The notes below the pieces were generated by a model. It was not told where the DNA came from. It made no database searches and saw only the letters and a program-made list of their open reading frames with translations. Positions 1 through 64,000 of a stretch of DNA of 64,000 nt are shown one piece after another. Positions within the stretch are counted from its first letter, which is position 1; each line of letters starts with the position of its first letter. Both the position numbers and the translations under genes were made by a program. The stretch comes from an uncultured Bacillales bacterium (GTDB lineage: Bacteria; Bacillota_I; Bacilli_A; RFN20; CAG-288): positions 155,331 through 219,330 of the forward strand of contig CAJMBK010000001.1 in assembly GCA_905211645.1 (NCBI GenBank), written 5' to 3'.

Positions 1-651
1 TGTGAAAGACATAAATTCAAGATTGAAGTGCTTGATTACCTTGATGGTAATGAAGCAGGTATTTCATATGCTTCTTTATTAGTCAAAGGTAAAAACGCAT
101 ACGGATTACTTAAATCTGAACAAGGCGTTCATCGTCTTGTTAGAATCTCACCTTTTGATTCTTCAGGTTCTAGACATACCTCATTTGCTTCAGTCAGCGT
201 CATGCCAAATATTGATAACACTATCGATTTAAAGATCGATGATAAAGATTTGGAAATTGGTACTTACAGATCTTCTGGTGCAGGTGGTCAAAATGTTAAT
301 AAGACTGAATCAGCTGTTAGAATTTTGCATAAGCCTACTGGAATTGTAGTTACCTGCCAAGTTGAAAGATCTCAACTTCAGAATAAAACAATTGCTATGA
401 ATATGCTTAAAAGTAAGCTTATCATGCTTGAAGAAAAGAAAAAGAACGAAGAGATGTCTAAGATTTCTGGTGAGAAGAAAGATATCGAATGGGGAAGCCA
501 AATTCGTTCTTATGTTTTCTGTCCTTACACAATGGTTAAGGATCATAGAACAAATTATTCTGTCACTGATGTCTATGCCGTTATGGATGGCGACTTAGAT
601 GATTTTATTCAAGCATATTTAAAATGGAGGTATTCAAATGGCAAGAATTAA
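1..651 (+). CDS. prfB: Peptide chain release factor 2 (3' part; 5' end and programmed-frameshift site lie outside the window)
   Basis: In frame from position 1. GGQ motif ([18 protein letters not shown]) and typical RF2 C-terminal region. Confidence 0.85.
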
Positions 652-1801
652 TACTTTCATTAAAAGAAAATCAAAAGAATATTGGCAAATTATCAAACAA
701 GAGTTCTATGCAGAGAGTGCATGGAGCTATTTTAAAAACATTTCTTTAACTATCTTAGGAAGTTGTTTAGTTGCATTTGCAGCCTGTTTATTCTACTTTC
801 CACTCTCAATTGTTAGTGGTGGTGTTTCAGGCTTAGTTATTGTTTTTGATCACTTCTGCGGATTAGGTGAAGAAGTTTGGAACTTAATTTTAACTTGGGG
901 ATTATTCGTTTTTGGACTTATAACTCTAGGTTTTAGATTCTCAATTAAGACTTTAATTGCAACAATTGTTTATCCAGTATTCGTTTTCGTATTCAAATAT
1001 TTAGCACAATTTGATTTGTTAGATATTACAAAATATTTGATTGATACTGGAACACTTCATGAAAGTTTGACTGAATTCCAAGTTACTGCAACCAATTTGG
1101 GCGTTTATCTTATTGGTGGTGTTTTTGGTGGTGCAATTACCGGTTTAGGAGTTGCTTTAACTTTCGTTGGCGGCGGTTCATCTGGTGGTGTTGACTGCTT
1201 AATTCTTTTCTTGCAGAAATATTTTAGAATTAAAGCCAGTATTTCATCACTTATTTTAGATACTGTAATTATCTTTGCTGGTTTCTTTGTAACCCAAGAT
1301 ATTATGAGAATCTTAGTTGGTATTATCGCTTCAATTTTATGTTCATTCTTAATTGATAAAGTATTCCTCGGTGGTACCAAACAATATGTAGCTTTTATTG
1401 TTACCAGTAATTATGCGGTGTTATCAAAAGAGATAAATTATAAACTTGAAAGAGGAACTACCTTACTTAAAAGTGTTGGTGGCTTCTCCGGTAAGAAAGG
1501 CTACACCGTTCAAGTTTGTTTTGATAGAAAAGATTATAAAGATTTAATCGCTATCGTTAATAGATGTGATAAGAGAGCCTTCATGACTGTAGTTAAAGCT
1601 GATGAAATTACAGGTTACGGTTTTAGCAAACGTAAAATTAAGAAGAAATATTTGAAAGTTAATCCATTCAAGAAGAAAGACATCGTTCCTTTGGAAGAAA
1701 TTACCCCTATGACAAAGGAAGAATTGTTGATTGAAGATTTAAGAATCAACAACCTCAAGAAAGAAAAGAGGAAAGATTATGGAGAAAAAGGCAAAAACTA
1801 G
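638..1801 (+). CDS. YitT-family membrane protein (DUF161 + DUF2179)
   Basis: Multi-pass hydrophobic N-terminal region and a C-terminal DUF2179-like segment ([15 protein letters not shown]). RBS GGAGG before the ATG. 4-codon overlap with the prfB stop. Confidence 0.6.
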
Positions 1802-3269
1802 TATTATCTACTGGAGTATTGTCGCTGTCGGTCTAGTCGTCCTACTTTTTGTCGGTGGTCTTTTAGGATACTTTGTTGCTTACAATCAGTATCGATTAAC
1901 ACCTTATGAACAAAGAGTTATGGAGATTTTCTCTTATATTAAAGAAAATTGGCTCTATAGTGCAGAATACGAAGATGTAGATAAAGTTATCGCTGATTTG
2001 ATGCTTAGTGGTTTAAATGATAGCGAAGATGATCCATTCATGGGCTATGCTTTAAGTGAAGAAGAGATGGGTACAGAAACTGATTATTCAAATAAATTGA
2101 GTTTAGGTCTCTCTTTATCAGCGACTGCAAATGGTTTACTTGTTTCTAAAGTTGAATTTGGTCCATCTTATGGCAAGATTAATATCAATGATTACATAGT
2201 TTCATTCTCAAATACTGGCTACAAGAATGGTCAAGAAATTAAAGTAGGAGAATGTGCTGATGGTTTAGCATTCATGCAAGAATTACAAGCTTGCTTAGCA
2301 ACTCATAATATTTCAACAACATTCACATTCGGTTTGAAAGATAAAGAACCTGTTCAAGTCACTTTAGGTGGTTACACAACTAATCCATTCTACATCATGA
2401 AAGATGTTGTTGATGGTGAAAACCATGATGTTGTTGTCAAAGTTTCAACATTCTTAGTTGACCCAACATCTTATGTTAAAGATTATTTGAATAAAACCAT
2501 TTCTGAAAATGGAAATATTGATACATTAGTTATTGATTTAACTAAAAATGGTGGCGGTGTTATTAATTACGCTAGAAACTTGATGGAACTATTTGCTGAT
2601 CAAGGTTCATTCTTATATAACATGATTGATACAAATAACACAACTACCTTTTATCAAGAAAGAAATCCTGATTTTGGTAGAAATAAGGTTGCTGATATCA
2701 AGCTTTTGATGGATGGTAGCACTGCTAGTGCTTCAGAATTATTTGCTTGTGCTTTAGCAGGAAATAATAGAGCTGAACTTTATGGAACCACCTCTTATGG
2801 CAAAGGTATCGGTCAAAGTGTCATCAGTTTTAAAGATGGTGCCACATTTAAATTCACAACTTTGTATACAACTTCACCTAAAACTGAAAATGGCGTTGTT
2901 AATCAAGATTTCACCTACAATGGTGTCGGTTTAAATCCAACTGATTTCGGTGGTGAAGAATTAACTGGTATTTACACCCAATATTCAGGAATTACAAATA
3001 CCCCTTCATCACTTGATACTAATACTTTATACCAACAAAAATTTATAATGTATTATCCCCAAATCACTGGTGATTCAACTCAATATTCCGATTATCAAGA
3101 ATACTTATATCACTATTGTGAAATTAAAGGAATAGATACAAATATCGATAGTTCTAAACCTTGGAAAGGTATTACTACATCACAAAAAATGTGTGATTCA
3201 ATTAATACAGACCTAATCAACTTATATCTTCAATATCAAAATGCTAACTATGATTATTTAATTAAGTAA
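1779..3269 (+). CDS. S41-family (C-terminal processing/tail-specific) peptidase, membrane-anchored
   Basis: N-terminal TM helix. S41 motifs VIDLTKNGGG and LLMDGSTASASELFACALAG ... YGKGIGQSV. Confidence 0.75.
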   Translation: MEKKAKTSIIYWSIVAVGLVVLLFVGGLLGYFVAYNQYRLTPYEQRVMEIFSYIKENWLYSAEYEDVDKVIADLMLSGLNDSEDDPFMGYALSEEEMGTETDYSNKLSLGLSLSATANGLLVSKVEFGPSYGKININDYIVSFSNTGYKNGQEIKVGECADGLAFMQELQACLATHNISTTFTFGLKDKEPVQVTLGGYTTNPFYIMKDVVDGENHDVVVKVSTFLVDPTSYVKDYLNKTISENGNIDTLVIDLTKNGGGVINYARNLMELFADQGSFLYNMIDTNNTTTFYQERNPDFGRNKVADIKLLMDGSTASASELFACALAGNNRAELYGTTSYGKGIGQSVISFKDGATFKFTTLYTTSPKTENGVVNQDFTYNGVGLNPTDFGGEELTGIYTQYSGITNTPSSLDTNTLYQQKFIMYYPQITGDSTQYSDYQEYLYHYCEIKGIDTNIDSSKPWKGITTSQKMCDSINTDLINLYLQYQNANYDYLIK

Positions 3270-3281
3270 GGAGGTTTTTAG

Positions 3282-5270
3282 ATGATAACTTATGATGCTA
3301 GTCATCCATTTGAGCTTGTAAGTTCTTATAAACCTACCGGTGACCAACCTCAAGCAATTCAAGCATTGTTAGACGGATTAAAAGCCAACAAACAATTCCA
3401 AGTTTTGCAAGGTGCAACAGGTACTGGTAAAACTTTTACTATTGCCAATGTTATTTACGGTGCTCAAAGACCAAGTTTAGTTATCGTCCACAATAAAACT
3501 TTAGCCGCTCAGCTTTATTCTGAATTGAAAGAGTTATTCCCTAAGAATAGAGTTGAATATTTCATTTCAAACTTTGACTTCTACCGACCTGAAGCCTACA
3601 TGCCAAAGACTGATACTTACATCGAAAAAGAAGTTAAATCCAACATGGAAATTGAAATGATGAGAGCGAGTGCTGTTAATTCTCTTCTTGAAAGAAGAGA
3701 TACAATTGTTGTTTGCTCAGTTGCTTCAATATATGGTTTAACAGATCCTGATGAATACGAAGGATTAGTTTTTGATTTAAGAGTTGGTGAAGAATTTGAT
3801 AGAAAGACAGTGGGTTACAAACTCCTTGAAGGTCAATATGCAAGAAATGATATTTCAAGAGATCCAGGTACCTTCTCAATTAGAGGTGATATTGTTGATA
3901 TTGTTCCATGTAACAATCAAAACACTTTAATTAGAATCACCTTAGATTTTGATGAAATTGAATCAATTGATGAAATTGATCTCGTCACTGGTGAATTCAT
4001 TAAAACATATGAGAAATACCAAGTATTTCCATGCTATGAACACGCTTCTAGTACAAAAACTATTCGAAGTGTCTGTGCAGATATTGCTAGAGAGCTTGAA
4101 GCAAGATACAAATTCTTCATGGATGAAGATAAGCGTTTGGAAGCAGAAAGAATCGACCAGAGAACTAGATTCGATATTGAGAGTTTACTTGAACAAGGTT
4201 ATTGTTCCGGTATGGAAAACTATTCAAGATACTTTGACGGAAGAAAAGAAGGTGAAATGCCATTCACAATTTTTGACTACTTCCCAAAAGATATGCTTTT
4301 ATTTGTTGATGAATCTCACGTTACTTTCTCACAAATTAAAGGTATGTACTTCGGTGATAGATCAAGAAAAGAAACATTGGTTGAATATGGTTTTAGACTT
4401 CCATCCTGTCTTGATAATAGACCTTTAAAGTTCGATGAATTTGAAAGTAAAATCGTTAATTGTATTTGCACTTCAGCTACACCTGGAGATTATGAACTTG
4501 GCAAAACTAATGGTGAAAAGATTGAACAAATCATCCGACCAACCGGTTTGTTAGATCCAGTAATTGAAGTTAGAAGTTATAAGAATAACCCAGTTTTCGA
4601 TTTGATGGAAGAAATCAAAAAGGGAGCTGAGAAGAATGAACGAACTCTTGTCATTACTTTAACTATTAAAGATGCAAAGAACTTAACCGAATTCTACAAA
4701 CAAAACGGATTGAAAGTTGCTTACATTCAGCACGAAGTTAAGACTTTGGAAAGAACTGAAATTATTTATAAGTTAAGAAAAGGAATCTATGACTGCGTCA
4801 TTGGTATTAACCTTTTAAGGGAAGGTCTTGATATCCCTGAAGTTAGTTTGATTGCAATTTTTGACGCAGATAAGGAAGGTTTCTTACGTTCAACAAGATC
4901 ACTTATCCAGATTGTTGGTCGTGCAGCTAGAAATGAAAATGGTCATGTCATCATGTATGCAGATACAATCAGTGATTCTATGAAAGAAACAATCGATGAA
5001 ACAAAACGTAGAAGATCTATTCAAGAAGCATACAATAAAGAACATAACATTACTCCCAAAACTATTGTTAAACCAATTTTGGAACCAGTTCATATTATTG
5101 ATACAGTTAAAGGTAAGGATATCGATGCTAAAACTTTATCTCGTACTGAACTTCAAAATGAAATTAAGAAGTTGCAGAAGGAGATGAAGAAGAGAGCTCA
5201 CGATATGGATTTCGAAGCTGCAGCAGAATTAAGAGATATCATTATCGAATTACAAGGACAATTAAAATAA
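3282..5270 (+). CDS. uvrB: Excinuclease ABC subunit B
   Basis: 662 aa. Walker A GATGTGKT, beta-hairpin and helicase motifs, C-terminal UVR domain (DFEAAAELRDII). Strong RBS. Confidence 0.95.
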   Translation: MITYDASHPFELVSSYKPTGDQPQAIQALLDGLKANKQFQVLQGATGTGKTFTIANVIYGAQRPSLVIVHNKTLAAQLYSELKELFPKNRVEYFISNFDFYRPEAYMPKTDTYIEKEVKSNMEIEMMRASAVNSLLERRDTIVVCSVASIYGLTDPDEYEGLVFDLRVGEEFDRKTVGYKLLEGQYARNDISRDPGTFSIRGDIVDIVPCNNQNTLIRITLDFDEIESIDEIDLVTGEFIKTYEKYQVFPCYEHASSTKTIRSVCADIARELEARYKFFMDEDKRLEAERIDQRTRFDIESLLEQGYCSGMENYSRYFDGRKEGEMPFTIFDYFPKDMLLFVDESHVTFSQIKGMYFGDRSRKETLVEYGFRLPSCLDNRPLKFDEFESKIVNCICTSATPGDYELGKTNGEKIEQIIRPTGLLDPVIEVRSYKNNPVFDLMEEIKKGAEKNERTLVITLTIKDAKNLTEFYKQNGLKVAYIQHEVKTLERTEIIYKLRKGIYDCVIGINLLREGLDIPEVSLIAIFDADKEGFLRSTRSLIQIVGRAARNENGHVIMYADTISDSMKETIDETKRRRSIQEAYNKEHNITPKTIVKPILEPVHIIDTVKGKDIDAKTLSRTELQNEIKKLQKEMKKRAHDMDFEAAAELRDIIIELQGQLK

Positions 5271-5313
5271 ATGAAAATGCCGTAACCATTCACTTTGGCT
5301 ACGGCAATTTTAA

Positions 5314-6186
5314 TTATTTAGTTTCTTCTGTGTTATTAGTTTCTGTATTTTCTGAAGTATTTTTGACTTCAACTTTTTCTGTTGAAGCGTTATCTAAAAC
5401 ATCTGGAGTTTCAGATTTGATTTCAACTGCTTGAGCTTCTTGAGTATTTTCGAGTTGCTTAACTTCTGGATTTTCGATTTGTTGAACAACTTCTTCGACA
5501 TCTGTAGGTTTGTTATCATCAACAATTTCAACTTTGGTGACTTCTTTTTTCTTGTTGAAGTATGCAAGATTTGAACCAATCTTGTCTTCTTTAACTAAGG
5601 TTTTAACAATCATACAGATTGATGGACCTAAGACAAGATTTAAGCAGAATTCGAGAATGAAGTTGACACCGATGAATGTTAAGAACAAGTATTGAACTGG
5701 GGTTTGACCTGCATCTTGACCACCACTTGATAATAAATTACCAAAGAATAATGCACAACCTGCTGCAAAGATTCCTGTATTAACAATTGGAGTGATGATA
5801 GCTGCTGCAAAACAAGCGGTTTTGAAGAATTTTTTATATAACAATTGGAAGACTAAGCCAGCGAGTGCACCTGCAACAGAAGTTTTAATTAAGCAGAGGA
5901 ATACAGTTGCCCATGCGTTGATAGGCATGAAGACTGACAAAGTAGATGGAGATAAAATAATAACGATACCTAAAACGAAACCTGTAATTGCACCGCCTGA
6001 AACACCATATAAAATTGATGCTAATACGAGTGGTACTAAGGCGAAGTTGAATGAAACACCACCAACTGATGGAGTGTAGTTAGCAATGACCTGTAAAACA
6101 ACTACGAGTGCGACTAAAACACTAATACCGCAGATTTTTCGAACTAATAAACTATTGTTGGACCTTGTCCTTAAAACACTATTCAT
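5314..6186 (-). CDS. ECF-transporter S-component-like membrane protein with an acidic low-complexity C-terminal tail
   Basis: About 200 aa core with 5-6 TM helices typical of an ECF substrate-capture subunit. Followed by about 80 aa of E/T/N/V-rich low complexity. Good RBS (AAGGAGA). Confidence 0.4.
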   Translation of the reverse strand: MNSVLRTRSNNSLLVRKICGISVLVALVVVLQVIANYTPSVGGVSFNFALVPLVLASILYGVSGGAITGFVLGIVIILSPSTLSVFMPINAWATVFLCLIKTSVAGALAGLVFQLLYKKFFKTACFAAAIITPIVNTGIFAAGCALFFGNLLSSGGQDAGQTPVQYLFLTFIGVNFILEFCLNLVLGPSICMIVKTLVKEDKIGSNLAYFNKKKEVTKVEIVDDNKPTDVEEVVQQIENPEVKQLENTQEAQAVEIKSETPDVLDNASTEKVEVKNTSENTETNNTEETK

Positions 6187-6279
6187 AATATTCTCCTTCT
6201 AAATAGCCGTAATATTATATCATTTTAAAATCCTAGGTCAAATTTTAGTTGACAGATTTTAAATGTGTAATCATTTTTA

Positions 6280-6306
6280 CGAAAAAAGACGGTTTTCACC
6301 GTCTTA
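6280..6306 (-). terminator. Intrinsic terminator (hairpin AAGACGG...CCGTCTT followed by a T-run on the minus strand)
   Basis: Inverted repeat 6286-6305. On the minus strand it is followed by TTTTTT. Sits at the end of the CNNM gene pair. Confidence 0.5.
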
Positions 6307-7629
6307 ATTGTCTTTTTTATCTTTCTGTTCATCTTCGCTCTTATCTTGTTTGACTAACAATTTCTTAACAGTCTTATGTTTACCAAGAGCGATGACTTTC
6401 ATGGTTAAATCTTTATAGTGGATTACATCGCCAACGCTAGCGAATCTATCATCAAGTAATTCAATGATAAAACCACCAACTGTGACATATTCTGTATCGA
6501 TTTCTTCATCATTAATATCGAATAAATCGAAGAAATCTTCAAGGTTCATACCACCATCGATGATATAACTACCATCTGATTTTTCGCTTACTGGATTATC
6601 AGGATCATCTGTTTCATCCCAGATTTCACCAACGATTTCTTCCAAAATATCTTCGATAGAAATTAAACCATCAGTGCCACCATATTCATCTAAGACGATA
6701 GCAATGTTTTGCTTTGTATCGTAGAATTGTTTTAAACAATCATTAATTTCAGTACTTCTTGGGATGAAAGTGATAGGTTGAATGATACTTTCAATTGATT
6801 CAGTTTTATTCTCTAACATCAATCTAACAATATCTTTACTTCTTACGAAACCGATAATGTTGTCGATATTTTCATCATAAACTGGAATTCTTGAATGTTG
6901 ATAAGTCTTAGAATTCTTACAAATTTCGTGAAGAGGTTTTGTTTTATCGATTGCATAAATCTTGGATCTAGGAGTCATGATTTCATAAGCTTCAGTTGAA
7001 GCGTAATCGATTGTGCCTCTTAAAAGTTCAGCTTTATCTTCATCGATAATACCTTTTTCTTCAATTTCATCGACCATTTCATGAAGTTCATCATCTTTAA
7101 TTTGGATGTCTTTCATGTAATGAACTAATGGGAAAGATAAGATATTTCCAAAACCACCAACGATGAAGGTGATTGGGATTGTGATGCAGTAACAAACAAG
7201 TAATGGCATTGAGAACCATCTTGTAAGTTTGTAGTTGTAAATTCTTCCAAGTGATTTAGAGATAATTTCACCGAAAGTAATCTTCAAGACAAGCATTGTC
7301 ATAGAAGCGGCTAAACCGAATATTTCTTGTGTATCAGGATCAGAATTAACACCTAAAGCTAATACACAGATTTGAATACCTAACAATGTTGAGAAGGTAT
7401 CAAGAGCAGCGTTAACTGTATCGTTGAAGAACAAGATACAAGAAATAGTTTTATCGTAGTTTTTCTCTAAGCTAATTGCTCTTTTCAAGGAACTGGATGG
7501 TCTAACTTTGTAGTCGTTCTGCATTTTATGCAATGAAGTACTACCGTAAGCCATGTCAGATGATGAGAAGAACATTGATAAGAAGAGCAAGACGATAAGG
7601 ATAATCACATATGTAATAACTAATTCCAT
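6304..7629 (-). CDS. CNNM/HlyC/CorC-family protein (DUF21 + CBS pair + CorC_HlyC transporter-associated domain)
   Basis: N-terminal TM DUF21, CBS region, and a C-terminal IEDILEEIVGEIWDE-type CorC domain. Likely start is the internal ATG at 7629 preceded by AGGAG; the track start at 7686 overlaps the upstream gene. Confidence 0.7.
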   Translation of the reverse strand: MELVITYVIILIVLLFLSMFFSSSDMAYGSTSLHKMQNDYKVRPSSSLKRAISLEKNYDKTISCILFFNDTVNAALDTFSTLLGIQICVLALGVNSDPDTQEIFGLAASMTMLVLKITFGEIISKSLGRIYNYKLTRWFSMPLLVCYCITIPITFIVGGFGNILSFPLVHYMKDIQIKDDELHEMVDEIEEKGIIDEDKAELLRGTIDYASTEAYEIMTPRSKIYAIDKTKPLHEICKNSKTYQHSRIPVYDENIDNIIGFVRSKDIVRLMLENKTESIESIIQPITFIPRSTEINDCLKQFYDTKQNIAIVLDEYGGTDGLISIEDILEEIVGEIWDETDDPDNPVSEKSDGSYIIDGGMNLEDFFDLFDINDEEIDTEYVTVGGFIIELLDDRFASVGDVIHYKDLTMKVIALGKHKTVKKLLVKQDKSEDEQKDKKDN

Positions 7630-7630
7630 A

Positions 7631-8752
7631 CTATTGATTCTCCTTTTGCAATTGAGGTGCTGCTGACTGTGCAAAGACTTGTTCACCGACTAATTCGTCG
7701 AGTAAGTCTTCCATGGTAATCATACCTACAACTTCATCTCGATCATTTTTAACAATAGCGATATGAACTTTTTCGCTGTTAAGTTGATCAAAAATGTCTG
7801 GGATTGAATCAGTTTCTTTAACGTAAATAGGTTGTGTTAAACAACTTCTGATATCCAAATGTGGGTCTTCTGTGAACTCTTTGAAGTAGCTATTAACGTT
7901 TAAAATACCGATAATGTTATCTTTGTCTTCAAAATAAACAGGGAATCTTGAGTAGACATTACTCATGATAAACTTGTTTAAAGAGTCAGTTGTTAATCCC
8001 TTTAAATCAATAGAAACAATCTTATCTTTTGGAGTTAAGATGTTTGAAATCTTGATTGAATCTAATGCGAATGCCCTTTTTAAGATGTTCAATTCATTAG
8101 GTTCAAATAATGATTCTTCTTTCTCGTTGATATTTTCATCATTGACTGCAGTATCTGCTTGTTCGATAAACTCTTCTTTAGTGAAGATGTTATCTTCTTT
8201 AATCTTGAAGATTTTATGAACAGCTTTAAGAATTAAACTGAAGATGTAAATAACTGGGAATAGTAAGTAGTAACAAATTATATCTGGCCAAGCAAGAATG
8301 TACGCCATTCTGTTTGGGAAAGTCTTCGACAGAATTTTAGGAACAGTGTCTGAAACAACATAAATCAAACATGCCATGATAATTGTTGAGATGATACCAA
8401 CAACTTCCTCTTGGTATGTGTTGATGAAAATGTTGTAGAACAAAACTGTAGAGAAGGTTGTCATCAAAGTTTGAACAATGTTGTTACCGACTAAAACAGT
8501 AATTAAAGTATTGTCAAATTTTTCAACTAACTTAACGATAATTTTCGCTGTTAGTTTACCTTCATCTGCGAGAACTTTAAAATGATATTTGTTACAGTTA
8601 CTAAAAGCATTTTCTGATGCACTGAAAACACCAGAAACAATCAATAAAATGGCAATAACGAGCCAGGCAGCCCAAGTAGGCATGCCATAAACGGTCTCAT
8701 TGACCTGTGTAGTATTACTTAAAAATAAATTAAAATTTGAGTACGGATCCAT
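7631..8752 (-). CDS. CNNM/HlyC-family protein (DUF21 + CBS pair, shorter paralog)
   Basis: Paralog of the downstream gene. TM DUF21 region plus CBS pair. Ends with MEDLLDELVGEQVF. Confidence 0.65.
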   Translation of the reverse strand: MDPYSNFNLFLSNTTQVNETVYGMPTWAAWLVIAILLIVSGVFSASENAFSNCNKYHFKVLADEGKLTAKIIVKLVEKFDNTLITVLVGNNIVQTLMTTFSTVLFYNIFINTYQEEVVGIISTIIMACLIYVVSDTVPKILSKTFPNRMAYILAWPDIICYYLLFPVIYIFSLILKAVHKIFKIKEDNIFTKEEFIEQADTAVNDENINEKEESLFEPNELNILKRAFALDSIKISNILTPKDKIVSIDLKGLTTDSLNKFIMSNVYSRFPVYFEDKDNIIGILNVNSYFKEFTEDPHLDIRSCLTQPIYVKETDSIPDIFDQLNSEKVHIAIVKNDRDEVVGMITMEDLLDELVGEQVFAQSAAPQLQKENQ

Positions 8753-8798
8753 ATTTAAAATAAATTTTGCAAAAATATTATCAAAAAATCAAGAATTA

Positions 8799-10079
8799 TT
8801 ATTTGACGTTTTTGGTCTTCCAAGCCTTAATGGCTTGCAATGATTCGTCATAAACTCTTTCTTTATCTTTCTTATTTGGTGAATATAAAATGCCGTAAGT
8901 TGCATTCATTGGAGCAAAATGTTTTGGACTTGTCATAACTAAGTAGTTAACTAAAGAACCTAACATTGTGTTAAGTGGAATGTAACCTGGCTCTTTTCCT
9001 TCTAAGTAATCTCTAACATAGAAGCTGACAAGTAAACCCATTGCTGCAGATTCAACATAACCTTCAACACCTGATAATTGACCGGCTAAAAAGATGTTAG
9101 GTTTTGCTTTCAAAGAAAGATTTCTATTTAAAACAGCTGGTGCATTAACACATGTGTTTTTATGCATTAAACCAAATCTAGCAAATTTAACATTTTCTAA
9201 ACCTGGAAGAGAAGTGATCAATTCCTTTTGCGCTTGATAGGTTAAATTTGTTTGGAAACCAACCATGTTATACAAAGTTTTAGCAGCATCATCCTGTCTT
9301 AATTGGATAACGGCAAAGACATCTTTATCTTCTGTGATTCCTTTTGGAGACATTGGACCAAATCTAAGTGTGTTTGGACCTCTTGAAGCAATAACTTCAA
9401 TTGGTAAACAACCTTCAAAATGGGAGTTATCATGTGTCATAACTTTTGGAGATGACAATAATTTATCAACAAAATCAAAGTATTGATCTTTATTTAAAAG
9501 GATATTCAAGTAGTTTGAGTTTTCGTCACCAACTTTGTATTTACTACCTTTAACCATTTTTGAAGTATCCATGGTTGAAGCGAATAATAGTGGTGAAGCA
9601 GCATCAAAGAATGAGAAAAATGAATTTCCAATAACTGACATCAATGAATTACTTAAAGCAGAACTGGTTAATGGACCAGTTGCTAAAATTGTGGGTTCAT
9701 CAGTTAACTCAGTGTATTCTTTAGAGATAATCTTGATGTTAGGATTATTTTTAATTTTCTCAGTGATATAACCGGAAAACTTTTCTCTATCGACAACTAA
9801 GTCATCACTTCCTTCAATTCGAGCAAAATTAGCAGCTTCCATGAATAAAGAACCAAGAGATTCCATTTCAGACTTTAAAAGTCCTGAAGCATTTGTTTTC
9901 AAATAGGATTTGAAAGAGTTTGAGCAAACTAATTCTGCTAATAAATCTTTAGAAGATTGAGCCTCATTCATTGAATCAGGCTTTGTATCATATAAATGAA
10001 CTTCATAACCAAGTTTAGCAAGTTGATAACTTGCTTCACAACCTGCTAAACCAGCTCCAATAACATTAATTTTCTTCAT
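8799..10079 (-). CDS. trmFO: Methylenetetrahydrofolate--tRNA-(uracil54-C5)-methyltransferase TrmFO (Gid)
   Basis: N-terminal FAD Rossmann motif MKKINVIGAGLAGCEASYQLA. Conserved position downstream of topA. Confidence 0.9.
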   Translation of the reverse strand: MKKINVIGAGLAGCEASYQLAKLGYEVHLYDTKPDSMNEAQSSKDLLAELVCSNSFKSYLKTNASGLLKSEMESLGSLFMEAANFARIEGSDDLVVDREKFSGYITEKIKNNPNIKIISKEYTELTDEPTILATGPLTSSALSNSLMSVIGNSFFSFFDAASPLLFASTMDTSKMVKGSKYKVGDENSNYLNILLNKDQYFDFVDKLLSSPKVMTHDNSHFEGCLPIEVIASRGPNTLRFGPMSPKGITEDKDVFAVIQLRQDDAAKTLYNMVGFQTNLTYQAQKELITSLPGLENVKFARFGLMHKNTCVNAPAVLNRNLSLKAKPNIFLAGQLSGVEGYVESAAMGLLVSFYVRDYLEGKEPGYIPLNTMLGSLVNYLVMTSPKHFAPMNATYGILYSPNKKDKERVYDESLQAIKAWKTKNVK

Positions 10080-12234
10080 CTTCTTCTTTCTTTTGTGGCT
10101 TCAAGCTTTCAGTGTAATCACACTCTGGGAAGTTTGAGCAAGCGAGGAATGAGATACGACCTTTCTTAGTGTGTTTAACGATCATATGACCTTTACCACA
10201 CTTAGGACAAATTCTACCACCTTCTACTTGAGGTTTTTCATTGCCTTCGATGTATCTACATTTAGGGAAATTATCGCAAGCGACAAATTCACCTCTATTT
10301 GAATGTTTGACAACTAAACGACCGCCACATTTTGGACAGACTTTACCTTCAACATATTCTTTTTCTTTCTTTTCAATGTATTTACATTGTGGGAAGCCAG
10401 AACATGCGACAAACATACCGTATTTAGAATGTTTTTCAATTAAAGGTCTTCCACACATTGGGCAAAGTCTACCGACTTCTTTATCTTTAATCTTCTCCAT
10501 ATTTTGCAATGCATTTTCATACATTGGGAAGAATTCATCACAAAAGTCCTTCAAAAGTTTATTTCTTGAAGAGTCACCAGCAACAACATGATCCAAATCG
10601 GATTCCATGCTTGCTGTGTATGATGCAGAGATGAATTTAGGGAAGAATTCAGATAATTTTTCAACTGTTAAGATACCTTGTTCTGTTGGAGTTAAAGTAC
10701 CTTTTGAAACATCAGCGTATTTTCTATCTTCCAATGTTGCGATTGTAGAAGCATAAGTTGAAGGTCTTCCAATACCATTCTCTTCCATCAAACGGACAAT
10801 TCTACCTTCAGTATATCTAAGTGGTGGCTTAGTGAAATGTTGAGTAGGAATTGTCTTATCGAGTTCAATTTCTGAACCGATAGTTAAATTAGGTAATTCG
10901 CTATCCTTTTGATATGTTTCATAATCACCATAAACTTTGGAATAACCATCGAAAACGTTCTTGTAAGCTTTTGCTTCAAATAGATAACCGTTTCCTTCCA
11001 AGGTTAAAGTTGTGACATCATCTTCTTTATTTGACATCAAAGATGATAAGGCACGTGCATAAATCAACTTATATAATGCTAATTCATCTTTTGTTAAGAA
11101 AGGTTTCAAAACTTCAGGTGTTAGAGATAAATCTGTAGGTCTGATAGCTTCGTGACCATCTTGGATATTCTTACTAGATTTTTCTTTATGGATCTTACCT
11201 AAATATTTTTCACCGTAGTTATCTAAGATATATTGATTTGCTGATTCAACAAATTCTGGAGAAAGTCTTTCAGAGTCGGTACGCATGTAGGTAATTAAAC
11301 CTTTGAATGTGCCATCAATCTCCTTTCCTTCATAAAGATGTTGAGCAATTAAAGCAGTCTTCTTGGTTGAAAAATGATATTGAGAGAATGCTGCTTGTTG
11401 CATTGTTGATGTAGTAAAAGGCGATTTCGATTTACTTTTAACTCGCTTAGTTTCCAAATCTTTAACTTTGAATTCTTTAGGAAGAGCAGCAATGATTGAT
11501 TCCATTTCTGCTTGAGAACCAATCTTTTGCTTGTTTACGTCTTCTTCAGATTTGTTGGTAGTTTCAATTTCTCTATCAACAAATTTGATTTCCTTTTCAG
11601 AGTCCTTATATCCTTTTAATGTAGCAACAACTTTTTCATCGTTGAAGAGACCAGCAAGAGTCCAGTATTCTTCACTTTGGAAGGCTTGGATTTCTTTTTC
11701 TCTATCAACTAAGAATTTAAGTGTAACGGATTGAACTCTACCTGCGGAACGGGATTTAATCTTGGAGTGAAGCAATGTAGATAATTTGAAACCGATGATT
11801 CTGTCAATAATTCTTCTTGTTTCTTGGCTAGCAACAAGATTCATATCGATAGTTCTTGGATTCTCCATTGCTTTCAAGATTGCAGATTTGGTAACTTCAT
11901 GGAATTCAAGACGCTTAGTTGTATCAATAGGTAAACCTAAAACTTCAGCGATGTGCCATGAAATAGCCTCACCTTCTCTATCAGGGTCGGTTGCAAGAAT
12001 GACTTCGTCAGCATTTGCCATTGCTTTCTTAAGTTTCTTAACAACGTCTTTTTTATCAGCAGGAATTACATAATTAGCTTTAAAATTATTTTCAATATCG
12101 ACACCGAGACCACCTTTACCAGTTGTAGCTAAATCTCTAATATGACCAAGAGAAGCTTCAACTTGATAATCAGATCCTAATATTTGAGATATTGTATGAG
12201 TTTTTGTTGGAGACTCGACGATAATTAACTTCAT
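10066..12234 (-). CDS. topA: DNA topoisomerase I
   Basis: Toprim N-terminus (MKLIIVESPTK), active-site region, three C-terminal C4 zinc-ribbon repeats. Confidence 0.95.
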   Translation of the reverse strand: MKLIIVESPTKTHTISQILGSDYQVEASLGHIRDLATTGKGGLGVDIENNFKANYVIPADKKDVVKKLKKAMANADEVILATDPDREGEAISWHIAEVLGLPIDTTKRLEFHEVTKSAILKAMENPRTIDMNLVASQETRRIIDRIIGFKLSTLLHSKIKSRSAGRVQSVTLKFLVDREKEIQAFQSEEYWTLAGLFNDEKVVATLKGYKDSEKEIKFVDREIETTNKSEEDVNKQKIGSQAEMESIIAALPKEFKVKDLETKRVKSKSKSPFTTSTMQQAAFSQYHFSTKKTALIAQHLYEGKEIDGTFKGLITYMRTDSERLSPEFVESANQYILDNYGEKYLGKIHKEKSSKNIQDGHEAIRPTDLSLTPEVLKPFLTKDELALYKLIYARALSSLMSNKEDDVTTLTLEGNGYLFEAKAYKNVFDGYSKVYGDYETYQKDSELPNLTIGSEIELDKTIPTQHFTKPPLRYTEGRIVRLMEENGIGRPSTYASTIATLEDRKYADVSKGTLTPTEQGILTVEKLSEFFPKFISASYTASMESDLDHVVAGDSSRNKLLKDFCDEFFPMYENALQNMEKIKDKEVGRLCPMCGRPLIEKHSKYGMFVACSGFPQCKYIEKKEKEYVEGKVCPKCGGRLVVKHSNRGEFVACDNFPKCRYIEGNEKPQVEGGRICPKCGKGHMIVKHTKKGRISFLACSNFPECDYTESLKPQKKEEDEEN

Positions 12235-12342
12235 AATATTAATACCTCTTTTCGCATTGATTATTATTGATAATCGGTGTCAAATGTCAAGCAAAAATAA
12301 TTTCGCTTTTCCTTTATTCTATATTATATAGAATAAGAAAAT

Positions 12343-13167
12343 TTACTCGATTTCGGCTAGATATTCCTTTTTATCAAATTTCTTTGGAAGTAAGTTTTTG
12401 ATGTCTTTTGCAGAGTTGATTAGATAGGCTCCGTCTTTAATTGCGTTGTTAGTTAATTGGAAATCATCCACTCTTTGAGGAAGGCAACAGATTGTTTTAC
12501 CCATCTGCAATGCATAGCGTAAAGTGATACTTGTTCCAGACTTATCCTTTGCTTCTGGGATGAAAATTAAGTCAGCCATAGCAGCGATAATTCTATTTCG
12601 TGGTGGGAAATGTTCTGCTAATGGTTCAACCATGCAAGGATATTCGGAAACAACTAAACCTTTTCCAGATGAGCAGTACTCATAAATATCTTTAGAATTA
12701 TTAGGATAATAACGATCGATTCCATTTCCCATAACTGCAATTGTAGGTTTATTGTATTTCATTGCGAGTCTGTGAGCGATTGAGTCAATACCATAAGCCA
12801 TACCGGAAACAATGACGATATTATCAATTGTTTTAATAAGCTCCTCTAAAAAATCCTCAGTGTACTTTGTTGAGTAGTGATTTGGATTTCGAGTACCTAC
12901 AACTGAGACTCTTATATATTTATCAGATAATAGGTCTTTATTTCCGTAATAGAAAAGCGCAATAGGAGGTTGAGGAGTCTCCCTGAAGTAATCTGGATAC
13001 TCTCTTTCTCCAATTACAATGCACGGTGTTTTGCACTGGATGTTGCATTCATTGAGCTCCTCATCAGTGAATCTTTTCTTTTCCTTAATAATAGCGAACT
13101 CGGTATTCCAGTCCCCTTTTCCGTAGTAAGCTACATTTCTTAATAATGTTTGTCTATCAATAACCAT
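12343..13167 (-). CDS. dprA: DNA-processing protein DprA (Smf), short form
   Basis: Rossmann-like DprA core. Conserved topA-dprA-rnhB-rbgA neighbourhood. Confidence 0.8.
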   Translation of the reverse strand: MVIDRQTLLRNVAYYGKGDWNTEFAIIKEKKRFTDEELNECNIQCKTPCIVIGEREYPDYFRETPQPPIALFYYGNKDLLSDKYIRVSVVGTRNPNHYSTKYTEDFLEELIKTIDNIVIVSGMAYGIDSIAHRLAMKYNKPTIAVMGNGIDRYYPNNSKDIYEYCSSGKGLVVSEYPCMVEPLAEHFPPRNRIIAAMADLIFIPEAKDKSGTSITLRYALQMGKTICCLPQRVDDFQLTNNAIKDGAYLINSAKDIKNLLPKKFDKKEYLAEIE

Positions 13168-13220
13168 AAATTATTTCTCCTTTCACCCTATATATCGCAT
13201 GAGAGAAGAAAAAATTTAAA

Positions 13221-13892
13221 TTAAATTTCAAAAATATTAAATTTTTTTACCGGAGTGAAAGTTTTTCTATGTTCACCTTCGATAATTCCATATTCTTCGA
13301 TGGCTTCAAGATGCTTTTTAGTTCCATATCCTTTATTATTCTTGAAATCGTATTGAGGATATTTCTTATCAAGTTCAATCATGTATCTATCCCTTGAAAC
13401 TTTGGCTAGTATTGATGCGCATGCAACAGAAAAACTTGTTGCGTCACCTTTTGGAATAGAAATAAGTTCGACATCCCCAGTATTTATTTTCATGTAATCG
13501 GTGATTGCAGTTTTAATTTGATGTTTACTTAATAATTCGTTGAATGCAATTTGCATTCCTTTTCTACTTGATTCAAGGATGTTGATTTCGTCAATTTCAT
13601 CAGCAGAAATCTTTATTATTTTATAATCAATAGCATTTTCTATAATTAGATTGAATAGATAGTCTCTTTCTGCTTCAGTTAATTTTTTACTGTCATTAAT
13701 TAATCCGTTATGAAAATCTGGTTTCATGATTACTCCAGCACAAAATACTGGGCCACAAAGTGGACCTCGACCTGCTTCATCAGCCCCAAAGATTAAATCA
13801 TTTTTATCATCACGAAAACTGTCATCAAACTCGTTGAGTTTGGTGGCAACATTCATAGCTGATTTTATCTTTTCTTCAAGGTGTTTAGTCAT
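13221..13892 (-). CDS. rnhB: Ribonuclease HII
   Basis: Active-site motif GADEAGRGPLCGPV. Confidence 0.9.
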   Translation of the reverse strand: MTKHLEEKIKSAMNVATKLNEFDDSFRDDKNDLIFGADEAGRGPLCGPVFCAGVIMKPDFHNGLINDSKKLTEAERDYLFNLIIENAIDYKIIKISADEIDEINILESSRKGMQIAFNELLSKHQIKTAITDYMKINTGDVELISIPKGDATSFSVACASILAKVSRDRYMIELDKKYPQYDFKNNKGYGTKKHLEAIEEYGIIEGEHRKTFTPVKKFNIFEI

Positions 13893-14754
13893 CGAGATAG
13901 ATTGGTCCTAACAAACCGTTTTGGAAATCTTTGTAGATCATCATCTTGACTCTATCATAGTCGATAATATTACCTTTAGTTAAAATATTTCTTGAAGTTC
14001 CAACTTTTTCAAGTAATTCTAAAGTTGTTTCAAAATCACCGATATTATACTTTGATTTTGTAGCTTCATAATGGTTGTTTTTAATGATTTCAAATAAGTA
14101 ATCAAAGAGTTCATCAAAAGGTAAAACATCGAGTTTAACTGAGCCTAATAAGGCTAAGTTCATGATGACTTTTTTATCTTTATAATTAGGTTCCAAAATT
14201 CCAGGAGTATCGAAAACTTCTACACGTTTTGTGACTTTAAAAAGTGTTGTGGTTCTTGTTTTACCTGGTTTATTTTCAACTTGGGCTCTCTTCTTTTTGA
14301 AAAGATTATTAATCAATGTTGATTTACCAACATTTGGAATACCAACGATTGCAAAAGCAGCTGGTGGTAGTGGAAAATTATGCTTTAAGTATTTCTCATC
14401 TTGAGGGAATCTCAAAGTTTCCAAGTAGTCTAAAAGGACTTGGCTTGAATTATTTTTATTTAAATCTAATGCCAAATATTTAACGTTTTCCTTGGTGTTT
14501 TCTTGGATAAATTTATTAACTTTATTTTTATCAGCTAAATCAATCTTAGAAAGAATGTAGATAATTCTGGAAACATTGCTCTTTTGGAAGATGGAATGTA
14601 AACCTTCAGGAAATGATGATTCTGGACTTCTTGCGTCCAAAATAACGATGATTCCTTGGCAGGTTTTAACGATATTTTCCATCTGGTTAAGAGCTTTTTT
14701 CATATGACCAGGGAAGTACTGAAAGTTTTTAATGTTGTTATTTTTATTTTCCAT
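13885..14754 (-). CDS. rbgA: Ribosome biogenesis GTPase A (YlqF/RbgA)
   Basis: Circularly permuted GTPase. FPGHMKKA near the N-terminus. G1 GIPNVGKSTLIN. Confidence 0.85.
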   Translation of the reverse strand: MENKNNNIKNFQYFPGHMKKALNQMENIVKTCQGIIVILDARSPESSFPEGLHSIFQKSNVSRIIYILSKIDLADKNKVNKFIQENTKENVKYLALDLNKNNSSQVLLDYLETLRFPQDEKYLKHNFPLPPAAFAIVGIPNVGKSTLINNLFKKKRAQVENKPGKTRTTTLFKVTKRVEVFDTPGILEPNYKDKKVIMNLALLGSVKLDVLPFDELFDYLFEIIKNNHYEATKSKYNIGDFETTLELLEKVGTSRNILTKGNIIDYDRVKMMIYKDFQNGLLGPIYLDD

Positions 14755-14756
14755 TT

Positions 14757-16937
14757 TTAGTCCTCAGAATATACAATTTGGAAATATGGGTCGTAGTCAT
14801 GACGTGATTCTTCATGCTTGTCAGGATTTGTTTGAAGTAAGACAAGAGCAGAGCTATTAATCTTTCTTGGTGTAGCAACTTTATCGAATTTAACGTAGCA
14901 GAAATTACCATCTGTAGATAGAACTTTACCTTGACCAAGAAGTCTTGAAAGAACGATGTCTCCTTCTTGGAACAAATTTAATGCCATCGTTTTATCACCA
15001 ATTTTTACAATAGGTGCTGAAACTTGTGGATATGTGACAATTTTATCGAAAACTTCTGAAATAAATGGTGAAGCATCATTGCAGGTGTGGTTATTCGCAT
15101 CATGGTATGAAGAATAATAGAAAGATAAAGTATCTTGTGCTCTTGTGATGGTGACAAAAGCTAATCTTCTTTCTTCCTCTTGTGCTTCATCGGTTACTGC
15201 GTGAACGGATGGGAATAATTTATTGTTAAATTCATAAACAATAACGTGTCTGTATTCCAAACCTTTTGATGAGTGCGAAGTGATGAGTTTGACAGATTCC
15301 TTTTTCTCATCGATGTAGAAATCGTGGATAATTGCGATGGAATTTAAGAAAGTTTGCAAATCTTTAACTTCTTCAGCATGTTCTTTTTCCTGTTGAGTGA
15401 CAGAAGATAATAAGAAATAGTAGTTAGTTAATCTTTCTTCGTTGTTGATATCTCTTAAATCTGCTTCGTAACCTGATTCTTTAAAAGCCATATTCAAAAG
15501 TTCACTAACCTTCTTTGTTGGTATGGAAAGTTTGATCTTTTTGATAAGTTCGATAAAGACCTGTATGGTAATTGAACGGAATTGTCTATCATTTCTTAAT
15601 GAATCAAGAGCTTGAAATTCGGAAATATTGTACTTTTTAGCGTATTCACTAAGCATTTCCATACGTTTTTCACCGATTCCAAGGGAACGGTTTGAAAAAA
15701 TGTATTTTAAAGCGATGTTATCATCGTAAAGAGCAACTCTTAAATAGGATAAAACCAATTTAATTTCGACTCTATCGTAGAATGAAGTTCCTTTAACAAC
15801 TTTGTAAGGAATTCCCCACTTAACTAAACTTGGCTCAATCTGTTGAGAAAGTTTGTTGGAGCGATATAAAATAGCAACGTCGTTGTAATTCTTCTTTTCG
15901 TCAACGTAGGATTTAATTTCTTCAACAATCTTTTTATTTTCTTCTTCGATATCTTTACAGATAAAAAGTTTAACTGGTGTACCAAGAGTACCACGTTTAG
16001 ATTTTAAATTCTTCTTGATTCTGTTTGAGTTATTCTTAATAAGTTTATTTGCAACATCGATAATTTCTTTTCCTGAACGGTAGTTGACATTAAGTGTCAT
16101 CGTCTGTAAATCTTTAACGTTATTTTCAAGGTGAACTAAGAGATTTACATTGCTTCCGTTGAAGGAGTAGATTGCTTGATCAGGGTCACCAACAACGAAT
16201 AAGTTGTTGTAATATTCACTCAAACATTTGATGATTGTGAATTGAGTGTCAGTGACATCCTGGAATTCATCAACCATGATGTATGTATAAAGCTTCGCAG
16301 TTTCATTTCTAACTTTAGAGTTAGTTTCCAAGATAAAAATCGTGAAAAGAATTAAATCATCAAAAGTTAAGCATTGATTTTCCCTTTGATAATCTAAAAG
16401 AATTTGAATGTATCTTTCAGGAAAATCGATATATGTTGGTTTATTTTTAGCAGTGATGTATGTGATGTAATCACTTCTATTATTTTTCTTAAAACTAGAT
16501 ATTTTTTTCATCATCTCTGCTAAGGAGATGTTTCTTGCTTGGTCATTATTAAGTGATCTTCTAATTTTTCTTAATAATGAATGATAGTCATTTTCATCAA
16601 CGATTGAAAATCCTGGATTGAATCTTAAAGTGAAAATATTATTTTTTAAAAACTTTGCACAGAAAGAGTGAATGGTGCAGATATTTGGGAAGGTATCGTT
16701 GGTATTTAAAAGATAACGAACACGTTTAGCCATTTCTTGAGCGGCTTTATTTGTGTAAGTGATACATAAAATATCCTTTGGATCGATACCACCAAAGTTG
16801 ACAAGATATGCAAAACGGTATGTTAAAGTTCTAGTTTTACCAGTTCCAGCACCGGCTAAAACCCTGATATTGCCTTCAGTTGTTTTGCAAATTTCTTGTT
16901 GCTCGGCATTTAAATCGTTTAAGAATGAATTTTCCAT
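14757..16937 (-). CDS. UvrD/Rep-family ATP-dependent DNA helicase (second UvrD-like paralog, distinct from pcrA)
   Basis: Walker A AGAGTGKTRTLTYR. UvrD helicase motifs throughout. About 120 aa C-terminal extension with no recognisable motif. Confidence 0.8.
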   Translation of the reverse strand: MENSFLNDLNAEQQEICKTTEGNIRVLAGAGTGKTRTLTYRFAYLVNFGGIDPKDILCITYTNKAAQEMAKRVRYLLNTNDTFPNICTIHSFCAKFLKNNIFTLRFNPGFSIVDENDYHSLLRKIRRSLNNDQARNISLAEMMKKISSFKKNNRSDYITYITAKNKPTYIDFPERYIQILLDYQRENQCLTFDDLILFTIFILETNSKVRNETAKLYTYIMVDEFQDVTDTQFTIIKCLSEYYNNLFVVGDPDQAIYSFNGSNVNLLVHLENNVKDLQTMTLNVNYRSGKEIIDVANKLIKNNSNRIKKNLKSKRGTLGTPVKLFICKDIEEENKKIVEEIKSYVDEKKNYNDVAILYRSNKLSQQIEPSLVKWGIPYKVVKGTSFYDRVEIKLVLSYLRVALYDDNIALKYIFSNRSLGIGEKRMEMLSEYAKKYNISEFQALDSLRNDRQFRSITIQVFIELIKKIKLSIPTKKVSELLNMAFKESGYEADLRDINNEERLTNYYFLLSSVTQQEKEHAEEVKDLQTFLNSIAIIHDFYIDEKKESVKLITSHSSKGLEYRHVIVYEFNNKLFPSVHAVTDEAQEEERRLAFVTITRAQDTLSFYYSSYHDANNHTCNDASPFISEVFDKIVTYPQVSAPIVKIGDKTMALNLFQEGDIVLSRLLGQGKVLSTDGNFCYVKFDKVATPRKINSSALVLLQTNPDKHEESRHDYDPYFQIVYSED

Positions 16938-17036
16938 AGCCTTATTATTTTACTATTTTTGGTGGAGATAAATGAGAGGAAAAAGAAGGTAGAAAAGATG
17001 AGATTTATTAACTAAATTATATTTTTACAAAAGAAA

Positions 17037-17062
17037 AAGTGCCTTTCTATCGGCACTTAAAT
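17037..17062 (-). terminator. Intrinsic terminator (minus strand) closing copy 1 of the repeated DUF4926 module
   Basis: Hairpin AGTGCC...GGCACT followed on the minus strand by TTTTTCTTTT. Confidence 0.45.
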
Positions 17063-17070
17063 GTCTATTA

Positions 17071-17290
17071 TAATGCCTACATACTTCGCTTTTGATACAT
17101 TGCACACCCTTACAACGGCAAGCAACGGCGCAAATTTAATGTAGCCAAATTATGGATTATTATGCCTAATAAGTTCTATCTCATTTAACTCATATGTAAC
17201 TACATCGATTGGATAATGTTTTGGCTAGGCTGACCACTACTATAAAAAACAATACATACGCTGTGTGGCGATTGAATAGCCTTCGTTCTC
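17071..17290. repeat. Repeat A copy 1 (about 220 bp, roughly 85-90% identical to 19052-19270)
   Basis: Direct alignment read from the sequence (TAATGCCTACATACTTCGCTTTTGATACAT...CTTCGTTCT). Contains decayed 3' coding remnants of a DUF4926-like gene. Confidence 0.8.
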
Positions 17291-17329
17291 AACTAGCGTT
17301 TTCACTAAATCATATTCTTCAAAATGCAT
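17150..17329 (-). pseudogene. Decayed DUF4926-like gene (copy 1): intact RBS + ATG, then frameshift/premature stop
   Basis: Minus-strand translation from ATG 17329 gives MHFEEYDLVKTLVENEGYS...*. This resembles the N-termini of the intact paralogs (MKIQERDIVRTLVNKEGF / MEKLKEFDSVITLVNKNNI). A further out-of-frame piece YPIDVVTYELNEIELIRHNNP* resembles the C-terminus YPVDVVTYKFDELEVIERTNE. Confidence 0.5.
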
Positions 17330-17344
17330 ATTTTATCTCCTTTT

Positions 17345-17514
17345 ATTTTAAATAATTTGTTATTAATCTTGGAATTGTTTTACCTTTATCAATTTGATAA
17401 ACAACGACAACTTTTAAAAAAAATAATCTATTTATCTATCACTAAAAACAAATAATGTTTGAACATCCCTAGATAAGTTCTAAGGATGTATCAAACATGT
17501 TGTTCTCATATGGC
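17345..17514. repeat. Repeat B copy 1 (about 170 bp, roughly 85% identical to 19827-19988, the region immediately 3' of tRNA-Ser)
   Basis: Alignment ...CTTGGAATTGTTTT..TTTGATAAACAACGACAACTTTTAAAAA...GTATCAAACATGTTGTTCTCATATGGC. Both copies end in the same TGGC, which in copy 2 is the tRNA CCA end. Confidence 0.8.
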
Positions 17515-17553
17515 AATAAATACCAATTGTGATGCACTTGCGCCCCCCACTAC

Positions 17554-18609
17554 TTACCATGTTTTTATTAAATCATACAAATAAGAATTTTTATAAATTA
17601 TTTCTTTGCCAACTTTTTCCTCAATTAAAATTCCAATTTTAGATAATGAATGTAAATACTTTGATGCCGTATTTCTACTAATATTAAGGTTATTTCTTAA
17701 ATACTCATTTTTTGTATAAAAATCATAAAACAAATAATCAATTAATTCTTGTGAATAAATTTTTGGTAGTTTTTCTATAACAATATTCTTTGCATTGTTT
17801 ATACAGTTAAGCATCTTATTAATAAAATTAATTGTGTATTGACTCATTTCATTTACTGCTTTTAGCATGTAAATAATATATTTTTTATAATTGCTTAAGT
17901 CTTTTTGCATCATATTTAAAAGATCATAATATTCCTTTTTATGTGCATTAATATATTTACTTAGATATAAGATTGGTATGTTTATTTTATGTTCCAAAAC
18001 TAAATACAAAATGTTTAATATTCTACCTACTCTTCCATTACCATCATGAAATGGATGGATTGATTCAAATTGAAAATGAATCAATCCCATTTTAATTAAA
18101 GGATCAGCATTTTCTAATTCAGGATAATTAATATATTTTTCTAAATTGGATAAATATTCCCTTATTTTTGATTCATTTTGTGGTGGAGTATGTAATATCT
18201 CATTAGTTTTTGTATTTAATATAACTGTGCCAGGAATTTTTCTAATGTCTCCAACACTAGGTTCAATTATTCTATGTATTTCAACTAACATATTTGTTGA
18301 GATGAATCCATTATCATTTAATAGTTTAAATCCATGTAAAATAGCTTGCCTATAATTAACTACTTCTTTTGATGAGGCATCTTTTGTTTTTAAAGTTATT
18401 TCTTTAAAAATACGGTCGTAAGTCGTAACTATATTTTCAATCTCACTAGATTCTTTAGCTTCACCTAAAATGACAGCATTTAAAATAATATTTGGGTTTG
18501 GCAAAGCTTTTACTAATCCATTAAGCTCACCAATTTTATTATTAGCATTAGATAAAGCTTTTAAGATATCGATATCATCTAGATTTAAATCAAATGGTAA
18601 TTTGTGCAT
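17554..18609 (-). CDS. Fic-family protein (Fido domain, probable AMP-transferase) with an N-terminal inhibitory motif
   Basis: Canonical Fic motif HPFHDGNGRVGRIL. Upstream SxxxEN-type inhibitory helix motif (SSEIEN) in the same polypeptide, i.e. class II arrangement. Very AT-rich codon usage. Confidence 0.9.
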   Translation of the reverse strand: MHKLPFDLNLDDIDILKALSNANNKIGELNGLVKALPNPNIILNAVILGEAKESSEIENIVTTYDRIFKEITLKTKDASSKEVVNYRQAILHGFKLLNDNGFISTNMLVEIHRIIEPSVGDIRKIPGTVILNTKTNEILHTPPQNESKIREYLSNLEKYINYPELENADPLIKMGLIHFQFESIHPFHDGNGRVGRILNILYLVLEHKINIPILYLSKYINAHKKEYYDLLNMMQKDLSNYKKYIIYMLKAVNEMSQYTINFINKMLNCINNAKNIVIEKLPKIYSQELIDYLFYDFYTKNEYLRNNLNISRNTASKYLHSLSKIGILIEEKVGKEIIYKNSYLYDLIKTW

Positions 18610-18775
18610 ATTATAGCCTCGTGCTTAAATTTTATCATTTTTTGTGCACATTATCAATTCGTGCTTAAATAAGATAAAAAATAAGTAGTTTCAAGAATTA
18701 GTATTGATAATATAGTAAAAAATAAATGTATTAAAATTAAAAACTATAATCTTAATAGAGGAAAATATATAAAAA

Positions 18776-18865
18776 ATCATAATATTCTTTTTAATTTGCA
18801 TTAATATGTTTGCTTAGATATAAGATTGGTATGTTTATTTTATGTTCCAAAACTATATACAAAAA
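18776..18865 (-). pseudogene. About 90 bp fragment of a Fic gene (roughly 90% identical to 17923-18010, inside the intact Fic CDS) in the intergenic AT-rich region
   Basis: Direct sequence alignment. The minus-strand translation ILYLSKHINAN* matches Fic ILYLSKYINAHKKEYYD and then stops. Confidence 0.6.
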
Positions 18866-18994
18866 TTTAAAAAGTGTTACAATCTTAGAATTTTTTGAAA
18901 TTCTAACACTTTTTATTATTTATTATGTTTAGTTATTATTTATAAAAGTTTTCGCACAGTAAATTTCATCATAATAAGAATATTTAAATAATAA

Positions 18995-19047
18995 TCACCA
19001 TTTTGCTATAAAAAAAGATTGATACCTAATTGTGTCAATCTTTGGTT
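18995..19047 (-). terminator. Intrinsic terminator (minus strand) closing copy 2 of the DUF4926 module
   Basis: Hairpin AAGATTGACACA..GGTATCAATCTT followed by TTTTTTT on the minus strand. Confidence 0.5.
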
Positions 19048-19051
19048 ACTC

Positions 19052-19270
19052 TAATGCCTACATACTTCGCTTTTGATACATTTCACACACTTACAATGGC
19101 AAGCAACGGCGCAAATTTAATGTAGCCAAATTATGGATTATTATGTTTAATAAGTTCTATCTCATTTAACTTATATGAAAGTACATTAATTGGATAATGT
19201 TTTGGCTCGACTAAACCACTACTAAAAAAATACATACCCTGTGTGACGATTGGATAGTCTTCGTTCTGAA
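19052..19270. repeat. Repeat A copy 2
   Basis: See repeat A copy 1. Confidence 0.8.
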
Positions 19271-19274
19271 ACAT
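19130..19274 (-). pseudogene. Decayed DUF4926-like gene remnant (copy 2, third gene of the array)
   Basis: MFQNEDYPIVTQGMYFF* and the out-of-frame piece YPINVLSYKLNEIELIKHNNP* are both homologous to the remnant in copy 1 and to the intact paralogs. Confidence 0.45.
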
Positions 19275-19320
19275 TATTTTACAAAAACGTACTCTCTAAA
19301 ATTTTAGTAGTCGATAAACT

Positions 19321-19521
19321 TCATTCATTTGTTCGTTCGATAACTTCTAATTCATCAAATTTATAGGTAACAACATCAACTGGATAATTCGTTTCATCCC
19401 AAATTTCAACTTCGCAAACAGGAAAACCTGTATAAATCGAAACTACAACGCCTTCGCTTCCTTTCGCAAATCCTTCTTTATTTACTAATGTTCTTACAAT
19501 GTCTCTTTCTTGAATCTTCAT
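19321..19521 (-). CDS. Small DUF4926-like protein (66 aa)
   Basis: MKIQERDIVRTLVNKEGFAKGSEGVVVSIYTG...EVEIWDETNYPVDVVTYKFDELEVI matches my memory of the DUF4926 pattern (D-V-V-x-L-x-x-d-l-P-e-x-G-L-k-x-G-x-x-G-T-V-V, then Y-E-V-E-F). Paralog of 19610-19810. Confidence 0.5.
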   Translation of the reverse strand: MKIQERDIVRTLVNKEGFAKGSEGVVVSIYTGFPVCEVEIWDETNYPVDVVTYKFDELEVIERTNE

Positions 19522-19609
19522 CTTATTAATTTTTCTTATTAGTATAGTTAAATATCAATATAGGTGTATTTATACTTAGTGCTTTCTTCATTTATCTCCA
19601 CTTTTGCGA

Positions 19610-19810
19610 TTAATCTTTGACATCATACTTTTGAATTTCATTTTCATCGTAGTCATAAACACCTATAGTATTATAGTTTTTATCAAATAATTCACATGTA
19701 TAAGCATTAAAGTCAGTATAAACGTGAACAATACAACCAATTGTTCCTTTTGGTATATTGTTTTTATTAACTAATGTGATTACTGAATCAAATTCTTTTA
19801 GTTTTTCCAT
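19610..19810 (-). CDS. Small DUF4926-like protein (66 aa)
   Basis: MEKLKEFDSVITLVNKNNIPKGTIGCIVHVYTD...TCELFDKNYNTIGVYDYDENEI. Strong RBS (AGGAGA) 8 nt upstream of the ATG. Confidence 0.5.
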   Translation of the reverse strand: MEKLKEFDSVITLVNKNNIPKGTIGCIVHVYTDFNAYTCELFDKNYNTIGVYDYDENEIQKYDVKD

Positions 19811-19826
19811 TTTTTATAATCTCCTA

Positions 19827-19988
19827 TTTTAAATAATTCGTTATTATTCTTGGAATTGTTTTGTCTTTATCTTTTTGATAAACAACGACAACTTTTAAAA
19901 ATGTCCTATTTCTCTCTAAAACAAAAAATGTTTGTACACCCATAGAATAAGTTCTAAGAATGTATCAAACATGTTGTTCTCATATGGC
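19827..19988. repeat. Repeat B copy 2 (leader of the DUF4926 genes, abutting the tRNA-Ser 3' end)
   Basis: See repeat B copy 1. Confidence 0.8.
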
Positions 19989-20075
19989 GGAGTAAGAGAG
20001 GTTCGAACTCTCGCACACCTTACGGTGTCTACGTACTTAGCAGGCACGCCTCTTCACCAACTTGAGTATTACTCC
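19985..20075 (-). tRNA. tRNA-Ser (anticodon GCT), 91 nt, CCA encoded
   Basis: Reverse complement GGAGTAATACTCAAGTTGGTGAAGAGGCGTGCCTGCTAAGTACGTAGACACCGTAAGGTGTGCGAGAGTTCGAACCTCTCTTACTCCGCCA. 7-bp acceptor stem, D arm, anticodon loop CTGCTAA, long variable arm, T arm GTTCGAACC. Confidence 0.85.
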
Positions 20076-20222
20076 AAAATTTGCTTTTTTATTATCTAAA
20101 ATATCGGTTTTTAAGTCAATGAATAATATTTGGCAGTTAGTGTAAATGTGTCATGTTTCTAATATTATCTAAGAAAGAAATTGATACTAAAAATATTAAA
20201 ATAAAAGAAGAGAGGTTTAATC

Positions 20223-21242
20223 ATGATCTACCCAAGATTTCTTAAAAAAGGTGATAAAGTTGCAGTAACTGCACCAAGTGCTGGTATCGTTGATCCAATT
20301 AAAATCAACACTTTTAAAAATGCTAAAAAAGAACTTAAGAATCGTTATGATTTAGATGTTTTCTTCTCTGAAAACGTCTTTAGAGATGATGGAACTGGCC
20401 GTTCATCATCCGGGTTTGAAAGAGGCTATCAATTCAATGAATTAGTTAGCTTAAAATTCCCTTGGATTATTGGAGCGACCGGTGGTGACTTTTTAGTTGA
20501 AATGTTAGATTATGTAGATTATGCAAATTTTGCAGAAAATCCATGCTGGGTTCAAGGTTATTCCGATTTAACTTCACTTCTTTATTCAATTACGACAATC
20601 TGCGATGTTGCAACAATTTATGGAACTAATTTTTCAATCTTTGGAATGGAAGAATATGGTCAACCTCATTTTGATAATATCAAACTTCTTTTTGGTGAAA
20701 CAAAAGAATTTCACAACTACGAAAAATATGAGGATGGTTTCCAAGAGAAAGTAACCGGTCTTGAATACTTCAATATGACTGAGAAAACAGTATGGAAAAA
20801 TGCACATAACGAAAATAAAGTCACTTTCTCAGGAAGACTTTTAGGTGGTTGCACAGAAATTATTTTTGCTTTAATTGGTACTCCATATGAAAGAACAAAA
20901 GAATTCTGCGAGAAGTATAAAAATGATGGAATCATCTTCTACTTTGAAACCTTTGCTTCAAACGATAACGATATGTACCTCCATCTCTGGCAGATGAAGA
21001 AAGCAGGATTTTTCAAATACTGCAAAGGTATCATGTTTGGTCGTCCACTCTTTTATAATTCAATGAGAAATGAATCCTATCAGGATGTTTGTTTATCGGC
21101 ACTTGATTCACTTAACATCCCAATTATCTTCGATGTGGATATCGGACACAAAGCACCACAACTTCCAATCGTAAATGGTGCTTATGCCACCGTACATTCT
21201 GAGGATGGAAACGGTTATATTAAATACGAGTTTTTAAAGTAA
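20223..21242 (+). CDS. LD-carboxypeptidase (peptidase S66; LdcA/MccF-like)
   Basis: N-terminal LKKGDKVAVTAPS and the catalytic-Ser motif GYSDLTSLL typical of S66 enzymes. Confidence 0.8.
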   Translation: MIYPRFLKKGDKVAVTAPSAGIVDPIKINTFKNAKKELKNRYDLDVFFSENVFRDDGTGRSSSGFERGYQFNELVSLKFPWIIGATGGDFLVEMLDYVDYANFAENPCWVQGYSDLTSLLYSITTICDVATIYGTNFSIFGMEEYGQPHFDNIKLLFGETKEFHNYEKYEDGFQEKVTGLEYFNMTEKTVWKNAHNENKVTFSGRLLGGCTEIIFALIGTPYERTKEFCEKYKNDGIIFYFETFASNDNDMYLHLWQMKKAGFFKYCKGIMFGRPLFYNSMRNESYQDVCLSALDSLNIPIIFDVDIGHKAPQLPIVNGAYATVHSEDGNGYIKYEFLK

Positions 21243-21306
21243 TTTAATATATAATATAGAAAGTATAGCGATTTCATGAAATTGTTATCTGCAAAGGAGC
21301 TCCATT

Positions 21307-21612
21307 ATGGTTATTAATGATTTAGTTGATGTTGTTGCCTCAAAGGCAAGATTAACCAAGAAAGATGCAACTGCTGCTATTAATGCGATCTTTGCTAGTA
21401 TCGCTGAAGGTCTTGCTAGTGGTGAGGAAGTTAAAATTTCCGGCTTTGGTCAATTTGTTGTCAAAGAAACAAAAGCAAGAGTTGGTATCAATCCAACAAC
21501 CAAGGAAAGAATTAACATTCCTGAGTCAAAGAAAGTCACCTTCAAGCCAAGCAGAACATTGAAGACCCTTGTTAGAGATACTGAAGTAGATGATTCAGAT
21601 ATCGATGAGTAA
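21307..21612 (+). CDS. hup: HU-family DNA-binding protein with a short acidic C-terminal tail
   Basis: GFGQF..ARVGINPTT..I.IPE motif region. RBS AAGGAG. Confidence 0.9.
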   Translation: MVINDLVDVVASKARLTKKDATAAINAIFASIAEGLASGEEVKISGFGQFVVKETKARVGINPTTKERINIPESKKVTFKPSRTLKTLVRDTEVDDSDIDE

Positions 21613-21702
21613 TATTTAGACGAAAAATAAAAGTAAGTTAAAGTTTTATTTTGATTAATGAGTGGATATACTAAAATATATCCACTTTTTTTGGAGGTGA
21701 TT

Positions 21703-22335
21703 ATGGAATTTTATTCTACTGATATCAAATGGCGTTCTCTTTTAATTAGACTTTATAAAAAGTACGGATTAAATGACTTAGATTTAGCCGTTATTTTTGT
21801 CATTGATGAACTTATCACCATGGATAGATTCGCAATTATCACTCCTGAAAATATCTCTGAATATATGACTTCATCTGAAGATGATATTGATAGTTCCATC
21901 TCTAGATTGATTGAAAAAGGTTATTTAGAAACAAAAACTGATAACAATTTTGAACTTAAATACTCACTTAAACCTTTATTTAAAAAGATTCTTGATGATT
22001 TGAAAAAAGATATCATCATCGAAGATAAAATTGAACTTTCCGAAGCAATTAACTCCGAAGTTAATGTCTACACAGGTTTGGAACAAATTTTAGGTCGCTC
22101 GTTAGCTCCAGTTGATAAAAGAAAAATTGATACTTTACTTTCTTCTGGAATTTCCAAGGAAGATATTTTGTCCACCGCAGAATTTTTAAGTGATAATAAT
22201 GATTTAACTATTTCCCGATTAAAGACAGTTTTAACTAAGCAGAAGAAAGAGAAAAAGACCGCAAAACAAGTTCTTAAGGATGAGGATAAAGAAGCTGAAG
22301 ATTTACTTATCAACTTCAATTATTTAGATGAATAA
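21703..22335 (+). CDS. DnaD-domain replication initiation / membrane-attachment protein (DnaD-like)
   Basis: Winged-helix-like N-terminus and DnaD-like C-terminal domain. Immediately upstream of nth, as in the Bacillus dnaD-nth arrangement. Start chosen at the ATG after GGAGGTG (the track start at 21658 is upstream of it). Confidence 0.5.
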   Translation: MEFYSTDIKWRSLLIRLYKKYGLNDLDLAVIFVIDELITMDRFAIITPENISEYMTSSEDDIDSSISRLIEKGYLETKTDNNFELKYSLKPLFKKILDDLKKDIIIEDKIELSEAINSEVNVYTGLEQILGRSLAPVDKRKIDTLLSSGISKEDILSTAEFLSDNNDLTISRLKTVLTKQKKEKKTAKQVLKDEDKEAEDLLINFNYLDE

Positions 22336-22996
22336 AAAAGAAAAATTTGATATTCTTGTTGCTTTTATTAAAGATAGATACGGCAAGCAAGAAACATTTT
22401 TGCATTACAACAAAGACTATGAGCTTTTGATTGCAATCATTCTTTCCGCTCAAGCAAAAGATGATGTAGTTAATAAGGTTACAAAGATACTTTTTGAAAA
22501 ATACAACTCTTTAGAAGAATTAAAAAATGCTTCTTATGATGACGTATTTGAGATTATGAAATACGTTGGATTAGGTAAGAATAAAACTAACTTTGTTATT
22601 AAAACAGCACAAATTTTAGTCGATAAGTATCATGGAGTAATTCCTCTTGATCGAAAAGAGTTGATGACCTTACCTGGAGTTGGCTCCAAAGTTGCTGGAG
22701 TTTTCTTGGGTGAAATTTACAATTATCCATATTTACCAGTTGATACTCATATTCAAAGAATTGCTAAAAGATTGGAGTTTGTCAAAAAAGATGACACTCC
22801 AGATGAGATTGAAAAGAAATTATTAAAATTGCTCGACAAAAATGAAAATAGCATGGACATCCATAGGAATTTGATTTCTTTTGGTCGTGAAATATGCCTA
22901 AGTGGACGTTCAAGAAACTGCTATATGTGTCCACTAGAAAAGATTTGTAAGAATAAACAGTTATCAACTTCTAAGAAATCAAACGTTAAAAGCTGA
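22328..22996 (+). CDS. nth: Endonuclease III
   Basis: HhH-GPD fold (LPGVGSKVAG) and a C-terminal 4Fe-4S cluster CLSGRSRNCYMCPLEKIC. Confidence 0.9.
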   Translation: MNKKEKFDILVAFIKDRYGKQETFLHYNKDYELLIAIILSAQAKDDVVNKVTKILFEKYNSLEELKNASYDDVFEIMKYVGLGKNKTNFVIKTAQILVDKYHGVIPLDRKELMTLPGVGSKVAGVFLGEIYNYPYLPVDTHIQRIAKRLEFVKKDDTPDEIEKKLLKLLDKNENSMDIHRNLISFGREICLSGRSRNCYMCPLEKICKNKQLSTSKKSNVKS

Positions 22997-23539
22997 ATCA
23001 ACTGCAGAGAGAAAATCTACTCTTGGGTTGATTTTTTGTTTGACTTCAACTGCGTATCTATCCAAGAATTCAATGGTGAATCTTGTAGTTTTTTCTTCAA
23101 CAGCAATCTTTAAAACATCACTTGGAATCAAATAAATTTTCTCTTGATATGACATCTCTAAAAGGATGAAACTGAGTCCACCTAACTCAGCTACTTTTAG
23201 GAGATGATTAATTTGATGTTCTTTAATTTGGTTGACTAAAAAGTACTCATTGAGAGTTCTTTTACATTCAAAATCTATGTATTTTCCCTTGTAAACTCCA
23301 ACGAAATCTGTTGTGGATTTCTCAACAAAAGAGCCAACAAAGTGTTTTTCATTAACTTTTTTGATGATTTTTGTTGGAGTAGGACGTTTATAAATTAATG
23401 CTTTATCAATTTCTTTGTAATAGTTACAGCTTTGAATTACTTCCTCTTCAAAGTCCAATCCGATATTGGAACTATCGAGATGGGCTTGCTTTGAAAAGGT
23501 GTTATCAGCTCTTCCGTCAGGATATTTTATTTTTTGCAT
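22979..23539 (-). CDS. recU: Holliday-junction resolvase RecU
   Basis: Strong similarity to B. subtilis RecU as I recall it: IKYPDGR; YYKEIDKALIYKRPTPTKI; STTDFVGVYKGKYIDFECKRT (PD-(D/E)xK core). Confidence 0.85.
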   Translation of the reverse strand: MQKIKYPDGRADNTFSKQAHLDSSNIGLDFEEEVIQSCNYYKEIDKALIYKRPTPTKIIKKVNEKHFVGSFVEKSTTDFVGVYKGKYIDFECKRTLNEYFLVNQIKEHQINHLLKVAELGGLSFILLEMSYQEKIYLIPSDVLKIAVEEKTTRFTIEFLDRYAVEVKQKINPRVDFLSAVDSAFNV

Positions 23540-25143
23540 CTATTTTGGTAGTTTAAGCAAGCCTCAACAAATCCCTTGAAAAGAGGATGTGGTTGTAAAA
23601 TTCTAGATTTAAGTTCTGGGTGAGCTTGAGTAGCGATGTAGAATGTGCAATTTGTATTTTCAATAAATTCAACTAAACCTGTAGGGGTGTTGGTACCGAC
23701 AATCTTAAGACCATTTTCTTCAAGTTCAGTGATATATTTTGGGTTGACTTCATATCTATGTCTATGACGTTCGGAAATGTATTTTTGGTTGTAAAGTGAG
23801 TAACAAATAGAACTTGATCTTAATTTACAGTCATAAGCACCAAGTCTTAAAGTACCACCGATATTTCCATTTTCATCCTGATTACCTAATAAACAGATAA
23901 CTGGATTTGCAGTTTTCTTGTTGAATTCGGTACTATTTGCATCTTTATAATTCAAAACATCACGAGCAAATTCGATGACGGAAACTTGTAAACCTAAGCA
24001 GAGACCTAAGAAAGGAATGTTGTGTTCTCTTGCGTATTTACAAGCAAGAATCATACCTTCAATACCTCTTTCACCGAAACCTCCAGGAACTAATATACCA
24101 TCAACATTGGCTAATTTCTTTTCGATGTTATTCTCATTTAAGTTTGTGGATTCGACCCAAACAAGATCGGTTTTAACCTTTTTATCGATACCGCCGTGGT
24201 GTAAAGCTTCAACAACAGAAAGGTAGGCATCATGAAGTTTTGTATACTTACCAACAATAGCAATTTTAACTTTATGTTCAGGGTTTTTAAGCGCAAAAAC
24301 TGCTTTATTTAAAGGCTCTAAATGAGCATCAGATTTTGCAACATTCATATCATCAAGGATTGTTTCATCAATTTTTAATGCGTGGAATTGAAGTGGAACT
24401 TCATAGATTGATTCCATGTTTAAATTCTCGAAAACATGGTTTTGTCTGACGTTGCAGAAAAGGGAAATTTTAGCTCTAATTTCATCATCGATTGGGTAAT
24501 CACTTCTTAAGATGATGATATCTGCTTGCAAACCTCTTTCTTGAAGCATCTTAACTGATTGTTGAACTGGTTTTGTTTTAAGTTCTTTACTTGCTTCAAG
24601 GAATGGGATTAAAGCAACGTGAATTAAAATTGTGTCATTTTTAGGAAGTTGATTTCTAAATTGTCTGACTGCTTCGATGTAAGGTTCGGATTCCATATCA
24701 CCGACGGTACCACCGATTTCAATTAAACAAAATGTGACGTTCTCGCTAGGAGTTTCTTCTTTGTAAAAGTGTGAGATTATCTGGTTTGTAATATGTGGAA
24801 TAACTTGAACAGTATTTCCATGATAGTCGCCTTTGCGTTCTTTTTGCATGACTTCATAGTAGATTCTGCCTGTTGTGATGTTTGAATTTTGATTCAAAGA
24901 TTCGTTGATAAATCTTTCGTAATGACCTAAGTCTAAGTCAGTTTCAGCACCATCGTCGGTAACGAAACATTCACCATGTTGAATTGGATTCATGGTGCCA
25001 GCGTCAAAGTTAATATAAGGGTCAAACTTTTGCATTGTGACTTTGTAGCCACGGCTCTTTAAAAGCAAACCTAAAGATGCGGAGGTGATTCCTTTACCTA
25101 AGCCGGAAACAACACCACCAGTAATAAATATATATTTAACCAT
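23527..25143 (-). CDS. pyrG: CTP synthase
   Basis: MVKYIFITGGVVSGLGKGI N-terminus. GATase domain with GLCLGLQ. 538 aa. Confidence 0.95.
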   Translation of the reverse strand: MVKYIFITGGVVSGLGKGITSASLGLLLKSRGYKVTMQKFDPYINFDAGTMNPIQHGECFVTDDGAETDLDLGHYERFINESLNQNSNITTGRIYYEVMQKERKGDYHGNTVQVIPHITNQIISHFYKEETPSENVTFCLIEIGGTVGDMESEPYIEAVRQFRNQLPKNDTILIHVALIPFLEASKELKTKPVQQSVKMLQERGLQADIIILRSDYPIDDEIRAKISLFCNVRQNHVFENLNMESIYEVPLQFHALKIDETILDDMNVAKSDAHLEPLNKAVFALKNPEHKVKIAIVGKYTKLHDAYLSVVEALHHGGIDKKVKTDLVWVESTNLNENNIEKKLANVDGILVPGGFGERGIEGMILACKYAREHNIPFLGLCLGLQVSVIEFARDVLNYKDANSTEFNKKTANPVICLLGNQDENGNIGGTLRLGAYDCKLRSSSICYSLYNQKYISERHRHRYEVNPKYITELEENGLKIVGTNTPTGLVEFIENTNCTFYIATQAHPELKSRILQPHPLFKGFVEACLNYQNRCKK

Positions 25144-25340
25144 ATTAAAACCTCACTCTGGATATATATTTTAAACCGAAAAATACCGAAAATAAATATA
25201 TTTTTAGCATTTGAACACAAATTGAACACTATTTGAATATTATTTGAAAATCTGATAAAACTCATTATTTTTACCACCATATAATAAAGATTTAAAGTCT
25301 ATAAATGGTATAATTTATAAGCGTGTTTGAGGAAAAGATT

Positions 25341-27689
25341 ATGTTAGTTGATTACAAAAACCAATTAAACTCTGAGCAGTTTGAGGCTGTCACTTCTCCA
25401 GCTAAAAAATTAAGAATTATCGCTGGCGCTGGTACCGGTAAAACTAGGGTTTTAACTTATAGAGTTTGTTATCTGATAGACGAATTAAAGTACAATCCAA
25501 GTAACATTGTCTGCATCACTTTCACCAACAAAGTTGCAAAAGAGATGCAAGATAGAGTCAACAAGTTACTCACTGATGTCTATCCTGGTTCAGAAAGACC
25601 AATTATCTCAACATTCCATTCTTTTGCTTTAAGGTTGTTGAAGATTTTTGCTGATAAAGTCCCAGGTTACAAGAAAGATTTTTCAATCATCGATGATGAA
25701 GACCAGTACAAAGCATATTTTGCATCTATTGCCTCCAGCAAATATTTGCATGATTTAACAAAAAATGAGATTAAAGTTTTCAAAGCAATCATCTCCAAGT
25801 TAAAAAATAACGGCATCACTGCCGCTGAGATGACTGAAGATGATGTCGAGCATTCCGTTGATAAACTTTACTCTTATGAAAACATCAAGGAAGTTTACAC
25901 ACTTTATTCCGCTTATTTGAAGAAAGTCAATGTCATGGACTATGACGATTTACTTCTTTACGCAGAACTTTTAGTTGAAACTTACGCAGATATCAAGGCT
26001 TACTGCCAAAGAAAATTCAAATGTATTTTGGTTGATGAATTCCAAGATACCAACTGGATTCAATTCAGATTCTTATCTGAAATCTGCACTGATGAAACTA
26101 TGCTTACTGTTGTCGGCGACCCTGATCAAACAATCTACACCTGGCGTGGTGCTGATAATACAATTATCAACAAATCAATCAAGAAGACATTCTCTGATTT
26201 AGTTGATGTTCCACTTATCAAGAACTACAGATCTGCACCTCAAATTATTCAATATGCAAATAATTTGATTCAAAATAATTCCAACAGAATTCCTAAGATA
26301 CTTGAAGCAATTCTAGAACAAACTGAAGAATTTGGTCCTGAATGTGTTGAATGCTACACTTTAGTTGATTCTGAATCTGAAGCAATCTTCATTTCCGAGA
26401 GAATCAAAGAGATGGTCAGTGAAAAGAAGATCAAATATTCCGATGTGGCTATCATCTATCGTGCAAACTACCTTTCTCGTGTTCTTGAAAAACGTTTGAA
26501 CGAAAAAGGCATCCCATACAACGTTTACGGTGGTATCAAATACTTTGAACGTGCTGAAATTAAGGATGCTTTGGCTTATATGAAACTCTTAGTCAATGTC
26601 GATGATGACATCGCCTTTGAAAGAGTTATGAAGTCTCCTTCCAGAGGTGCTGGTGATGTCGTTTTCACCAGAGCAAGAGAAATTAGCGATGCTAAAAAGA
26701 TTTCTCTTTACACCGTCTTTGAAAAGGAAGAACTCAAAAAGACCAAAGGTACAACTGCTTCGATGGAGATTTTTTTCAAAGCATACAACAAGTGCAAAGA
26801 TAGAATCGCCGTCAATCCTCATGATGGAAATATAGTTGTTAATGCAATTAAAACCTTGTTTGAAGAAACAGGTTTTATGAAGTATTTACGTGATGAAGAT
26901 GAAAAGAAGGATTCTTCATCCACAAGTAAAGTTGATAACGTCATTGAACTTTTAGATTCACTCTCCAAGTTCTTTGAAAAGGATCAAGACAATCATTACC
27001 TTCAAAATCTTGAAGAGGAGCCTTCACTTCAACTCTTCTTGCAACAAACAAGTTTGCAATCAGCTCAAGATGACATCACTGACTCCGAAGGTCAAGTTTC
27101 TTTGATGACAGTTCACGTTGCTAAAGGACTTGAATTCAAAGTAGTCTTCGTTGTCGGCTTAGTTGAAAATATCTTCCCAAGTGTTCATAAGAATAATTCT
27201 GAAGAGGACATGGAGGAAGAAAGAAGATTGCTTTTCGTTGCTATGACAAGAGCAAAGAAATATTTGGTTTTGACGACTTATGGTGGTTACTCCAAAGTTA
27301 ACCAAGGAAATAACATTCCATCCCGTTTCTTGGAAGAAACTCAAATTAAAATCACTCACAAGAGAAAGAACCTCGACAACTTGCGTTTAGTTGGTGACTA
27401 CACCAACAACAGAGGTGTCACATCCTACACAGATGAATCATGGCAGAAGAAATCTGCTTCACGCAATGCTAAGAAGGTTGAAGAAAGAGAAACTCCACAA
27501 AAATTTGGTAATATCAACGTTTCTACAACATCAGATAACTACGCAATCGGCGACAAGATTCAACACGATAAATACGGTGTTGGTACTGTTGTTGCCTTGA
27601 AAGATGGCGGTAAGATCTCAGTTCAATTTGATCCAGAAACTGGTATTAAGACTTTAGTTATTGGCTTTAAAGCCTTTAGAAAGATTTAA
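25341..27689 (+). CDS. pcrA: ATP-dependent DNA helicase PcrA
   Basis: UvrD-family motifs (AGAGTGKTRVLTYR). Followed directly by ligA and gatCAB, the conserved pcrA-ligA-gatCAB arrangement. Start placed at the ATG after GAGGAAAAG. Confidence 0.9.
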   Translation: MLVDYKNQLNSEQFEAVTSPAKKLRIIAGAGTGKTRVLTYRVCYLIDELKYNPSNIVCITFTNKVAKEMQDRVNKLLTDVYPGSERPIISTFHSFALRLLKIFADKVPGYKKDFSIIDDEDQYKAYFASIASSKYLHDLTKNEIKVFKAIISKLKNNGITAAEMTEDDVEHSVDKLYSYENIKEVYTLYSAYLKKVNVMDYDDLLLYAELLVETYADIKAYCQRKFKCILVDEFQDTNWIQFRFLSEICTDETMLTVVGDPDQTIYTWRGADNTIINKSIKKTFSDLVDVPLIKNYRSAPQIIQYANNLIQNNSNRIPKILEAILEQTEEFGPECVECYTLVDSESEAIFISERIKEMVSEKKIKYSDVAIIYRANYLSRVLEKRLNEKGIPYNVYGGIKYFERAEIKDALAYMKLLVNVDDDIAFERVMKSPSRGAGDVVFTRAREISDAKKISLYTVFEKEELKKTKGTTASMEIFFKAYNKCKDRIAVNPHDGNIVVNAIKTLFEETGFMKYLRDEDEKKDSSSTSKVDNVIELLDSLSKFFEKDQDNHYLQNLEEEPSLQLFLQQTSLQSAQDDITDSEGQVSLMTVHVAKGLEFKVVFVVGLVENIFPSVHKNNSEEDMEEERRLLFVAMTRAKKYLVLTTYGGYSKVNQGNNIPSRFLEETQIKITHKRKNLDNLRLVGDYTNNRGVTSYTDESWQKKSASRNAKKVEERETPQKFGNINVSTTSDNYAIGDKIQHDKYGVGTVVALKDGGKISVQFDPETGIKTLVIGFKAFRKI

Positions 27690-29705
<2,016 letters not shown>

Positions 29706-30005
29706 ATGAGAAAAGTTACTAAAGAAGTTTTAAAAAGTTGTGCTGAAAACTTACTTTTCGAGATTGACGAAGATAATTTGAATAAATTATTGGAAGATTT
29801 TGATGCTTTATTGGCTCAAATCAATTATTTGCAAGCAATCGAAAATGTCGATGATATGACACCTATGGCTTTCCCATATGAATATCATCAAACTTATTTA
29901 AGACCAGATGTTCCTGGTGCTGCAACTAAAGCAGATAAAGTTTTAAAGATTGCAAAGAACAAGTTTGCAGATCAAATTAAAGTTAGTAAGGTTATTGGAG
30001 AGTAA
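29706..30005 (+). CDS. gatC: Glutamyl/aspartyl-tRNA amidotransferase subunit C
   Basis: 99 aa. Position immediately before gatA. GatC-like helical pattern. Confidence 0.75.
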   Translation: MRKVTKEVLKSCAENLLFEIDEDNLNKLLEDFDALLAQINYLQAIENVDDMTPMAFPYEYHQTYLRPDVPGAATKADKVLKIAKNKFADQIKVSKVIGE

Positions 30006-30006
30006 T

Positions 30007-31455
30007 ATGGCAATTAAATTGAATAAATCCATCACAAAATTACATAAAGATTTGACTCATCTTAGAACTGATGCATTCACTTTGGAAAAATTTGCTGAAA
30101 AGAAAATTAGTAGAGATAAATATAACTGTTACGAATGCTTAACTTTCAATAGAGCAGATAATGCAGTTAGAAAAATTAAGCATATTGAAGAAGATGAATT
30201 TTTAAAAGGTATTCCTTACGTTATTAAAGATAACTATTCTACAAAAGGGTTTCCAACTTGTGCTTCATCAGAATCATTAAATGGTTACATTCCACTTTTT
30301 GATGCTGAAATCGTTCGTAGATTGGATAAAAAAGGTGCAATCATGGTTGCAAAAACATCCATGGACGAACTTGCAATGGGTGGTACTGGTACAACATCTC
30401 ATTTAGGTGTTACAAAGAACCCACTTGATACAACAAGAATTATTGGTGGTTCCTCATCAGGTAGTGCTGCAAGTTTACTTGCAGGTCACTGCACATTTGC
30501 AATCGGTTCTGACACTGGTGACTCTGTTAGAAAACCTGCTAGCTATGCTGGCTTAGTTGGTTTTAAACCTACATACGGATTAATTTCCCGTTACGGTTTA
30601 TTCGGTTTCGCACAATCTATGGATACAGTTGCTTACTTTACAACCAATGTTCTCGACTCTGCAATCTTAACCGATGCTTTAGCAGGTTATGATAAAAAAG
30701 ATGCTTCATCATATGCAGGAAAGTATGATAAAAACTTTATTAAATATGCAAAAGTTGGTGTTAAAAATAAGAAACTTTGTTACTTTGAAGATTTGATTGA
30801 AGCAATTGAAAATAAAGAAGTTGTTGAGAAATTCTACAAGTTAGTTGAAACTTTGAAATCAAATGGCTTCACAGTTGAAGGAGTAAAGTTTGGTACAACA
30901 TTGCTCAATGCAATTTACCCAACTTACATGATTCTTTCATGTGCAGAAGCTTCAAGTAACGATGCATGCTTAGATGGTATCAAGTATGGTCCATCAGGTG
31001 ATGCAGAAGAATTTGAAAACTATCGTGAAATGATGAAGAACAACAGAACCAAAGGTTTCTGCGAGATGATTAAGAGAAGATTCGTCATCGGTAGTTTCTC
31101 ACTTTTATCTGATAACAGATATGAAATTTTCGATAGAGCTCAAAAAGCAAGAGGTGCTATTGTTAGAAGAATGTATGAAATTTATTCTCAATACGACGCA
31201 CTTATTTTACCTGCTTCAGGTCACGTTGCTCCTAAGATTGAAGATGTCAGTTACTCATGGAGCACCACACCAGATTTCGTTGAAAATCATATGGCAATTG
31301 GTAACTTTGGCGGTTTCCCATCAATCACAATTCCATGGATGAAAGAAGATGCAACAAAGCTTCCAATCGGTGTCAACATCACATCACCAATCTTTACTGA
31401 TGCAATGTTATTAGGTATTGCTTCAAGTATCGAAAAACTTGTAAAGGAGGACTAA
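30007..31455 (+). CDS. gatA: Glutamyl/aspartyl-tRNA amidotransferase subunit A
   Basis: Amidase signature GGSSSGSAASLLAG. Start at MAIKL just after the gatC stop (the track start at 29950 lies inside gatC). Confidence 0.9.
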   Translation: MAIKLNKSITKLHKDLTHLRTDAFTLEKFAEKKISRDKYNCYECLTFNRADNAVRKIKHIEEDEFLKGIPYVIKDNYSTKGFPTCASSESLNGYIPLFDAEIVRRLDKKGAIMVAKTSMDELAMGGTGTTSHLGVTKNPLDTTRIIGGSSSGSAASLLAGHCTFAIGSDTGDSVRKPASYAGLVGFKPTYGLISRYGLFGFAQSMDTVAYFTTNVLDSAILTDALAGYDKKDASSYAGKYDKNFIKYAKVGVKNKKLCYFEDLIEAIENKEVVEKFYKLVETLKSNGFTVEGVKFGTTLLNAIYPTYMILSCAEASSNDACLDGIKYGPSGDAEEFENYREMMKNNRTKGFCEMIKRRFVIGSFSLLSDNRYEIFDRAQKARGAIVRRMYEIYSQYDALILPASGHVAPKIEDVSYSWSTTPDFVENHMAIGNFGGFPSITIPWMKEDATKLPIGVNITSPIFTDAMLLGIASSIEKLVKED

Positions 31456-31461
31456 ATTAAT

Positions 31462-32904
31462 ATGGAATTCACCCCTGTTATTGGTATTGAAATTCACGTT
31501 GAATTAAAGACAAAATCAAAAATGTTCTCTTCCGGACCAGTTACTTATGGTAAAAAGAGTAATTCACAAACAGTTTTATTCGATTTAGCCTATCCTGGTA
31601 CAATGCCTACAGTCAATAAAGAAGCAGTTAATTACGGTATTCAAATCGCAACTGCTTTGAATATGGATATTGCAAAAACACTTATTTTCGATAGAAAGAA
31701 TTACTTCTATTCAGATTTACCTAAAGGTTTCCAAATCACTCAACAACAATATCCAATCGGTTCCGATGGTTATTTAACTATTGAACTTGATGATGGTACA
31801 ACAAAGCAAATTGGTGTTGAAAGAGCACACTTGGAAGAGGATACTGCAAAGCAACTCCACTTCCCAACTTACACTCTTTTAAACTACAATCGTGCTGGCA
31901 CACCATTAGTTGAAATTGTTTCTCGTCCAGAGATGCACTCAGCTGAAGAAGCAAGTAAGTACGTTGAAGTTATCCACCAAATCATTACCTTTTTAGGTGT
32001 TTCCGATGGTAAGATGGAAGAAGGTTCCATGCGTTGTGACGTCAACATTTCCTTGATGCAAAAAGGTAGTAATGTTTTCGGTACCAAAGTTGAATGTAAG
32101 AACTTGAACTCAATTGCTAATGTTAGACAAGCAGTTGATTATGAAATTAAGAGACAAAGTGAACTTTTGGAACAAGGCTTACCTGTTATTCAAGAAACAA
32201 GAAGATTCAACGATTCCAAGGGTATCACTGAAGTTATGCGTCAAAAATCTGATGCAGTCGACTACAAGTACTTCAGAGAAAATAACATCGCCCCAATCGA
32301 TTTATCCGATAGTTTTGTAAATCAATGTATCGCTTCTATGAAAGTTTTGCCTTGGGAATATAAGGAAAGATTTAAAGAGTTAGGTCTTTCAAGATATGAA
32401 ATTGGTGAACTTTTGCTCGATAAAGAGAATGTATTCTTCTTCACATCAGTTCTTGAATTAGGAGTTAAAGATCCTAAGATTCTCTGGAACTTATTGATGG
32501 GTGAGATTATGTCTTACTGCAATAAGAAGGAGATTCATTTGAATGAACTCGAAGTAAATAAACAGTATATTTGTGACTTAGCAAATGTCATTTCTTCAAA
32601 TAAAATTTCCTTTAAGCAAGCAAAAGATGTTTTACAAGTTGTCTTGAATGAAGACAAAGATCCTGCTGAAGTTATCGCTGCTTTAGGTTTAGAACAAGTT
32701 AACGATGATAAAGTTATCAAAGAGATTGTTGATAAAGTCTTGGCAGAAAATACTCAATCCATCAAAGACTTCTTAAATGGTAAAGATAGAGCACTTGGTT
32801 ACATCGTTGGTCAAGTTATGAAAGCAAGCAAAGGTAAAGTTAACCCATCAATTGCTAAAGAATTAGTTGTTGCTGGTATTGAAGAATATAAGAAAAATGC
32901 CTAA
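31462..32904 (+). CDS. gatB: Glutamyl/aspartyl-tRNA amidotransferase subunit B
   Basis: N-terminus MEFTPVIGIEIHVEL and overall GatB architecture, 480 aa. Confidence 0.9.
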   Translation: MEFTPVIGIEIHVELKTKSKMFSSGPVTYGKKSNSQTVLFDLAYPGTMPTVNKEAVNYGIQIATALNMDIAKTLIFDRKNYFYSDLPKGFQITQQQYPIGSDGYLTIELDDGTTKQIGVERAHLEEDTAKQLHFPTYTLLNYNRAGTPLVEIVSRPEMHSAEEASKYVEVIHQIITFLGVSDGKMEEGSMRCDVNISLMQKGSNVFGTKVECKNLNSIANVRQAVDYEIKRQSELLEQGLPVIQETRRFNDSKGITEVMRQKSDAVDYKYFRENNIAPIDLSDSFVNQCIASMKVLPWEYKERFKELGLSRYEIGELLLDKENVFFFTSVLELGVKDPKILWNLLMGEIMSYCNKKEIHLNELEVNKQYICDLANVISSNKISFKQAKDVLQVVLNEDKDPAEVIAALGLEQVNDDKVIKEIVDKVLAENTQSIKDFLNGKDRALGYIVGQVMKASKGKVNPSIAKELVVAGIEEYKKNA

Positions 32905-33673
32905 TAATAATCCTTTAATTGAATGGACTGACTCTTTGAAAGAATCATTTTTTGCAAATTTCTGCGACTATGATTTTCCTTTCAAAGGAGTTAAAGTTCT
33001 TTATAATTCCAAATATCCGACATTGGATATTTGCAACAGAATTATCATCACGAAAGAACCTGATTTAAGTTCATTTGATTTTAATGCTGATTACTCTAAA
33101 AGAATTATTTCTTTTCAACATAGAGATAAATTAGATTTGGCTAAGATTAAAGCTACTTTATCTAATTATTACATTGAAGATGAATTAATTAAATTTGCTT
33201 TTGGATTGAAGGAAGCAAAATTAGTTAGTCCTAAACTTGATGAAAACATTTCATTCGGTTTTCTTGAAACAGAAAAGTTCTTCTACATCGATGAGTTTTA
33301 TGAGAAGAATATGAGCGAATATTATCCTCATGCTTCTTTAGATGAAATGAAATTATTTGATCAAGAATTTATTAATAGCCATGAAGCTTTCAAGAAATTA
33401 GTAATGATCACAGGCGATAAAATTGTTGCTGCTGCAACAATATATATGCATGAAGGATTAGTTTATTTTTATGATTTGTGTGTTGATAAAGAGTTCAGAG
33501 ATGATAAGAATTTAAGAGTTAATTTCTTTATCTTCTTTGCAAATTTGTTTAAACAGTACGGTTTTTATGGAATTTACACGGAAGTTTTAAAAAGCAATAA
33601 ATCGCTTAGTAAATTCTACAAGGAATTAGGTTTTCAAAAGTTTGATTCCGAACCTGTATTAATCAGAAAATAA
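32898..33673 (+). CDS. Putative GNAT-family N-acetyltransferase (tentative)
   Basis: C-terminal acetyl-CoA-binding-like segment (VAAATIYMHEGLVYFYDLCVDKEFR). ATG overlaps the gatB stop. Weak call. Confidence 0.3.
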
Positions 33674-33694
33674 ATTGTTGTTATCGTAAATTTT

Positions 33695-33726
33695 GCAACC
33701 TATGATGATGTAGGTTGCTTTTTATT
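33695..33726 (+). terminator. Intrinsic terminator after the gatCAB/GNAT operon
   Basis: GCAACCTAT...TAGGTTGC followed by TTTTTATTT. Confidence 0.6.
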
Positions 33727-33913
33727 TGGAAAGTAAAATTTTTGAGAGAATTGAGACGTTTTGACTTTTTGTATGTAAACTTTTTACAGTATAGTTTGGT
33801 TTATGCTTCAAATTCTCTAAAGTCAGTAGAAGATCTGGAACAGTTGTTGGAGTCTTCAATAGCGTCAGTAAAGATAACAAACTCATTCAAGGTTAATTCT
33901 TATAGATACTAAG

Positions 33914-35130
<1,217 letters not shown>

Positions 35131-35131
35131 G

Positions 35132-36223
35132 ATGGAAGAAAAGAAAACAACTTTAGTTAATGGTAAAAAGTTTGATTATGATGTTTATTCTCTAGATGAA
35201 TATGATTATCCACTAGATGAAAAATTGATTGCACAATCTCCAGCAGATAAGAGAGATCAATCTAGACTCTTAGTTATGAATAGAGATACTGGTGAATTAA
35301 AAGACCAACACTTCTACGATATCGTTAACTATTTTAGAAAAGGGGATGTCCTAGTAAGAAATAACACCAAAGTTATTCCAGCAAGATTATTCGGTGTTAA
35401 AGAAGAAACTGGTGCTCATGTTGAAGTTTTGCTTTTAAATGAATCCAAAGAAGAAAAAGATCTTTGGGAATGCTTATGCGGTAATGCAAAAGTAATTAAA
35501 GTTGGTGCAACACTTTCTTTCGGCAACGGTGAATTAAAAGCATTATGCGAAAAAATTGGTGAAGAAGGAATCAGATATTTACGTTTTAAGTACGATGGAA
35601 TCTTCTTAGAGGTTCTTGATAAATTAGGTAAGATGCCATTACCACCTTACATTAAGAATCAACTTTCACCAAACGATAGATATCAAACAGTTTACGCAAA
35701 AATTGAAGGTAGTGCTGCTGCTCCAACAGCTGGATTCCACTTCACTGATGAGATTTTTGAAAAGTTAAAGGAAATTGGTGTAGAGATTTTAGACGTTACT
35801 TTACACGTTGGTTTAGGAACTTTTAGACCTGTTAAAGAATCAAATATTTTGAATCATCATATGCACAGTGAATTCTTCATGATGAATGAATACACTGTAG
35901 AAAGATTGAATTTAGCAAAGAAAGAAGGTAGAAGAATCATTGCTGTTGGCACAACTTCCACCAGAACTTTGGAAACAGTTATCCATAAATATGGAAAGTT
36001 TGTCTGCTGCCAAGGTGACACAAATTTATTCATCTATCCTGGTTTTGAATATCAAGCAGTTGATTGCTTAATCACAAATTTCCACTTACCAAAATCCACA
36101 TTGATGATGCTTGTTTCAGCATTTTCAACTAGAGAAAATATCTTAAATGCTTATAATCATGCTGTAAAGGAAGAATACAGATTCTTCTCTTTCGGTGATG
36201 CAATGTTTATTTATAAAGACTAA
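35132..36223 (+). CDS. queA: S-adenosylmethionine:tRNA ribosyltransferase-isomerase
   Basis: QueA conserved regions ([25 protein letters not shown]). 364 aa. Confidence 0.9.
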
Positions 36224-36226
36224 TTC

Positions 36227-36901
36227 ATGGAAAATAAATCAAAAAATTACTACTTAGAAGAGTTCAATAAGTTGATAGATAATGTTAAAAATCTAGATTA
36301 CAAACCTAGATTACTTTTGCATTGCTGTTGTGGACCTTGTGCAACTTATCCTGTCTCTATCTTGTATAAATATTTTGATTTAACTTTGTATTATTCGAAT
36401 CCAAATATCTATCCAATTGAAGAGTATGATAGAAGATTTGAAACTTTGAAAAGATTTATTGAAGAGTATTCAGCAAAGCATGGTTTCACTTATGAATTGA
36501 TTAAAGAAAACGACGATTTTGAAACTTATCAAGAACTTTTCAAACCTTATAAAGATGATAAAGAAGGTGGGAATCGCTGCCTTTATTGCTACAAATATCG
36601 TATTGAAAAAGGTTATAAGTACGCTAGCGAACATGGGTTTGATTACTACACAACAGTCATGACAGTTTCCGCTAAAAAACCTAGTTCAATGCTTAATGAA
36701 ATTGGTTTAGAACTTAATAAAAAGTATCCAAATACCACATATTTAGTTTCGGATTTTAAAAAGGAAAATGGAACTTTAATCGGTATTCAAATTGCTAAAG
36801 AATATAAGATGTACCGCCAAGATTACTGTGGGTGTATTTACTCATTAAATAATAGAATAGCTTATTTAAAAAGAAAAGAGGAAGAATTGAATGAAATCTA
36901 A
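36227..36901 (+). CDS. queH: Epoxyqueuosine reductase QueH (DUF208)
   Basis: LLLHCCCGPC Cys cluster plus CLYCY and DYCGC, characteristic of QueH/DUF208. Sits in a tgt-queA context. Confidence 0.75.
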   Translation: MENKSKNYYLEEFNKLIDNVKNLDYKPRLLLHCCCGPCATYPVSILYKYFDLTLYYSNPNIYPIEEYDRRFETLKRFIEEYSAKHGFTYELIKENDDFETYQELFKPYKDDKEGGNRCLYCYKYRIEKGYKYASEHGFDYYTTVMTVSAKKPSSMLNEIGLELNKKYPNTTYLVSDFKKENGTLIGIQIAKEYKMYRQDYCGCIYSLNNRIAYLKRKEEELNEI

Positions 36902-37913
36902 GAAAGTTATCATTGATTGTGATCCTGGAATTGATGATTCTTTAGCTTTAATCTACGCTTTGAATAATCCTAATTTCGAAGTTATTGCAATTAGTTTGGT
37001 TGCAGGTAATGTTGCACCCGAAAAAGGCAAAGATAATGTTTTTAGAGTTCTTGAACTTTTAGATAGAACAGATATTCCAGTTTGGTATGGAGCCGAAAAG
37101 CCACTTAAAGTTGAATACACTTCAGCTGAGGATACTCATGGTCAAGATGGTTTAGGTGAAACTTTTATTCCTGTTAACAATGAACATAAATTAGTTCCTT
37201 GGGATAGAAATAAAACTTTATTTACCACTTTTTTAGATTATGGAGAAAATGTTTCTTTTATCACTCTTGGACCACTTACAAATATGGCGCACTTCTTTGG
37301 TCAATTTCCTGGATTTATGTCGTCTGTTGTCGATTTTACAATGATGGGTGGTAACTACAAATCACATGGTAATTGCTCTCAACTTGCTGAGTACAATTTC
37401 TGGTGTGATCCTGATGCTGCAGAATACATGTTTCCAGTTTTTAGCCATTCAAATAAGAAAGCTACAGTTGTTCCTTTAGATGCAACAAGAAAGATTGTTT
37501 TAACAGATAAAATCATTGATTTGATTAAAAATTTCAATCCAAAAATTGGTGATTTCATCTATAAAATCACAAGATTTTACATGGATTTCCACAAGAAATA
37601 TGAAAGAATTGATGGTTGTGTAATCAACGATCCATTAGCTATTTCAATTGCAATTCATCCAGAATTTGTCATTAAGACAATCAACGCTTATGTCGATGTT
37701 GTCACAGAAGGCAAAGCAAGAGGTGTCATGCTTGTTGATAAGATGAATTTCTATCATAAAAGAAGAAATGCAAGATTAGTTTTAGATATTGATGTAGAAA
37801 AATTCTTTACCGATTACATTGCAACAATCTGCCAAGTTAGTGAAGAAGAAGTTATCAAAGAAGCAAAAGCTAGAAAGATTAATTTCAACTACAAATATCC
37901 TTACGAGATTTAA
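36891..37913 (+). CDS. Nucleoside hydrolase (IUNH family); candidate queuosine hydrolase (QueK-like)
   Basis: N-terminal Ca-binding motif IIDCDPGIDDSLAL (DxDxxxDD). Immediately downstream of queH and overlapping its stop. Confidence 0.75.
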   Translation: MKSKKVIIDCDPGIDDSLALIYALNNPNFEVIAISLVAGNVAPEKGKDNVFRVLELLDRTDIPVWYGAEKPLKVEYTSAEDTHGQDGLGETFIPVNNEHKLVPWDRNKTLFTTFLDYGENVSFITLGPLTNMAHFFGQFPGFMSSVVDFTMMGGNYKSHGNCSQLAEYNFWCDPDAAEYMFPVFSHSNKKATVVPLDATRKIVLTDKIIDLIKNFNPKIGDFIYKITRFYMDFHKKYERIDGCVINDPLAISIAIHPEFVIKTINAYVDVVTEGKARGVMLVDKMNFYHKRRNARLVLDIDVEKFFTDYIATICQVSEEEVIKEAKARKINFNYKYPYEI

Positions 37914-37915
37914 TT

Positions 37916-38629
37916 ATGAATTCATGCATTATTGATAATATCCCACGTTATTCCAAAGTTATTGGAAAAACTGATAGAGAAATTGTTCTTTTAAAGAGTT
38001 TACCTTGTGCTTATGGTAAATGTGCTTTTTGCGACTACATTTTGGATAACGAAGTTGATAGAAATGACATCATTGAAAAGAATAGAATTATTCTTTCTCA
38101 TGTAACTGGAGAATTTGGTTGTTTAGAAACAATCGATTCAGCTTCATTTTTCGATTTGCCTGATGAAACAATTTTAGATATCAAGAATATTGTTGAAGAG
38201 AAAAAGATTAAGAAATTATTCTTAGAATCTCACTACATGTACAAGAATAAAATTCAAAAACTTCGTGATTTCTTTGGAATTGAAATTGTTGTTAAAATTG
38301 GAATCGAATCATTTGATGAAAAGTTTAGAAATGATTTCTTGAAGAAAGGAATTTTCTTCAAATCTGTAGAAGAACTTAAAAAGAATTTTGATTCACCATG
38401 TTTAATGGTTGGAATTAAAGGTCAAACTAAAGAGATGATTGCAAATGATATTAAAATTCTTGAAGAAAACTTCAATTACGGAACAATAAATGTCTACTGC
38501 AACAACTCCACTCCAATTAAAAGAGACGATGAACTTGTTAAATGGTTCATGGAAAATTATTCATACTTAAAAGAGGATAAGAGATTTGATTTTCTTTATG
38601 AAAATACAGATTTCGGTGTTGGAAACTAA
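37916..38629 (+). CDS. Radical-SAM-like protein with a variant Cys motif (CxxxxCxxC); candidate queuine-lyase-like (QueL-like) enzyme
   Basis: LKSLPCAYGKCAFCDY resembles a radical-SAM cluster loop but with 4 residues between the first two Cys rather than 3. About 237 aa. Last gene of the tgt-queA-queH-hydrolase string. Family not verifiable here. Confidence 0.35.
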   Translation: MNSCIIDNIPRYSKVIGKTDREIVLLKSLPCAYGKCAFCDYILDNEVDRNDIIEKNRIILSHVTGEFGCLETIDSASFFDLPDETILDIKNIVEEKKIKKLFLESHYMYKNKIQKLRDFFGIEIVVKIGIESFDEKFRNDFLKKGIFFKSVEELKKNFDSPCLMVGIKGQTKEMIANDIKILEENFNYGTINVYCNNSTPIKRDDELVKWFMENYSYLKEDKRFDFLYENTDFGVGN

Positions 38630-38665
38630 AAATGGCTATAGAGGATTTCTCTATAGCTCTTTTTA

Positions 38666-39493
38666 TCAGTTTATTTTGTAGAGTTTTTGAATTTTCTTAT
38701 AGACTCTTTTTGCTTGCTTTGGATTTTGGCAGTTGATTGTAATCTTAGTGCCTTCCATAGCAATTTTCATATTGTTTTTCTTGGTATTAAGTAAGGTGTT
38801 AACCTTGAATTCGATGTCTCTGACGGAGAGATTCTCTTCAATAATTTCTTTAAGTAATGAGATTTGTTGCTCAGGTTTTAAAGATAAAAGTGGTCTAGCC
38901 TTTGTGTAAGTAATTTGATTATTAATCAAAGACTTAATGACAGGTTCAGAGAGATTTAAAATTCTCATGAGATTGAGAATTTGAGAATAACTGATACCAG
39001 TAATTTGACTTAAACCAGCATTTTTAATCTTATATTTGGATGAGAATTGCTTCAAAGCATAAGCGATGATTAAGGAATTATCTTCATTTCTGATGGTGTT
39101 CATGAGGATGAATTCATCAACTTGTCTTTGAGTAACATTTTCAATAATAGCAACCTTAACCTGATCCATATGCATCTTTTTAAGGAGCAAATATCTCTTT
39201 GTTCCGTTTAAAAGGAGATATTTATCTGCATACTTAGACTTATCTCTGTAGATAAGAAGTGGTTCAACAATTCCGTTATTTCTGATATCAGCTTCATCAG
39301 CGTATAAGTCATCAAGGTTGTAATAAGCTTTGTTGATCATATTTGATAAGTAGATCTTGGAGATACTTATTTCAACATTTCTGTAAGTTGTGAGGTTATT
39401 TTCAATCTTAGAAACAACGTCAGAAGGTTTATATTTTTTAAGTAAATCTTCTAATGTATTATTGATGAGAACGTTTTTCTTTGTCCTTGACAT
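38666..39493 (-). CDS. ParB/Spo0J-like protein (ParB N-terminal nuclease-like domain + HTH)
   Basis: Downstream of and overlapping a ParA gene. HTH-like segment LSQITGISYSQILNLMRIL. The ParB GERR box is degenerate (LLNGTKRY). Confidence 0.55.
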   Translation of the reverse strand: MSRTKKNVLINNTLEDLLKKYKPSDVVSKIENNLTTYRNVEISISKIYLSNMINKAYYNLDDLYADEADIRNNGIVEPLLIYRDKSKYADKYLLLNGTKRYLLLKKMHMDQVKVAIIENVTQRQVDEFILMNTIRNEDNSLIIAYALKQFSSKYKIKNAGLSQITGISYSQILNLMRILNLSEPVIKSLINNQITYTKARPLLSLKPEQQISLLKEIIEENLSVRDIEFKVNTLLNTKKNNMKIAMEGTKITINCQNPKQAKRVYKKIQKLYKIN

Positions 39494-40256
39494 AGTTTAC
39501 GACCTCTTTTGCTAATTGATTGTAGGCAATTGATCCTTTTGCATTTGGCTTATAAAAATTGACTGGAATACCTCTAGCACTTCCTTCGGGAATTGAAGAG
39601 TTTCTTGGAACGATGGTCTTAAAAGTTTTCTCTTTGAAATTCTTATAAACTTGAGTGGTGATTTCTGTTGAGATTGTAGTTTTTGCATCGTACATTGTGA
39701 GTAAGAAACCAGCAATATCTAAGTTAGGATTAGTTTCTACTTTAATTTGGTTGATGACAGAAAGAATTTGAGCGACTGCAACTAAGGCAAAATATTCACA
39801 TTGAATTGGAATTAAAACTGAGTTTGCAGCATTTAAAGCATTAAGTGATAAAAATGAAAGTGAAGGTGGGCAATCAATAATTACATAGTCGTAATTATTT
39901 TTAATTTCATCCTGTTCAATCACTTTCTTTAAAAGTAAATTTGGTTCTTCAATCATCTGATTTTTAACGATTGATTCAAGAGCAGCTAAGTTTAAATTTG
40001 CAGGGATTAAATCTAAATTTTCAATGGATGTGTTGATGATGTAATCTTTAACATTCTCTGGATCTAACATCAACATATCGATAGTTTTATCCTGTAAAGT
40101 AGGATCAACATTAATACCTTGAGAACAATTTCCTTGTGGATCTAAATCTATAAGCAAAACCTTATACTTATCGTTTGATAAGCATGAAGCAAGATTAATA
40201 CTTGTGGTGGTTTTTCCGACGCCACCTTTCTGATTTGCGATTGCGATAATTTCCAT
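39459..40256 (-). CDS. ParA/Soj-family ATPase
   Basis: Deviant Walker A IANQKGGVGKTTTSINLA. Confidence 0.85.
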   Translation of the reverse strand: MEIIAIANQKGGVGKTTTSINLASCLSNDKYKVLLIDLDPQGNCSQGINVDPTLQDKTIDMLMLDPENVKDYIINTSIENLDLIPANLNLAALESIVKNQMIEEPNLLLKKVIEQDEIKNNYDYVIIDCPPSLSFLSLNALNAANSVLIPIQCEYFALVAVAQILSVINQIKVETNPNLDIAGFLLTMYDAKTTISTEITTQVYKNFKEKTFKTIVPRNSSIPEGSARGIPVNFYKPNAKGSIAYNQLAKEVVNYVKDKEKRSHQ

Positions 40257-40286
40257 AAGTTTATAAATTATAGCAATTTTGATGTC

Positions 40287-41792
40287 CTATTCGGACTTTT
40301 TCTTTAAGTCTAAAGGAGCTGAATTTTGTTCTTCAATTGTTTCGATTTTGATATTTTTCATCTTACCAAGATGGATGTATCTAATCATTGGATAGAATAA
40401 GCAAATGTCTGCGGCAATCCATGCTAAGCAGTCGGAGAAACTAACTCCAATAAAAGCAGCACTTGAAACTAAATTATCAGGTGAGACCCATTGTGGAATG
40501 TAAATTGAAATGACTGTTCTAGCAACTAATTCGGCAACACCAGCGATAAATGGGTAGAAAGATTTCTCTAAACCTTGAATTGAGTTTCTGCAGATAAAGA
40601 GCAAGGAGAGAATGTAGTAGAAAGGTAGTGTGCAGAACATATAGTATGTTCCGTAGAAAATTGTACTTTCGCTGACTGCATCTCCTTGAATGAATAAATA
40701 GAGATAAGCACCGTTAATACAGAGTAAAAATCCTAAAACTTGAACCAATAAAGTGGCGATTAAACCGAGTATATATGCTTGTAAACAACCTTGTTTAATT
40801 CTTTCAAATTGCTTGTTGCCTAAGTTTTGAGAAACGTAGGAAATCATAGCAGTACCGATTGCATTTAAAGGTGAAAATAAGAATTGAGTAAACTTACTAG
40901 CAGCACCATAACCATCTTGAGCTGCGTGCAATGATGTACCTAAATCGAATTTAACAATTGCACCTTGTAAGGTGATTAATCCAATTGCAAGAATGGAGAA
41001 TTGGAAGCCTAATGGTAAACCCGATTTAATATGTTCATATGTAAATTTCCAATCAATAGCAAAATCTTTTCTTGAAAGTCTAAGTTGAGGGTAGTAAATA
41101 AAGGTGAAGATAAAACAACCGATAGCAGCGGCAGCTTGAGCAACAATTGTCGCAATTGCAGCGCCTGCAACACCTAAAATTTCTGTTGGCATGAATTTGA
41201 CAAAGATGATGTCTAAAACGATATTTAAGATTGAGGATGCAATTAAGAAGACAAGTGGAATGATACTATCACCGATTGCTCTTAATACTGAACAGATTAA
41301 GTTGTAGAAAACTTGTCCGATTAATCCACCGAAGATGATAGTGATATAAACATAAGCTGCTTGGTAGGTTACCATGTCATTTTCTGGAGTAACTTGAACC
41401 AAACTCAATAAAAAATTAGTAGCTAAAATTGCAGCAATAGTTAAAACAATTGAAATAATTAAAGATACCCAAATGGAGATTGCAAATGATTTTCTTATAC
41501 CATTTATATCTCTTTTACCAACCATCTTTGAGGTTAAAACTGAGAAACCTGCAGTAGCACCAAAGGCAAATTGCAAGATGATGAATGAAAGTGAAGAAGT
41601 GTCGGAGACACCAGCGAATTGGTTTGGCAAGTTAAGACCGACGATCATACTGTCTGCCATTGCGTAAATTTGTTGAAATAAATATGAGATAAAAATAGGT
41701 AATGCGAAGTAGAGAATTACCTTCCATGGTTTGCCTTTTGTTAAATCGATAGGCTGAAATAAATTTAATAATTTTTCCTTTAAGCTTTTCAT
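40287..41792 (-). CDS. MATE-family efflux transporter (12 TM)
   Basis: About 500 aa polytopic membrane protein. N-terminal MATE-like pattern (ALPIFISYLFQQIYAMADSMIVG). Confidence 0.55.
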   Translation of the reverse strand: MKSLKEKLLNLFQPIDLTKGKPWKVILYFALPIFISYLFQQIYAMADSMIVGLNLPNQFAGVSDTSSLSFIILQFAFGATAGFSVLTSKMVGKRDINGIRKSFAISIWVSLIISIVLTIAAILATNFLLSLVQVTPENDMVTYQAAYVYITIIFGGLIGQVFYNLICSVLRAIGDSIIPLVFLIASSILNIVLDIIFVKFMPTEILGVAGAAIATIVAQAAAAIGCFIFTFIYYPQLRLSRKDFAIDWKFTYEHIKSGLPLGFQFSILAIGLITLQGAIVKFDLGTSLHAAQDGYGAASKFTQFLFSPLNAIGTAMISYVSQNLGNKQFERIKQGCLQAYILGLIATLLVQVLGFLLCINGAYLYLFIQGDAVSESTIFYGTYYMFCTLPFYYILSLLFICRNSIQGLEKSFYPFIAGVAELVARTVISIYIPQWVSPDNLVSSAAFIGVSFSDCLAWIAADICLFYPMIRYIHLGKMKNIKIETIEEQNSAPLDLKKKSE

Positions 41793-42076
41793 ACTTCAAA
41801 GAATATAGAACTATCAATTTATACTTTCAAGAAGAAATTTTATGAAATCGCTTTTAATTTTTATGGCACTTTTATCGATGTATCTTTTTGTCGCTAGAAT
41901 GATCGTTTGTAATATTAATAGGGAAAATATTATTCCTATTATCTTATTTAGAAAATATTGTTTATTTTATTCTTTGAATATCATTTTTCTTTTTAGTAAA
42001 ATTTAAACCGATATTCTTGCGAAAAGTAATTTTTTGCAATGAATAAATTTTTAACTTTAACTTAGGAGGTTAATAC

Positions 42077-43978
42077 ATGAAGAAAAAGAGTATGCTCTTA
42101 ACTTTGTCATTAATTTCTTCAGTTAGTTTAGGTGCATTAGCCAGCTGTGGCAGTTTAATTCCTGAATTAAACGAAAAAGATGGCGTTGTTCTCACCTATA
42201 ACGGTACTGAATATACCATTGATGATATGTACAAAGAGTATGATGGAAGTATTGATTCAGCAAAAGCTTATTACAATACTTTAAAAGATCTTTTCGTTCA
42301 AATTGTCGTCGATGACACAGCTTTAATCGAAACAACTGTCGAAAATAAAATTGATGATTTCTATGAAACTGCTAGAGATAATGCCTCTGCAAATGGTACC
42401 AGTGAAAAAGAAGAAATCGAAAAAGCCTTTGAAACTGAAGGTGTTGAAGATGAAGAGGAACTTCGTCATAAATACACATTGGAAGAAAAGAAGTCTACCA
42501 ACACCACAAATTTGGAATCTGATAAGAACATTCTCACATACAGAAAAGACTACATCAACAACAACTCACCATATGTTGCTAAGCATATCTTAGTTAAAGT
42601 TGATGCTGCAAGCACCGATCTTTACAATGGTAAAATTTCTGCAGATGATGCATATCAAATTTATAACGTTGTTAAAGGTTTAGCAAGTACTTCAACATAT
42701 AAGAACTTTGGTGAAGTCGCCTTACGTTTGTCTGAAGATAGTTCCAATACTACATATGGTTTGCTTACTTCTCCAATGGAGATCACAACTTCATATGTTA
42801 ATGAATTTAAGTTAGGTTTATACGCAAGAGATTACCTCTTCAATCCTAATGTTAAAGATAATTCTGGTTCAACTCAAGATAAGACAAACTTAGTTAAAAA
42901 TACCAATATGCCAACCGACGCTAAAGAAGTTTTAAATGTCCAAGACATTATTGGTAATCAAGATTTTGTTAAGGATGAATCTGGCACCGGTGTTGCCGCT
43001 TTTGGTATACCAGTTTCTGCTGCTTTAGATTTAGGCACATATGCAGAAACTACAAAATCCAGTGCTAATTTAACTGTTGAAGATGCAGTTGAACTTAACT
43101 ACCCTAGAAATATTATCTACAACCACTATTTCAATAACAGATCTGTTTCTTACATCTATTTGGATTCAGAGACTGAAGCCCAAGCTACAAATTTAGGCAT
43201 CGATACAAGTAGATTCGTTCAAGTTCCAAACTTACAATTAGTCGAATATGTTGATGATAAGACAGGTGATGCTGACAATCAAACAACAACCACTGGTGTT
43301 AAACTTGTTCAAAATGCTAAGGTTTTAGCTGATGAAAAAGGTAACCCAATCATGGTCACAAGAGCTGGTACTTCTGGTGACTCCGGTTACGAAGGTATCC
43401 ACTTCATCGTCACAGCTTTCGATCCATTTGAAAGTGTTGAAACTCAAATTAATAATCCTACAGCAGAAGGTAAATATGACTACACTTCACTTTTTGAAGG
43501 TTTAACAACCAACGAAGAAAAAGCAAGTGCAGTTAGACAAGATTACTTCAATTTAACCATTCCTAGTTTAAATACATCCGATACAACTGTTTATAACCCA
43601 AGTTTAATCACTTCATTAACTGCAACAGAAAGTAAGAACTATTCTACTCTTGCTAATGCAGTTAGAACCGCTTTGAAGAATTCATACGGTACAAATTTAG
43701 AGTTTGTTCAATACAATCTTAATAAGACTGAAGCAGTCAATAAAGGTGCAGTCATTCCTGAAGCTGTTGATGAGTTAGTTACATCTTACATCAATGCAAC
43801 AATGGATAACAAACTTTATCAAGATAAGAAGAGTCTTGCTTCAAGTTGGGAAGATTACTTACAACTTGTTGATTTACAAAAATCATTGAGCAATCGTATT
43901 TTACCTAGCGCTTGTATCGACGAATTCATGAGTGGTGCAATTACTAAAGGAGGTGTTTGTGATGTCAGCAACAACTAA
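42077..43978 (+). CDS. Large lipoprotein (633 aa) with a parvulin-like motif; possible PrsA-like foldase
   Basis: Signal peptide + lipobox LASCGS. SPYVAKHILVKVDAAS resembles the start of a parvulin PPIase domain (..ASHILV..). RBS AGGAGG. Confidence 0.4.
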   Translation: MKKKSMLLTLSLISSVSLGALASCGSLIPELNEKDGVVLTYNGTEYTIDDMYKEYDGSIDSAKAYYNTLKDLFVQIVVDDTALIETTVENKIDDFYETARDNASANGTSEKEEIEKAFETEGVEDEEELRHKYTLEEKKSTNTTNLESDKNILTYRKDYINNNSPYVAKHILVKVDAASTDLYNGKISADDAYQIYNVVKGLASTSTYKNFGEVALRLSEDSSNTTYGLLTSPMEITTSYVNEFKLGLYARDYLFNPNVKDNSGSTQDKTNLVKNTNMPTDAKEVLNVQDIIGNQDFVKDESGTGVAAFGIPVSAALDLGTYAETTKSSANLTVEDAVELNYPRNIIYNHYFNNRSVSYIYLDSETEAQATNLGIDTSRFVQVPNLQLVEYVDDKTGDADNQTTTTGVKLVQNAKVLADEKGNPIMVTRAGTSGDSGYEGIHFIVTAFDPFESVETQINNPTAEGKYDYTSLFEGLTTNEEKASAVRQDYFNLTIPSLNTSDTTVYNPSLITSLTATESKNYSTLANAVRTALKNSYGTNLEFVQYNLNKTEAVNKGAVIPEAVDELVTSYINATMDNKLYQDKKSLASSWEDYLQLVDLQKSLSNRILPSACIDEFMSGAITKGGVCDVSNN

Positions 43979-45452
43979 TAAAAAATTGTATAAGTTATTG
44001 ACTTTAGCAACAGTTTCACTTGTTTCTTTAACATCATGCTCCTCAACAAATAAGGATCTTCCTTCCGATGCTGCTGAAGCAATTATCACTGTTAACGGTA
44101 ATGAAATTTCTTTAGATGACATCTACTTCAACGATAAAGAAAACTACTATGGTAATTTATCAGGTTTCAATGAGAAGACCATGGATAAGTTGCTTTTGGA
44201 AGTTGCAAAAGCTAAAGTAGGTGATGGTACAACCTTAACTGGTTACACCGCATTAACTTCTGCTGAAATTAGAGAAGAAGCAGAAAAAGTTATGCTCAAG
44301 AAAGTTAATACCAATACATATGATGTTAACTACTACTTCGACGAAGAAGCATTCGTAAAATCCTTACAAAAGGATATGTATCCAGTTGATACATCAACTT
44401 GTGATTACGATCACAAAGTTATTATTACTAATAATTCAACTTATGATGAAGTCTTCACATGTGGCTATGATAAATATATCGAACAAGAAATTGTTCCAGA
44501 TATTATCAGAAACCAATTAGTCACTGAATATCTCTATGAAGATAGCTACACTTCAATTGGTGTTACTAACGCAAGAGATTTCGACATCGTCAAGATTTCC
44601 GATGGTAAAAATGCTAATGTTGGTGATGCTTTGTTATTTGTTAACGCCTTCTTGGATGATTTACAAAATGAAGAAATTCAAGATAAATCCACATTAACCT
44701 TAAGAATGCTTGCAGAAGCACGTAAAGGTAATAAAGAATATGCAGGTGTTAGTGACTTCTATTCAAGACACACAGATCTTGAAAAACATACTCTTGTTGC
44801 TTACGCAGACCAAGATATGGAAAAAATTGCTACAAAAGATGAGGATCACTATACACCATTGCCAGAAAATGAAATCGATAAAGATTTGTTCTCTGAGTAT
44901 ACAGGTAGCTCAACCTATTCATTAGATGTTGGTTACGAAAGAAAACTTGGTTCCATCACTCAAGAGAAGAATTATATCTCAGGTATGTATCTCTCTTCTT
45001 CGACAATTGATGGTGTCCCAGATTCAATCAAGAACCGTATCTTCTCATCAAACTACAATACTGATCCTGAATCAACCGCAAAAGATGTTACAACAATGAT
45101 CGGTGGTTATAGATTCTTAACTACAGAAAACGGTCAAGGTTCAACATCTGGTGATAGAAATGTTATTTTCTACGATTCCAGTACAACTTCTTACTACTTA
45201 GTTATCATCAATGAAGTTGTTAATACTGGTGTATTAGCAAAAAACGATGCTGATAGTGAAGAAGTTAAAGCTAAGAAGAAAGACTTAGTTAAAGAAATCA
45301 GCTATTTGATGGTTGATAACTCAACTTACAGAACTGACTCAACAGTCTACTTCCTCAAAGACTTAGATATTGAGTACAACAATGAAACATTCTTTGAATA
45401 TATGCAAACAACATATCCTGCATTATTCGAAGAAGATACATATGAGGAATAA
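43962..45452 (+). CDS. Lipoprotein (about 497 aa), function unknown
   Basis: Signal peptide + lipobox LTSCSS. ATG 6 nt after GGAGGTG. Overlaps the upstream lipoprotein gene by 17 nt. Confidence 0.4.
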   Translation: MSATTNKKLYKLLTLATVSLVSLTSCSSTNKDLPSDAAEAIITVNGNEISLDDIYFNDKENYYGNLSGFNEKTMDKLLLEVAKAKVGDGTTLTGYTALTSAEIREEAEKVMLKKVNTNTYDVNYYFDEEAFVKSLQKDMYPVDTSTCDYDHKVIITNNSTYDEVFTCGYDKYIEQEIVPDIIRNQLVTEYLYEDSYTSIGVTNARDFDIVKISDGKNANVGDALLFVNAFLDDLQNEEIQDKSTLTLRMLAEARKGNKEYAGVSDFYSRHTDLEKHTLVAYADQDMEKIATKDEDHYTPLPENEIDKDLFSEYTGSSTYSLDVGYERKLGSITQEKNYISGMYLSSSTIDGVPDSIKNRIFSSNYNTDPESTAKDVTTMIGGYRFLTTENGQGSTSGDRNVIFYDSSTTSYYLVIINEVVNTGVLAKNDADSEEVKAKKKDLVKEISYLMVDNSTYRTDSTVYFLKDLDIEYNNETFFEYMQTTYPALFEEDTYEE

Positions 45453-45475
45453 TCATAACTAATTATTGTTAAAAT

Positions 45476-45506
45476 AAGAGAGGTTACTAGTTAACCTCTT
45501 TTTTAA
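45476..45506 (+). terminator. Intrinsic terminator after the lipoprotein pair
   Basis: GAGAGGTTA-CTAG-TTAACCTCT followed by TTTTTT. Confidence 0.55.
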
Positions 45507-45521
45507 ATTATGGAGGTGATT

Positions 45522-45788
45522 ATGAAAATTAAAATGAACAAAGATGAGCAATTTGCTTCAACCCAGATAATTTTAAATTTCTACAAGGATAACGAAATAA
45601 CTTTTGATTCTTTAGATGAAGCAAGAGATGTTTTAGTAGAAACTTGGAACAATATTTTCGAAGGCGAAAACACTATCTCTTCTTACGAAGATTTAGATGA
45701 AGAAGTTTTAGATTATTATGATGTTACCATCGAAGAACATTTCATTGTTGAATTCGATAACGATGATGAATACGTTGAGGAAGAGTAA
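45522..45788 (+). CDS. Small highly acidic protein (about 89 aa), unknown function
   Basis: ATG after GGAGGTG. D/E-rich (ends DNDDEYVEEE). No recognisable motifs. Confidence 0.3.
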   Translation: MKIKMNKDEQFASTQIILNFYKDNEITFDSLDEARDVLVETWNNIFEGENTISSYEDLDEEVLDYYDVTIEEHFIVEFDNDDEYVEEE

Positions 45789-45790
45789 TT

Positions 45791-46399
45791 ATGACTAAGT
45801 TAGATTTTGTTGAATACGTTCTCAAAGTTGAGGAAATCTGTAAAATCGGACTTAAATATACTAAAGATGCATACGCTATCGATAACTATAAGCAACTTCA
45901 AGAGTTAACTAAAAGATTTTTGTCTGAACAAGCAAATGTTGACCTTACAGGTGGGAATTTCTTCAAAAGAGATATCTACCCAACTCCTAATGTTTCGTGC
46001 AGAGGAATCATTTTATCCCCAGACAAGAAGAAAGTCTTATTAGTTCAAGAAAAATCTGATGGAGGTTATTCCTTTCCAGGTGGTTGGACAGAATTAACCT
46101 TATCACCAATAGAATCTGTTTTAAAAGAACTTAGAGAAGAAGCAGGTGCTGAATGCAAAATTGTCAGATTAGTTGGTGTTACAGATAGATATAAAGATAT
46201 CAAAACTACTGGAGTTCCTGAATATATTTTGACTTATTTAGTTGAAGTAGTCGGTGAGATGAAAGAAAGCTGCTATGAGATTCTTTCCAAAGATTTTTTC
46301 GATATCGATAACTTACCACCAATCTCAAAAAAGAACGAGAAGTCACAGATGCTAAGATTAATTCACGCTGCAATTGATGGCACAGTTTGTTTAGATTAA
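45791..46399 (+). CDS. NUDIX hydrolase
   Basis: Nudix box GGWTELTLSPIESVLKELREEAGAE. Confidence 0.75.
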   Translation: MTKLDFVEYVLKVEEICKIGLKYTKDAYAIDNYKQLQELTKRFLSEQANVDLTGGNFFKRDIYPTPNVSCRGIILSPDKKKVLLVQEKSDGGYSFPGGWTELTLSPIESVLKELREEAGAECKIVRLVGVTDRYKDIKTTGVPEYILTYLVEVVGEMKESCYEILSKDFFDIDNLPPISKKNEKSQMLRLIHAAIDGTVCLD

Positions 46400-46453
46400 T
46401 TTCAGAGAATAGATTGTGAAATTAGTTGTAAAATATAATAAGAGGTGAAAAAT

Positions 46454-46876
46454 ATGAATTTTGATAATTGTATATTCTGTAAAATTGCTGGTAAAGAAAT
46501 TCCATCTGCAGTAGTTTACGAAGATGAAATTTGTACTGCATTTCTTGATATTAACCCAACAACAAGAGGTCACTGTGTTTTAATTACAAAAGAACACTTT
46601 GATAACGTACTCTTTGTTCCTAAGAATATCTTAGATCACGTTTTCGAAGTAGCTCAAATGCTTGGTCAATCTATGGTTAAATCTTTAGGAGCATCTGGCG
46701 TCAACATCTTAACTAACGCTGGTAAAACTGCAGGTCAAACTGTTTTCCATTTCCATGTTCACGTCATTCCTAGATATGACAACGACAACAGAAAACTTCT
46801 TGAATTCTCACCATATCAAATAACTGATAAACATTATCAAGAAGATGTTGCCAAAGAAATTAAAGACGGTATGTAA
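46454..46876 (+). CDS. HIT-family (histidine triad) protein
   Basis: HFHVHVIPR triad. CxxC near the N-terminus (CIFCKI). Confidence 0.8.
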   Translation: MNFDNCIFCKIAGKEIPSAVVYEDEICTAFLDINPTTRGHCVLITKEHFDNVLFVPKNILDHVFEVAQMLGQSMVKSLGASGVNILTNAGKTAGQTVFHFHVHVIPRYDNDNRKLLEFSPYQITDKHYQEDVAKEIKDGM

Positions 46877-46984
46877 TTATTACGATAGTATTGAATAATC
46901 AAGGACGCCTTGTTATTTAATACTATCTTTTAAATTGTTATAATTTTAAGGTATTCAAACAATACTAGATAAGGTCATATCAAT

Positions 46985-47791
46985 ATGAAAAATATAAGAA
47001 TAGTTGATTTACATTGTTCAGTTGACAATGTAGAAATTTTAAAAGGCGTAAATCTTACTATCAATTCTGGTGATTGTTTAGCTCTTTTAGGACCAAATGG
47101 ACATGGTAAATCCACACTTATCAATGTCATTATGGGCAATCCTAACTATGTAATTACACAAGGTAAAATTTACCTTGATGATGAAGATATAACTGATCTT
47201 TCACCTGATGAAAAGAGTAAGAGAGGTATGTTCTTAGGTTTCCAATCTCCTGTTGCTGTTCCTGGGGTTATGTCCATGGACTTCTTTAAGATGGCAATTA
47301 ACGCTCATAGAGAAAAACCAATTCGCTTAGGTGAATATTACAGATTACTTGAGAGAACATACAAGAATTTGAATATGGATTCTTCATATGCTCAGAGAAA
47401 TCTCAACGATGGTTTCTCAGGTGGTGAGAAAAAACGTAATGAAATCTTGCAGATGTTACTCTTAAAACCTGATTTTGCAATGCTTGATGAAATTGATTCT
47501 GGTTTGGATGTAGATGCTTTAAATGATATTTCTAAAGCAATTCTTGAATGTATCAACGAATACAAGACAACTTTTGTTATTATTTCTCACTATTCAAAGT
47601 TATTGCAATCAGTTAAACCTAATAGAACAGTTGTTATTGTTGATGGTAAAGTTGCAGTTGATACCGATGGATCTTTAACCGAAAAGATTTCTCAAAATGG
47701 ATACTCAGTTTTAACTAAAGAGTACGGAATCAAGATTGAAAAGAAGGAGAAACAAGCTCAATTACTTGGAACTTGTTTAGCAAAGAAGTAA
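46985..47791 (+). CDS. sufC: Fe-S cluster assembly ATPase SufC
   Basis: Walker A GPNGHGKST, signature FSGGEKKR, Walker B AMLDEIDSGLD. First gene of a sufCDSUB string. Confidence 0.9.
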   Translation: MKNIRIVDLHCSVDNVEILKGVNLTINSGDCLALLGPNGHGKSTLINVIMGNPNYVITQGKIYLDDEDITDLSPDEKSKRGMFLGFQSPVAVPGVMSMDFFKMAINAHREKPIRLGEYYRLLERTYKNLNMDSSYAQRNLNDGFSGGEKKRNEILQMLLLKPDFAMLDEIDSGLDVDALNDISKAILECINEYKTTFVIISHYSKLLQSVKPNRTVVIVDGKVAVDTDGSLTEKISQNGYSVLTKEYGIKIEKKEKQAQLLGTCLAKK

Positions 47792-47792
47792 T

Positions 47793-48446
47793 ATGGCTCC
47801 TATCATTCAAAATAACGAAATCAACTTATCTGAACTTGAAAATAGTAATGAATTAAACATAGTTTTTTCAAATAAACAACTTTTATACAAGAATAAAATA
47901 TGTATCTCTGATGATAGAGATGTCAGCATAATTATCTTGGATTATGCCAAACAAGAAACTGAATTTGACTTAGTTGTTGAGCTTGGAAAAAACTCAAGTT
48001 TTAGTATGAGAGTTGCCTGTGCTCAAGTTTCAGATAAAGCAAAAAACTACAACATTGAAGTTATCCATAAAGGTGATAACGCAACCAGTTTTATCTCAAC
48101 AAATGGTTATAACGCTTCAAACTCAAAGTTGTATTTTAGACCTGTTGCCACAATTTTAAACGGAGTAAAAAAATCTACAACTAGAGTTGAAGGAAGAATT
48201 ATCAATTCAAATGACGAAGCAAAATCCACTATTTTGCCAGTTTTAAATATCGCAGATAACGATGTTATTCAAGCAAACCATGGCGCAGCTTTAGGTTCTA
48301 TAGACCAAAACGAACTCTTCTATTTGATGACAAGAGGCTTATCAAAGAAAGAAGCTGAATCGTTACTTATTGCAAGTTATTTCAAACCTGTATTAAATAA
48401 GTTCAGTTCTTCAAACCAAGAAGAGTTTGAAAAGATACTTTTTTAA
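47793..48446 (+). CDS. sufD: SufD-family protein (short form)
   Basis: SufB/D C-terminal beta-helix-like region (ADNDVIQANHGAALGSIDQNELFYLMTRGLSKKEAE). Confidence 0.7.
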   Translation: MAPIIQNNEINLSELENSNELNIVFSNKQLLYKNKICISDDRDVSIIILDYAKQETEFDLVVELGKNSSFSMRVACAQVSDKAKNYNIEVIHKGDNATSFISTNGYNASNSKLYFRPVATILNGVKKSTTRVEGRIINSNDEAKSTILPVLNIADNDVIQANHGAALGSIDQNELFYLMTRGLSKKEAESLLIASYFKPVLNKFSSSNQEEFEKILF

Positions 48447-48457
48447 GGAGGGTTAAT

Positions 48458-49693
48458 ATGGCTAAAATTGATCCTTACAAATTGAGAAAAGATTTTCCAA
48501 TCTACACAAACACTCCAACAATTGACGGACAACCTTTGTGCTATTTAGATAATGCTGCTACAAGTTTCAAGCCATTATCAGTTATTCAAGCACAAGATTA
48601 TTACTATTTATACGAAACTGCAAATGCTCATCGTGGTGACTATAAACTTGCTCACGATGTCGATGTTTTATACGAAAATGCCCGTGAAACCGTGGCTAAA
48701 TTTATCAATGCAAATAAAAACGAGATTGCTTTTACTTCAGGTACAAGCATGTCTTTAAATATGGTTGCTTTCGGTTTTGAAAACTTGCTTGAGGAAGGAG
48801 ATGAAATTCTTCTTTCCGAAGCAGAACATGCATCAAATGTTTTACCTTGGTTTTCAATTGCTAAGAGAAAGAATTTAGTTGTTAAATACGTTCCTTTAAC
48901 AAAAGAAGGAAGATTGAGTGTTGAAAACTTTGAAAAGAGTTTAACTCCAAAAACTAAAGTTGTCTCTTTGGCAATGGTTACCAATGTTTTAGGCTATCAA
49001 GTTGATATCAAAACTTTATGTAAGATTGCTCATGAACATGGTTGTTACTTTGTTTGCGATGGTGCTCAATCTGTTCCACATCAAAAAACTGATGTTAAAG
49101 ATTTAGATGTCGATTTCTTAGCATTTTCTGGACACAAGATGCTTGGCCCAACCGGTATCGGTGTTCTTTATGGAAAATTTGATTTACTTAAAAAACTTGA
49201 CCCACTTCTTTCAGGTGGCGGTATGTCCACAAGATTCGATACTTGTGGTGATATCACTTATCAACTTCCTCCATACAAATTTGAAGCAGGTACACAAAAT
49301 ATCGCAGGTGCTTTAGGTTTAGCAGCTGCTTGTGATTATTTATCTGCAATCGGTATGGATGAAATTGAAGCTTACGAAAGAAATTTAAGAAAATACTGCA
49401 TTCAAAAGTTGGATGAATTGGATAATATCATCATCTATAACCATGATGCAGATAATGGAATTATCACCTTCAACGTCAAAGGTGTTAATTCTCAAGATGC
49501 TTCAACTTTACTTGCTAGTAAAGGAGTTTGTGTCAGATCCGGTCAACATTGTGCTAAGATTTTGTTAGACTTTTTGCACACTGATAGCACAATAAGAGCA
49601 AGCTTTTATTTCTACAACACCAAAGAGGATGTTGATCAGTTTGTCGAAGCAGTAAAACAAGGAGGTAATTTTTTAGATGCCTATTTCTTATGA
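48458..49693 (+). CDS. sufS: Cysteine desulfurase SufS
   Basis: PLP Lys motif FSGHKM. Class-V aminotransferase fold. Confidence 0.9.
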   Translation: MAKIDPYKLRKDFPIYTNTPTIDGQPLCYLDNAATSFKPLSVIQAQDYYYLYETANAHRGDYKLAHDVDVLYENARETVAKFINANKNEIAFTSGTSMSLNMVAFGFENLLEEGDEILLSEAEHASNVLPWFSIAKRKNLVVKYVPLTKEGRLSVENFEKSLTPKTKVVSLAMVTNVLGYQVDIKTLCKIAHEHGCYFVCDGAQSVPHQKTDVKDLDVDFLAFSGHKMLGPTGIGVLYGKFDLLKKLDPLLSGGGMSTRFDTCGDITYQLPPYKFEAGTQNIAGALGLAAACDYLSAIGMDEIEAYERNLRKYCIQKLDELDNIIIYNHDADNGIITFNVKGVNSQDASTLLASKGVCVRSGQHCAKILLDFLHTDSTIRASFYFYNTKEDVDQFVEAVKQGGNFLDAYFL

Positions 49694-50135
49694 TCAAAAT
49701 ATGTTAAGAGAAATTATCATGGATAATTATCAGAATCCAAGAAATTTCAAAGAGGTTGATGATAAAGATTACATTACCATCCACATGGACCACTCCGATA
49801 ATTGTATCGATGATATTTACGTTCAAGTTAAGATTGAAAATGACAAGATTGTCTCCTGCTTTTGGCATGGAAAAGCCTGTGCAATCTCAACTGCTTCAAC
49901 ATCTATCATGACTGAATTGGTTATTGGTAAAACTATTGAAGAAGCAAAAAAGATTATGGCAGAATTCGATAAGATGATGGATAACAAAGAATTTGATTCC
50001 GATCTTTTAGAAGACGCAGTTTGTTTTGTTAACACTTACAGACAACCAAGTCGTATCAACTGTGCCACAATCGGTTGGAGAGGACTTGATGAAGCTTTCA
50101 AAGAAGTAGAAAAGGAGGAAAAGAATGGAAAATAA
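49677..50135 (+). CDS. sufU: SufU/IscU-like sulfur-transfer scaffold protein
   Basis: NifU-N-like Cys/Asp ligands (DNCID; HGKACAIS; CATIGWR). Confidence 0.8.
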
Positions 50136-51525
50136 CGATAAAGTCTTTGACTCCAGAGATAAGTACGATTTTAAAGATGCAGATCAAACTATTCTTTCTA
50201 CCGGTAAAGGTTTAAATGCTGAGGTTGTTGCAAAGATATCCGAATACAAACATGAACCAGAATGGATGAAAGAAATCCGTTTAAATGCATTGAAAGAATT
50301 TGAGAATCATCATTTACCATCTTTTGGACCAGACCTTAAGTTTTTAAATTATCAGGACTACACATACTTCAATCGTGTCTCTGATAAGGTTAGTCAAACT
50401 TGGGAAGAAGTTCCTCAAGATATTAAAAATACATTCAATAAATTAGGTATTCCTGAAGCGGAACATAAGTTTTTAGCAGGTGTTACCACTCAATATGAAT
50501 CTGAAGCTGTTTATCATAACATGCTCAGTGAATTAACCGAGAAAGGTGTCATCTTTTTAGATACAGATACCGCTTTGAAACAATATCCAGAGTTATTTAA
50601 GAAATACTTTGGAAAGATTGTTCCTGCAACTGATAATAAATTTGCTGCACTTAACACAGCAGTTTGGTCTGGTGGATCATTTATCTACGTTCCAAAAGGT
50701 GTTAAGTTAGATAAGCCACTTCAATCTTACTTTAGAATCAACAATCAAAGAAGTGGTCAATTTGAAAGAACACTTATCATTGTTGATGATGATGCTTCTT
50801 TGCACTATGTTGAAGGTTGTACTGCTCCTATTTACTCATTGGATTCATTACATGCTGCAATTGTAGAAATCTATGTCGGTAAAAGAGCAACTATGAGATA
50901 CTCAACCATTCAAAACTGGTCAAATAATATTGTTAACTTAGTCACAAAAAGAGCACAAGTTGATGAAGATGGTTTGATGGAATGGATTGACGGAAATATC
51001 GGCTCTGGTGTTAACATGAAATATCCTTGCTGCATCTTAAAAGGTGATAGAGCAAAAGGAAGTTGTATTTCAATCGCTGTTGCTGGCAAAGGTCAATATC
51101 AAGATGCTGGTGCTAAAATGATTCATTTAGGTAAGGAAACAACATCTAAAATTATCTCCAAGTCAATTGTTAGACAAGGTGGTGTTTCTAACTACCGTGG
51201 GTTAGTTTACATCGACAAAACCAGTGAAAGATCCAAAGCACACGTTGAGTGTGACACTCTTATTTTGGATGATATTTCCAGATCAGATACAATCGAAAAT
51301 AATACGGTTAATAATAAATCAAGTTTTCTTGAGCACGAAGCAAGTGTATCCAAGGTTTCAGAGGAACAACTTTTCTACTTGATGTCACGTGGACTCTCAA
51401 AGAAAGATGCTACTCAACTTATTGTTATGGGATTTATTGAACCATTCTCATCCGAATTACCTATGGAATACGCAGTCGAATTGAATCAATTGATTAAATT
51501 GGATATGGAAGGATCAATTGGATAA
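50125..51525 (+). CDS. sufB: Fe-S cluster assembly protein SufB
   Basis: 466 aa. SufB C-terminal region ...[24 protein letters not shown]. Confidence 0.9.
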
Positions 51526-53423
51526 TGATTAAAAATTATGATTATGATGTAGTTGTTGTTGGTGGAGGTCATGCAGGTAGTGAAGCAGCTCACGCTGCAG
51601 CAACTATGGGTATGAAAACAATGATGTATGTTTTCAATAAAAAGATGATTGCAAACATGCCATGTAACCCATCAATTGGTGGCTCCGCAAAAGGTATTGT
51701 TGTTAGAGAAATTGATGCCTTAGGTGGCATCATGGGTAAATTTGCAGATAAACATTATTTGCAGATGAAAGTTTTGAATATGTCCAAAGGTCCAGGTGTT
51801 CAATCTTTAAGAGCTCAAGAGGATAAGATGACATATCCAAATTCAATCTGGCATTACCTTGAAACAGTTGAAAATCTTTCTATTGAAGAAAAGGAAGTTG
51901 TTGATATTGAAAACCTTTCTGAAGGTGAAGAAACTTTGTTCAGAATTGGATTCGCAGGAACTGATGAGAAGGTTTTAACTAGAGCAGTTATTCTTTGCAC
52001 TGGTACTCATCTTGAATCTACAATTTTAAGAGGTCATCATGTTGAAGTTGGTGGTCCTGATGGTGAAAAACCAAGCCATGGTTTATCTGCTAGCTTAGAA
52101 AAATTAGGTCTTTCCTTATTCAGGTTAAAGACTGGAACTCCACCAAGAATTGAAAAATCTTCTATTGACTTTTCAAAATTGGAACCACAATATGGTTCCG
52201 ATGGACACTTTGCTTTTTCATATGACACTGATGATTTTGTTCCTTTAGATGAACAATGTGTTTGCTACATCACATACACTACTCCTAGAACTCACGAAAT
52301 TATTAGAGAACACTTAAAAGACTCAGCAATGTACGGCGGAGTTGTTACCGGTGTTGGTCCAAGATATTGTCCATCAATTGAAGATAAAATTGTCCGTTTT
52401 GCTGATAAACCAAGACACTTACTCTTCCTTGAACCTGAAAGTAAATATAACGATTCAATCTATTTGCAAGGTTTCTCAACAAGTATGCCAATCGATGTTC
52501 AAGAAGAGATGGTTCATTCCCTTCCTGGACTTGAACATGCAAAGATTATGAAATATGCATACGCAATTGAATACAATGCAATTAGACCTTTGGAATTCTC
52601 AGCAAGTTTGATGTCTTACAAAGTTAAAGGTTTATTTGCAGCAGGTCAAGTTATTGGAACTTCAGGCTACGAAGAAGCAGGTGCTTTAGGTTTGATGGCT
52701 GCAATTAATTGCGTCAGATTTTTAAGAAATGAGGACCCATTCATCTTAAGAAGAGATGAAGCTTATATTGGTGTCATGATTGATGATTTAGTCACAAAAG
52801 GAACTGAAGAACCTTACCGTTTACTTTCAGCAAGAAGTGAATATAGACTAATCACAAGATCTGATAACGCAGATATTCGTTTGATGAAATATGGTTACGA
52901 ATTAGGTTTAAATTCCAAAGAAAGATATCAAAAGTTAAATCTAAAACTCGATCATCTTAAAAAAGCAGTTGAGGTTTTAAAATCCTATCACGTTAAAAAA
53001 GATCAAAGAGTAATCGATTATGTAGTTTCTTTAGGATTTGAAATTCCTAATGAATCTGTATCTTTCTACGACTTGCTTAAAAGACAAAAGGTTGAATATT
53101 CAGTTTTAAATACTTTCCAACCACTTTTCCCACTTACAGATAATGAAAGAATCTGCCTTGAAATCGAACTTAAATATGAAGGTTACATCAAGATGGCTTA
53201 TCAACAAGCTGAAAAGCTTAAACAGATGGAAGATTTCAAGATTCCAAGTGATATCGACTTTTCAAAAATTGATGGTATTTCTTTAGAAGCAAGAGAAAAA
53301 CTTAATAAGATTAGACCTACAACAATCGGCCTTGCTTCAAGAATCACATCAGTTCACCCCGCTGACATCGATACACTTATCTTCTACATCAAAAATATGA
53401 AACGAGGTAATAAACATGATTAG
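51525..53423 (+). CDS. mnmG: tRNA uridine 5-carboxymethylaminomethyl modification enzyme MnmG (GidA)
   Basis: FAD motif DVVVVGGGHAGSEAA. 632 aa. Confidence 0.95.
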   Translation: MIKNYDYDVVVVGGGHAGSEAAHAAATMGMKTMMYVFNKKMIANMPCNPSIGGSAKGIVVREIDALGGIMGKFADKHYLQMKVLNMSKGPGVQSLRAQEDKMTYPNSIWHYLETVENLSIEEKEVVDIENLSEGEETLFRIGFAGTDEKVLTRAVILCTGTHLESTILRGHHVEVGGPDGEKPSHGLSASLEKLGLSLFRLKTGTPPRIEKSSIDFSKLEPQYGSDGHFAFSYDTDDFVPLDEQCVCYITYTTPRTHEIIREHLKDSAMYGGVVTGVGPRYCPSIEDKIVRFADKPRHLLFLEPESKYNDSIYLQGFSTSMPIDVQEEMVHSLPGLEHAKIMKYAYAIEYNAIRPLEFSASLMSYKVKGLFAAGQVIGTSGYEEAGALGLMAAINCVRFLRNEDPFILRRDEAYIGVMIDDLVTKGTEEPYRLLSARSEYRLITRSDNADIRLMKYGYELGLNSKERYQKLNLKLDHLKKAVEVLKSYHVKKDQRVIDYVVSLGFEIPNESVSFYDLLKRQKVEYSVLNTFQPLFPLTDNERICLEIELKYEGYIKMAYQQAEKLKQMEDFKIPSDIDFSKIDGISLEAREKLNKIRPTTIGLASRITSVHPADIDTLIFYIKNMKRGNKHD

Positions 53424-53880
53424 ACTTATCGATGCCACTCAACATTTAGACTCAAATGCTCAAACAAAGAAATTGGAAGAACTTTTTGATAAAGTTGTCT
53501 CCAATTTTGATGATTCTGAAGCAGTTAAAAATTTATTCATCAACTTAGCTTTCATCAAACTCTTGGTTCCATTTGTTGAAACTGATGAAGACTTACAAAA
53601 TAAAACTGATGAAACTAAAAAGAGTCTTTCAATGTTCATTTTAAGAGACGATGAAAAGAATAATTATTGCTACACTTTCACCAATTTCCAAACTGTTGAA
53701 GACATTTTGAATCAATATTCAACTGAAATTGGTAGAGATATCTATGTCAGAGAATATTCTTTAGGTGATTTGATCAACTTCTTAAAAGATCATTTGAAGT
53801 TTAATGGAACAGTAGTTTTTGCCTTTAGTAAGGATAAATTCTTACCAATTCCATTTGATGCTTTAGAGCAAATTGCATAA
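53416..53880 (+). CDS. Hypothetical protein, SseB-like (tentative), paralog of 54015-54551
   Basis: Shares a collinear pattern with the next ORF (FILRDDEKNNYCYTFTNFQTVEDI / VILKNTDARSNKEVKYACCFFHEDDFDKVI; FNGTVVFAF / FDGVVFDAN). Confidence 0.3.
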   Translation: MIRLIDATQHLDSNAQTKKLEELFDKVVSNFDDSEAVKNLFINLAFIKLLVPFVETDEDLQNKTDETKKSLSMFILRDDEKNNYCYTFTNFQTVEDILNQYSTEIGRDIYVREYSLGDLINFLKDHLKFNGTVVFAFSKDKFLPIPFDALEQIA

Positions 53881-53881
53881 C

Positions 53882-53912
53882 TTTCAGCCGGATACTCAGT
53901 TATTCGGCTTTT
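53882..53912 (+). terminator. Intrinsic terminator
   Basis: AGCCGGATA..TTATTCGGCT + TTTT. Confidence 0.5.
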
Positions 53913-54014
53913 ATAATGAAAAAATTTGTGCAAATTAAGCATAAATTAACAATTTAAGCCAATTAATATATTAATAATTACTATAATTATTAATTAGTAA
54001 AAAAGGGAGTTATT

Positions 54015-54551
54015 ATGGAAGAATTAGATAGAGAAATGGTTATGAATATGAAAGAACCAGAATTTACACAAGATGAAGAAAAAGTTGCTAAAGTAAGAGA
54101 ACTCATGCACACTTTTAAGACATCTCAAGATATGAATGAAAAGCAAAAAGCTTACAACGAATTGATGACTCTTCTCAGTCAAATGAAATATTATTTAGCA
54201 TGCTTTGAAATTCAAACAAACGATGAAAAAGAACCAGTTAAATTTTCACCAGTTATTTTGAAAAACACTGATGCAAGATCAAATAAAGAAGTTAAATACG
54301 CATGTTGCTTCTTCCACGAAGATGATTTTGATAAGGTTATTCCTCATGCTGACGATGATGTTAAAATTGTTCAAAAACTTTGCAACATCGGTTTCTTAGT
54401 TTACACCTTTGGTCACAATCAAAACTTCGATGGTGTTGTTTTTGACGCAAATAATGCAGATATTGCAATCGGCAGTAATTTCTTCGACGCAATGAAAGAT
54501 TATACCGATAAGAGAATCGAAGAAGATAGCAAGAAAGAAGAAACAAAGTAA
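54015..54551 (+). CDS. Hypothetical protein, SseB-like (tentative)
   Basis: See the paralog at 53416-53880. RBS GGGAG. Confidence 0.3.
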   Translation: MEELDREMVMNMKEPEFTQDEEKVAKVRELMHTFKTSQDMNEKQKAYNELMTLLSQMKYYLACFEIQTNDEKEPVKFSPVILKNTDARSNKEVKYACCFFHEDDFDKVIPHADDDVKIVQKLCNIGFLVYTFGHNQNFDGVVFDANNADIAIGSNFFDAMKDYTDKRIEEDSKKEETK

Positions 54552-54552
54552 T

Positions 54553-56322
54553 ATGGATCAAAGGATTAAAGTCTTTGATTCAGTTAGAAAATATAAGTGG
54601 TATTTCGTAGTTGGACCATTACTTAAAGCCTTTGAAACAGTAGTTGATTTGATCGTTCCATTAATCATGAAAAATATTCTTGATTACATGGTTCAAGGTC
54701 ATAGCCAAGATGAGTGTTTATATTATCTTTTTACAAGATTAGCTTTAATTATTTCATTGTGCTTACTCGGTTTCACTTTTACTATGATTTGCCAATACAT
54801 CGCATCCGTTGCGGCACAAAAAGTTTCTAACGATGTAAGAATTAAATTATTTAATCATATTACAAGCTTCTCAGTTAAGGATGTTGAATCATTTCCCGAT
54901 GGATATTTAAATACCTGTTTAACAACTGATACAACCTATGTTCAAACCGGTGTTTTACACTTTATCCGTTTGGTTTCCAGAGCGCCATTTCTTATTATCG
55001 GGGCTTTGATTATCACATTCATATTCGACTGGTCAATCGGTTTACTTTTCTTAGCCACAATTCCAATTATCTGCTTCATCGTTTTCTTTGTCATGAGAAA
55101 ATCCAGTAAGCAGTACACAATCTTACAAAAAGAACTTGATGAACTCACTTCATTAACCTCTGACACAATCACTGGTAACAGAGTTATCAGAGCTTTCAAC
55201 AGAGAAGATTATCAAAAGGAAATGTTTCAAAAGGAAAGTGAATACTACGCCAAACTTGGTCGTAAGGTCAGTTTTATCAACGCATTCATCAATCCTTTAG
55301 TTTACATGGTCATCAATGTTGCGATCGTTTTGGTTGTTTACATTTCTGGTATGAAAATTGATGGAGTTATTACAACTCCAGGTGGTAATAAACTAGAAGC
55401 AACCACAGTCATCGCTTTAGTTAATTACCTTGAGCAAATTTTTATTGCACTTATTGTTATCACAAACTTAGTCAATATTTTCACCAGAGCAGGAATTTCT
55501 TCCAGACGTATCAACAAGATTTTTGCTAAGAAAGCATCAATTGCTAACGATGGTAAAAAGATTGTCAAAGAGATTGAAAAAGGTGAACCTTTATATCAAT
55601 TTGAAAATGTTACTTTTGCTTATGAAGATGAAGGTAATAAGACTTTAACCGATATTAATTTCACCGTTAATAAAGGAGAAAAAGTTGGTGTTATCGGTGG
55701 TACCGGTTGTGGTAAATCAACTTTAGCAAAATGTTTACTCAGAATGGTTGATGCCACAGAAGGAACCGTGAAATATAAAGGTGAAAAGATATCAGACTAC
55801 GATTTACCAACTTTACATAATGAAGTTGGAATGGTTTATCAAAAGTCAGTTTTATTCAAAGGTACCATCAAGTCTAACATGCTTATGGCTAATAAGAATT
55901 TAACTGATGAAGAGATTATCAAATCCTTAAAAGATGCCCTTGCCTACGAATTTATTTCTAACTATTCAGATACTATCAACCATGAAGTTGAAGAAGGTGG
56001 TAGAAACTTTTCTGGTGGTCAAAAACAACGTATCTCAATCGCAAGAATCTTAGCTAAGAATCCTGAAGTTATGATCTTTGACGATTCTACTTCTGCTCTT
56101 GATTATCTTTCCGATTTAACAGTTAGAAAGAATATTGAAACTAAATACAGCGATAAAACTATTTTCTACATCTCTCAACGTGTTTCTACAATTAGAAACT
56201 GTGACAAGATCATCGTTATGGATCATGGTCAAGTTGTTGGAGTTGGAACTCATGATGATTTGTTAAATAGCAATCTTGTTTATCAAGAAATCTATCGCTC
56301 TCAAACAAAGGAGGCAAACTAA
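54553..56322 (+). CDS. ABC exporter, fused permease/ATPase (half-transporter 1 of a heterodimeric pair)
   Basis: 6 TM + NBD. Walker A GGTGCGKST, signature FSGGQKQR, Walker B MIFDDSTSALD. Confidence 0.85.
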   Translation: MDQRIKVFDSVRKYKWYFVVGPLLKAFETVVDLIVPLIMKNILDYMVQGHSQDECLYYLFTRLALIISLCLLGFTFTMICQYIASVAAQKVSNDVRIKLFNHITSFSVKDVESFPDGYLNTCLTTDTTYVQTGVLHFIRLVSRAPFLIIGALIITFIFDWSIGLLFLATIPIICFIVFFVMRKSSKQYTILQKELDELTSLTSDTITGNRVIRAFNREDYQKEMFQKESEYYAKLGRKVSFINAFINPLVYMVINVAIVLVVYISGMKIDGVITTPGGNKLEATTVIALVNYLEQIFIALIVITNLVNIFTRAGISSRRINKIFAKKASIANDGKKIVKEIEKGEPLYQFENVTFAYEDEGNKTLTDINFTVNKGEKVGVIGGTGCGKSTLAKCLLRMVDATEGTVKYKGEKISDYDLPTLHNEVGMVYQKSVLFKGTIKSNMLMANKNLTDEEIIKSLKDALAYEFISNYSDTINHEVEEGGRNFSGGQKQRISIARILAKNPEVMIFDDSTSALDYLSDLTVRKNIETKYSDKTIFYISQRVSTIRNCDKIIVMDHGQVVGVGTHDDLLNSNLVYQEIYRSQTKEAN

Positions 56323-56323
56323 T

Positions 56324-58072
56324 ATGAATAATAAATTCAAATTTGCAAGCCTCTTCAAATATTTAAAGAAAGACTTACATTTACTTATTCTTTCTTTATT
56401 CTCAGCACTTATTTATGCAGTAAGTATCACTGCAATTCCATTCTTGGTTGGTCTTTCAGTTAACTACATGGTTGAAGGAAATACTGATTTTAAATCTATT
56501 TCAATCATCGTCTTAATAATGGGTATTTTAACTGTAAGCTCAGTTATCTTTGATTACATCTACGAATTTACAGTTGGTGTTTTCTCCTACAATGCAGTTA
56601 ATAGAATTAGAAAAGACCTTTATTCAAAGTATTTGAGTGTTCCAATTTCATATCTAGATTCATCTTCTCAAGGTGATTTAATTCAAAAGAATATTTTGGA
56701 TTGTGAGTACATCACAAACGGTCTTATCTCATTTGTTAAACAACTCTATCTAGGAATTGTAACTGTTATTGTCACCATTGTTTTCATGTTTATTCTCAAT
56801 TACATCTTGGCTTTAGCAGTTTGCTTACTAACTCCATTATCATTTGTTGTTACAAAGTTTGTTTCAAAGACTACTTCAAAGTATTTCAAGAAACAATCAG
56901 CTGCAATGGCAGATCAAAATGGCTTCTCAAATGAGATGATTAATAATTTATCAATCATTCAATCATTCAACTTTGAAGAAGAATCAAATAATATCTACAC
57001 AGAAAAGAATGGTACTTTGTACAAATACGGACAAAAAGCACTTTTCTCATCTTCATGGCCTAATCCAACAACTAGAGTTGTTAATAATATCATCTACTGT
57101 GTAGTTGCTATGATTGCAATCTTACTTTTTGTCTTTGCAGATAGTGTACCAGCAGCAATTCCTGCAGTTGAAATTGGTATTATCGGTTCATTTTTATCCT
57201 ACACAAACCAATACACCAAGCCATTCAATGATATTTCATCTGTCTTATCTGAATTTGGCTTGATGAAAGCAAGTTACAACAGAGTTCATGAACTTTTGAC
57301 TAAAGAAGATGATATCGATGTTGGTCAAAATGAAATCGTCAAACCTGTTGAAGCAATTGATTTCAAGAATATGAATTTCTCCTACGATTCAAGTAGAAAA
57401 CTTATTCAAGATTTCAATTTACATATTTCAAAAGGTCAAAGAATTGCTCTTGTTGGTAAAACTGGTTGTGGAAAAACAACACTTATCAATGTCTTAATGA
57501 GATTCTATGACTATCAATCTGGTGAGATTGATATCGATGGTATCAAGACTTTGGACATCAAGAAGTCGAGTTTGAGAAATAAGTTTGCAATGGTTTTGCA
57601 AGATAGCTGGTTATTTAACGGAACAATTTATGACAATATCAGATATTCAAAACCTGATGCAACCAAAGAAGAAATTATCGAAGCAAGTAAGAAAGCAAAT
57701 GCTCATAGTTTCATCATGAGAATGCCAAACGGTTATGATACGGTTGTTAGCAATAAATCTGGTCTTTCCGAAGGTGAAAAGCAGTTGTTAACTATCGCAA
57801 GGTGCATGCTTAAAATGCCTGAAATTCTTATTTTGGACGAAGCAACAAGCTCCATCGACACAAGAAGTGAAAGAAAGATTTACTCCGCATTTGATAAGTT
57901 CTTAGAGAATAGAACTTCAATTGTTATCGCTCATAGATTACAAACTATTGTTAATTCAGATTTGATTCTCATGATGGAAAACGGAATCATCGTTGAAAAA
58001 GGAACTCATGAGGAACTTATTGCAAAACATGGTAAGTACTTTGAGTTGTATAATTCTCAATTTGAACATTAA
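56324..58072 (+). CDS. ABC exporter, fused permease/ATPase (half-transporter 2)
   Basis: Walker A GKTGCGKTT, signature LSEGEKQL, Walker B LILDEATSSID. Start at the ATG after AAGGAGG. Confidence 0.85.
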   Translation: MNNKFKFASLFKYLKKDLHLLILSLFSALIYAVSITAIPFLVGLSVNYMVEGNTDFKSISIIVLIMGILTVSSVIFDYIYEFTVGVFSYNAVNRIRKDLYSKYLSVPISYLDSSSQGDLIQKNILDCEYITNGLISFVKQLYLGIVTVIVTIVFMFILNYILALAVCLLTPLSFVVTKFVSKTTSKYFKKQSAAMADQNGFSNEMINNLSIIQSFNFEEESNNIYTEKNGTLYKYGQKALFSSSWPNPTTRVVNNIIYCVVAMIAILLFVFADSVPAAIPAVEIGIIGSFLSYTNQYTKPFNDISSVLSEFGLMKASYNRVHELLTKEDDIDVGQNEIVKPVEAIDFKNMNFSYDSSRKLIQDFNLHISKGQRIALVGKTGCGKTTLINVLMRFYDYQSGEIDIDGIKTLDIKKSSLRNKFAMVLQDSWLFNGTIYDNIRYSKPDATKEEIIEASKKANAHSFIMRMPNGYDTVVSNKSGLSEGEKQLLTIARCMLKMPEILILDEATSSIDTRSERKIYSAFDKFLENRTSIVIAHRLQTIVNSDLILMMENGIIVEKGTHEELIAKHGKYFELYNSQFEH

Positions 58073-58074
58073 AA

Positions 58075-58112
58075 ATTTGGCTAAGAGATTTGGTTCTCTT
58101 AGCCAATATTTA
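58075..58112. terminator. Bidirectional terminator hairpin between convergent genes
   Basis: TTGGCTAAGAGA-TTTGGT-TCTCTTAGCCAA, flanked by A/T runs on both sides. Confidence 0.55.
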
Positions 58113-58781
58113 TTTGAGAAAACTATCGACTACTTCGTCTTTTCCTGTTTTAGTAATCACACCATCTTCGATTAAAAAGACTTTATCTGATAAAGCTTTA
58201 GCACATCTTTTATCATGAGTGATTGTGATAATTGTAGTGTTCTCTTTTTCATTGATTTCATTTAAAACAGAAACTAAATTTCTTAGATTGTTGTAATCTT
58301 GTCCAACTGTTGGTTCATCTAAAATTAAAACTTCTGGTTTACTAGCAAGAATTGCAGCAATAGAAACTCTTCTTTTTTGACCTTCAGAAAGTGAATGAGG
58401 ATGTCTTGAATAGAGGTGGTAAACATCTAATTTCTTAGCGATTTCTTCAGCGTATTCTTTGGAATAACACGAATATTCAAGTTCCTTTTTAACTGTTGGC
58501 ATGAAAAGTTGATAATCTGGGTTTTGGAAAACATAACCAACCTTTTTAATCTTTTCTCTCATCTCAGGTTTGTAGCAATGAACTTTACATGTTGAACAGA
58601 AATGTTTGTTCTTTTTAAAAGGACATCTATCCAACCTAAAGAGAGCATACTCTGCCAGTTCTTTGCATTCAGGACATAGATTTTTACCCCGAGTTTTATG
58701 GTGATGATGGCAATATTTTCTAATCATTATCGGAATGATTTTCTTCTCTTTTTCAAATTTCTTATATTCTTTATTCTTCAT
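58110..58781 (-). CDS. Chimeric ORF: YgbA-like Cys-rich domain fused to an EcfA-like ABC ATPase fragment that lacks Walker A
   Basis: Residues 1-75 (YCHHHHKTRGKNLCPECKELAEYALFRLDRCPFKKNKHFCSTCKVHCYKPEMREKI) match, as I recall it, the 'nitrous-oxide-stimulated promoter' YgbA family. They are joined directly to VFQNPDYQLF (Q-loop), LSEGQKRR (signature), LILDEP (Walker B) and ITHD (H-loop). No GxxGxGKS/T anywhere. Confidence 0.55.
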   Translation of the reverse strand: MKNKEYKKFEKEKKIIPIMIRKYCHHHHKTRGKNLCPECKELAEYALFRLDRCPFKKNKHFCSTCKVHCYKPEMREKIKKVGYVFQNPDYQLFMPTVKKELEYSCYSKEYAEEIAKKLDVYHLYSRHPHSLSEGQKRRVSIAAILASKPEVLILDEPTVGQDYNNLRNLVSVLNEINEKENTTIITITHDKRCAKALSDKVFLIEDGVITKTGKDEVVDSFLK

Positions 58782-58950
58782 AATTCTCTTATATGTTATC
58801 TATATTTAACAACTGTTAACTACATGCAACATTTTATAGATTTATTACTTAAAAATCTATAGCTAAGTGCACAAATTTCAAGCTTTGACCATTTTGAAAA
58901 AGATTACATACAAAACAGTTTGATAAAATAACTGAGTCAGGAGAAAATTT

Positions 58951-59658
58951 ATGATTAAGAATGTATTATTTGACTTAGATGGTTCATTACTTTATATGGA
59001 CAGTGATAAGTTTATGAATATTTACTTTAAAACCATCTGCAAGGTTGGTTTTAAATATGGTTATGAACCAGTAGGATTTATCAAATCCATCATGAAAGGA
59101 ACTCAAGCAATGGTTTTAAATGATGGAAGTAAAACTAATGAGGAAGTTTTCTGGGAAACATTTGAAAAGTTAAATCCGAATTACGATAAAAATATCATTA
59201 AAGATTTAAATAACTACTACGAAACTGACTTCAACCAAGTTAAAGATTCATGCAAAGCAATGGATTTAGCAAAAGTAGCTGTTAAGAAATGCAAAGATCT
59301 CGGATTGAATGTCACTTTAGCAACCAATCCAATCTTTCCACGCATCGCTACTATGAATCGAATTGCTTGGGCAAATTTAGATCCTAAAGATTTCAATTTA
59401 ATTACAACTTATGAAAATTCATCATATTGCAAACCAAATTTAAAATATTACGAATCAATCTTAAGTAGATTTAATTATAAGCCCGAAGAAACTTTGATGA
59501 TTGGTAATGATTGCAGAGAAGATTTAGTTATTAATAAATTAGGAGTTAATGTATTTCTTCTCACTCATTGTTTGATTAATCCTGATGATGTGGATTTATC
59601 AAACATCCCTCACGGAAGCTTTGAAGATTTGTTAATTTATTTGGATAATTTGAATTAA
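58951..59658 (+). CDS. HAD-superfamily hydrolase
   Basis: Motif I FDLDGSL. HAD fold pattern. Confidence 0.7.
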   Translation: MIKNVLFDLDGSLLYMDSDKFMNIYFKTICKVGFKYGYEPVGFIKSIMKGTQAMVLNDGSKTNEEVFWETFEKLNPNYDKNIIKDLNNYYETDFNQVKDSCKAMDLAKVAVKKCKDLGLNVTLATNPIFPRIATMNRIAWANLDPKDFNLITTYENSSYCKPNLKYYESILSRFNYKPEETLMIGNDCREDLVINKLGVNVFLLTHCLINPDDVDLSNIPHGSFEDLLIYLDNLN

Positions 59659-59690
59659 GGCCGAGACAAAAATCGGTCTTTTCTTTTTCC
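59659..59690 (+). terminator. Intrinsic terminator
   Basis: GGCCGAGAC-AAAAAT-CGGTCTTTTC + TTTTT. Confidence 0.55.
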
Positions 59691-59905
59691 TTATATATTT
59701 ATATATAAGGCTATAAATTGAAAATTTATAACCGCTAAATGAAAACCTTTACAAGGTAAGTTTTCATTGCTGTATTATTGTAAACTTTTGACACTATTTT
59801 CCTATATAGGTTTAATGAAAACGCTTTCTTTAATATTAAATGACTTTTTTTACATTGTTTCTTGCAAAAGGTGTAGATAACTTCTATAATTTTCGTAGTT
59901 GTAAA

Positions 59906-59919
59906 TTAAAGCGTTTACA
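59906..59919 (+). promoter_or_regulatory. Candidate catabolite-responsive element (cre) upstream of the sugar-binding lipoprotein gene
   Basis: TTAAAGCGTTTACA matches the cre consensus TGWAANCGNTNWCA at 13 of 14 positions, about 35 nt upstream of the ATG. Confidence 0.3.
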
Positions 59920-59952
59920 ATCACTAAGATTTATTCATTAGGAGGAAATTGA

Positions 59953-61140
59953 ATGAAAAAGAATCTTTTGAAATTAGCTGCTCTTCTTCCATTAGTTAGT
60001 GCAACTACATTGACTAGCTGTGGTGGAGACACATTAGTTGGTGTCACATACTATAATTTAGGTGATTCTAACATGGCAAATTCATGGCAACCAATGTACA
60101 AATATTTGGCTGAAGAAGTTTATGGTTGGCAGTATAAAGAAGTTAACGGTAATGGTCAAAATGCTGAAATTCAAAATGGCGTTACCAATCTTATCAACAG
60201 TGGTGCTACTGGTTTGATTGTTAATCTTAATCAACCTACACAAGCCTCTCAAATTGTTACTCAAGCTAAAAATGCTGATGTCCCAATTGTTTTATACAAT
60301 AAGGAACCTGCAACAGATGGTGGTGTAGCCGATCCTACAGTAGTTGATGGTTATGATAAAGCTTTCTTCGTTGGTACAACATCTTCAGAAGCCGGCGATA
60401 TGCAAGCAGAATTAGCATTCAATTGGTTAAAAGCACATAAGAATTCATGGGATGTTAATAAAGATGGAAAATTATCTATCTTTGTCATTAAGGGTGAAGA
60501 TGGTCACGCTGAAGCAGAAGCTCGTACAGAACACTGTGTTTCCCACTTGAAGACATTATTAAATACTCCTGGTCATGGTATCGTCAATTCATCAAATACA
60601 GAAATTACAGGTACTGATATTGTTCATGGCGCTGATGATGTTAAAACCGCAATTGCAACTGGTGGTGCAACATGGGATGGCGCTACTGCAAAGAGTATGG
60701 TTGCACAATATATCCATGTTGGTAATAATGTTAACTATGATATTGTTTTCTCAAACAATGATGATATGGCTGTTGCCGCTCTCGGTGATAGTAGCTGGCC
60801 AGAAGGCGTTCCAGTTTGGGGTGTTGACTGCTCCGCAAGTGGTGTTAACTCCATTAAGAGTGACGCAACAAATAGATTAGCAGGTTCTGTCTACAATGAC
60901 AACATTACACAACCTCGTGTTGCAGCTTTCTTGATGAATCAATTATTACAAGGCAAGACCAGAGAAGAATGTGTCGAAGCTGCTAAGGCAGAATTCGGTG
61001 ATGTCTTCACTTATGAAGAAACAGGTCATGCTTTCCGTATTAAATATACTGCAGTTACAGCAGAAAATGTTGATTCAGTAGTCCAAACCGCTGCTGCATG
61101 GATTGAAGCTGACAAAGCAGCAAATTCAACCGCTGAATAA
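59953..61140 (+). CDS. Sugar ABC transporter substrate-binding lipoprotein (MglB-like galactose/glucose-binding type)
   Basis: Lipobox LTSCGG. Resembles E. coli MglB as I recall it (NGQNAEIQNG..GATGLIVNLNQPTQASQIVTQAKNADVPIVLYNKEP vs [48 protein letters not shown]). Confidence 0.65.
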   Translation: MKKNLLKLAALLPLVSATTLTSCGGDTLVGVTYYNLGDSNMANSWQPMYKYLAEEVYGWQYKEVNGNGQNAEIQNGVTNLINSGATGLIVNLNQPTQASQIVTQAKNADVPIVLYNKEPATDGGVADPTVVDGYDKAFFVGTTSSEAGDMQAELAFNWLKAHKNSWDVNKDGKLSIFVIKGEDGHAEAEARTEHCVSHLKTLLNTPGHGIVNSSNTEITGTDIVHGADDVKTAIATGGATWDGATAKSMVAQYIHVGNNVNYDIVFSNNDDMAVAALGDSSWPEGVPVWGVDCSASGVNSIKSDATNRLAGSVYNDNITQPRVAAFLMNQLLQGKTREECVEAAKAEFGDVFTYEETGHAFRIKYTAVTAENVDSVVQTAAAWIEADKAANSTAE

Positions 61141-61165
61141 TTGTTAAAACTCTAATAATGAAAAT

Positions 61166-61200
61166 ATAGGGGTGATAGGGAACTCACCCCTTTTGTATAT
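61166..61200 (+). terminator. Hairpin (possible attenuator/terminator) between the SBP and ATPase genes
   Basis: GGGGTGATAGGGAACTCACCCC + TTTTGT. Confidence 0.4.
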
Positions 61201-61219
61201 TTAAAAGGAAGGAAAGTTA

Positions 61220-62722
61220 ATGAGTGAATACATTTTAGAGTTTCACAACGTTTCAAAATCTTTCGGTTCCAACCAAGTTTTAAAGGGTATCAATTTCAAG
61301 GTTAGACCTGGTACAGTTCACGCACTTATGGGTGAAAACGGTGCTGGTAAATCAACAATGATGAAGTGCCTCTTCGGTATTTATGCTAAAGATAGTGGGG
61401 AAATCTCCGTTGATGGCAACATCGTTGATTACAAGAACCCAAAGGATGCTCTTGAACATGGTATTTCAATGGTTCACCAAGAGTTGAACCAATGCTTGGA
61501 TAGAACTGTTTTGGATAACTTCTACTTAGGTAGATATCCAACAAACGTTGGTATCGTTGATGAAACAAAAATGCTTATCAATGCATCAAACACCTTTAAG
61601 AGTATCGGTGTTGACGTTGATTTGAAAGCACGTATGAGAACAATGTCAGTTTCTGCACGTCAAATGTGCGAAATTGCAAAAGCTGTTAGTTATGATGCTA
61701 AAGTTATCATCTTGGATGAGCCTACATCTTCTTTAACAGAAAAAGAAGTCCGTAAGTTATTTAGTATTATTAAAAACCTCAGAGCGAAAGGTGTTAGTTT
61801 CGTTTATATTTCTCACAAGATGGATGAAATCTTCGAAATTTCTGATGATGTCTCTGTCATGCGTGATGGTCAAATGGTTATGACTAAAGAAACCAAAGAT
61901 ACAGATATGAACGAACTTGTTGCTAAAATGGTTGGTAGATCCTTAGAGAATCGTTTCCCACCAATTGACAACAATCCTAGTGAAACAGAAAACATTATTG
62001 ATGTTCAAAATCTTTCTACAAGATATGATCCTAAACTTGTTGACGTTTCATTTAAGGTTAAAAAGGGTGAAATTTTTGGAATTTATGGTCTTGTCGGTGC
62101 AAGAAGAAGTGAATTGCTTGAAGCTTTATTTGGTATGAGACAGATTGACCGTGGATTAATTAGATATAAGAATAAACCTGTTCACTATCGTTCATCAAAA
62201 GATGCAATGAGTGATGGTATTGCTTTCGTTACAGAAGAGAGAAAATTCAATGGTTTATTTGGTGTTGATTCAATCAAGTTTAACACTGCAATTGCTAACT
62301 TAGGTGAATATAGAAGCAGACTCGGTTTCCTTTCCGAAAGAAAGATTACCGAAGCAACTATGCGTCAAGTTAAAAACATGCATACAAAGGTCGCTTCTAT
62401 CTCCGATCCTATCACAGCCCTTTCTGGTGGTAACCAACAAAAGGTTATTATCGGTCGTTGGTTGGAAAGAAACCCAGATTTATTACTTCTTGACGAACCT
62501 ACCAGAGGTATCGACGTTGGTGCTAAGTATGAAATCTATCAACTTATCGTCAACATGGCAAAAGAAGGTAAATCCTGTATCGTTGTTTCTTCAGAAATGC
62601 CAGAAATTTTAGGTATTACAAACCGTATCATGGTCTTAAGTAATGGACGTGTTGCTGGTATTGTTAATACAAAAGATGCAACTCAAGAGCAGTTACTAGA
62701 ATTGGCTGCTAAGTATTTATAA
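61220..62722 (+). CDS. Sugar ABC transporter ATP-binding protein with duplicated NBDs (MglA/RbsA-like)
   Basis: Two NBDs: GENGAGKST ... LDEPTSSL and LSGGNQQKV ... LLDEPTRGID. Confidence 0.85.
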   Translation: MSEYILEFHNVSKSFGSNQVLKGINFKVRPGTVHALMGENGAGKSTMMKCLFGIYAKDSGEISVDGNIVDYKNPKDALEHGISMVHQELNQCLDRTVLDNFYLGRYPTNVGIVDETKMLINASNTFKSIGVDVDLKARMRTMSVSARQMCEIAKAVSYDAKVIILDEPTSSLTEKEVRKLFSIIKNLRAKGVSFVYISHKMDEIFEISDDVSVMRDGQMVMTKETKDTDMNELVAKMVGRSLENRFPPIDNNPSETENIIDVQNLSTRYDPKLVDVSFKVKKGEIFGIYGLVGARRSELLEALFGMRQIDRGLIRYKNKPVHYRSSKDAMSDGIAFVTEERKFNGLFGVDSIKFNTAIANLGEYRSRLGFLSERKITEATMRQVKNMHTKVASISDPITALSGGNQQKVIIGRWLERNPDLLLLDEPTRGIDVGAKYEIYQLIVNMAKEGKSCIVVSSEMPEILGITNRIMVLSNGRVAGIVNTKDATQEQLLELAAKYL

Positions 62723-62738
62723 GGAAGGAAGATTATAA

Positions 62739-64000
62739 ATGACTGATTCAAAGAATCTTATGTCCAATGAATACTTAACCAAAGTTGAAAGCTACGCAGA
62801 GAAAATTGCAGCTTTAACAGCCGATGGTGAGGTTAAATTGGAGGCTCTTCAACGTCAAGTAAACGTCATTAGAAGAGATAAGTCAATTTCAATCGATGAG
62901 CAAGAGAAACTCTTTGCACAACTCAATCCTGAAATTGAAAAAGCTAATGCTTTTAAGGCAGAACATGCTACTGAATTAGCAGGTCTTAGAGCAGAAGCCT
63001 TAGAGTATATCAACTCTAACTTAAATCCTATTATTAATGAAAAAGGTGCTAACTTAACTGCTCATGAAAATGAGATTGCCGCTTTCAATCAAACATGTGG
63101 TTCTACAAAAGTTACTATTAAGAACAAACTCAATGAATTGAAGCAACAATTGAATAAGATCAAAGCAGATTGCGCTGCTGAAGCTTCTACAGTTAAGGGT
63201 ACAACCTATGATGATCAAGTTAAGGTTTGCGATATCAAAGACAAATATGTCAAACCTTACGAAGAAGCTGAAATTGCCGCTTATGAAGATTGCAAGAAGG
63301 TCATGCTCGACTTGCAAGATCAAAGAGAAACTTTATACACATCTGTTAGTAATTCTTACAGAGAATTCATCGATTATGTCTTATTGAAGTACAATGAATT
63401 ATCTGTTATCTTTGCAGGTAAACTCCCAGCAAATGAATTATCCATGATCAGAAAAGCAGTTAACACATACTGCTCCAAAGTTCAAAAGGGTTACTTCATG
63501 AAAGGTGATTTCGAAGAGAATGCAACTAACATTCAAGTCGAAATCGACAAATACCGTTCAGCTGGTGAAAACAAGATTCAACTCTTAAGAGATAAGCAAT
63601 CTAAGATCAAAGCTAACAAGGATTATTCTAAAGAAGATAAATCCGCAATGCTTGCAAGACTCTACGATGATATGCAAAAAGCTAAGGAAGAATACTATAG
63701 AAACAGAATCATGGTTGATGTCTTAAAGGCTGTTGGTATCGGTTTAGTTAAAGTTGGTAACGAAAGAAATGTTATCGTTAACAAATATGATGGCTTAGTT
63801 TCCATTGCTAAAGCTAGAGCATTGCACGAATTGCAAAAACACGTCAATGTCAAAGCTAATCTCAAGAATGAAGCAGAGTTATCAGAACTCAAGGCTTCTA
63901 CTGAATTAGGTTCTGACAGAAAGATCATCATCGAAAACAAGGCACACTCAGTAGCCCTTGAAAGAAAATCCTTCAAGAAGGAAAATGATGAAAAATTCAA
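62739..64000 (+). CDS. Hydrophilic, K/E-rich hypothetical protein (more than 420 aa, runs off the window end); absent from the supplied ORF track
   Basis: I read an uninterrupted open frame from ATG 62739 (RBS AAGGAAGGAAG) through to position 64000 on the + strand. No TM segments. Coiled-coil-like composition. Confidence 0.5.
   Translation, partial: MTDSKNLMSNEYLTKVESYAEKIAALTADGEVKLEALQRQVNVIRRDKSISIDEQEKLFAQLNPEIEKANAFKAEHATELAGLRAEALEYINSNLNPIINEKGANLTAHENEIAAFNQTCGSTKVTIKNKLNELKQQLNKIKADCAAEASTVKGTTYDDQVKVCDIKDKYVKPYEEAEIAAYEDCKKVMLDLQDQRETLYTSVSNSYREFIDYVLLKYNELSVIFAGKLPANELSMIRKAVNTYCSKVQKGYFMKGDFEENATNIQVEIDKYRSAGENKIQLLRDKQSKIKANKDYSKEDKSAMLARLYDDMQKAKEEYYRNRIMVDVLKAVGIGLVKVGNERNVIVNKYDGLVSIAKARALHELQKHVNVKANLKNEAELSELKASTELGSDRKIIIENKAHSVALERKSFKKENDEKF

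Follow-up and report, generated by a model that had tools for sequence, protein, structure and literature searches.

A SoFic gene and probable remnants of DUF6883/DUF4926 cassettes at a strain-variable tRNA-Ser locus

SoFic has been described as a single-gene anti-phage system that acts by abortive infection, and in E. coli a 47-aa gene located 3′ of SoFic relieves the toxicity of EcSofic (PMC12249575); thus, a link between SoFic and small proteins could not be dismissed a priori. A preprint has also proposed DUF6883 (BECR-Tox3) and DUF4926 as a toxin-immunity organisation. DUF6883 is a predicted BECR-type RNase toxin, and the toxin and immunity roles used here rest on this preprint and on gene neighbourhoods. 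In the present study we analysed a locus within a 64-kb stretch of DNA (the window), whose host is an uncultured, low-GC gut Bacillota. A first-pass annotation had described two copies of a module (leader B, DUF4926 genes, tail A) flanking a Fic gene, and had suggested an undescribed accessory module in which a Fic effector is accompanied by a family of small partner proteins. We propose, with a probability of about 80%, that the locus is a hotspot containing a working SoFic and two 5′-truncated DUF6883/DUF4926 toxin-immunity cassettes, which would now amount to debris plus orphan immunity genes. The features are as follows.

14757-16937, minus strand: UvrD-like helicase, flank; first gene of the core rbgA-rnhB-dprA-topA-trmFO cluster
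16960-16979, minus strand: possible direct repeat, degenerate, of the 17 nt that end tRNA-Ser (CCTCTCATTTATCTCCACCA vs CCTCTCTTACTCCGCCA); lies at the border of the locus distal to the tRNA
17037-17058, minus strand: intrinsic terminator-like hairpin closing copy 1; passes the terminator scan
17066-17152, minus strand: tail A1
17153-17329, minus strand: pseudogene c, copy 1; start codon kept, premature stop, ∼23-nt deletion
17343-17411, minus strand: B1 toxin stub, last 22 DUF6883 codons and stop
17412-17514, minus strand: B1 head, with the same GCCA, hairpin and T-run as B2, 39 nt after the SoFic stop
17554-18609, minus strand: SoFic, class II Fic AMP-transferase, intact, 351 aa (PADLOC SoFic E 1e-97, full length)
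18610-18669, minus strand: SoFic promoter region (TTGATA-17-TAAAAT with TG); start region repeated in tandem (40 nt, D7)
18765-18871, minus strand: SoFic fragment, 107 nt, residues 198-233, in-frame stop (90% to 17912-18018)
19009-19048, minus strand: AT-rich terminator-like hairpin and T-run (inverted repeat I24)
19047-19133, minus strand: tail A2, cassette 3′ end, 85 nt, conserved; terminates in ...AGTATGTAGGCA
19134-19295, minus strand: pseudogene c, copy 2 (coding part of A2); without N-terminus, same ∼23-nt internal deletion
19321-19521, minus strand: gene b, intact, 66 aa, DUF4926-like, putative orphan immunity gene, weak RBS (Pfam DUF4926 E 9e-4, 19.1 bits)
19522-19609, minus strand: a-b spacer, apparently inherited from the parent cassette (homologous spacer in contig L136)
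19610-19810, minus strand: gene a, intact, 66 aa, DUF4926-like, putative orphan immunity gene (Pfam DUF4926 E 2e-5, 24.3 bits)
19824-19892, minus strand: B2 toxin stub, last 22 codons and stop of a DUF6883 gene; closely followed by the native RBS of gene a
19893-19988, minus strand: B2 head, terminator-like; GCCA of the tRNA, 12-14 bp hairpin (ATGTTTGATACA...TGTACAAACAT), T-run
19985-20075, minus strand: tRNA-Ser(GCT), one border of the variable locus (ARAGORN; Rfam tRNA 53.3 bits)
20223-21242, plus strand: LD-carboxypeptidase, flank, core gene

The interval 16938-19984 was found to be more AT-rich than its flanks (GC 0.257 vs 0.332 and 0.334), and its ORF list contained no integrase or recombinase, both in agreement with the first-pass annotation. 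To fetch the equivalent site from other strains, the LD-carboxypeptidase was used as bait. Among same-species contigs with an identical flanking LD-carboxypeptidase, at least three different site contents were observed. The tRNA-Ser(GCT) sequence was identical across all strain contigs. One allele (L001/L002) carries a 79-aa repeat protein, HI_0787_N, PD-T4-3, an IS30-like gene, SoFic, B, intact c, HTH-GNAT and RhuM; this allele, that of L004-L007 and that of L108-L111 are all unlike one another. No truly empty site was observed among the fetched same-species contigs. The presence/absence variation that had been called for is provided by these alleles, and the idea of an accessory locus beside tRNA-Ser with duplication and decay is borne out. 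The interval is a small, strain-variable defence/toxin-antitoxin hotspot between tRNA-Ser(GCT) and the core helicase operon.

The direct repeats A and B were recovered within a few bases of their first description. Repeat A (17066-17292 and 19047-19270) is ∼90% identical between copies, with 92% for 17066-17231 vs 19047-19212 and 87% for 17246-17292 vs 19224-19270; repeat B (17327-17514 and 19808-19988) is 87-98% identical, with 87% for 17327-17420 vs 19808-19901 and 98% for 17473-17514 vs 19947-19988. Because the copies are 87-98% and not 100% identical, an assembly duplication is rejected. The 64-kb window contains exactly two occurrences of a 22-mer of B (0 expected by chance), and likewise two of the A tail. 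The hairpins at 17058-17037 and 19009-19048 agree with the terminators that had been placed at the end of each copy; the latter has 17-nt arms with 82% complementarity and fails the GC rule of the scan. It lies in a segment, 18765-19060, shared with strains L001/L003 (96% to L001 4964-5259), and the junction of tail A2 with 19060-18765 was found in no independent contig.

Judged by sequence, repeat B is a head joined to a toxin stub, and repeat A a third DUF4926 paralogue (c) followed by the cassette tail. The designation of B as a leader was thus abandoned in favour of a terminator-like head joined to 22 terminal DUF6883 codons, since tblastn, the toxin HMM and DNA collinearity all identify its 3′ ∼70 nt as DUF6883 coding end. 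In tblastn, four intact DUF6883 proteins matched only B1 and B2, with 77% over 22 aa for the B1 stub, whose DNA is 91% identical to the toxin 3′ end in L131. In a six-frame search of the whole window, the toxin HMM gave significant matches only at B1 (17435-17346, E 1.5e-9, the best) and B2 (19964-19827, E 8e-8). From 19892 onward, the DNA is collinear with the intact cassette of L136/L138 (88% to L138); the B2 stub alone gave no Pfam match. The B2 head showed no similarity to the equivalent toxin DNA and no detectable toxin homology, but resembled, in the same register, the trailer native to tRNA-Ser in other strains. It overlaps the last 4 nt of tRNA-Ser (GCCA), which places the start of copy 2 at the CCA end as first annotated. 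Outside the window, the genome could still contain an intact DUF6883 gene.

Relatives of the 66-aa genes (65-95% identical) lie directly downstream of intact DUF6883 genes in seven other gut-metagenome contexts, and DUF6883 was found directly upstream of relatives of a, b or c in L092-L099, L100-L105, L114-L116, L119-L122, L131-L135 and L136-L138. P0055, 95% identical to a, directly follows an intact 147-aa DUF6883 gene, and the same position after DUF6883 is held by P0056 (79% identical to a) and by the b relatives P0012 (77%), P0011 (80%) and P0019 (65%). The order in intact relatives is (HTH, M78 peptidase,) DUF4417, DUF6883 toxin, one to three DUF4926 genes and the 85-nt tail. In L136/L137, DUF4417, DUF6883 (147 aa), a (95% identical), x, pseudo-b/c and the tail are collinear with 19892-19054. 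In L124, b and pseudo-c come directly after a longer remnant of the toxin (Pfam DUF6883 E 1e-12), and 19549-19109 of the window is collinear with this contig from the point where the remnant ends; the last ∼28 nt of the a-b spacer (19522-19549) may be a very short toxin stub, to which the toxin HMM gave weak matches (E 2 and 4.5).

The two intact 66-aa genes and decayed third gene expected in copy 2 were located at 19610-19810, 19321-19521 and 19134-19295. Their assignment to DUF4926 was right in spirit, but a and b score lower (24.3 and 19.1) than the Pfam gathering cut-off of 29.1; from their sequences, they represent a divergent DUF4926 subfamily. For 32 of 38 family members, PF16277 was the only match. 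The AlphaFold model of b (pLDDT 94) is an SH3/KOW-like barrel. We infer that DUF4926 proteins are small SH3-like barrels that would bind and block the DUF6883 RNase, and that a and b would be toxin-less ‘orphan’ immunity genes. In the promoter scan neither gene had a recognisable promoter on its strand; hence, their transcription would need read-through past the head hairpin. Only decayed remnants were present in copy 1, as anticipated, with c in two pieces (17243-17332 and 17153-17224). Pseudogene c of copy 2 was recognised by the immunity HMM (E 5e-6) and aligned to intact c of other strains. An intact 66-aa c adjoins the helicase in L108-L111, the same position as the copy 1 pseudogene, and the ∼23-nt deletion is common to A1, A2 and L124. 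Intact c has diverged less than its flanks (5/201 vs 21/180 differences, p = 4e-4); dN/dS among toxin-less c copies is ∼1, on only 5-10 substitutions, so that continued function is no more than a possibility.

Between the copies, a full Fic gene with a Fic fragment upstream was present as described. It contains Fic_N, Fic and SoFic-like_C domains (Pfam), the catalytic motif HPFHDGNGRVGR at residues 185-196 and the inhibitory motif SSEIEN at 54-59, and it matches the PDB structures of SoFic (E 1e-71) and EcSofic 9VJC (E 1.6e-68); by these comparisons the gene is assigned to SoFic. Its promoter region travels with it, and homology to L139 covers exactly 18669-17556. The fragment is a relic of a second Fic copy, present in other strains too.

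Our preferred reading may be extended to a history of the locus, in which SoFic with its own promoter would be the working unit and the remainder two wrecked cassettes. In both, all cassette sequence upstream of the last 22 toxin codons is missing, replaced by a hairpin and T-run head like the tRNA-Ser trailer. Copy 1 (B1, pseudo-c, A1) occupies the position of intact c in other strains, and copy 2 (B2, a, b, pseudo-c, A2) is a longer version set against the tRNA. Since both A repeats share the same deletion, the dead gene would have been copied or converted between the two sites. Genes a and b could protect against re-acquired cognate toxins, or simply have not decayed yet.

An alternative is that SoFic has the DUF4926-like proteins as its antidotes or partners, comparable to AS1, a small protein encoded downstream of SoFic in E. 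coli; the locus would then be a toxin-antitoxin system based on SoFic, with antitoxin paralogues to spare. The E. coli precedent favours it, as does a c-type DUF4926 gene ∼230 nt downstream of SoFic in every strain of the species seen, and the one strain with a dead c has a and b, which is readable as compensation. However, a DUF6883 stub with stop codon and native RBS separates SoFic from c, the seven contexts above are independent pairings with DUF6883, and b-type and c-type genes also occur with no nearby Fic (L107, L124). SoFic is of class II, with its own inhibitory helix. Moreover, SoFic with its 60-nt promoter is found 98% identical in an unrelated context (10 contigs, no DUF4926 or B), the homology ending exactly at the stop codon, and no DUF4926 ORF was found at five plasmid SoFic loci. 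The suggested Fic/DUF4926 partnership is therefore not supported, and we consider this explanation very improbable. The chance that repeat B is a cis-regulatory leader or small RNA (riboswitch, attenuator or sRNA) for the DUF4926 genes is slighter still, and this idea is already largely refuted: B precedes two different DUF4926 genes in conserved form, starts with a strong hairpin and T-run and folds better than shuffled sequence (z = -2.7), but its 3′ half is DUF6883 coding debris, recent common origin explains its conservation, it is less conserved than the gene after it, and no Rfam family was above threshold (best rli23, 22 bits vs gathering score 45). The B1 head is the only terminator-like structure 3′ of SoFic.

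Two further explanations concern movement of the sequences. Insertion of the truncated unit (head, stub, DUF4926 gene, tail) twice as a discrete mobile cassette of an unrecognised recombination system, rather than local duplication, appears unlikely to us. Its 5′ end ((GC)CATATGAGAAC) is identical in three upstream contexts and its 3′ end in five downstream contexts, 17 nt in from either end there is a 10-nt inverted repeat (TTTGATACAT / ATGTATCAAA), and sharp-bordered, block-like behaviour is likewise shown by SoFic and further parts of the locus. The 3′ end, however, is also that of the intact parental cassette, and hence may mark the edge of inherited homology. Recombinase, target-site duplication and true terminal inverted repeat are all absent, no attC-like R′/R″ core was seen on inspection of the sequence, the tail folds no better than shuffled sequence (z = -1.4) with no covariation, and searches with the B 22-mer matched a single additional metagenome contig and no viral ones. 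Somewhat more plausible, though still doubtful, is that a classical tRNA-integrated island lost its integrase and survives as this interval, with att sites at the tRNA 3′ end and 16960-16979. This would concern the route of acquisition and is compatible with the cassette reading. The locus is low in GC and directly adjoins the tRNA 3′ end, other strains have RhuM and an IS30-like gene, and the internal GCCA and trailer-like terminator of the B head would be expected from insertions at the CCA end that displaced older trailers inward. The degenerate 17-nt repeat just before the helicase has a local shuffle p of 0.007 and is suggestive only, with three equal-or-better matches elsewhere in the window. 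Against such an island stand the lack of an integrase in any fetched allele, the failure to observe an empty site and the sharing of just 4-5 nt at the internal junction.

The locus is ordinary in kind and of modest interest. Its repeats are best regarded as gene wreckage in a strain-variable hotspot and not as the undescribed module first suggested, because the Fic gene corresponds to the known SoFic, the natural partner of the small proteins is DUF6883, and the DUF6883/DUF4926 pairing was already put forward in the preprint.

Every gene in the interval 16938-20222 lies on the minus strand, in the same transcription sense as tRNA-Ser(GCT), and a Fic gene stands between copy 1 (B1, pseudo-c, A1) and copy 2 (B2, a, b, pseudo-c, A2) of a repeated arrangement, in which a and b are intact 66-aa genes and c is a third paralogue.

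17066-17292, repeat A, copy 1 (A1)
17327-17514, repeat B, copy 1 (B1)
17554-18609, minus strand, Fic gene
19047-19270, repeat A, copy 2 (A2)
19321-19521, minus strand, small gene b
19610-19810, minus strand, small gene a
19808-19988, repeat B, copy 2 (B2)
19985-20075, minus strand, tRNA-Ser(GCT)

Blocks matched between the copies by the repeat finder.
17066-17231 with 19047-19212, 92%
17246-17292 with 19224-19270, 87%
17327-17420 with 19808-19901, 87%
17473-17514 with 19947-19988, 98%

The repeats and the Fic fragment described in the first-pass annotation were thus recovered, the latter as a 107-nt piece of the Fic gene (17912-18018) that matches 18765-18871 at 90%. Within the 64 kb, a 22-mer of B and the 85-nt tail that ends A are both found exactly twice, where zero occurrences are expected by chance. 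The AT-richness reported earlier also holds (GC 0.257 over 16938-19984 and 0.33 on either flank), as does the lack of an integrase or recombinase: no such ORF was found at 16938-20222, nor in those portions of the strain alleles that were fetched, where an IS30-like HTH_38 gene in L001 (a contig of another strain) is the only recombinase-type candidate. A perfect 14-nt inverted repeat, GTGGAGATAAATGA, joins the helicase upstream region (16962-16975) to the a-b spacer (19588-19601); both copies resemble contexts of a ribosome-binding site plus ATG, and a chance match is possible.

On the tRNA side the locus is bordered by an LD-carboxypeptidase gene, followed by hup, dnaD, nth and recU, and on the other side by a UvrD-like helicase gene (14757-16937), the first gene of a core rbgA-rnhB-dprA-topA-trmFO cluster. 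The helicase is at most 38% identical to its relatives (best 80 matches; one genome for each of 185,579 species), and at this identity the search gave no usable synteny in related species. A canonical PcrA-LigA pair lies a few kb off in the same genome (L001 13121-17020). The helicase was also considered as GajB of a Gabija system and rejected, because its matches to GajB profiles are such as any UvrD-like helicase would give, no GajA partner is present, and the gene opens a core operon present in all strains.

The small genes had been called DUF4926 (PF16277), a call that stands for the family as a whole and falls short for a and b themselves. Scores of 24.3 bits for a, 19.1 for b and 20.0 for the intact c of L001 are all below the gathering threshold of 29.1, whereas PF16277 is matched at E ≤ 0.01 (best 6e-8) by 32 of the 38 relatives in the alignment (the three homology searches yielded 24, 30 and 6), several relatives carry it as a precomputed assignment, and the only other match among the 38 is a single weak SH3_12. 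An AlphaFold model predicts b to be a five-stranded SH3/KOW/Tudor-like barrel (pLDDT 94); no solved DUF4926 structure was found for fold comparison. The decisive evidence on what the small genes are is genomic context, since relatives lie immediately downstream of a 127-154-aa DUF6883 gene and often overlap it; an intact DUF6883 gene directly upstream was found in seven contexts.

Relatives of the small proteins located downstream of DUF6883 (identity; loci).
P0012, 77% to b; L092-L099
P0019, 65% to b; L100-L105
P0011, 80% to b; L119-L122
P0034, 68% to c; L114-L116
P0056, 79% to a; L131-L135
P0055, 95% to a; L136-L138

DUF6883 has been proposed in silico to be a BECR-fold RNase toxin (BECR-Tox3) with DUF4926 as its immunity protein (bioRxiv 10.64898/2026.08.28.747851); a PDB search gave no relative of the toxin. 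The DUF6883 gene is usually preceded by DUF4417 (with a PHROG nuclease-like match) and often by an HTH_3/Peptidase_M78 pair, and L136 has two intact DUF4926 genes and a dead one behind a single intact toxin gene. A recurrent operon of several gut genomes reads HTH_3, Peptidase_M78, DUF4417, DUF6883 and one to three divergent DUF4926 genes (L092:3784-6201, L114:1896-4574, L131:1788-4195, L136:115-2056). In one gut genome (L119:4645-6044) the DUF6883/DUF4926 pair adjoins a RelB/Doc toxin-antitoxin pair, Doc being a short Fic-fold protein; this is an example of toxin-antitoxin modules clustering, and its 'Fic' neighbour is unrelated to SoFic. A phage origin of the cassette was rejected: neither toxin nor immunity protein has PHROG matches, a pattern-limited scan of IMG/VR gave no relatives, and tblastn gave no match in 50,697 phage records. 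The B 22-mer was likewise absent from viral contigs.

Remains of the same toxin account for part of repeat B, which had been read as a leader. In tblastn of four intact DUF6883 proteins against the window, only B1 (17411-17346, up to 77% over 22 residues) and B2 (19922-19821) were matched, and a profile built from the toxins and run against the six-frame translation of the whole window gave these two as the sole significant matches (E 1.5e-9 and 8e-8, respectively). Moreover, window 19892-19054 is collinear with the intact L136 cassette, whose order is DUF4417, DUF6883, a, another paralogue, a pseudogene of b/c type and the tail; within the toxin gene, DNA homology sets in at the 22nd-last codon. 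The remaining ~95 nt of B, its head, consist of GCCA, a 12-14-bp hairpin and a T-run, and resemble the native tRNA-Ser trailer/terminator of other strains in the same register. The toxin matches, the collinearity and the trailer-like head together identify B, at the level of sequence, as a terminator-like head fused to a DUF6883 stub, after which comes the ribosome-binding site native to the immunity gene. The head has no similarity to the equivalent part of the four toxin genes and was rejected as toxin coding sequence; a known leader, riboswitch or sRNA family was rejected as well, since Rfam passes only the tRNA and its best hit in B is rli23, with 22.3 bits against a gathering threshold of 45. 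Within the 64-kb window DUF6883 is present only as 22-codon stubs, with no intact copy, and with the toxin so reduced the immunity genes are orphans.

Repeat A, judged by alignment, is the third paralogue c plus the 85-nt tail. Aligned with the intact gene of other strains, both window copies of c share a ~23-nt deletion and further lesions, and the copy 2 version also lacks its N-terminus. The same dead version follows b in the unrelated contig L124, where a much longer DUF6883 remnant (Pfam E 1e-12) stands ahead of b; its presence at the window sites and in L124 indicates that a dead gene was copied or converted between sites. The tail has the same end, ...AGTATGTAGGCA, in five contexts that differ downstream, one of them being the intact L136 cassette. 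As a structured element it was rejected (z = -1.4 against shuffled sequences, not significant, and no covariation), and as an attC-like integron cassette end also, having no GTTRRRY/RYYYAAC pair (R''/R' cores).

Are the orphan genes still of use to their hosts? Among toxin-less copies, intact c differs at 5 of 201 positions and the B flank at 21 of 180 (p = 4e-4), which suggests retention of c by selection or gene conversion. The dN/dS of these copies is about 1, on very few changes and hence not decisive; b differs from its L124 copy by three synonymous changes and one non-synonymous change. Against function count the following: B has no visible promoter on the strand of the genes, the ribosome-binding site of b is weak, and the head hairpin should block read-through from the tRNA or from SoFic. 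We read the small genes as what is left of small chromosomal cassettes for toxin and immunity: some are retained for a while as orphan immunity genes, and others, such as c here, are decaying.

The Fic gene is an intact SoFic, predicted to be a single-gene abortive-infection anti-phage defence acting by AMPylation, as described for other SoFic proteins. Its match to PADLOC SoFic PDLC03963 is full-length (E 1e-97, residues 3-348 against profile 13-358 of 361), a PDB SoFic is matched at E 1e-71 over residues 11-341 and E. coli Sofic 9VJC at E 1.6e-68, and the Pfam domains are Fic_N (E 6.5e-23), Fic and SoFic-like_C (E 9e-21). The catalytic motif HPFHDGNGRVGR at residues 185-196 (pattern HxFx(D/E)GNGRxxR) is intact, and SSEIEN at 54-59 fits the class II N-terminal inhibitory motif (S/T)xxxE(G/N). 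The gene has a good promoter (TTGATA-17-TAAAAT with TG), and no terminator-like structure other than the B1 head follows it. The start-codon region is duplicated in a 40-nt tandem direct repeat (18585-18664, 70% identical), so that the promoter region contains a copy of the first codons of the gene.

The arrangement invites the reading given in the first-pass annotation, a Fic effector with small partner proteins, and such a partner has precedent: in E. coli H397 a 47-aa gene downstream of SoFic (AS1) relieves its toxicity (2025 paper, PMC12249575). For the window five findings argue against this reading, which we judge to be wrong. In ten contigs a 98%-identical SoFic that includes 60 nt of promoter sequence (window 18669-17556) occupies the unrelated context L139, after a group II intron and 20 nt upstream of a 280-aa gene; homology to the window stops at the SoFic stop codon, and neither B nor DUF4926 lies beside the gene in any of the ten. 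Five diverse plasmid SoFic loci also have no DUF4926-like ORF in any frame. Conversely, genes of the c and b types are found where Fic is absent (L107, L124), and in the window strain c is dead beside an intact SoFic. Moreover, the 90%-identity cluster of SoFic has 260 member sequences, compared with 13-25 for core proteins of the same genome, so SoFic travels on its own and is spread much wider than the host lineage. No AS1-like 47-aa gene was identified with the window SoFic, AS1 being known here by description rather than by sequence, and the E. coli fic locus reached via a Salmonella plasmid SoFic has no annotated or identifiable 47-aa gene. Nor does 'undescribed module' describe the locus, whose components are of known kinds: SoFic, a DUF6883/DUF4926 cassette, orphan immunity genes and a tRNA-linked hotspot.

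The surroundings of the L139 SoFic look like another defence-island setting. There (1-760, 1831-2673) the gene comes just after a group II intron maturase and the intron 3' end, and downstream follow the 280-aa protein, of no known family, bPH_2, a 1009-aa AAA_11/AAA_12 helicase and a KAP/ATPase_2 gene.

Orthologous sites were fetched by exact look-up of the LD-carboxypeptidase protein, which gave 17 gut-metagenome contigs, many of them broken at the locus. Behind an identical LD-carboxypeptidase and the same tRNA-Ser at least three different alleles were found, including the following two.

L001/L002: 79-aa repeat protein, HI_0787_N, PD-T4-3, IS30-like, Fic, B, intact 66-aa gene, HTH-GNAT, RhuM
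L004-L007: non-coding segment of ~430 nt, then Fic, B, intact 66-aa gene

Content thus varies between relatives, with no empty site among the strain contigs fetched, and the accessory island with duplication and decay at a tRNA that had been proposed is right, given the low GC, the strain-variable content and the pseudogenes. PD-T4-3 of L001/L002 is a GIY-YIG protein (PADLOC E 1.6e-54); this alternative content (L001:5291-7342) has PD-T4-3 preceded by the HI_0787_N protein and the 79-aa protein, which is made of SGNKLYKIG-type repeats, and the IS30-like gene (HTH_38) of L001 is inserted between a SoFic fragment and SoFic. The ~430-nt segment (L004:1688-2140, with equivalents in L005-L007) extends from the tRNA-Ser trailer (...TTTTTTTGTGYCAAAA) to the SoFic promoter. 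Three very different alleles exist of its initial ~80 nt, and one of them is found again in the unrelated L139 context, immediately ahead of the 98%-identical SoFic (L139:560-695); three AAAAGTTTWTTGTGC-like direct repeats come after the ~80 nt. Exact look-ups of the helicase and RbgA proteins returned one short contig only, broken inside repeats, and the helicase side of other strains was reached via look-up of the c-type protein. In L108-L111 an intact 66-aa c gene stands directly in front of the helicase, as in most strains, which makes window copy 1 the common orthologous position, with its small gene dead in the window strain.

Three contexts share one 5' end of the truncated unit: that following the tRNA, that 39 nt beyond SoFic, and L107. 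Its 3' end is the same in five contexts. Both window B copies begin with GCCA, the last four bases of tRNA-Ser, and just before the helicase 16960-16979 matches 15 of the last 17 tRNA nucleotides with three inserted bases, a match with local p = 0.007 to which better ones exist elsewhere in the window. Shared ends, GCCA starts and the degenerate tRNA copy would fit repeated insertion at the tRNA-Ser CCA end, by which older trailers would be displaced inward, combined with recombination that exchanged blocks between strains; a recombinase was not seen. The same unit (trailer-like head, toxin stub, DUF4926 gene or genes, 85-nt tail) could instead be a discrete mobile cassette that has fixed ends and no recombinase, repeatedly inserted, including exactly at the CCA end, by an unrecognised mechanism, with its DUF4926 genes selected as a portable anti-toxin repertoire; we regard this as improbable. 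In a variant of it, one DUF4926 paralogue may have been co-opted to restrain the neighbouring SoFic.

Under the reading of leftovers from toxin-immunity cassettes, the main value of the analysis is that a misleading pattern is cleared up: what appeared to be a duplicated module for a Fic effector is SoFic amid the debris of another cassette. The locus documents a very compact, strain-variable defence hotspot, made of blocks with sharp borders, at tRNA-Ser in an uncultured gut bacterium. It also provides natural instances of DUF4926 genes without a toxin, and of arrays in which a single DUF6883 gene is followed by several immunity genes, which support the barely documented idea of DUF6883/DUF4926 as a toxin-immunity pair, and the stronger conservation of orphan c than of its flanks hints that orphan immunity genes can be retained.

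Compared with the SoFic system (PADLOC/DefenseFinder; 3EQX, 9VJC), the window gene shares the full-length match, the three-domain architecture and the catalytic and SxxxEN inhibitory motifs, and it lies among other defence genes in strain variants, an anti-phage role here being predicted; however, it is only ~37-45% identical to characterised proteobacterial SoFic. The SoFic-AS1 pair of E. coli H397 (PMC12249575) likewise has a small ORF downstream of SoFic on the same strand, but the small ORF of the window belongs to the cassette of another toxin, has a terminator-like hairpin and a toxin stub between it and SoFic, and is a pseudogene in the window strain; the other SoFic loci compared lack the association. 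As in the DUF6883/DUF4926 pairs (bioRxiv 10.64898/2026.08.28.747851), the small genes are a DUF4926 subfamily with close relatives directly downstream of DUF6883, and DUF6883 remnants precede them in the window; in contrast, the window toxin is cut to 22 codons, relatives show two or three divergent DUF4926 genes behind one toxin, and no MuF or phage link was found for this subfamily. With tRNA-linked defence islands and hotspots the locus shares a tRNA as one border, low GC, nearby IS and RhuM genes, and different defence genes (SoFic, PD-T4-3) at the same site across strains, but it is very small (~3 kb here), with no integrase seen and a doubtful att-like repeat only. Orphan toxin-tip/immunity arrays (orphan cdiA-CT/cdiI, Rhs) are variable loci with tandem divergent immunity genes, 5'-truncated toxin pieces and pseudogenes. 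The window locus is alike in its variability, its pseudogenes and its tandem divergent immunity genes, each after a 5'-truncated toxin piece; it differs in having no large delivery protein (CdiA, Rhs, MuF) upstream and stubs of only ~22 codons, and its parental cassettes rather resemble small cytoplasmic toxin-antitoxin-like operons with HTH, M78 and DUF4417 genes.

Follow-up and report, generated by a model that had tools for sequence, protein, structure and literature searches.

A strain-variable, decaying array of DUF4926-like genes beside a tRNA-Ser gene in an uncultured Bacillales bacterium, probably made up of orphan immunity genes

A stretch of 64,000 nucleotides from an uncultured Bacillales bacterium (GCA_905211645.1, CAJMBK010000001.1:155331-219330; hereafter the window, with positions counted from its first nucleotide) holds four copies of a small gene between a tRNA gene and a run of housekeeping genes, with a fic gene among them. 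An earlier note, made from the sequence alone, had described these copies as DUF4926-like paralogues in rapid birth and death and, given the fic gene next to them, as typical of immunity/antitoxin-like or phage-facing gene sets. The question raised by the locus is what the small proteins acted with, and why some copies have stayed intact while others have decayed. The answer proposed here, which is held to be probable, is that orphan immunity (antitoxin) genes of the DUF4926 family form a strain-specific array here that is in decay, 'orphan' being defined within the 64-kb window.

The islet and its four small genes

The window has a GC content of 33%, and all features of the locus lie on its minus strand. 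A tRNA-Ser(GCT) gene (19985-20075; ARAGORN; Rfam tRNA, 53 bits) anchors the islet, which starts just 3' of it. The 3' flank of the tRNA, here named X (19923-19984), contains a terminator-like hairpin and T-run, judged by eye; repeat search and alignment placed a second copy of X at 17455-17514, with a 42-nt core that is 98% identical. X is followed by a 39-aa ORF (19824-19943), inside which sits a 3' stub of a putative DUF6883 (BECR-Tox3) toxin gene (19821-19922; approximately 23-34 of approximately 147 codons; tblastn and blastn), and then by a tandem of three DUF4926-like copies: c3 (19610-19810), an intact gene of 66 aa with an AGGAG ribosome-binding site, c2 (19321-19521), also intact at 66 aa and with no clear Shine-Dalgarno sequence upstream, and the c0/c1-type pseudogene psi-c1 (19131-19302). 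Behind psi-c1 lies T (19047-19130), a conserved non-coding tail of 85 nt found by repeat search after c1-type genes and kept in the loci L016, L019, L034, and L044 of relatives, and beyond it a hairpin and T-run at approximately 19005-19045. Next come a 107-nt piece of another copy of fic (18765-18871), which duplicates 17912-18018 at 90-92% identity (repeat search, blastn) and is embedded in AT-rich DNA, and the complete fic gene (17554-18609; 351 aa). The second copy of X then precedes a second DUF6883 3' stub (17346-17411; tblastn), the fourth paralogue psi-c0 (17150-17329), which lies 2 kb from the tandem, its tail T' (17062-17149), and an intrinsic terminator (17037-17058; terminator scan). 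Past the terminator, the housekeeping genes encode a UvrD-like helicase, then a GTPase (MMR_HSR1), RNase HII, a DprA-family protein, topoisomerase I, and a GIDA-family protein.

Nucleotide alignments and tblastn bore out the claim of four paralogues, all of which lie on the minus strand and align at both the DNA and the protein level. With c2 as the tblastn query, the window yielded c3 (E=2e-8) as well as the regions of c0 (E=1e-8) and c1 (E=3e-4), and the two remnants are 86-92% identical to each other in nucleotide sequence. Two copies are intact (c2 and c3) and two are pseudogenes (psi-c1 and psi-c0), as had been counted. The proposed rapid birth and death stood in its second half only: death is ongoing, but the paralogues are old, c2 and c3 being 34% identical.

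DUF4926 (PF16277) was the sole Pfam family found for c2 and c3, save for a negligible NUMOD1 match in c3 (E=0.44). The profile was matched over its full length by c3 (24.3 bits, E=2e-5) and c2 (19.1 bits, E=9e-4), both under its gathering score of 29.1 bits and thus short of membership by threshold. Bona fide members were reached transitively, since PF16277 is annotated on the close homologues P0009, P0023, P0026, and P0028-30, and P0137, which was retrieved by the c2/c3 profile, scores 46.6 bits on DUF4926, above the gathering score. The family named in the earlier note is therefore retained, with c2 and c3 appearing as a divergent DUF4926 subfamily. A profile built from c2 and c3 retrieved 33 clusters formed at 90% identity and, in a search of 1.8 billion proteins, 289 representatives of clusters formed at 50% identity (E<=1e-3).

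c2 and c3 are real genes under purifying selection. Among c2 orthologue pairs, dN/dS (Nei-Gojobori) came to 0.06-0.17, except against L006, where it was 0.36-0.44; the values were 0.07-0.13 in c3 and 0.11-0.13 in intact genes of the c0/c1 type. Because most of the orthologues compared come from loci that still carry the toxin gene, the orphan copies may not be subject to this constraint. The sole orphan-to-orphan comparison, that of c2 in the window with c2 in L014, rests on 4 substitutions, of which 3 are synonymous and 1 is non-synonymous.

An AF2 model of c2 (mean pLDDT 93), computed from a 21-sequence alignment, the alignments used for folding being small, is a five-stranded SH3/KOW-like barrel, which agrees at the level of the fold with the SH3-like barrel that had been expected. 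Foldseek matched it to KOW domains of NusG/Spt5 and to Pif1 SH3-like, CPH, and Tudor domains at TM of approximately 0.7, with structural E-values that were all weak (2.5e-3 or worse). A PDB sequence search with the c2/c3 profile gave no match. Most likely, c2 and c3 still make SH3-like barrels of approximately 7.5 kDa.

The DUF6883 partner in relatives and its stubs in the window

The setting of the orthologues points to a partner. In 13 metagenomic loci (L001-L013), all of them fetched for c2- or c3-type orthologues, a DUF6883 gene lies directly upstream, abutting or overlapping the DUF4926-like gene, and is usually preceded by a DUF4417 gene and by a pair of genes for an XRE-HTH protein and an M78 (ImmA/IrrE) peptidase. 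The usual operon in relatives thus reads XRE - ImmA/IrrE peptidase - DUF4417 - DUF6883 - DUF4926, and in some of them two or three different DUF4926 genes stand behind one DUF6883. L044 and L045 have the order DUF4417 - DUF6883 - c3 - fourth paralogue - decayed c2/c0 hybrid - T, with a c3 orthologue that equals c3 of the window at 63 of 66 residues, and L016 has DUF6883 - c2 - intact c1-type gene - T, so that c2 and c3 each have orthologues paired with the toxin gene or in an array behind one. Among GTDB species representatives, a DUF6883 ORF was found upstream in 11 of 18 loci, and all eight of the upstream ORFs scanned exceeded the DUF6883 Pfam gathering score; the taxa are uncultured Bacilli/Firmicutes, Clostridia, Lachnospiraceae, Oscillospiraceae, Eggerthellaceae, and Coriobacteriales, with rumen, gut, and faecal MAGs included. 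Across Bacilli, Clostridia, and Coriobacteriia the two genes overlap or are separated by 11-13 nt, and in P0038 DUF6883 and DUF4926 form a single ORF. A few loci were orphan, as in L026, where by eye the DUF4926-like gene lies behind a putative large serine recombinase.

In the window this partner is reduced to its last codons. When the DUF6883 proteins of L001, L006, and L010 were used as tblastn queries, only 19922-19821 and 17411-17346 were hit (E=4e-8 and 4e-6), in each case by the last 22-34 residues; the latter stub is 86% identical over 22 aa to the C-terminus of L010 DUF6883, and blastn homology with L010 and L044 starts within the final 69 nt of the DUF6883 gene in each. No other DUF6883 gene sequence was detected by tblastn anywhere in the 64-kb window. 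An intact DUF6883 gene with a DUF4926 gene directly downstream, as seen in the relatives above, is accordingly absent from it. The predicted toxin genes of the window have been cut to stubs without most of the domain, and c2 and c3 would therefore be orphan immunity or antitoxin genes. These stubs form a fifth class of remnant at the locus, which the earlier note had missed.

DUF6883 has been described as a new RNase family, BECR-Tox3, with MuF fusions and with a conserved downstream DUF4926 gene as its likely immunity gene (preprint 10.64898/2026.08.28.747851). That immunity assignment is a neighbourhood inference made in a single 2026 preprint (10.64898/2026.08.28.747851). An AF2 model of one DUF6883 protein, P0235 (mean pLDDT 82; 99 of 147 residues at pLDDT >=90), whose gene adjoins a near-identical c3, has a disordered, Gly-rich segment at residues 1-30 followed by three helices and a four-stranded sheet. 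Its top four PDB matches in Foldseek are all chains of 6CP9 (E 1.1e-5 to 4e-5; approximately 110 aligned columns, 20% sequence identity), and the next PDB match has E=1.4e-2. The entry 6CP9 is the contact-dependent inhibition (CDI) toxin-immunity complex of Klebsiella pneumoniae 342, the toxin of which we take to be a BECR-fold tRNase. This match supports, but does not prove, the prediction that DUF6883 acts as an RNase toxin. The 6CP9 chains were absent from the top 50 PDB matches of the c2 model. In the DUF6883 proteins of relatives, no recognisable secretion or delivery domain accompanies DUF6883, which is joined to the disordered Gly-rich N-terminus only.

Fic was rejected as the partner. 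The protein encoded at 17554-18609 is a full-length, stand-alone SoFic, matching PADLOC SoFic PDLC03963 over residues 3-348 (E=1e-97) and made up of Fic_N, Fic, and SoFic-like C-terminal Pfam domains, and the partner in relatives is DUF6883. In sister strains fic stays beside c0, with a DUF6883 stub between the two, and nothing was found that links Fic and the DUF4926-like proteins functionally. Of the immunity- or antitoxin-like set next to Fic, then, the immunity-like role of c2 and c3 is kept as the best reading and the tie to Fic is dropped; SoFic marks the site as a defence/conflict islet.

Strain variability and the decay of two copies

The locus is a strain-variable islet beside tRNA-Ser. 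Sister strains of the same species (L034-L043), with flanks 98.4-98.7% identical over 8.3 kb, match the window from 19961 onward and diverge below 19961, where the region is hypervariable. The c1-c3 array is absent at this site in L034 and L035, which carry other cargo instead (fic, an IS30-like gene, a GIY-YIG gene, an HI_0787_N gene, and a gene for a 76-aa repeat protein); in L037-L039 and L043 the tRNA and the fic fragment are just approximately 430 nt apart, and L040 is the same as the window. Outside these strains, L014 and L015 hold c2 and psi-c1 (92% nucleotide identity) beside a nitroreductase gene, in flanking DNA that is unrelated, and L019 holds DUF4417, two unknown genes, a truncated DUF6883, and a hybrid c2/c0 gene of a kind also present in L044.

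A classic integrase-mediated island at a tRNA gene was considered and rejected. Of the tRNA, the direct repeat formed by the X cores (19947-19988 and 17473-17514) takes in just 4 nt; the DNA between the two copies (17515-19946) holds no integrase gene, and the homology runs on past the 42 nt. Exchange between repeated cassettes, by homologous recombination or gene conversion, would fit these sequences better.

The lesions of psi-c1 were listed against the intact alleles of L034 and L016. A 16-nt deletion took its original Shine-Dalgarno sequence and start codon, and further indels of -1, +1, -7, -17, and -1 nt follow. The remnant had been said to end at an ATG at 19274; this is an internal, fortuitous start without a ribosome-binding site, and the homology reaches approximately 19302. 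The statement that both remnants keep a ribosome-binding site and ATG consequently holds for psi-c0 (AGGAG, ATG) and fails for psi-c1. Most of the psi-c1 lesions are common to the L014 copy, and L014 and L015 have the same lesions, so that the pseudogene predates the split from that lineage and was, by this comparison, already dead in the common ancestor with L014.

The history of psi-c0 is different in kind. Intact 66-aa alleles occupy its site in L034, L035, and L036 (and an intact c1-type gene is present in L016). Translation placed the N- and C-terminal parts of psi-c0 in one frame, with a net indel of -21 nt relative to the intact sister-strain allele, and the earlier placing of its C-terminus in another frame was not upheld. 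Its middle is disrupted by indels of +1, -3, -1, -17, and -1 nt and by three in-frame TAG stops. Identity to the two possible sources alternates along the copy. Segment 17345-17286 equals the intact L034 allele at 60/60 positions and psi-c1 of the window at 31/43; segment 17285-17218 agrees with L034 at 51/67 and with L014 psi-c1 at 64/68, and has the +1, -3, and -17 indels of psi-c1; segment 17217-17132 returns to L034 (86/86, against 79/86 for psi-c1 of the window); and segment 17131-17062 of T' agrees with T' of L034 at 53/70 and with T of the window at 63/70. The simplest reading is that psi-c0 and T' are a mosaic, in which two short gene-conversion tracts (tract 1, 17218-17285; tract 2, 17062-17131) were copied from the psi-c1/T unit into c0/T'. 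These identities indicate that tract 1, and not independent mutation, probably destroyed c0, and did so recently; the high identity of the two T copies of the window would be due to tract 2. The reverse course, in which L034 was repaired rather than c0 of the window converted, is unlikely, since the allele is intact on three sister contigs and these have no donor copy at the locus.

The T tail was also examined in its own right. It matched no Rfam family and gave no covariation, and an RNA gene was rejected on these grounds; a small ORF was rejected as well, the 23-aa ORF on the plus strand having no ATG in L034.

Explanations of the locus and its likeness to known systems

In relatives, each paralogue type stands directly behind an intact DUF6883 gene or in an array behind one. 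In the proposed history, deletion or recombination in the lineage of the window would have removed the toxin genes and left 3' stubs of approximately 70-100 nt. The c2 and c3 proteins would bind and block cognate DUF6883 RNases, with toxins arriving from elsewhere in the genome, from kin strains, or from mobile elements or phages, and the two genes may be retained as protection against them. Different paralogues may reflect different toxin specificities, because c3-type, c2-type, and c0-type genes sit behind different DUF6883 variants in relatives. Copies without such use would decay, psi-c1 first, before the split from the L014 lineage, and psi-c0 recently, when a psi-c1 tract of 68-82 nt with its frame-breaking indels would have been copied in by gene conversion.

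Whether c2 and c3 protect at present is the point on which a neutral account differs from this one: they may be not-yet-decayed remains of deleted toxin-antitoxin cassettes, of no present benefit and heading for loss. Such a course, which we regard as unlikely, would account for a locus in which half of the four copies have already died, no toxin gene is left, c2 lacks a clear ribosome-binding site, and the c1-c3 array is missing from sister strains with nearly identical flanks. Against it, c2 is intact in two toxin-less lineages (the window and L014/L015) that differ by the 4 substitutions given above, the adjoining psi-c1 gained many lesions over the same time, and the 90% cluster of c2 has 26 members, some of them 66-aa forms on contigs up to 306 kb. 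Benefit of a more specific kind is a rather doubtful proposal: c2 and c3 might be an active defence layer beside SoFic, neutralising DUF6883-type RNase effectors injected as MuF-fused polyvalent proteins by phages or conjugative elements, with the paralogues covering different effector variants. If true, this would be an 'immunity-gene-as-antiphage-defence' system in a tRNA-linked defence islet.

That the proteins have nothing to do with immunity, and are SH3/KOW-like nucleic-acid- or protein-binding factors (regulators or phage-type accessory proteins) merely travelling with DUF6883, we consider very improbable. The structural matches of c2 are of this sort, small SH3-like phage proteins match weakly in BFVD, and the annotation of an Enterococcus phage places a lone DUF4926 gene in the replication region (PMC12590732); those matches are weak, however, and the fold is generic. 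The tight coupling 3' of DUF6883 across three bacterial classes, the fused ORF, and the several divergent paralogues behind one toxin would fit immunity specificity better than regulation, which the XRE/ImmA pair already provides in the cassette. That the ORFs are spurious and the remnants chance similarity in AT-rich DNA may be set aside as refuted. The ORFs are short, the genome is low in GC, and the Pfam scores fall under the gathering threshold, but they have homologues in many taxa, purifying selection, and a confident fold, and both pseudogenes, whose mutual identity was given above, have intact alleles elsewhere. The check for homologues and conservation on which the earlier note had made its ORFs depend is answered by the same clusters and dN/dS values.

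The orphan immunity genes preferred here resemble the DUF6883/DUF4926 pairs of the preprint (10.64898/2026.08.28.747851), with which the relatives of the locus share both families, the order of toxin then DUF4926, and a BECR-type, CdiA-CT-like fold of the toxin model. The window differs in that the toxin is present as 3' stubs and the immunity genes stand alone as four diverged paralogues, its proteins belong to a divergent subfamily under the Pfam DUF4926 threshold, and the cassette of this subfamily has XRE, M78 peptidase, and DUF4417 genes and not a MuF fusion. Strings of non-identical immunity genes without effectors are known from the type VI secretion (T6SS) clusters of Vibrio cholerae, where they vary between strains and where one step of the proposed model is an insertion that pushes the old effector's 3' end backwards (Kirchberger et al. 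2017, PMC5361080). The window shares with such orphan arrays a tandem of non-identical immunity paralogues (c3, c2, psi-c1) without a cognate toxin within 64 kb, retained toxin 3' fragments, and strain variability, and L019, with a new two-gene module behind DUF4417 and the old DUF6883 truncated, resembles the insertion step. In contrast to the V. cholerae arrays, no secretion apparatus or delivery domain is evident here: the ORFs scanned at 3282-16937 and 17554-18609 included no secretion genes, all being housekeeping genes or SoFic, and no trafficking domain was seen in the DUF6883 proteins of relatives. The array also lies in a tRNA-adjacent islet and not at the end of a secretion cluster, belongs to a low-GC gut host of Gram-positive type, and is shrinking, not growing.

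In firmicutes, tandem immunity paralogues of type VII secretion systems (T7SS), esaG and tipC, recombine to give hybrids, losses, and expansions (Garrett et al. 2022, PMC9484751). The hybrid c2/c0 genes of L019 and L044 and the putative conversion tract in c0 of the window are alike in kind; the families are unrelated, however (DUF600 in EsaG, a DUF4926 barrel here), there is no T7SS context, and the exchange here would carry a pseudogene lesion into an intact gene. The CdiA-CT/CdiI pair of K. pneumoniae 342 (6CP9) matches the DUF6883 partner best in structure, and CDI loci also contain orphan modules of toxin tip and immunity gene; the differences are the 20% sequence identity, the absence of CdiA and CdiB, and the free-standing form of DUF6883, at 127-178 aa. 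Type II toxin-antitoxin systems, among which solitary antitoxins are known, likewise have translationally coupled genes for a toxin and its neutraliser on mobile or variable DNA. Here the toxin comes first, separate XRE/ImmA regulators and an extra DUF4417 gene are part of the cassette, and the neutraliser has no DNA-binding domain, neither Pfam nor the AF2 model having placed an HTH, RHH, or AbrB domain in the 66-aa barrel. In place of a DNA-binding, autoregulating antitoxin, regulation in relatives is apparently by the XRE and M78 pair.

Since orphan immunity arrays are known already and the toxin-immunity pair was recently proposed, the locus is an ordinary one that will not surprise a specialist in conflict systems. 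Its value lies in independent genomic and structural support for the DUF6883-DUF4926 assignment, which so far rested on one preprint, and in suggesting that arrays of orphan immunity genes, familiar mainly from T6SS, T7SS, and CDI, also arise in uncultured low-GC gut bacteria around a small RNase module that is free-standing. The gene conversion from a pseudogene is a neat by-product, being an apparent base-pair record of a dead paralogue killing a live one. The DUF4417-anchored cassettes may constitute an undescribed polymorphic toxin platform.

Two further possibilities were examined and rejected. A phage origin found no backing in IMG/VR, which contained no relatives, in PHROG and PADLOC, which had no family for the DUF4926-like or DUF6883 proteins, or in BFVD, where weak, generic SH3-like matches were the only ones. 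An alternative genetic code was suggested by public gene calls of 79-84 aa, which read TGA as Trp. These calls are a gene-calling artefact: with code 11 the long genes of the window are intact, and in the L044 hybrid three in-frame stops stand in place of Gly, Trp, and Glu, which makes it a pseudogene.

Hybrid genes and gene calls in the DUF4926 family

Hybrid DUF4926-like genes, in which the 5' part resembles the intact 66-aa gene c2 (19321-19521, minus strand) and the 3' end resembles c0, occur in other genomes at about 1790-1990 of locus L044 and at 2350-2610 of locus L019, and are represented by proteins P0021 and P0022. The L044 copy carries three nonsense codons. Inter-paralogue recombination, together with decay of the last member of the array, is therefore recurrent across the family. 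Public calls of c2 orthologues (P0002, P0003, P0005, P0006, P0008, and P0010-12) run to 76-84 aa and read a TGA stop codon as Trp (code 4). The long genes of the window are intact under code 11, and the extended calls are a gene-caller artefact on low-GC contigs.

Repeated elements and the fic gene

The non-coding tail T (85 nt) is conserved 3' of c1-type DUF4926 genes in several species. Copies are located at 19047-19130 and 17066-17149 of the window, at 1081-1161 of L016, and at about 2560-2640 of L019, 590-665 of L034, and 1976-2056 of L044. Every copy ends at a terminator, which differs from copy to copy. The tail had no match in Rfam, a search for covariation found none, and a 23-aa plus-strand ORF within it was not conserved.

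The X repeat, a hairpin with a T-run that may anchor recombination when cassettes are exchanged, lies just 3' of tRNA-Ser at 19925-19988. A second copy (17455-17514) directly follows the fic stop codon, and the two copies share 42 nt at 98% identity, a stretch that takes in the final 4 nt of the tRNA. X is present at the tRNA of the sister strains in a diverged form, and X-like sequence was also seen 3' of T in L016 (about 1165-1215) and in L019.

The fic gene itself (17554-18609, minus strand) belongs to the SoFic type of defence genes and is full-length (PADLOC E=1e-97). An internal piece of 107 nt (17912-18018) recurs with 90-92% identity at 18765-18871, a distance of 850 nt, and this duplicate is apparently the scar of a second fic copy. 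Both sister-strain loci, L034 and L035, carry an IS30-like HTH_38 gene between the fic gene and the fic fragment.

Variable cargo and DUF4417 cassettes

At the site equivalent to about 19060-19960 of the window, the tRNA-Ser cargo of L034 and L035 (4291-6342) differs from that of the window and comprises a LEM-3-like GIY-YIG protein, an HI_0787_N protein, and a 76-79-aa protein of five G-x-K-L-Y-K/R-x-G repeats; it could be another conflict module. The L034 sequence left of T', the tail following the pseudogene psi-c0, encodes an HTH-acetyltransferase and had no match in the window, where the left border lies at 17074. In its place the window has a second UvrD-like helicase gene (14757-16937, 726 aa), and the left limit of the variable region may lie beyond that of the DUF4926/fic islet.

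Among relatives, translation of the predicted toxin gene is coupled to that of the DUF4417 gene upstream of it (cassettes of L001, L010, and L044; L019 274-2505). In L019, DUF4417 is followed by two uncharacterised genes (127 and 126 aa) and a truncated DUF6883, and a Gly-rich 'MG..G..G' leader opens both the 127-aa protein and DUF6883 proteins. The coupling, this gene order, and the common leader suggest that exchangeable toxin-immunity modules are anchored by a constant DUF4417 gene. A match to a PHROG with a nuclease annotation was also obtained for DUF4417.

Follow-up and report, generated by a model that had tools for sequence, protein, structure and literature searches.

A chimeric ygbA-ecfA gene in an uncultured gut bacterium is very probably the remnant of a single deletion between short direct repeats

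Chimeric pseudogenes that are generated by deletion can arise between short direct repeats, by RecA-independent slipped-strand or illegitimate recombination. The locus that we describe here resembles such remnants in several respects. An intact allele is found at the same locus, a single deletion separates the two forms, an 11-bp repeat marks the breakpoints and one copy of it is left. The 5' part of one gene has been joined to the 3' part of another, and in one lineage secondary decay is seen in the form of a 7-bp duplication. There are also differences. The chimera is in frame, has its native start, upstream region and terminator, and is annotated as a two-domain gene. The deletion allele is no one-off event but is common and present in three diverged haplotypes.

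The ygbA gene of E. coli and Salmonella is repressed by NsrR and its function is unknown (PMC2884951); for the regulation of ygbA by NsrR, that work cites a prediction (PMC1274295). The ECF module is made up of EcfA, EcfA' and EcfT plus an S component, all of which are needed by ECF transporters (PMC4820897). The chimera shares with the YgbA family (PF11756, PRK10410, 'nitrous oxide-stimulated promoter') the pattern CHHHH / CxxC / RCPF / CxxCxxHC. It lacks, however, the conserved C-terminal VMRYSGPRM...HP.F segment, so that only positions 1-75 of the 106 profile positions are represented, and it is fused, whereas each of the 120 best homologues of the intact YgbA stands alone as a single-domain protein of 108-175 aa. 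Similarly, it keeps the Q-loop, signature, Walker B and H-loop of the ECF ATPases (EcfA/EcfA', CbiO; TIGR04520/TIGR04521), but is devoid of Walker A, of the first ~80 residues of the fold, of the first ATPase domain, and of an accompanying EcfT and S component. Hence, the chimera should not be regarded as a functional member of either family, because its YgbA domain is truncated and its ATPase part fails the ECF cut-offs and has no P-loop.

The window, i.e. the whole stretch of DNA that was analysed, comprises 64,000 nucleotides of a contig from an uncultured Bacillales bacterium with a G+C content of ~33%. A first-pass annotation of this DNA had proposed an open reading frame at 58110-58781, and these coordinates turned out to be exact (minus strand, ATG start, 223 aa). 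Residues 1-81 of the product are the N-terminal first three quarters of a YgbA_NO domain, and residues 82-223 are an ECF-type ABC ATPase domain that runs from the Q-loop to the C-terminus without a Walker A motif. The YgbA-type domain that had been claimed for the N-terminus is borne out by Pfam, since YgbA_NO (PF11756) matches residues 7-82 over profile positions 1-75 of 106 (E 7e-26, 91.1 bits, cut-off 25). The NCBIfam model for PRK10410, NF007714, gives 89.6 bits and is barely above its cut-off of 88. In the second half, Pfam ABC_tran (PF00005) covers residues 72-158 with profile positions 52-136 of 137 (E 8.5e-15). A chance match is ruled out by the Pfam E-values. NCBIfam ECF_ATPase_2 aligns residues 73-216 with profile positions 78-230 of 279 and reaches 123.5 bits, missing its cut-off of 330, and a second NCBIfam ECF ATPase model reaches 102.6 bits and misses its cut-off of 315 (models TIGR04520/TIGR04521). 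The ECF_ATPase_2 score stays far under the cut-off because the first ~77 profile positions, the N-terminal third of the ATPase, are missing.

An EcfA-like ATPase with Q-loop, signature, Walker B and H-loop had been read from the sequence, and all four motifs were located by our motif scan (Table 1). The same holds for the reported lack of Walker A: a regex search of the whole 223 aa with G....GK[ST] and relaxed variants finds no such motif, and not even a bare GK[ST]. At the protein level, the ATPase remnant and the C-terminal end of the intact EcfAA protein (467 aa) of contig L001 agree in 140 of 142 residues. In solved EcfA structures, for example chains 4huq_B and 5jsz_A, the counterpart of the remnant is residues ~80-230; the remnant therefore lacks the P-loop and the initial strands of the fold (~80 residues). 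An AlphaFold2 single-sequence model of the chimera (mean pLDDT 41.9, pTM 0.33) is too poor for interpretation. The tryptic peptide VGYVFQNPDYQLFMPTVK of the chimera is also present in the intact EcfAA, and the segment across the junction reads ...MREKIKKVGYVF...

Table 1. Features of the deleted locus (window coordinates) and of the intact cassette in contigs of the same species.
Feature	Position	Strand	Basis or remark
Right flanking gene, ABC exporter, 582 aa from relatives' start	56324..58072	+	convergent; 99% protein identity to L001 homologue
Bidirectional terminator-like hairpin, 12-bp stem, between chimera and convergent ABC exporter	58077..58106	.	terminator scan, both strands
Chimeric ORF, 223 aa	58110..58781	-	ATG start, stop codon included; ORF list, Pfam and NCBIfam matches
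ATPase remnant (second nucleotide-binding domain of duplicated ECF ATPase), EcfAA residues 326-467 and stop	58110..58538	-	
H-loop ITHD, residues 187-190	58212..58223	-	motif regex and translation
Walker B VLILDE, residues 151-156	58314..58331	-	motif regex and translation
Signature LSEGQ, residues 131-135	58377..58391	-	motif regex and translation
Q-loop VFQN, residues 84-87	58521..58532	-	motif regex and translation
Deletion junction, single remaining repeat copy, core AAAAAGGTT = K79 K80 V81	58539..58547	-	
ygbA-derived part, codons 1-81	58539..58781	-	97% DNA identity to 5' part of intact ygbA, L001-L008
Cys/His-rich motif CHHHH...CPEC...RCPF...FCSTCKVHC	58575..58712	-	translation check
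Intergenic region toward divergent HAD hydrolase gene	58782..58950	.	collinear with upstream region of intact ygbA
Left flanking gene, HAD-family hydrolase, 235 aa	58951..59658	+	same neighbour in intact alleles
ygbA, 113 aa	cassette gene 1		L001-L008
CydD-like ABC exporter, 582 aa	cassette gene 2		L001-L008
CydC-like ABC exporter, 552 aa	cassette gene 3		L001-L008
Trep_Strep/MptD-family ECF S component, 228 aa	cassette gene 4		L001-L008
CbiQ/EcfT, 225 aa	cassette gene 5		L001-L008
Duplicated EcfA-EcfA ATPase (EcfAA), 467 aa	cassette gene 6		L001-L008

Contigs L001-L008 belong to the same species, are ~97% identical to the window at the DNA level, are bordered by the same genes as the window, namely the ABC 582/589 exporter pair at one end and the HAD hydrolase at the other, and carry an intact six-gene cassette in between (Table 1). 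We reached this intact allele via the cluster of the YgbA-only match, a 113-aa protein, and not via the ATPase matches. The first-pass annotation had recommended looking in relatives for a separate ygbA gene with ecfA behind it at this locus; such an arrangement was indeed found, but with four further genes between the two. In L001 the cassette extends from 8001 to 14493, all six genes are read in one direction, and the stop of ygbA overlaps the start of the cydD-like gene by 7 nt. The 113-aa YgbA is the same as the chimera through residue 81, except for Thr/Ala at residue 43, and continues with ...KKVMRYSGPRIVFTHPIFAFSHLK...; it spans positions 1-105 of the 106 in the Pfam profile and scores 138 bits with PF11756 and 124.5 bits with NF007714. 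The intact EcfAA has Walker A motifs at residues 37 and 280, as located by motif scan. Alignment to the intact alleles shows that the chimera is composed of YgbA residues 1-81 and EcfAA residues 326-467.

A BLASTN comparison of the window with L001 yields two collinear segments of 97.4% and 97.3% identity, which share 9 bases of the window (58539..58547) and stand 5821 bp apart in L001, the size of the stretch that is missing from the window. An 11-bp direct repeat, TCAAAAAGGTT, is present at both breakpoints (L001 ~8233-8243 and ~14054-14064), and most intact alleles are alike in this; in L002 the downstream copy reads TTAAAAAGGTT instead. The repeat encodes K79-K80-V81 of YgbA and K323-K324-V325 of EcfAA. 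The switch between the two parts had been placed directly after EMREKI. The chimeric nature of the gene stands, however the exact point is K79-K80-V81, three residues later and common to both parents. Lost from the window are YgbA residues 82-113, both exporters, the S and T components and EcfAA residues 1-325, and both EcfAA Walker A motifs fall inside the deleted stretch. Residues 82-100 of YgbA (VMRYSGPRMLFTHPIFAF.H), which are among the most conserved positions in 37 homologues, are missing from the chimera. With the proteins of the intact allele as queries, tblastn finds no homologue of CbiQ/EcfT or of the Trep_Strep S component within the 64-kb window, in agreement with the earlier statement that neither is encoded nearby.

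We conclude that the chimera is, with high probability, the scar of a single 5821-bp deletion and thus a deletion-generated gene remnant. The ancestral locus carried the six-gene cassette with the repeat TCAAAAAGGTT at ygbA codons 79-81 and again at ecfAA codons 323-325. Recombination or replication slippage between the two repeat copies would then have removed the intervening stretch and left one copy behind. The joint is in frame by chance and leads from the native ygbA start and 81 codons into the last 142 codons of ecfAA with their original stop and terminator. The chimera is genuine yet ordinary, one more case of a known type of event and not a new kind of regulator. Its product is predicted to be without transport or ATPase function and to represent a remnant in decay; should the ygbA promoter still drive transcription of the chimera, the predicted product most likely misfolds or is inert. 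What matters biologically is that strains with the deletion lack the ECF importer as well as the CydDC-like exporter. The first-pass annotation was correct in its description on all checkable points, and of the two readings that it had offered, the deletion-generated pseudogene is upheld by the intact alleles and the 5821-bp deletion, while the novel regulatory fusion is not, given that the fusion is found in one species, has lost conserved parts and is frameshifted in one case.

How widely the fusion is distributed was addressed at the protein and genome level. Among the matches listed in a protein database search with the whole chimera, one 90%-identity cluster contains both domains (P0001, five members), and the remaining matches cover the ATPase part only (<=65% identity) or the YgbA part only. 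The listings of the word-indexed protein search are incomplete, as the intact EcfAA of the same species (~98% over 142 aa) and cluster P0001 were each missed once, and a missing match in this search does not mean absence from the database. A scan with one genome per species returned 80 loci whose similarity is limited to the ATPase part (<=69% identity), with matches starting at about query residue 61-82. Since the searches show the two domains joined nowhere else, the fusion is private to one species-level lineage, and within that species it is present only in some strains. A database protein of 150 aa (P0124) was considered as a second disrupted allele and rejected, the DNA being identical to the window and the difference one of gene calling only. 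The scan of the JGI metagenome collection with the junction and the left-breakpoint sequence gave no match; the collection apparently does not include the species.

The cassette itself is distributed more broadly. With an unfused ygbA, the six genes are syntenic in 37 loci of other species (among L015-L086), and ygbA is fused to ecfA in none of the 37. The hosts include Christensenellales-type gut Clostridia, Borkfalkia, Coproplasma, and Spirochaetes and Acholeplasmatales MAGs, the nearest cassette homologues being those of gut Clostridia/Christensenellales-type MAGs. The recurrence of this gene order, with a stand-alone ygbA, in the 37 loci identifies the intact arrangement as ancestral. The reverse direction, an insertion that completed two genes exactly, is not credible. 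As a side observation, a chicken-gut Clostridia MAG (L065 145..2274, plus strand) encodes a full-length YgbA with all conserved motifs in frame with a CydD-like exporter, giving a protein of 709 aa. Either a true Rosetta-stone fusion or an assembly error of 1 nt could explain it, as the two genes usually overlap.

The non-coding sequences around the chimera are those of the intact locus. The hairpin between the chimera and the convergent exporter gene is the original ecfAA terminator, as the same sequence lies 3' of the intact ecfAA in the 97%-identical right flank. Since the native ygbA upstream region and start codon are kept, the chimera may well still be transcribed. A promoter consensus scan found promoter-like matches no more frequently than in shuffled sequence, so that the sequence offers no argument for expression. 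Directly next to the chimera's start codon lies an imperfect inverted repeat of 32 nt (58780-58811 / 58814-58845), a perfect one of 9 bp, TATAGATTT/AAATCTATA, is located at 58835-58861, and ATCTATA recurs in the region 58780..58861. These elements are candidate operators for the promoter of the ygbA cassette. Rfam and tRNA scans of the window returned a single tRNA-Ser, far from the locus, and nothing else. The flanking HAD hydrolase has 207 aa in L001 (7209..7832) compared to 235 aa in the window and the other loci, and the C-termini differ (...NVFLLLIV in L001, ...NVFLLTHCLINPDD... otherwise), pointing to a frameshift or premature stop in the L001 strain. On the other side, the window contains two heterodimer-type ABC exporter genes at 54553..58072 (589 and 582/598 aa) that are convergent to the chimera. 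This pair is not a replacement copy, because it is only 24-31% identical to the deleted CydDC-like pair.

Three deleted haplotypes with an identical junction can be distinguished: that of the window, whose DNA is the same as in the independent assemblies L095 and L096, that of L009 and that of L010-L014. The last carries an extra 7-bp tandem duplication (ATGTAAA) at about nt 191 of the chimera (locus ~nt 3965-3978). The duplication shifts the frame, and gene callers split the frameshifted chimera into proteins of 67/84 aa and 150/181 aa. This frameshifted haplotype occurs in several Brazilian and other gut metagenome assemblies. Contig counts, which are redundant between sources, amount to ~20 for the intact allele, ~13 for the deleted in-frame form and 10-17 for the deleted frameshifted form. 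As the deletion allele is present in roughly half of the contigs, it is tolerated and the cassette is dispensable in at least some hosts. In their flanks the deleted haplotypes are 2.5-3.9% apart, as much as the whole species; therefore the deletion allele is old or has been spread by recombination.

The degree of divergence also bears on whether the deletion happened once. Independent, recurrent events at the same 11-bp repeat, which would act as a hot spot, are in our view unlikely; they would change the history of the locus and not the nature of the chimera as a remnant. Recurrence would fit with deleted haplotypes that are as distant from each other as from the intact alleles, and with the left-flank tree, in which the intact allele L004 clusters with the deleted haplotype that carries the frameshift. 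Moreover, an 11-bp repeat would yield an identical junction every time. However, the three deleted haplotypes have seven derived sites in common that are absent from every intact allele, three of them clustered in the remnant at positions 345, 349 and 351 (A to S). In the right flank the deleted triple has five private shared sites, compared to <=2 for any other triple of haplotypes, and in the right-flank tree the intact alleles group into a single clade to which no deleted allele belongs. Homologous recombination in the flanks can account for the remaining mosaicism. We therefore interpret the data as a single old deletion, followed by diversification or recombination, with recurrence as a minority alternative.

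A functional neo-gene, in which the YgbA N-terminal domain and a nucleotide-free ABC half-domain are kept together by selection, appears very improbable to us. The same strong doubt applies to the roles that one might think of, such as a redox- or NO-sensing regulator or a donor of the signature motif to another ABC ATPase. Several observations do speak for such a gene and against a remnant. The ORF is open in two of the three deleted haplotypes, which are diverged from each other, and is in frame with start, upstream region and terminator intact, making expression possible. The pairwise pN/pS of the remnant among deleted alleles is 0.20 and thus below 1, and the deletion allele is common in the species. 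The open frame carries no weight, however, because only 6.2% of possible substitutions create stops and the probability that an unconstrained frame is still open after 10 substitutions is ~0.5; it is expected by chance. Part of the divergence behind the value of 0.20 may predate the deletion, and among intact alleles pN/pS is 0.05. Over the 142 codons of the ATPase remnant, synonymous to non-synonymous variant sites are 14:10 in deleted and 20:4 in intact alleles, so that 10 of 24 variants are non-synonymous in the former and 4 of 24 in the latter. The direction of this excess fits relaxed constraint, although it is not significant (Fisher p = 0.11) and the comparison is underpowered. Furthermore, the fusion is confined to some strains of a single species, it is the by-product of a deletion that removed five other genes, it is frameshifted in one lineage, and it has neither the conserved YgbA C-terminus nor the first ~80 residues of the ATPase fold including the P-loop. 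It is hardly to be expected that transcription of the chimera from the ygbA promoter yields a stable protein in which a metal- or redox-active Cys/His domain, with an ABC half-domain replacing its own C-terminus, has a new or dominant-negative role, for example by titrating partners of YgbA or of other ABC ATPases. If true, such a role would account for the high frequency of the deletion allele within the species.

An assembly or binning artefact that joined unrelated pieces at a short repeat was rejected and has a probability close to nil: short repeats can mislead assemblers and all data are metagenomic, but the identical junction recurs in contigs of up to 240 kb in SPAdes, MEGAHIT, Logan unitig and NCBI assemblies from different samples and in three sequence-distinct haplotypes, the 11-bp repeat is far shorter than assembly k-mers, and both flanks are collinear with the intact locus, with identical gene order. 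A paralogous locus was likewise rejected, because the order of the flanking genes is identical in the intact contigs and the junction recurs in many assemblies.

A gene remnant left by one old deletion thus accounts best for the chimera, and it provides a clean example of how a deletion between short repeats creates an ORF that mimics a novel domain architecture and is annotated as a two-domain protein. For the species, the locus is a presence/absence polymorphism in an uncultured gut bacterium, with about half of the contigs lacking a dedicated ECF importer and a CydDC-like exporter. The chimera itself is of little importance, and the side observation on the cassette is more useful. YgbA heads a widely conserved cassette that also encodes a pair of CydDC-like exporters and the Trep_Strep/MptD ECF transporter, which offers a testable context for its unknown function, and the apparent fusion of YgbA with a CydD-like exporter in one MAG adds to this clue.
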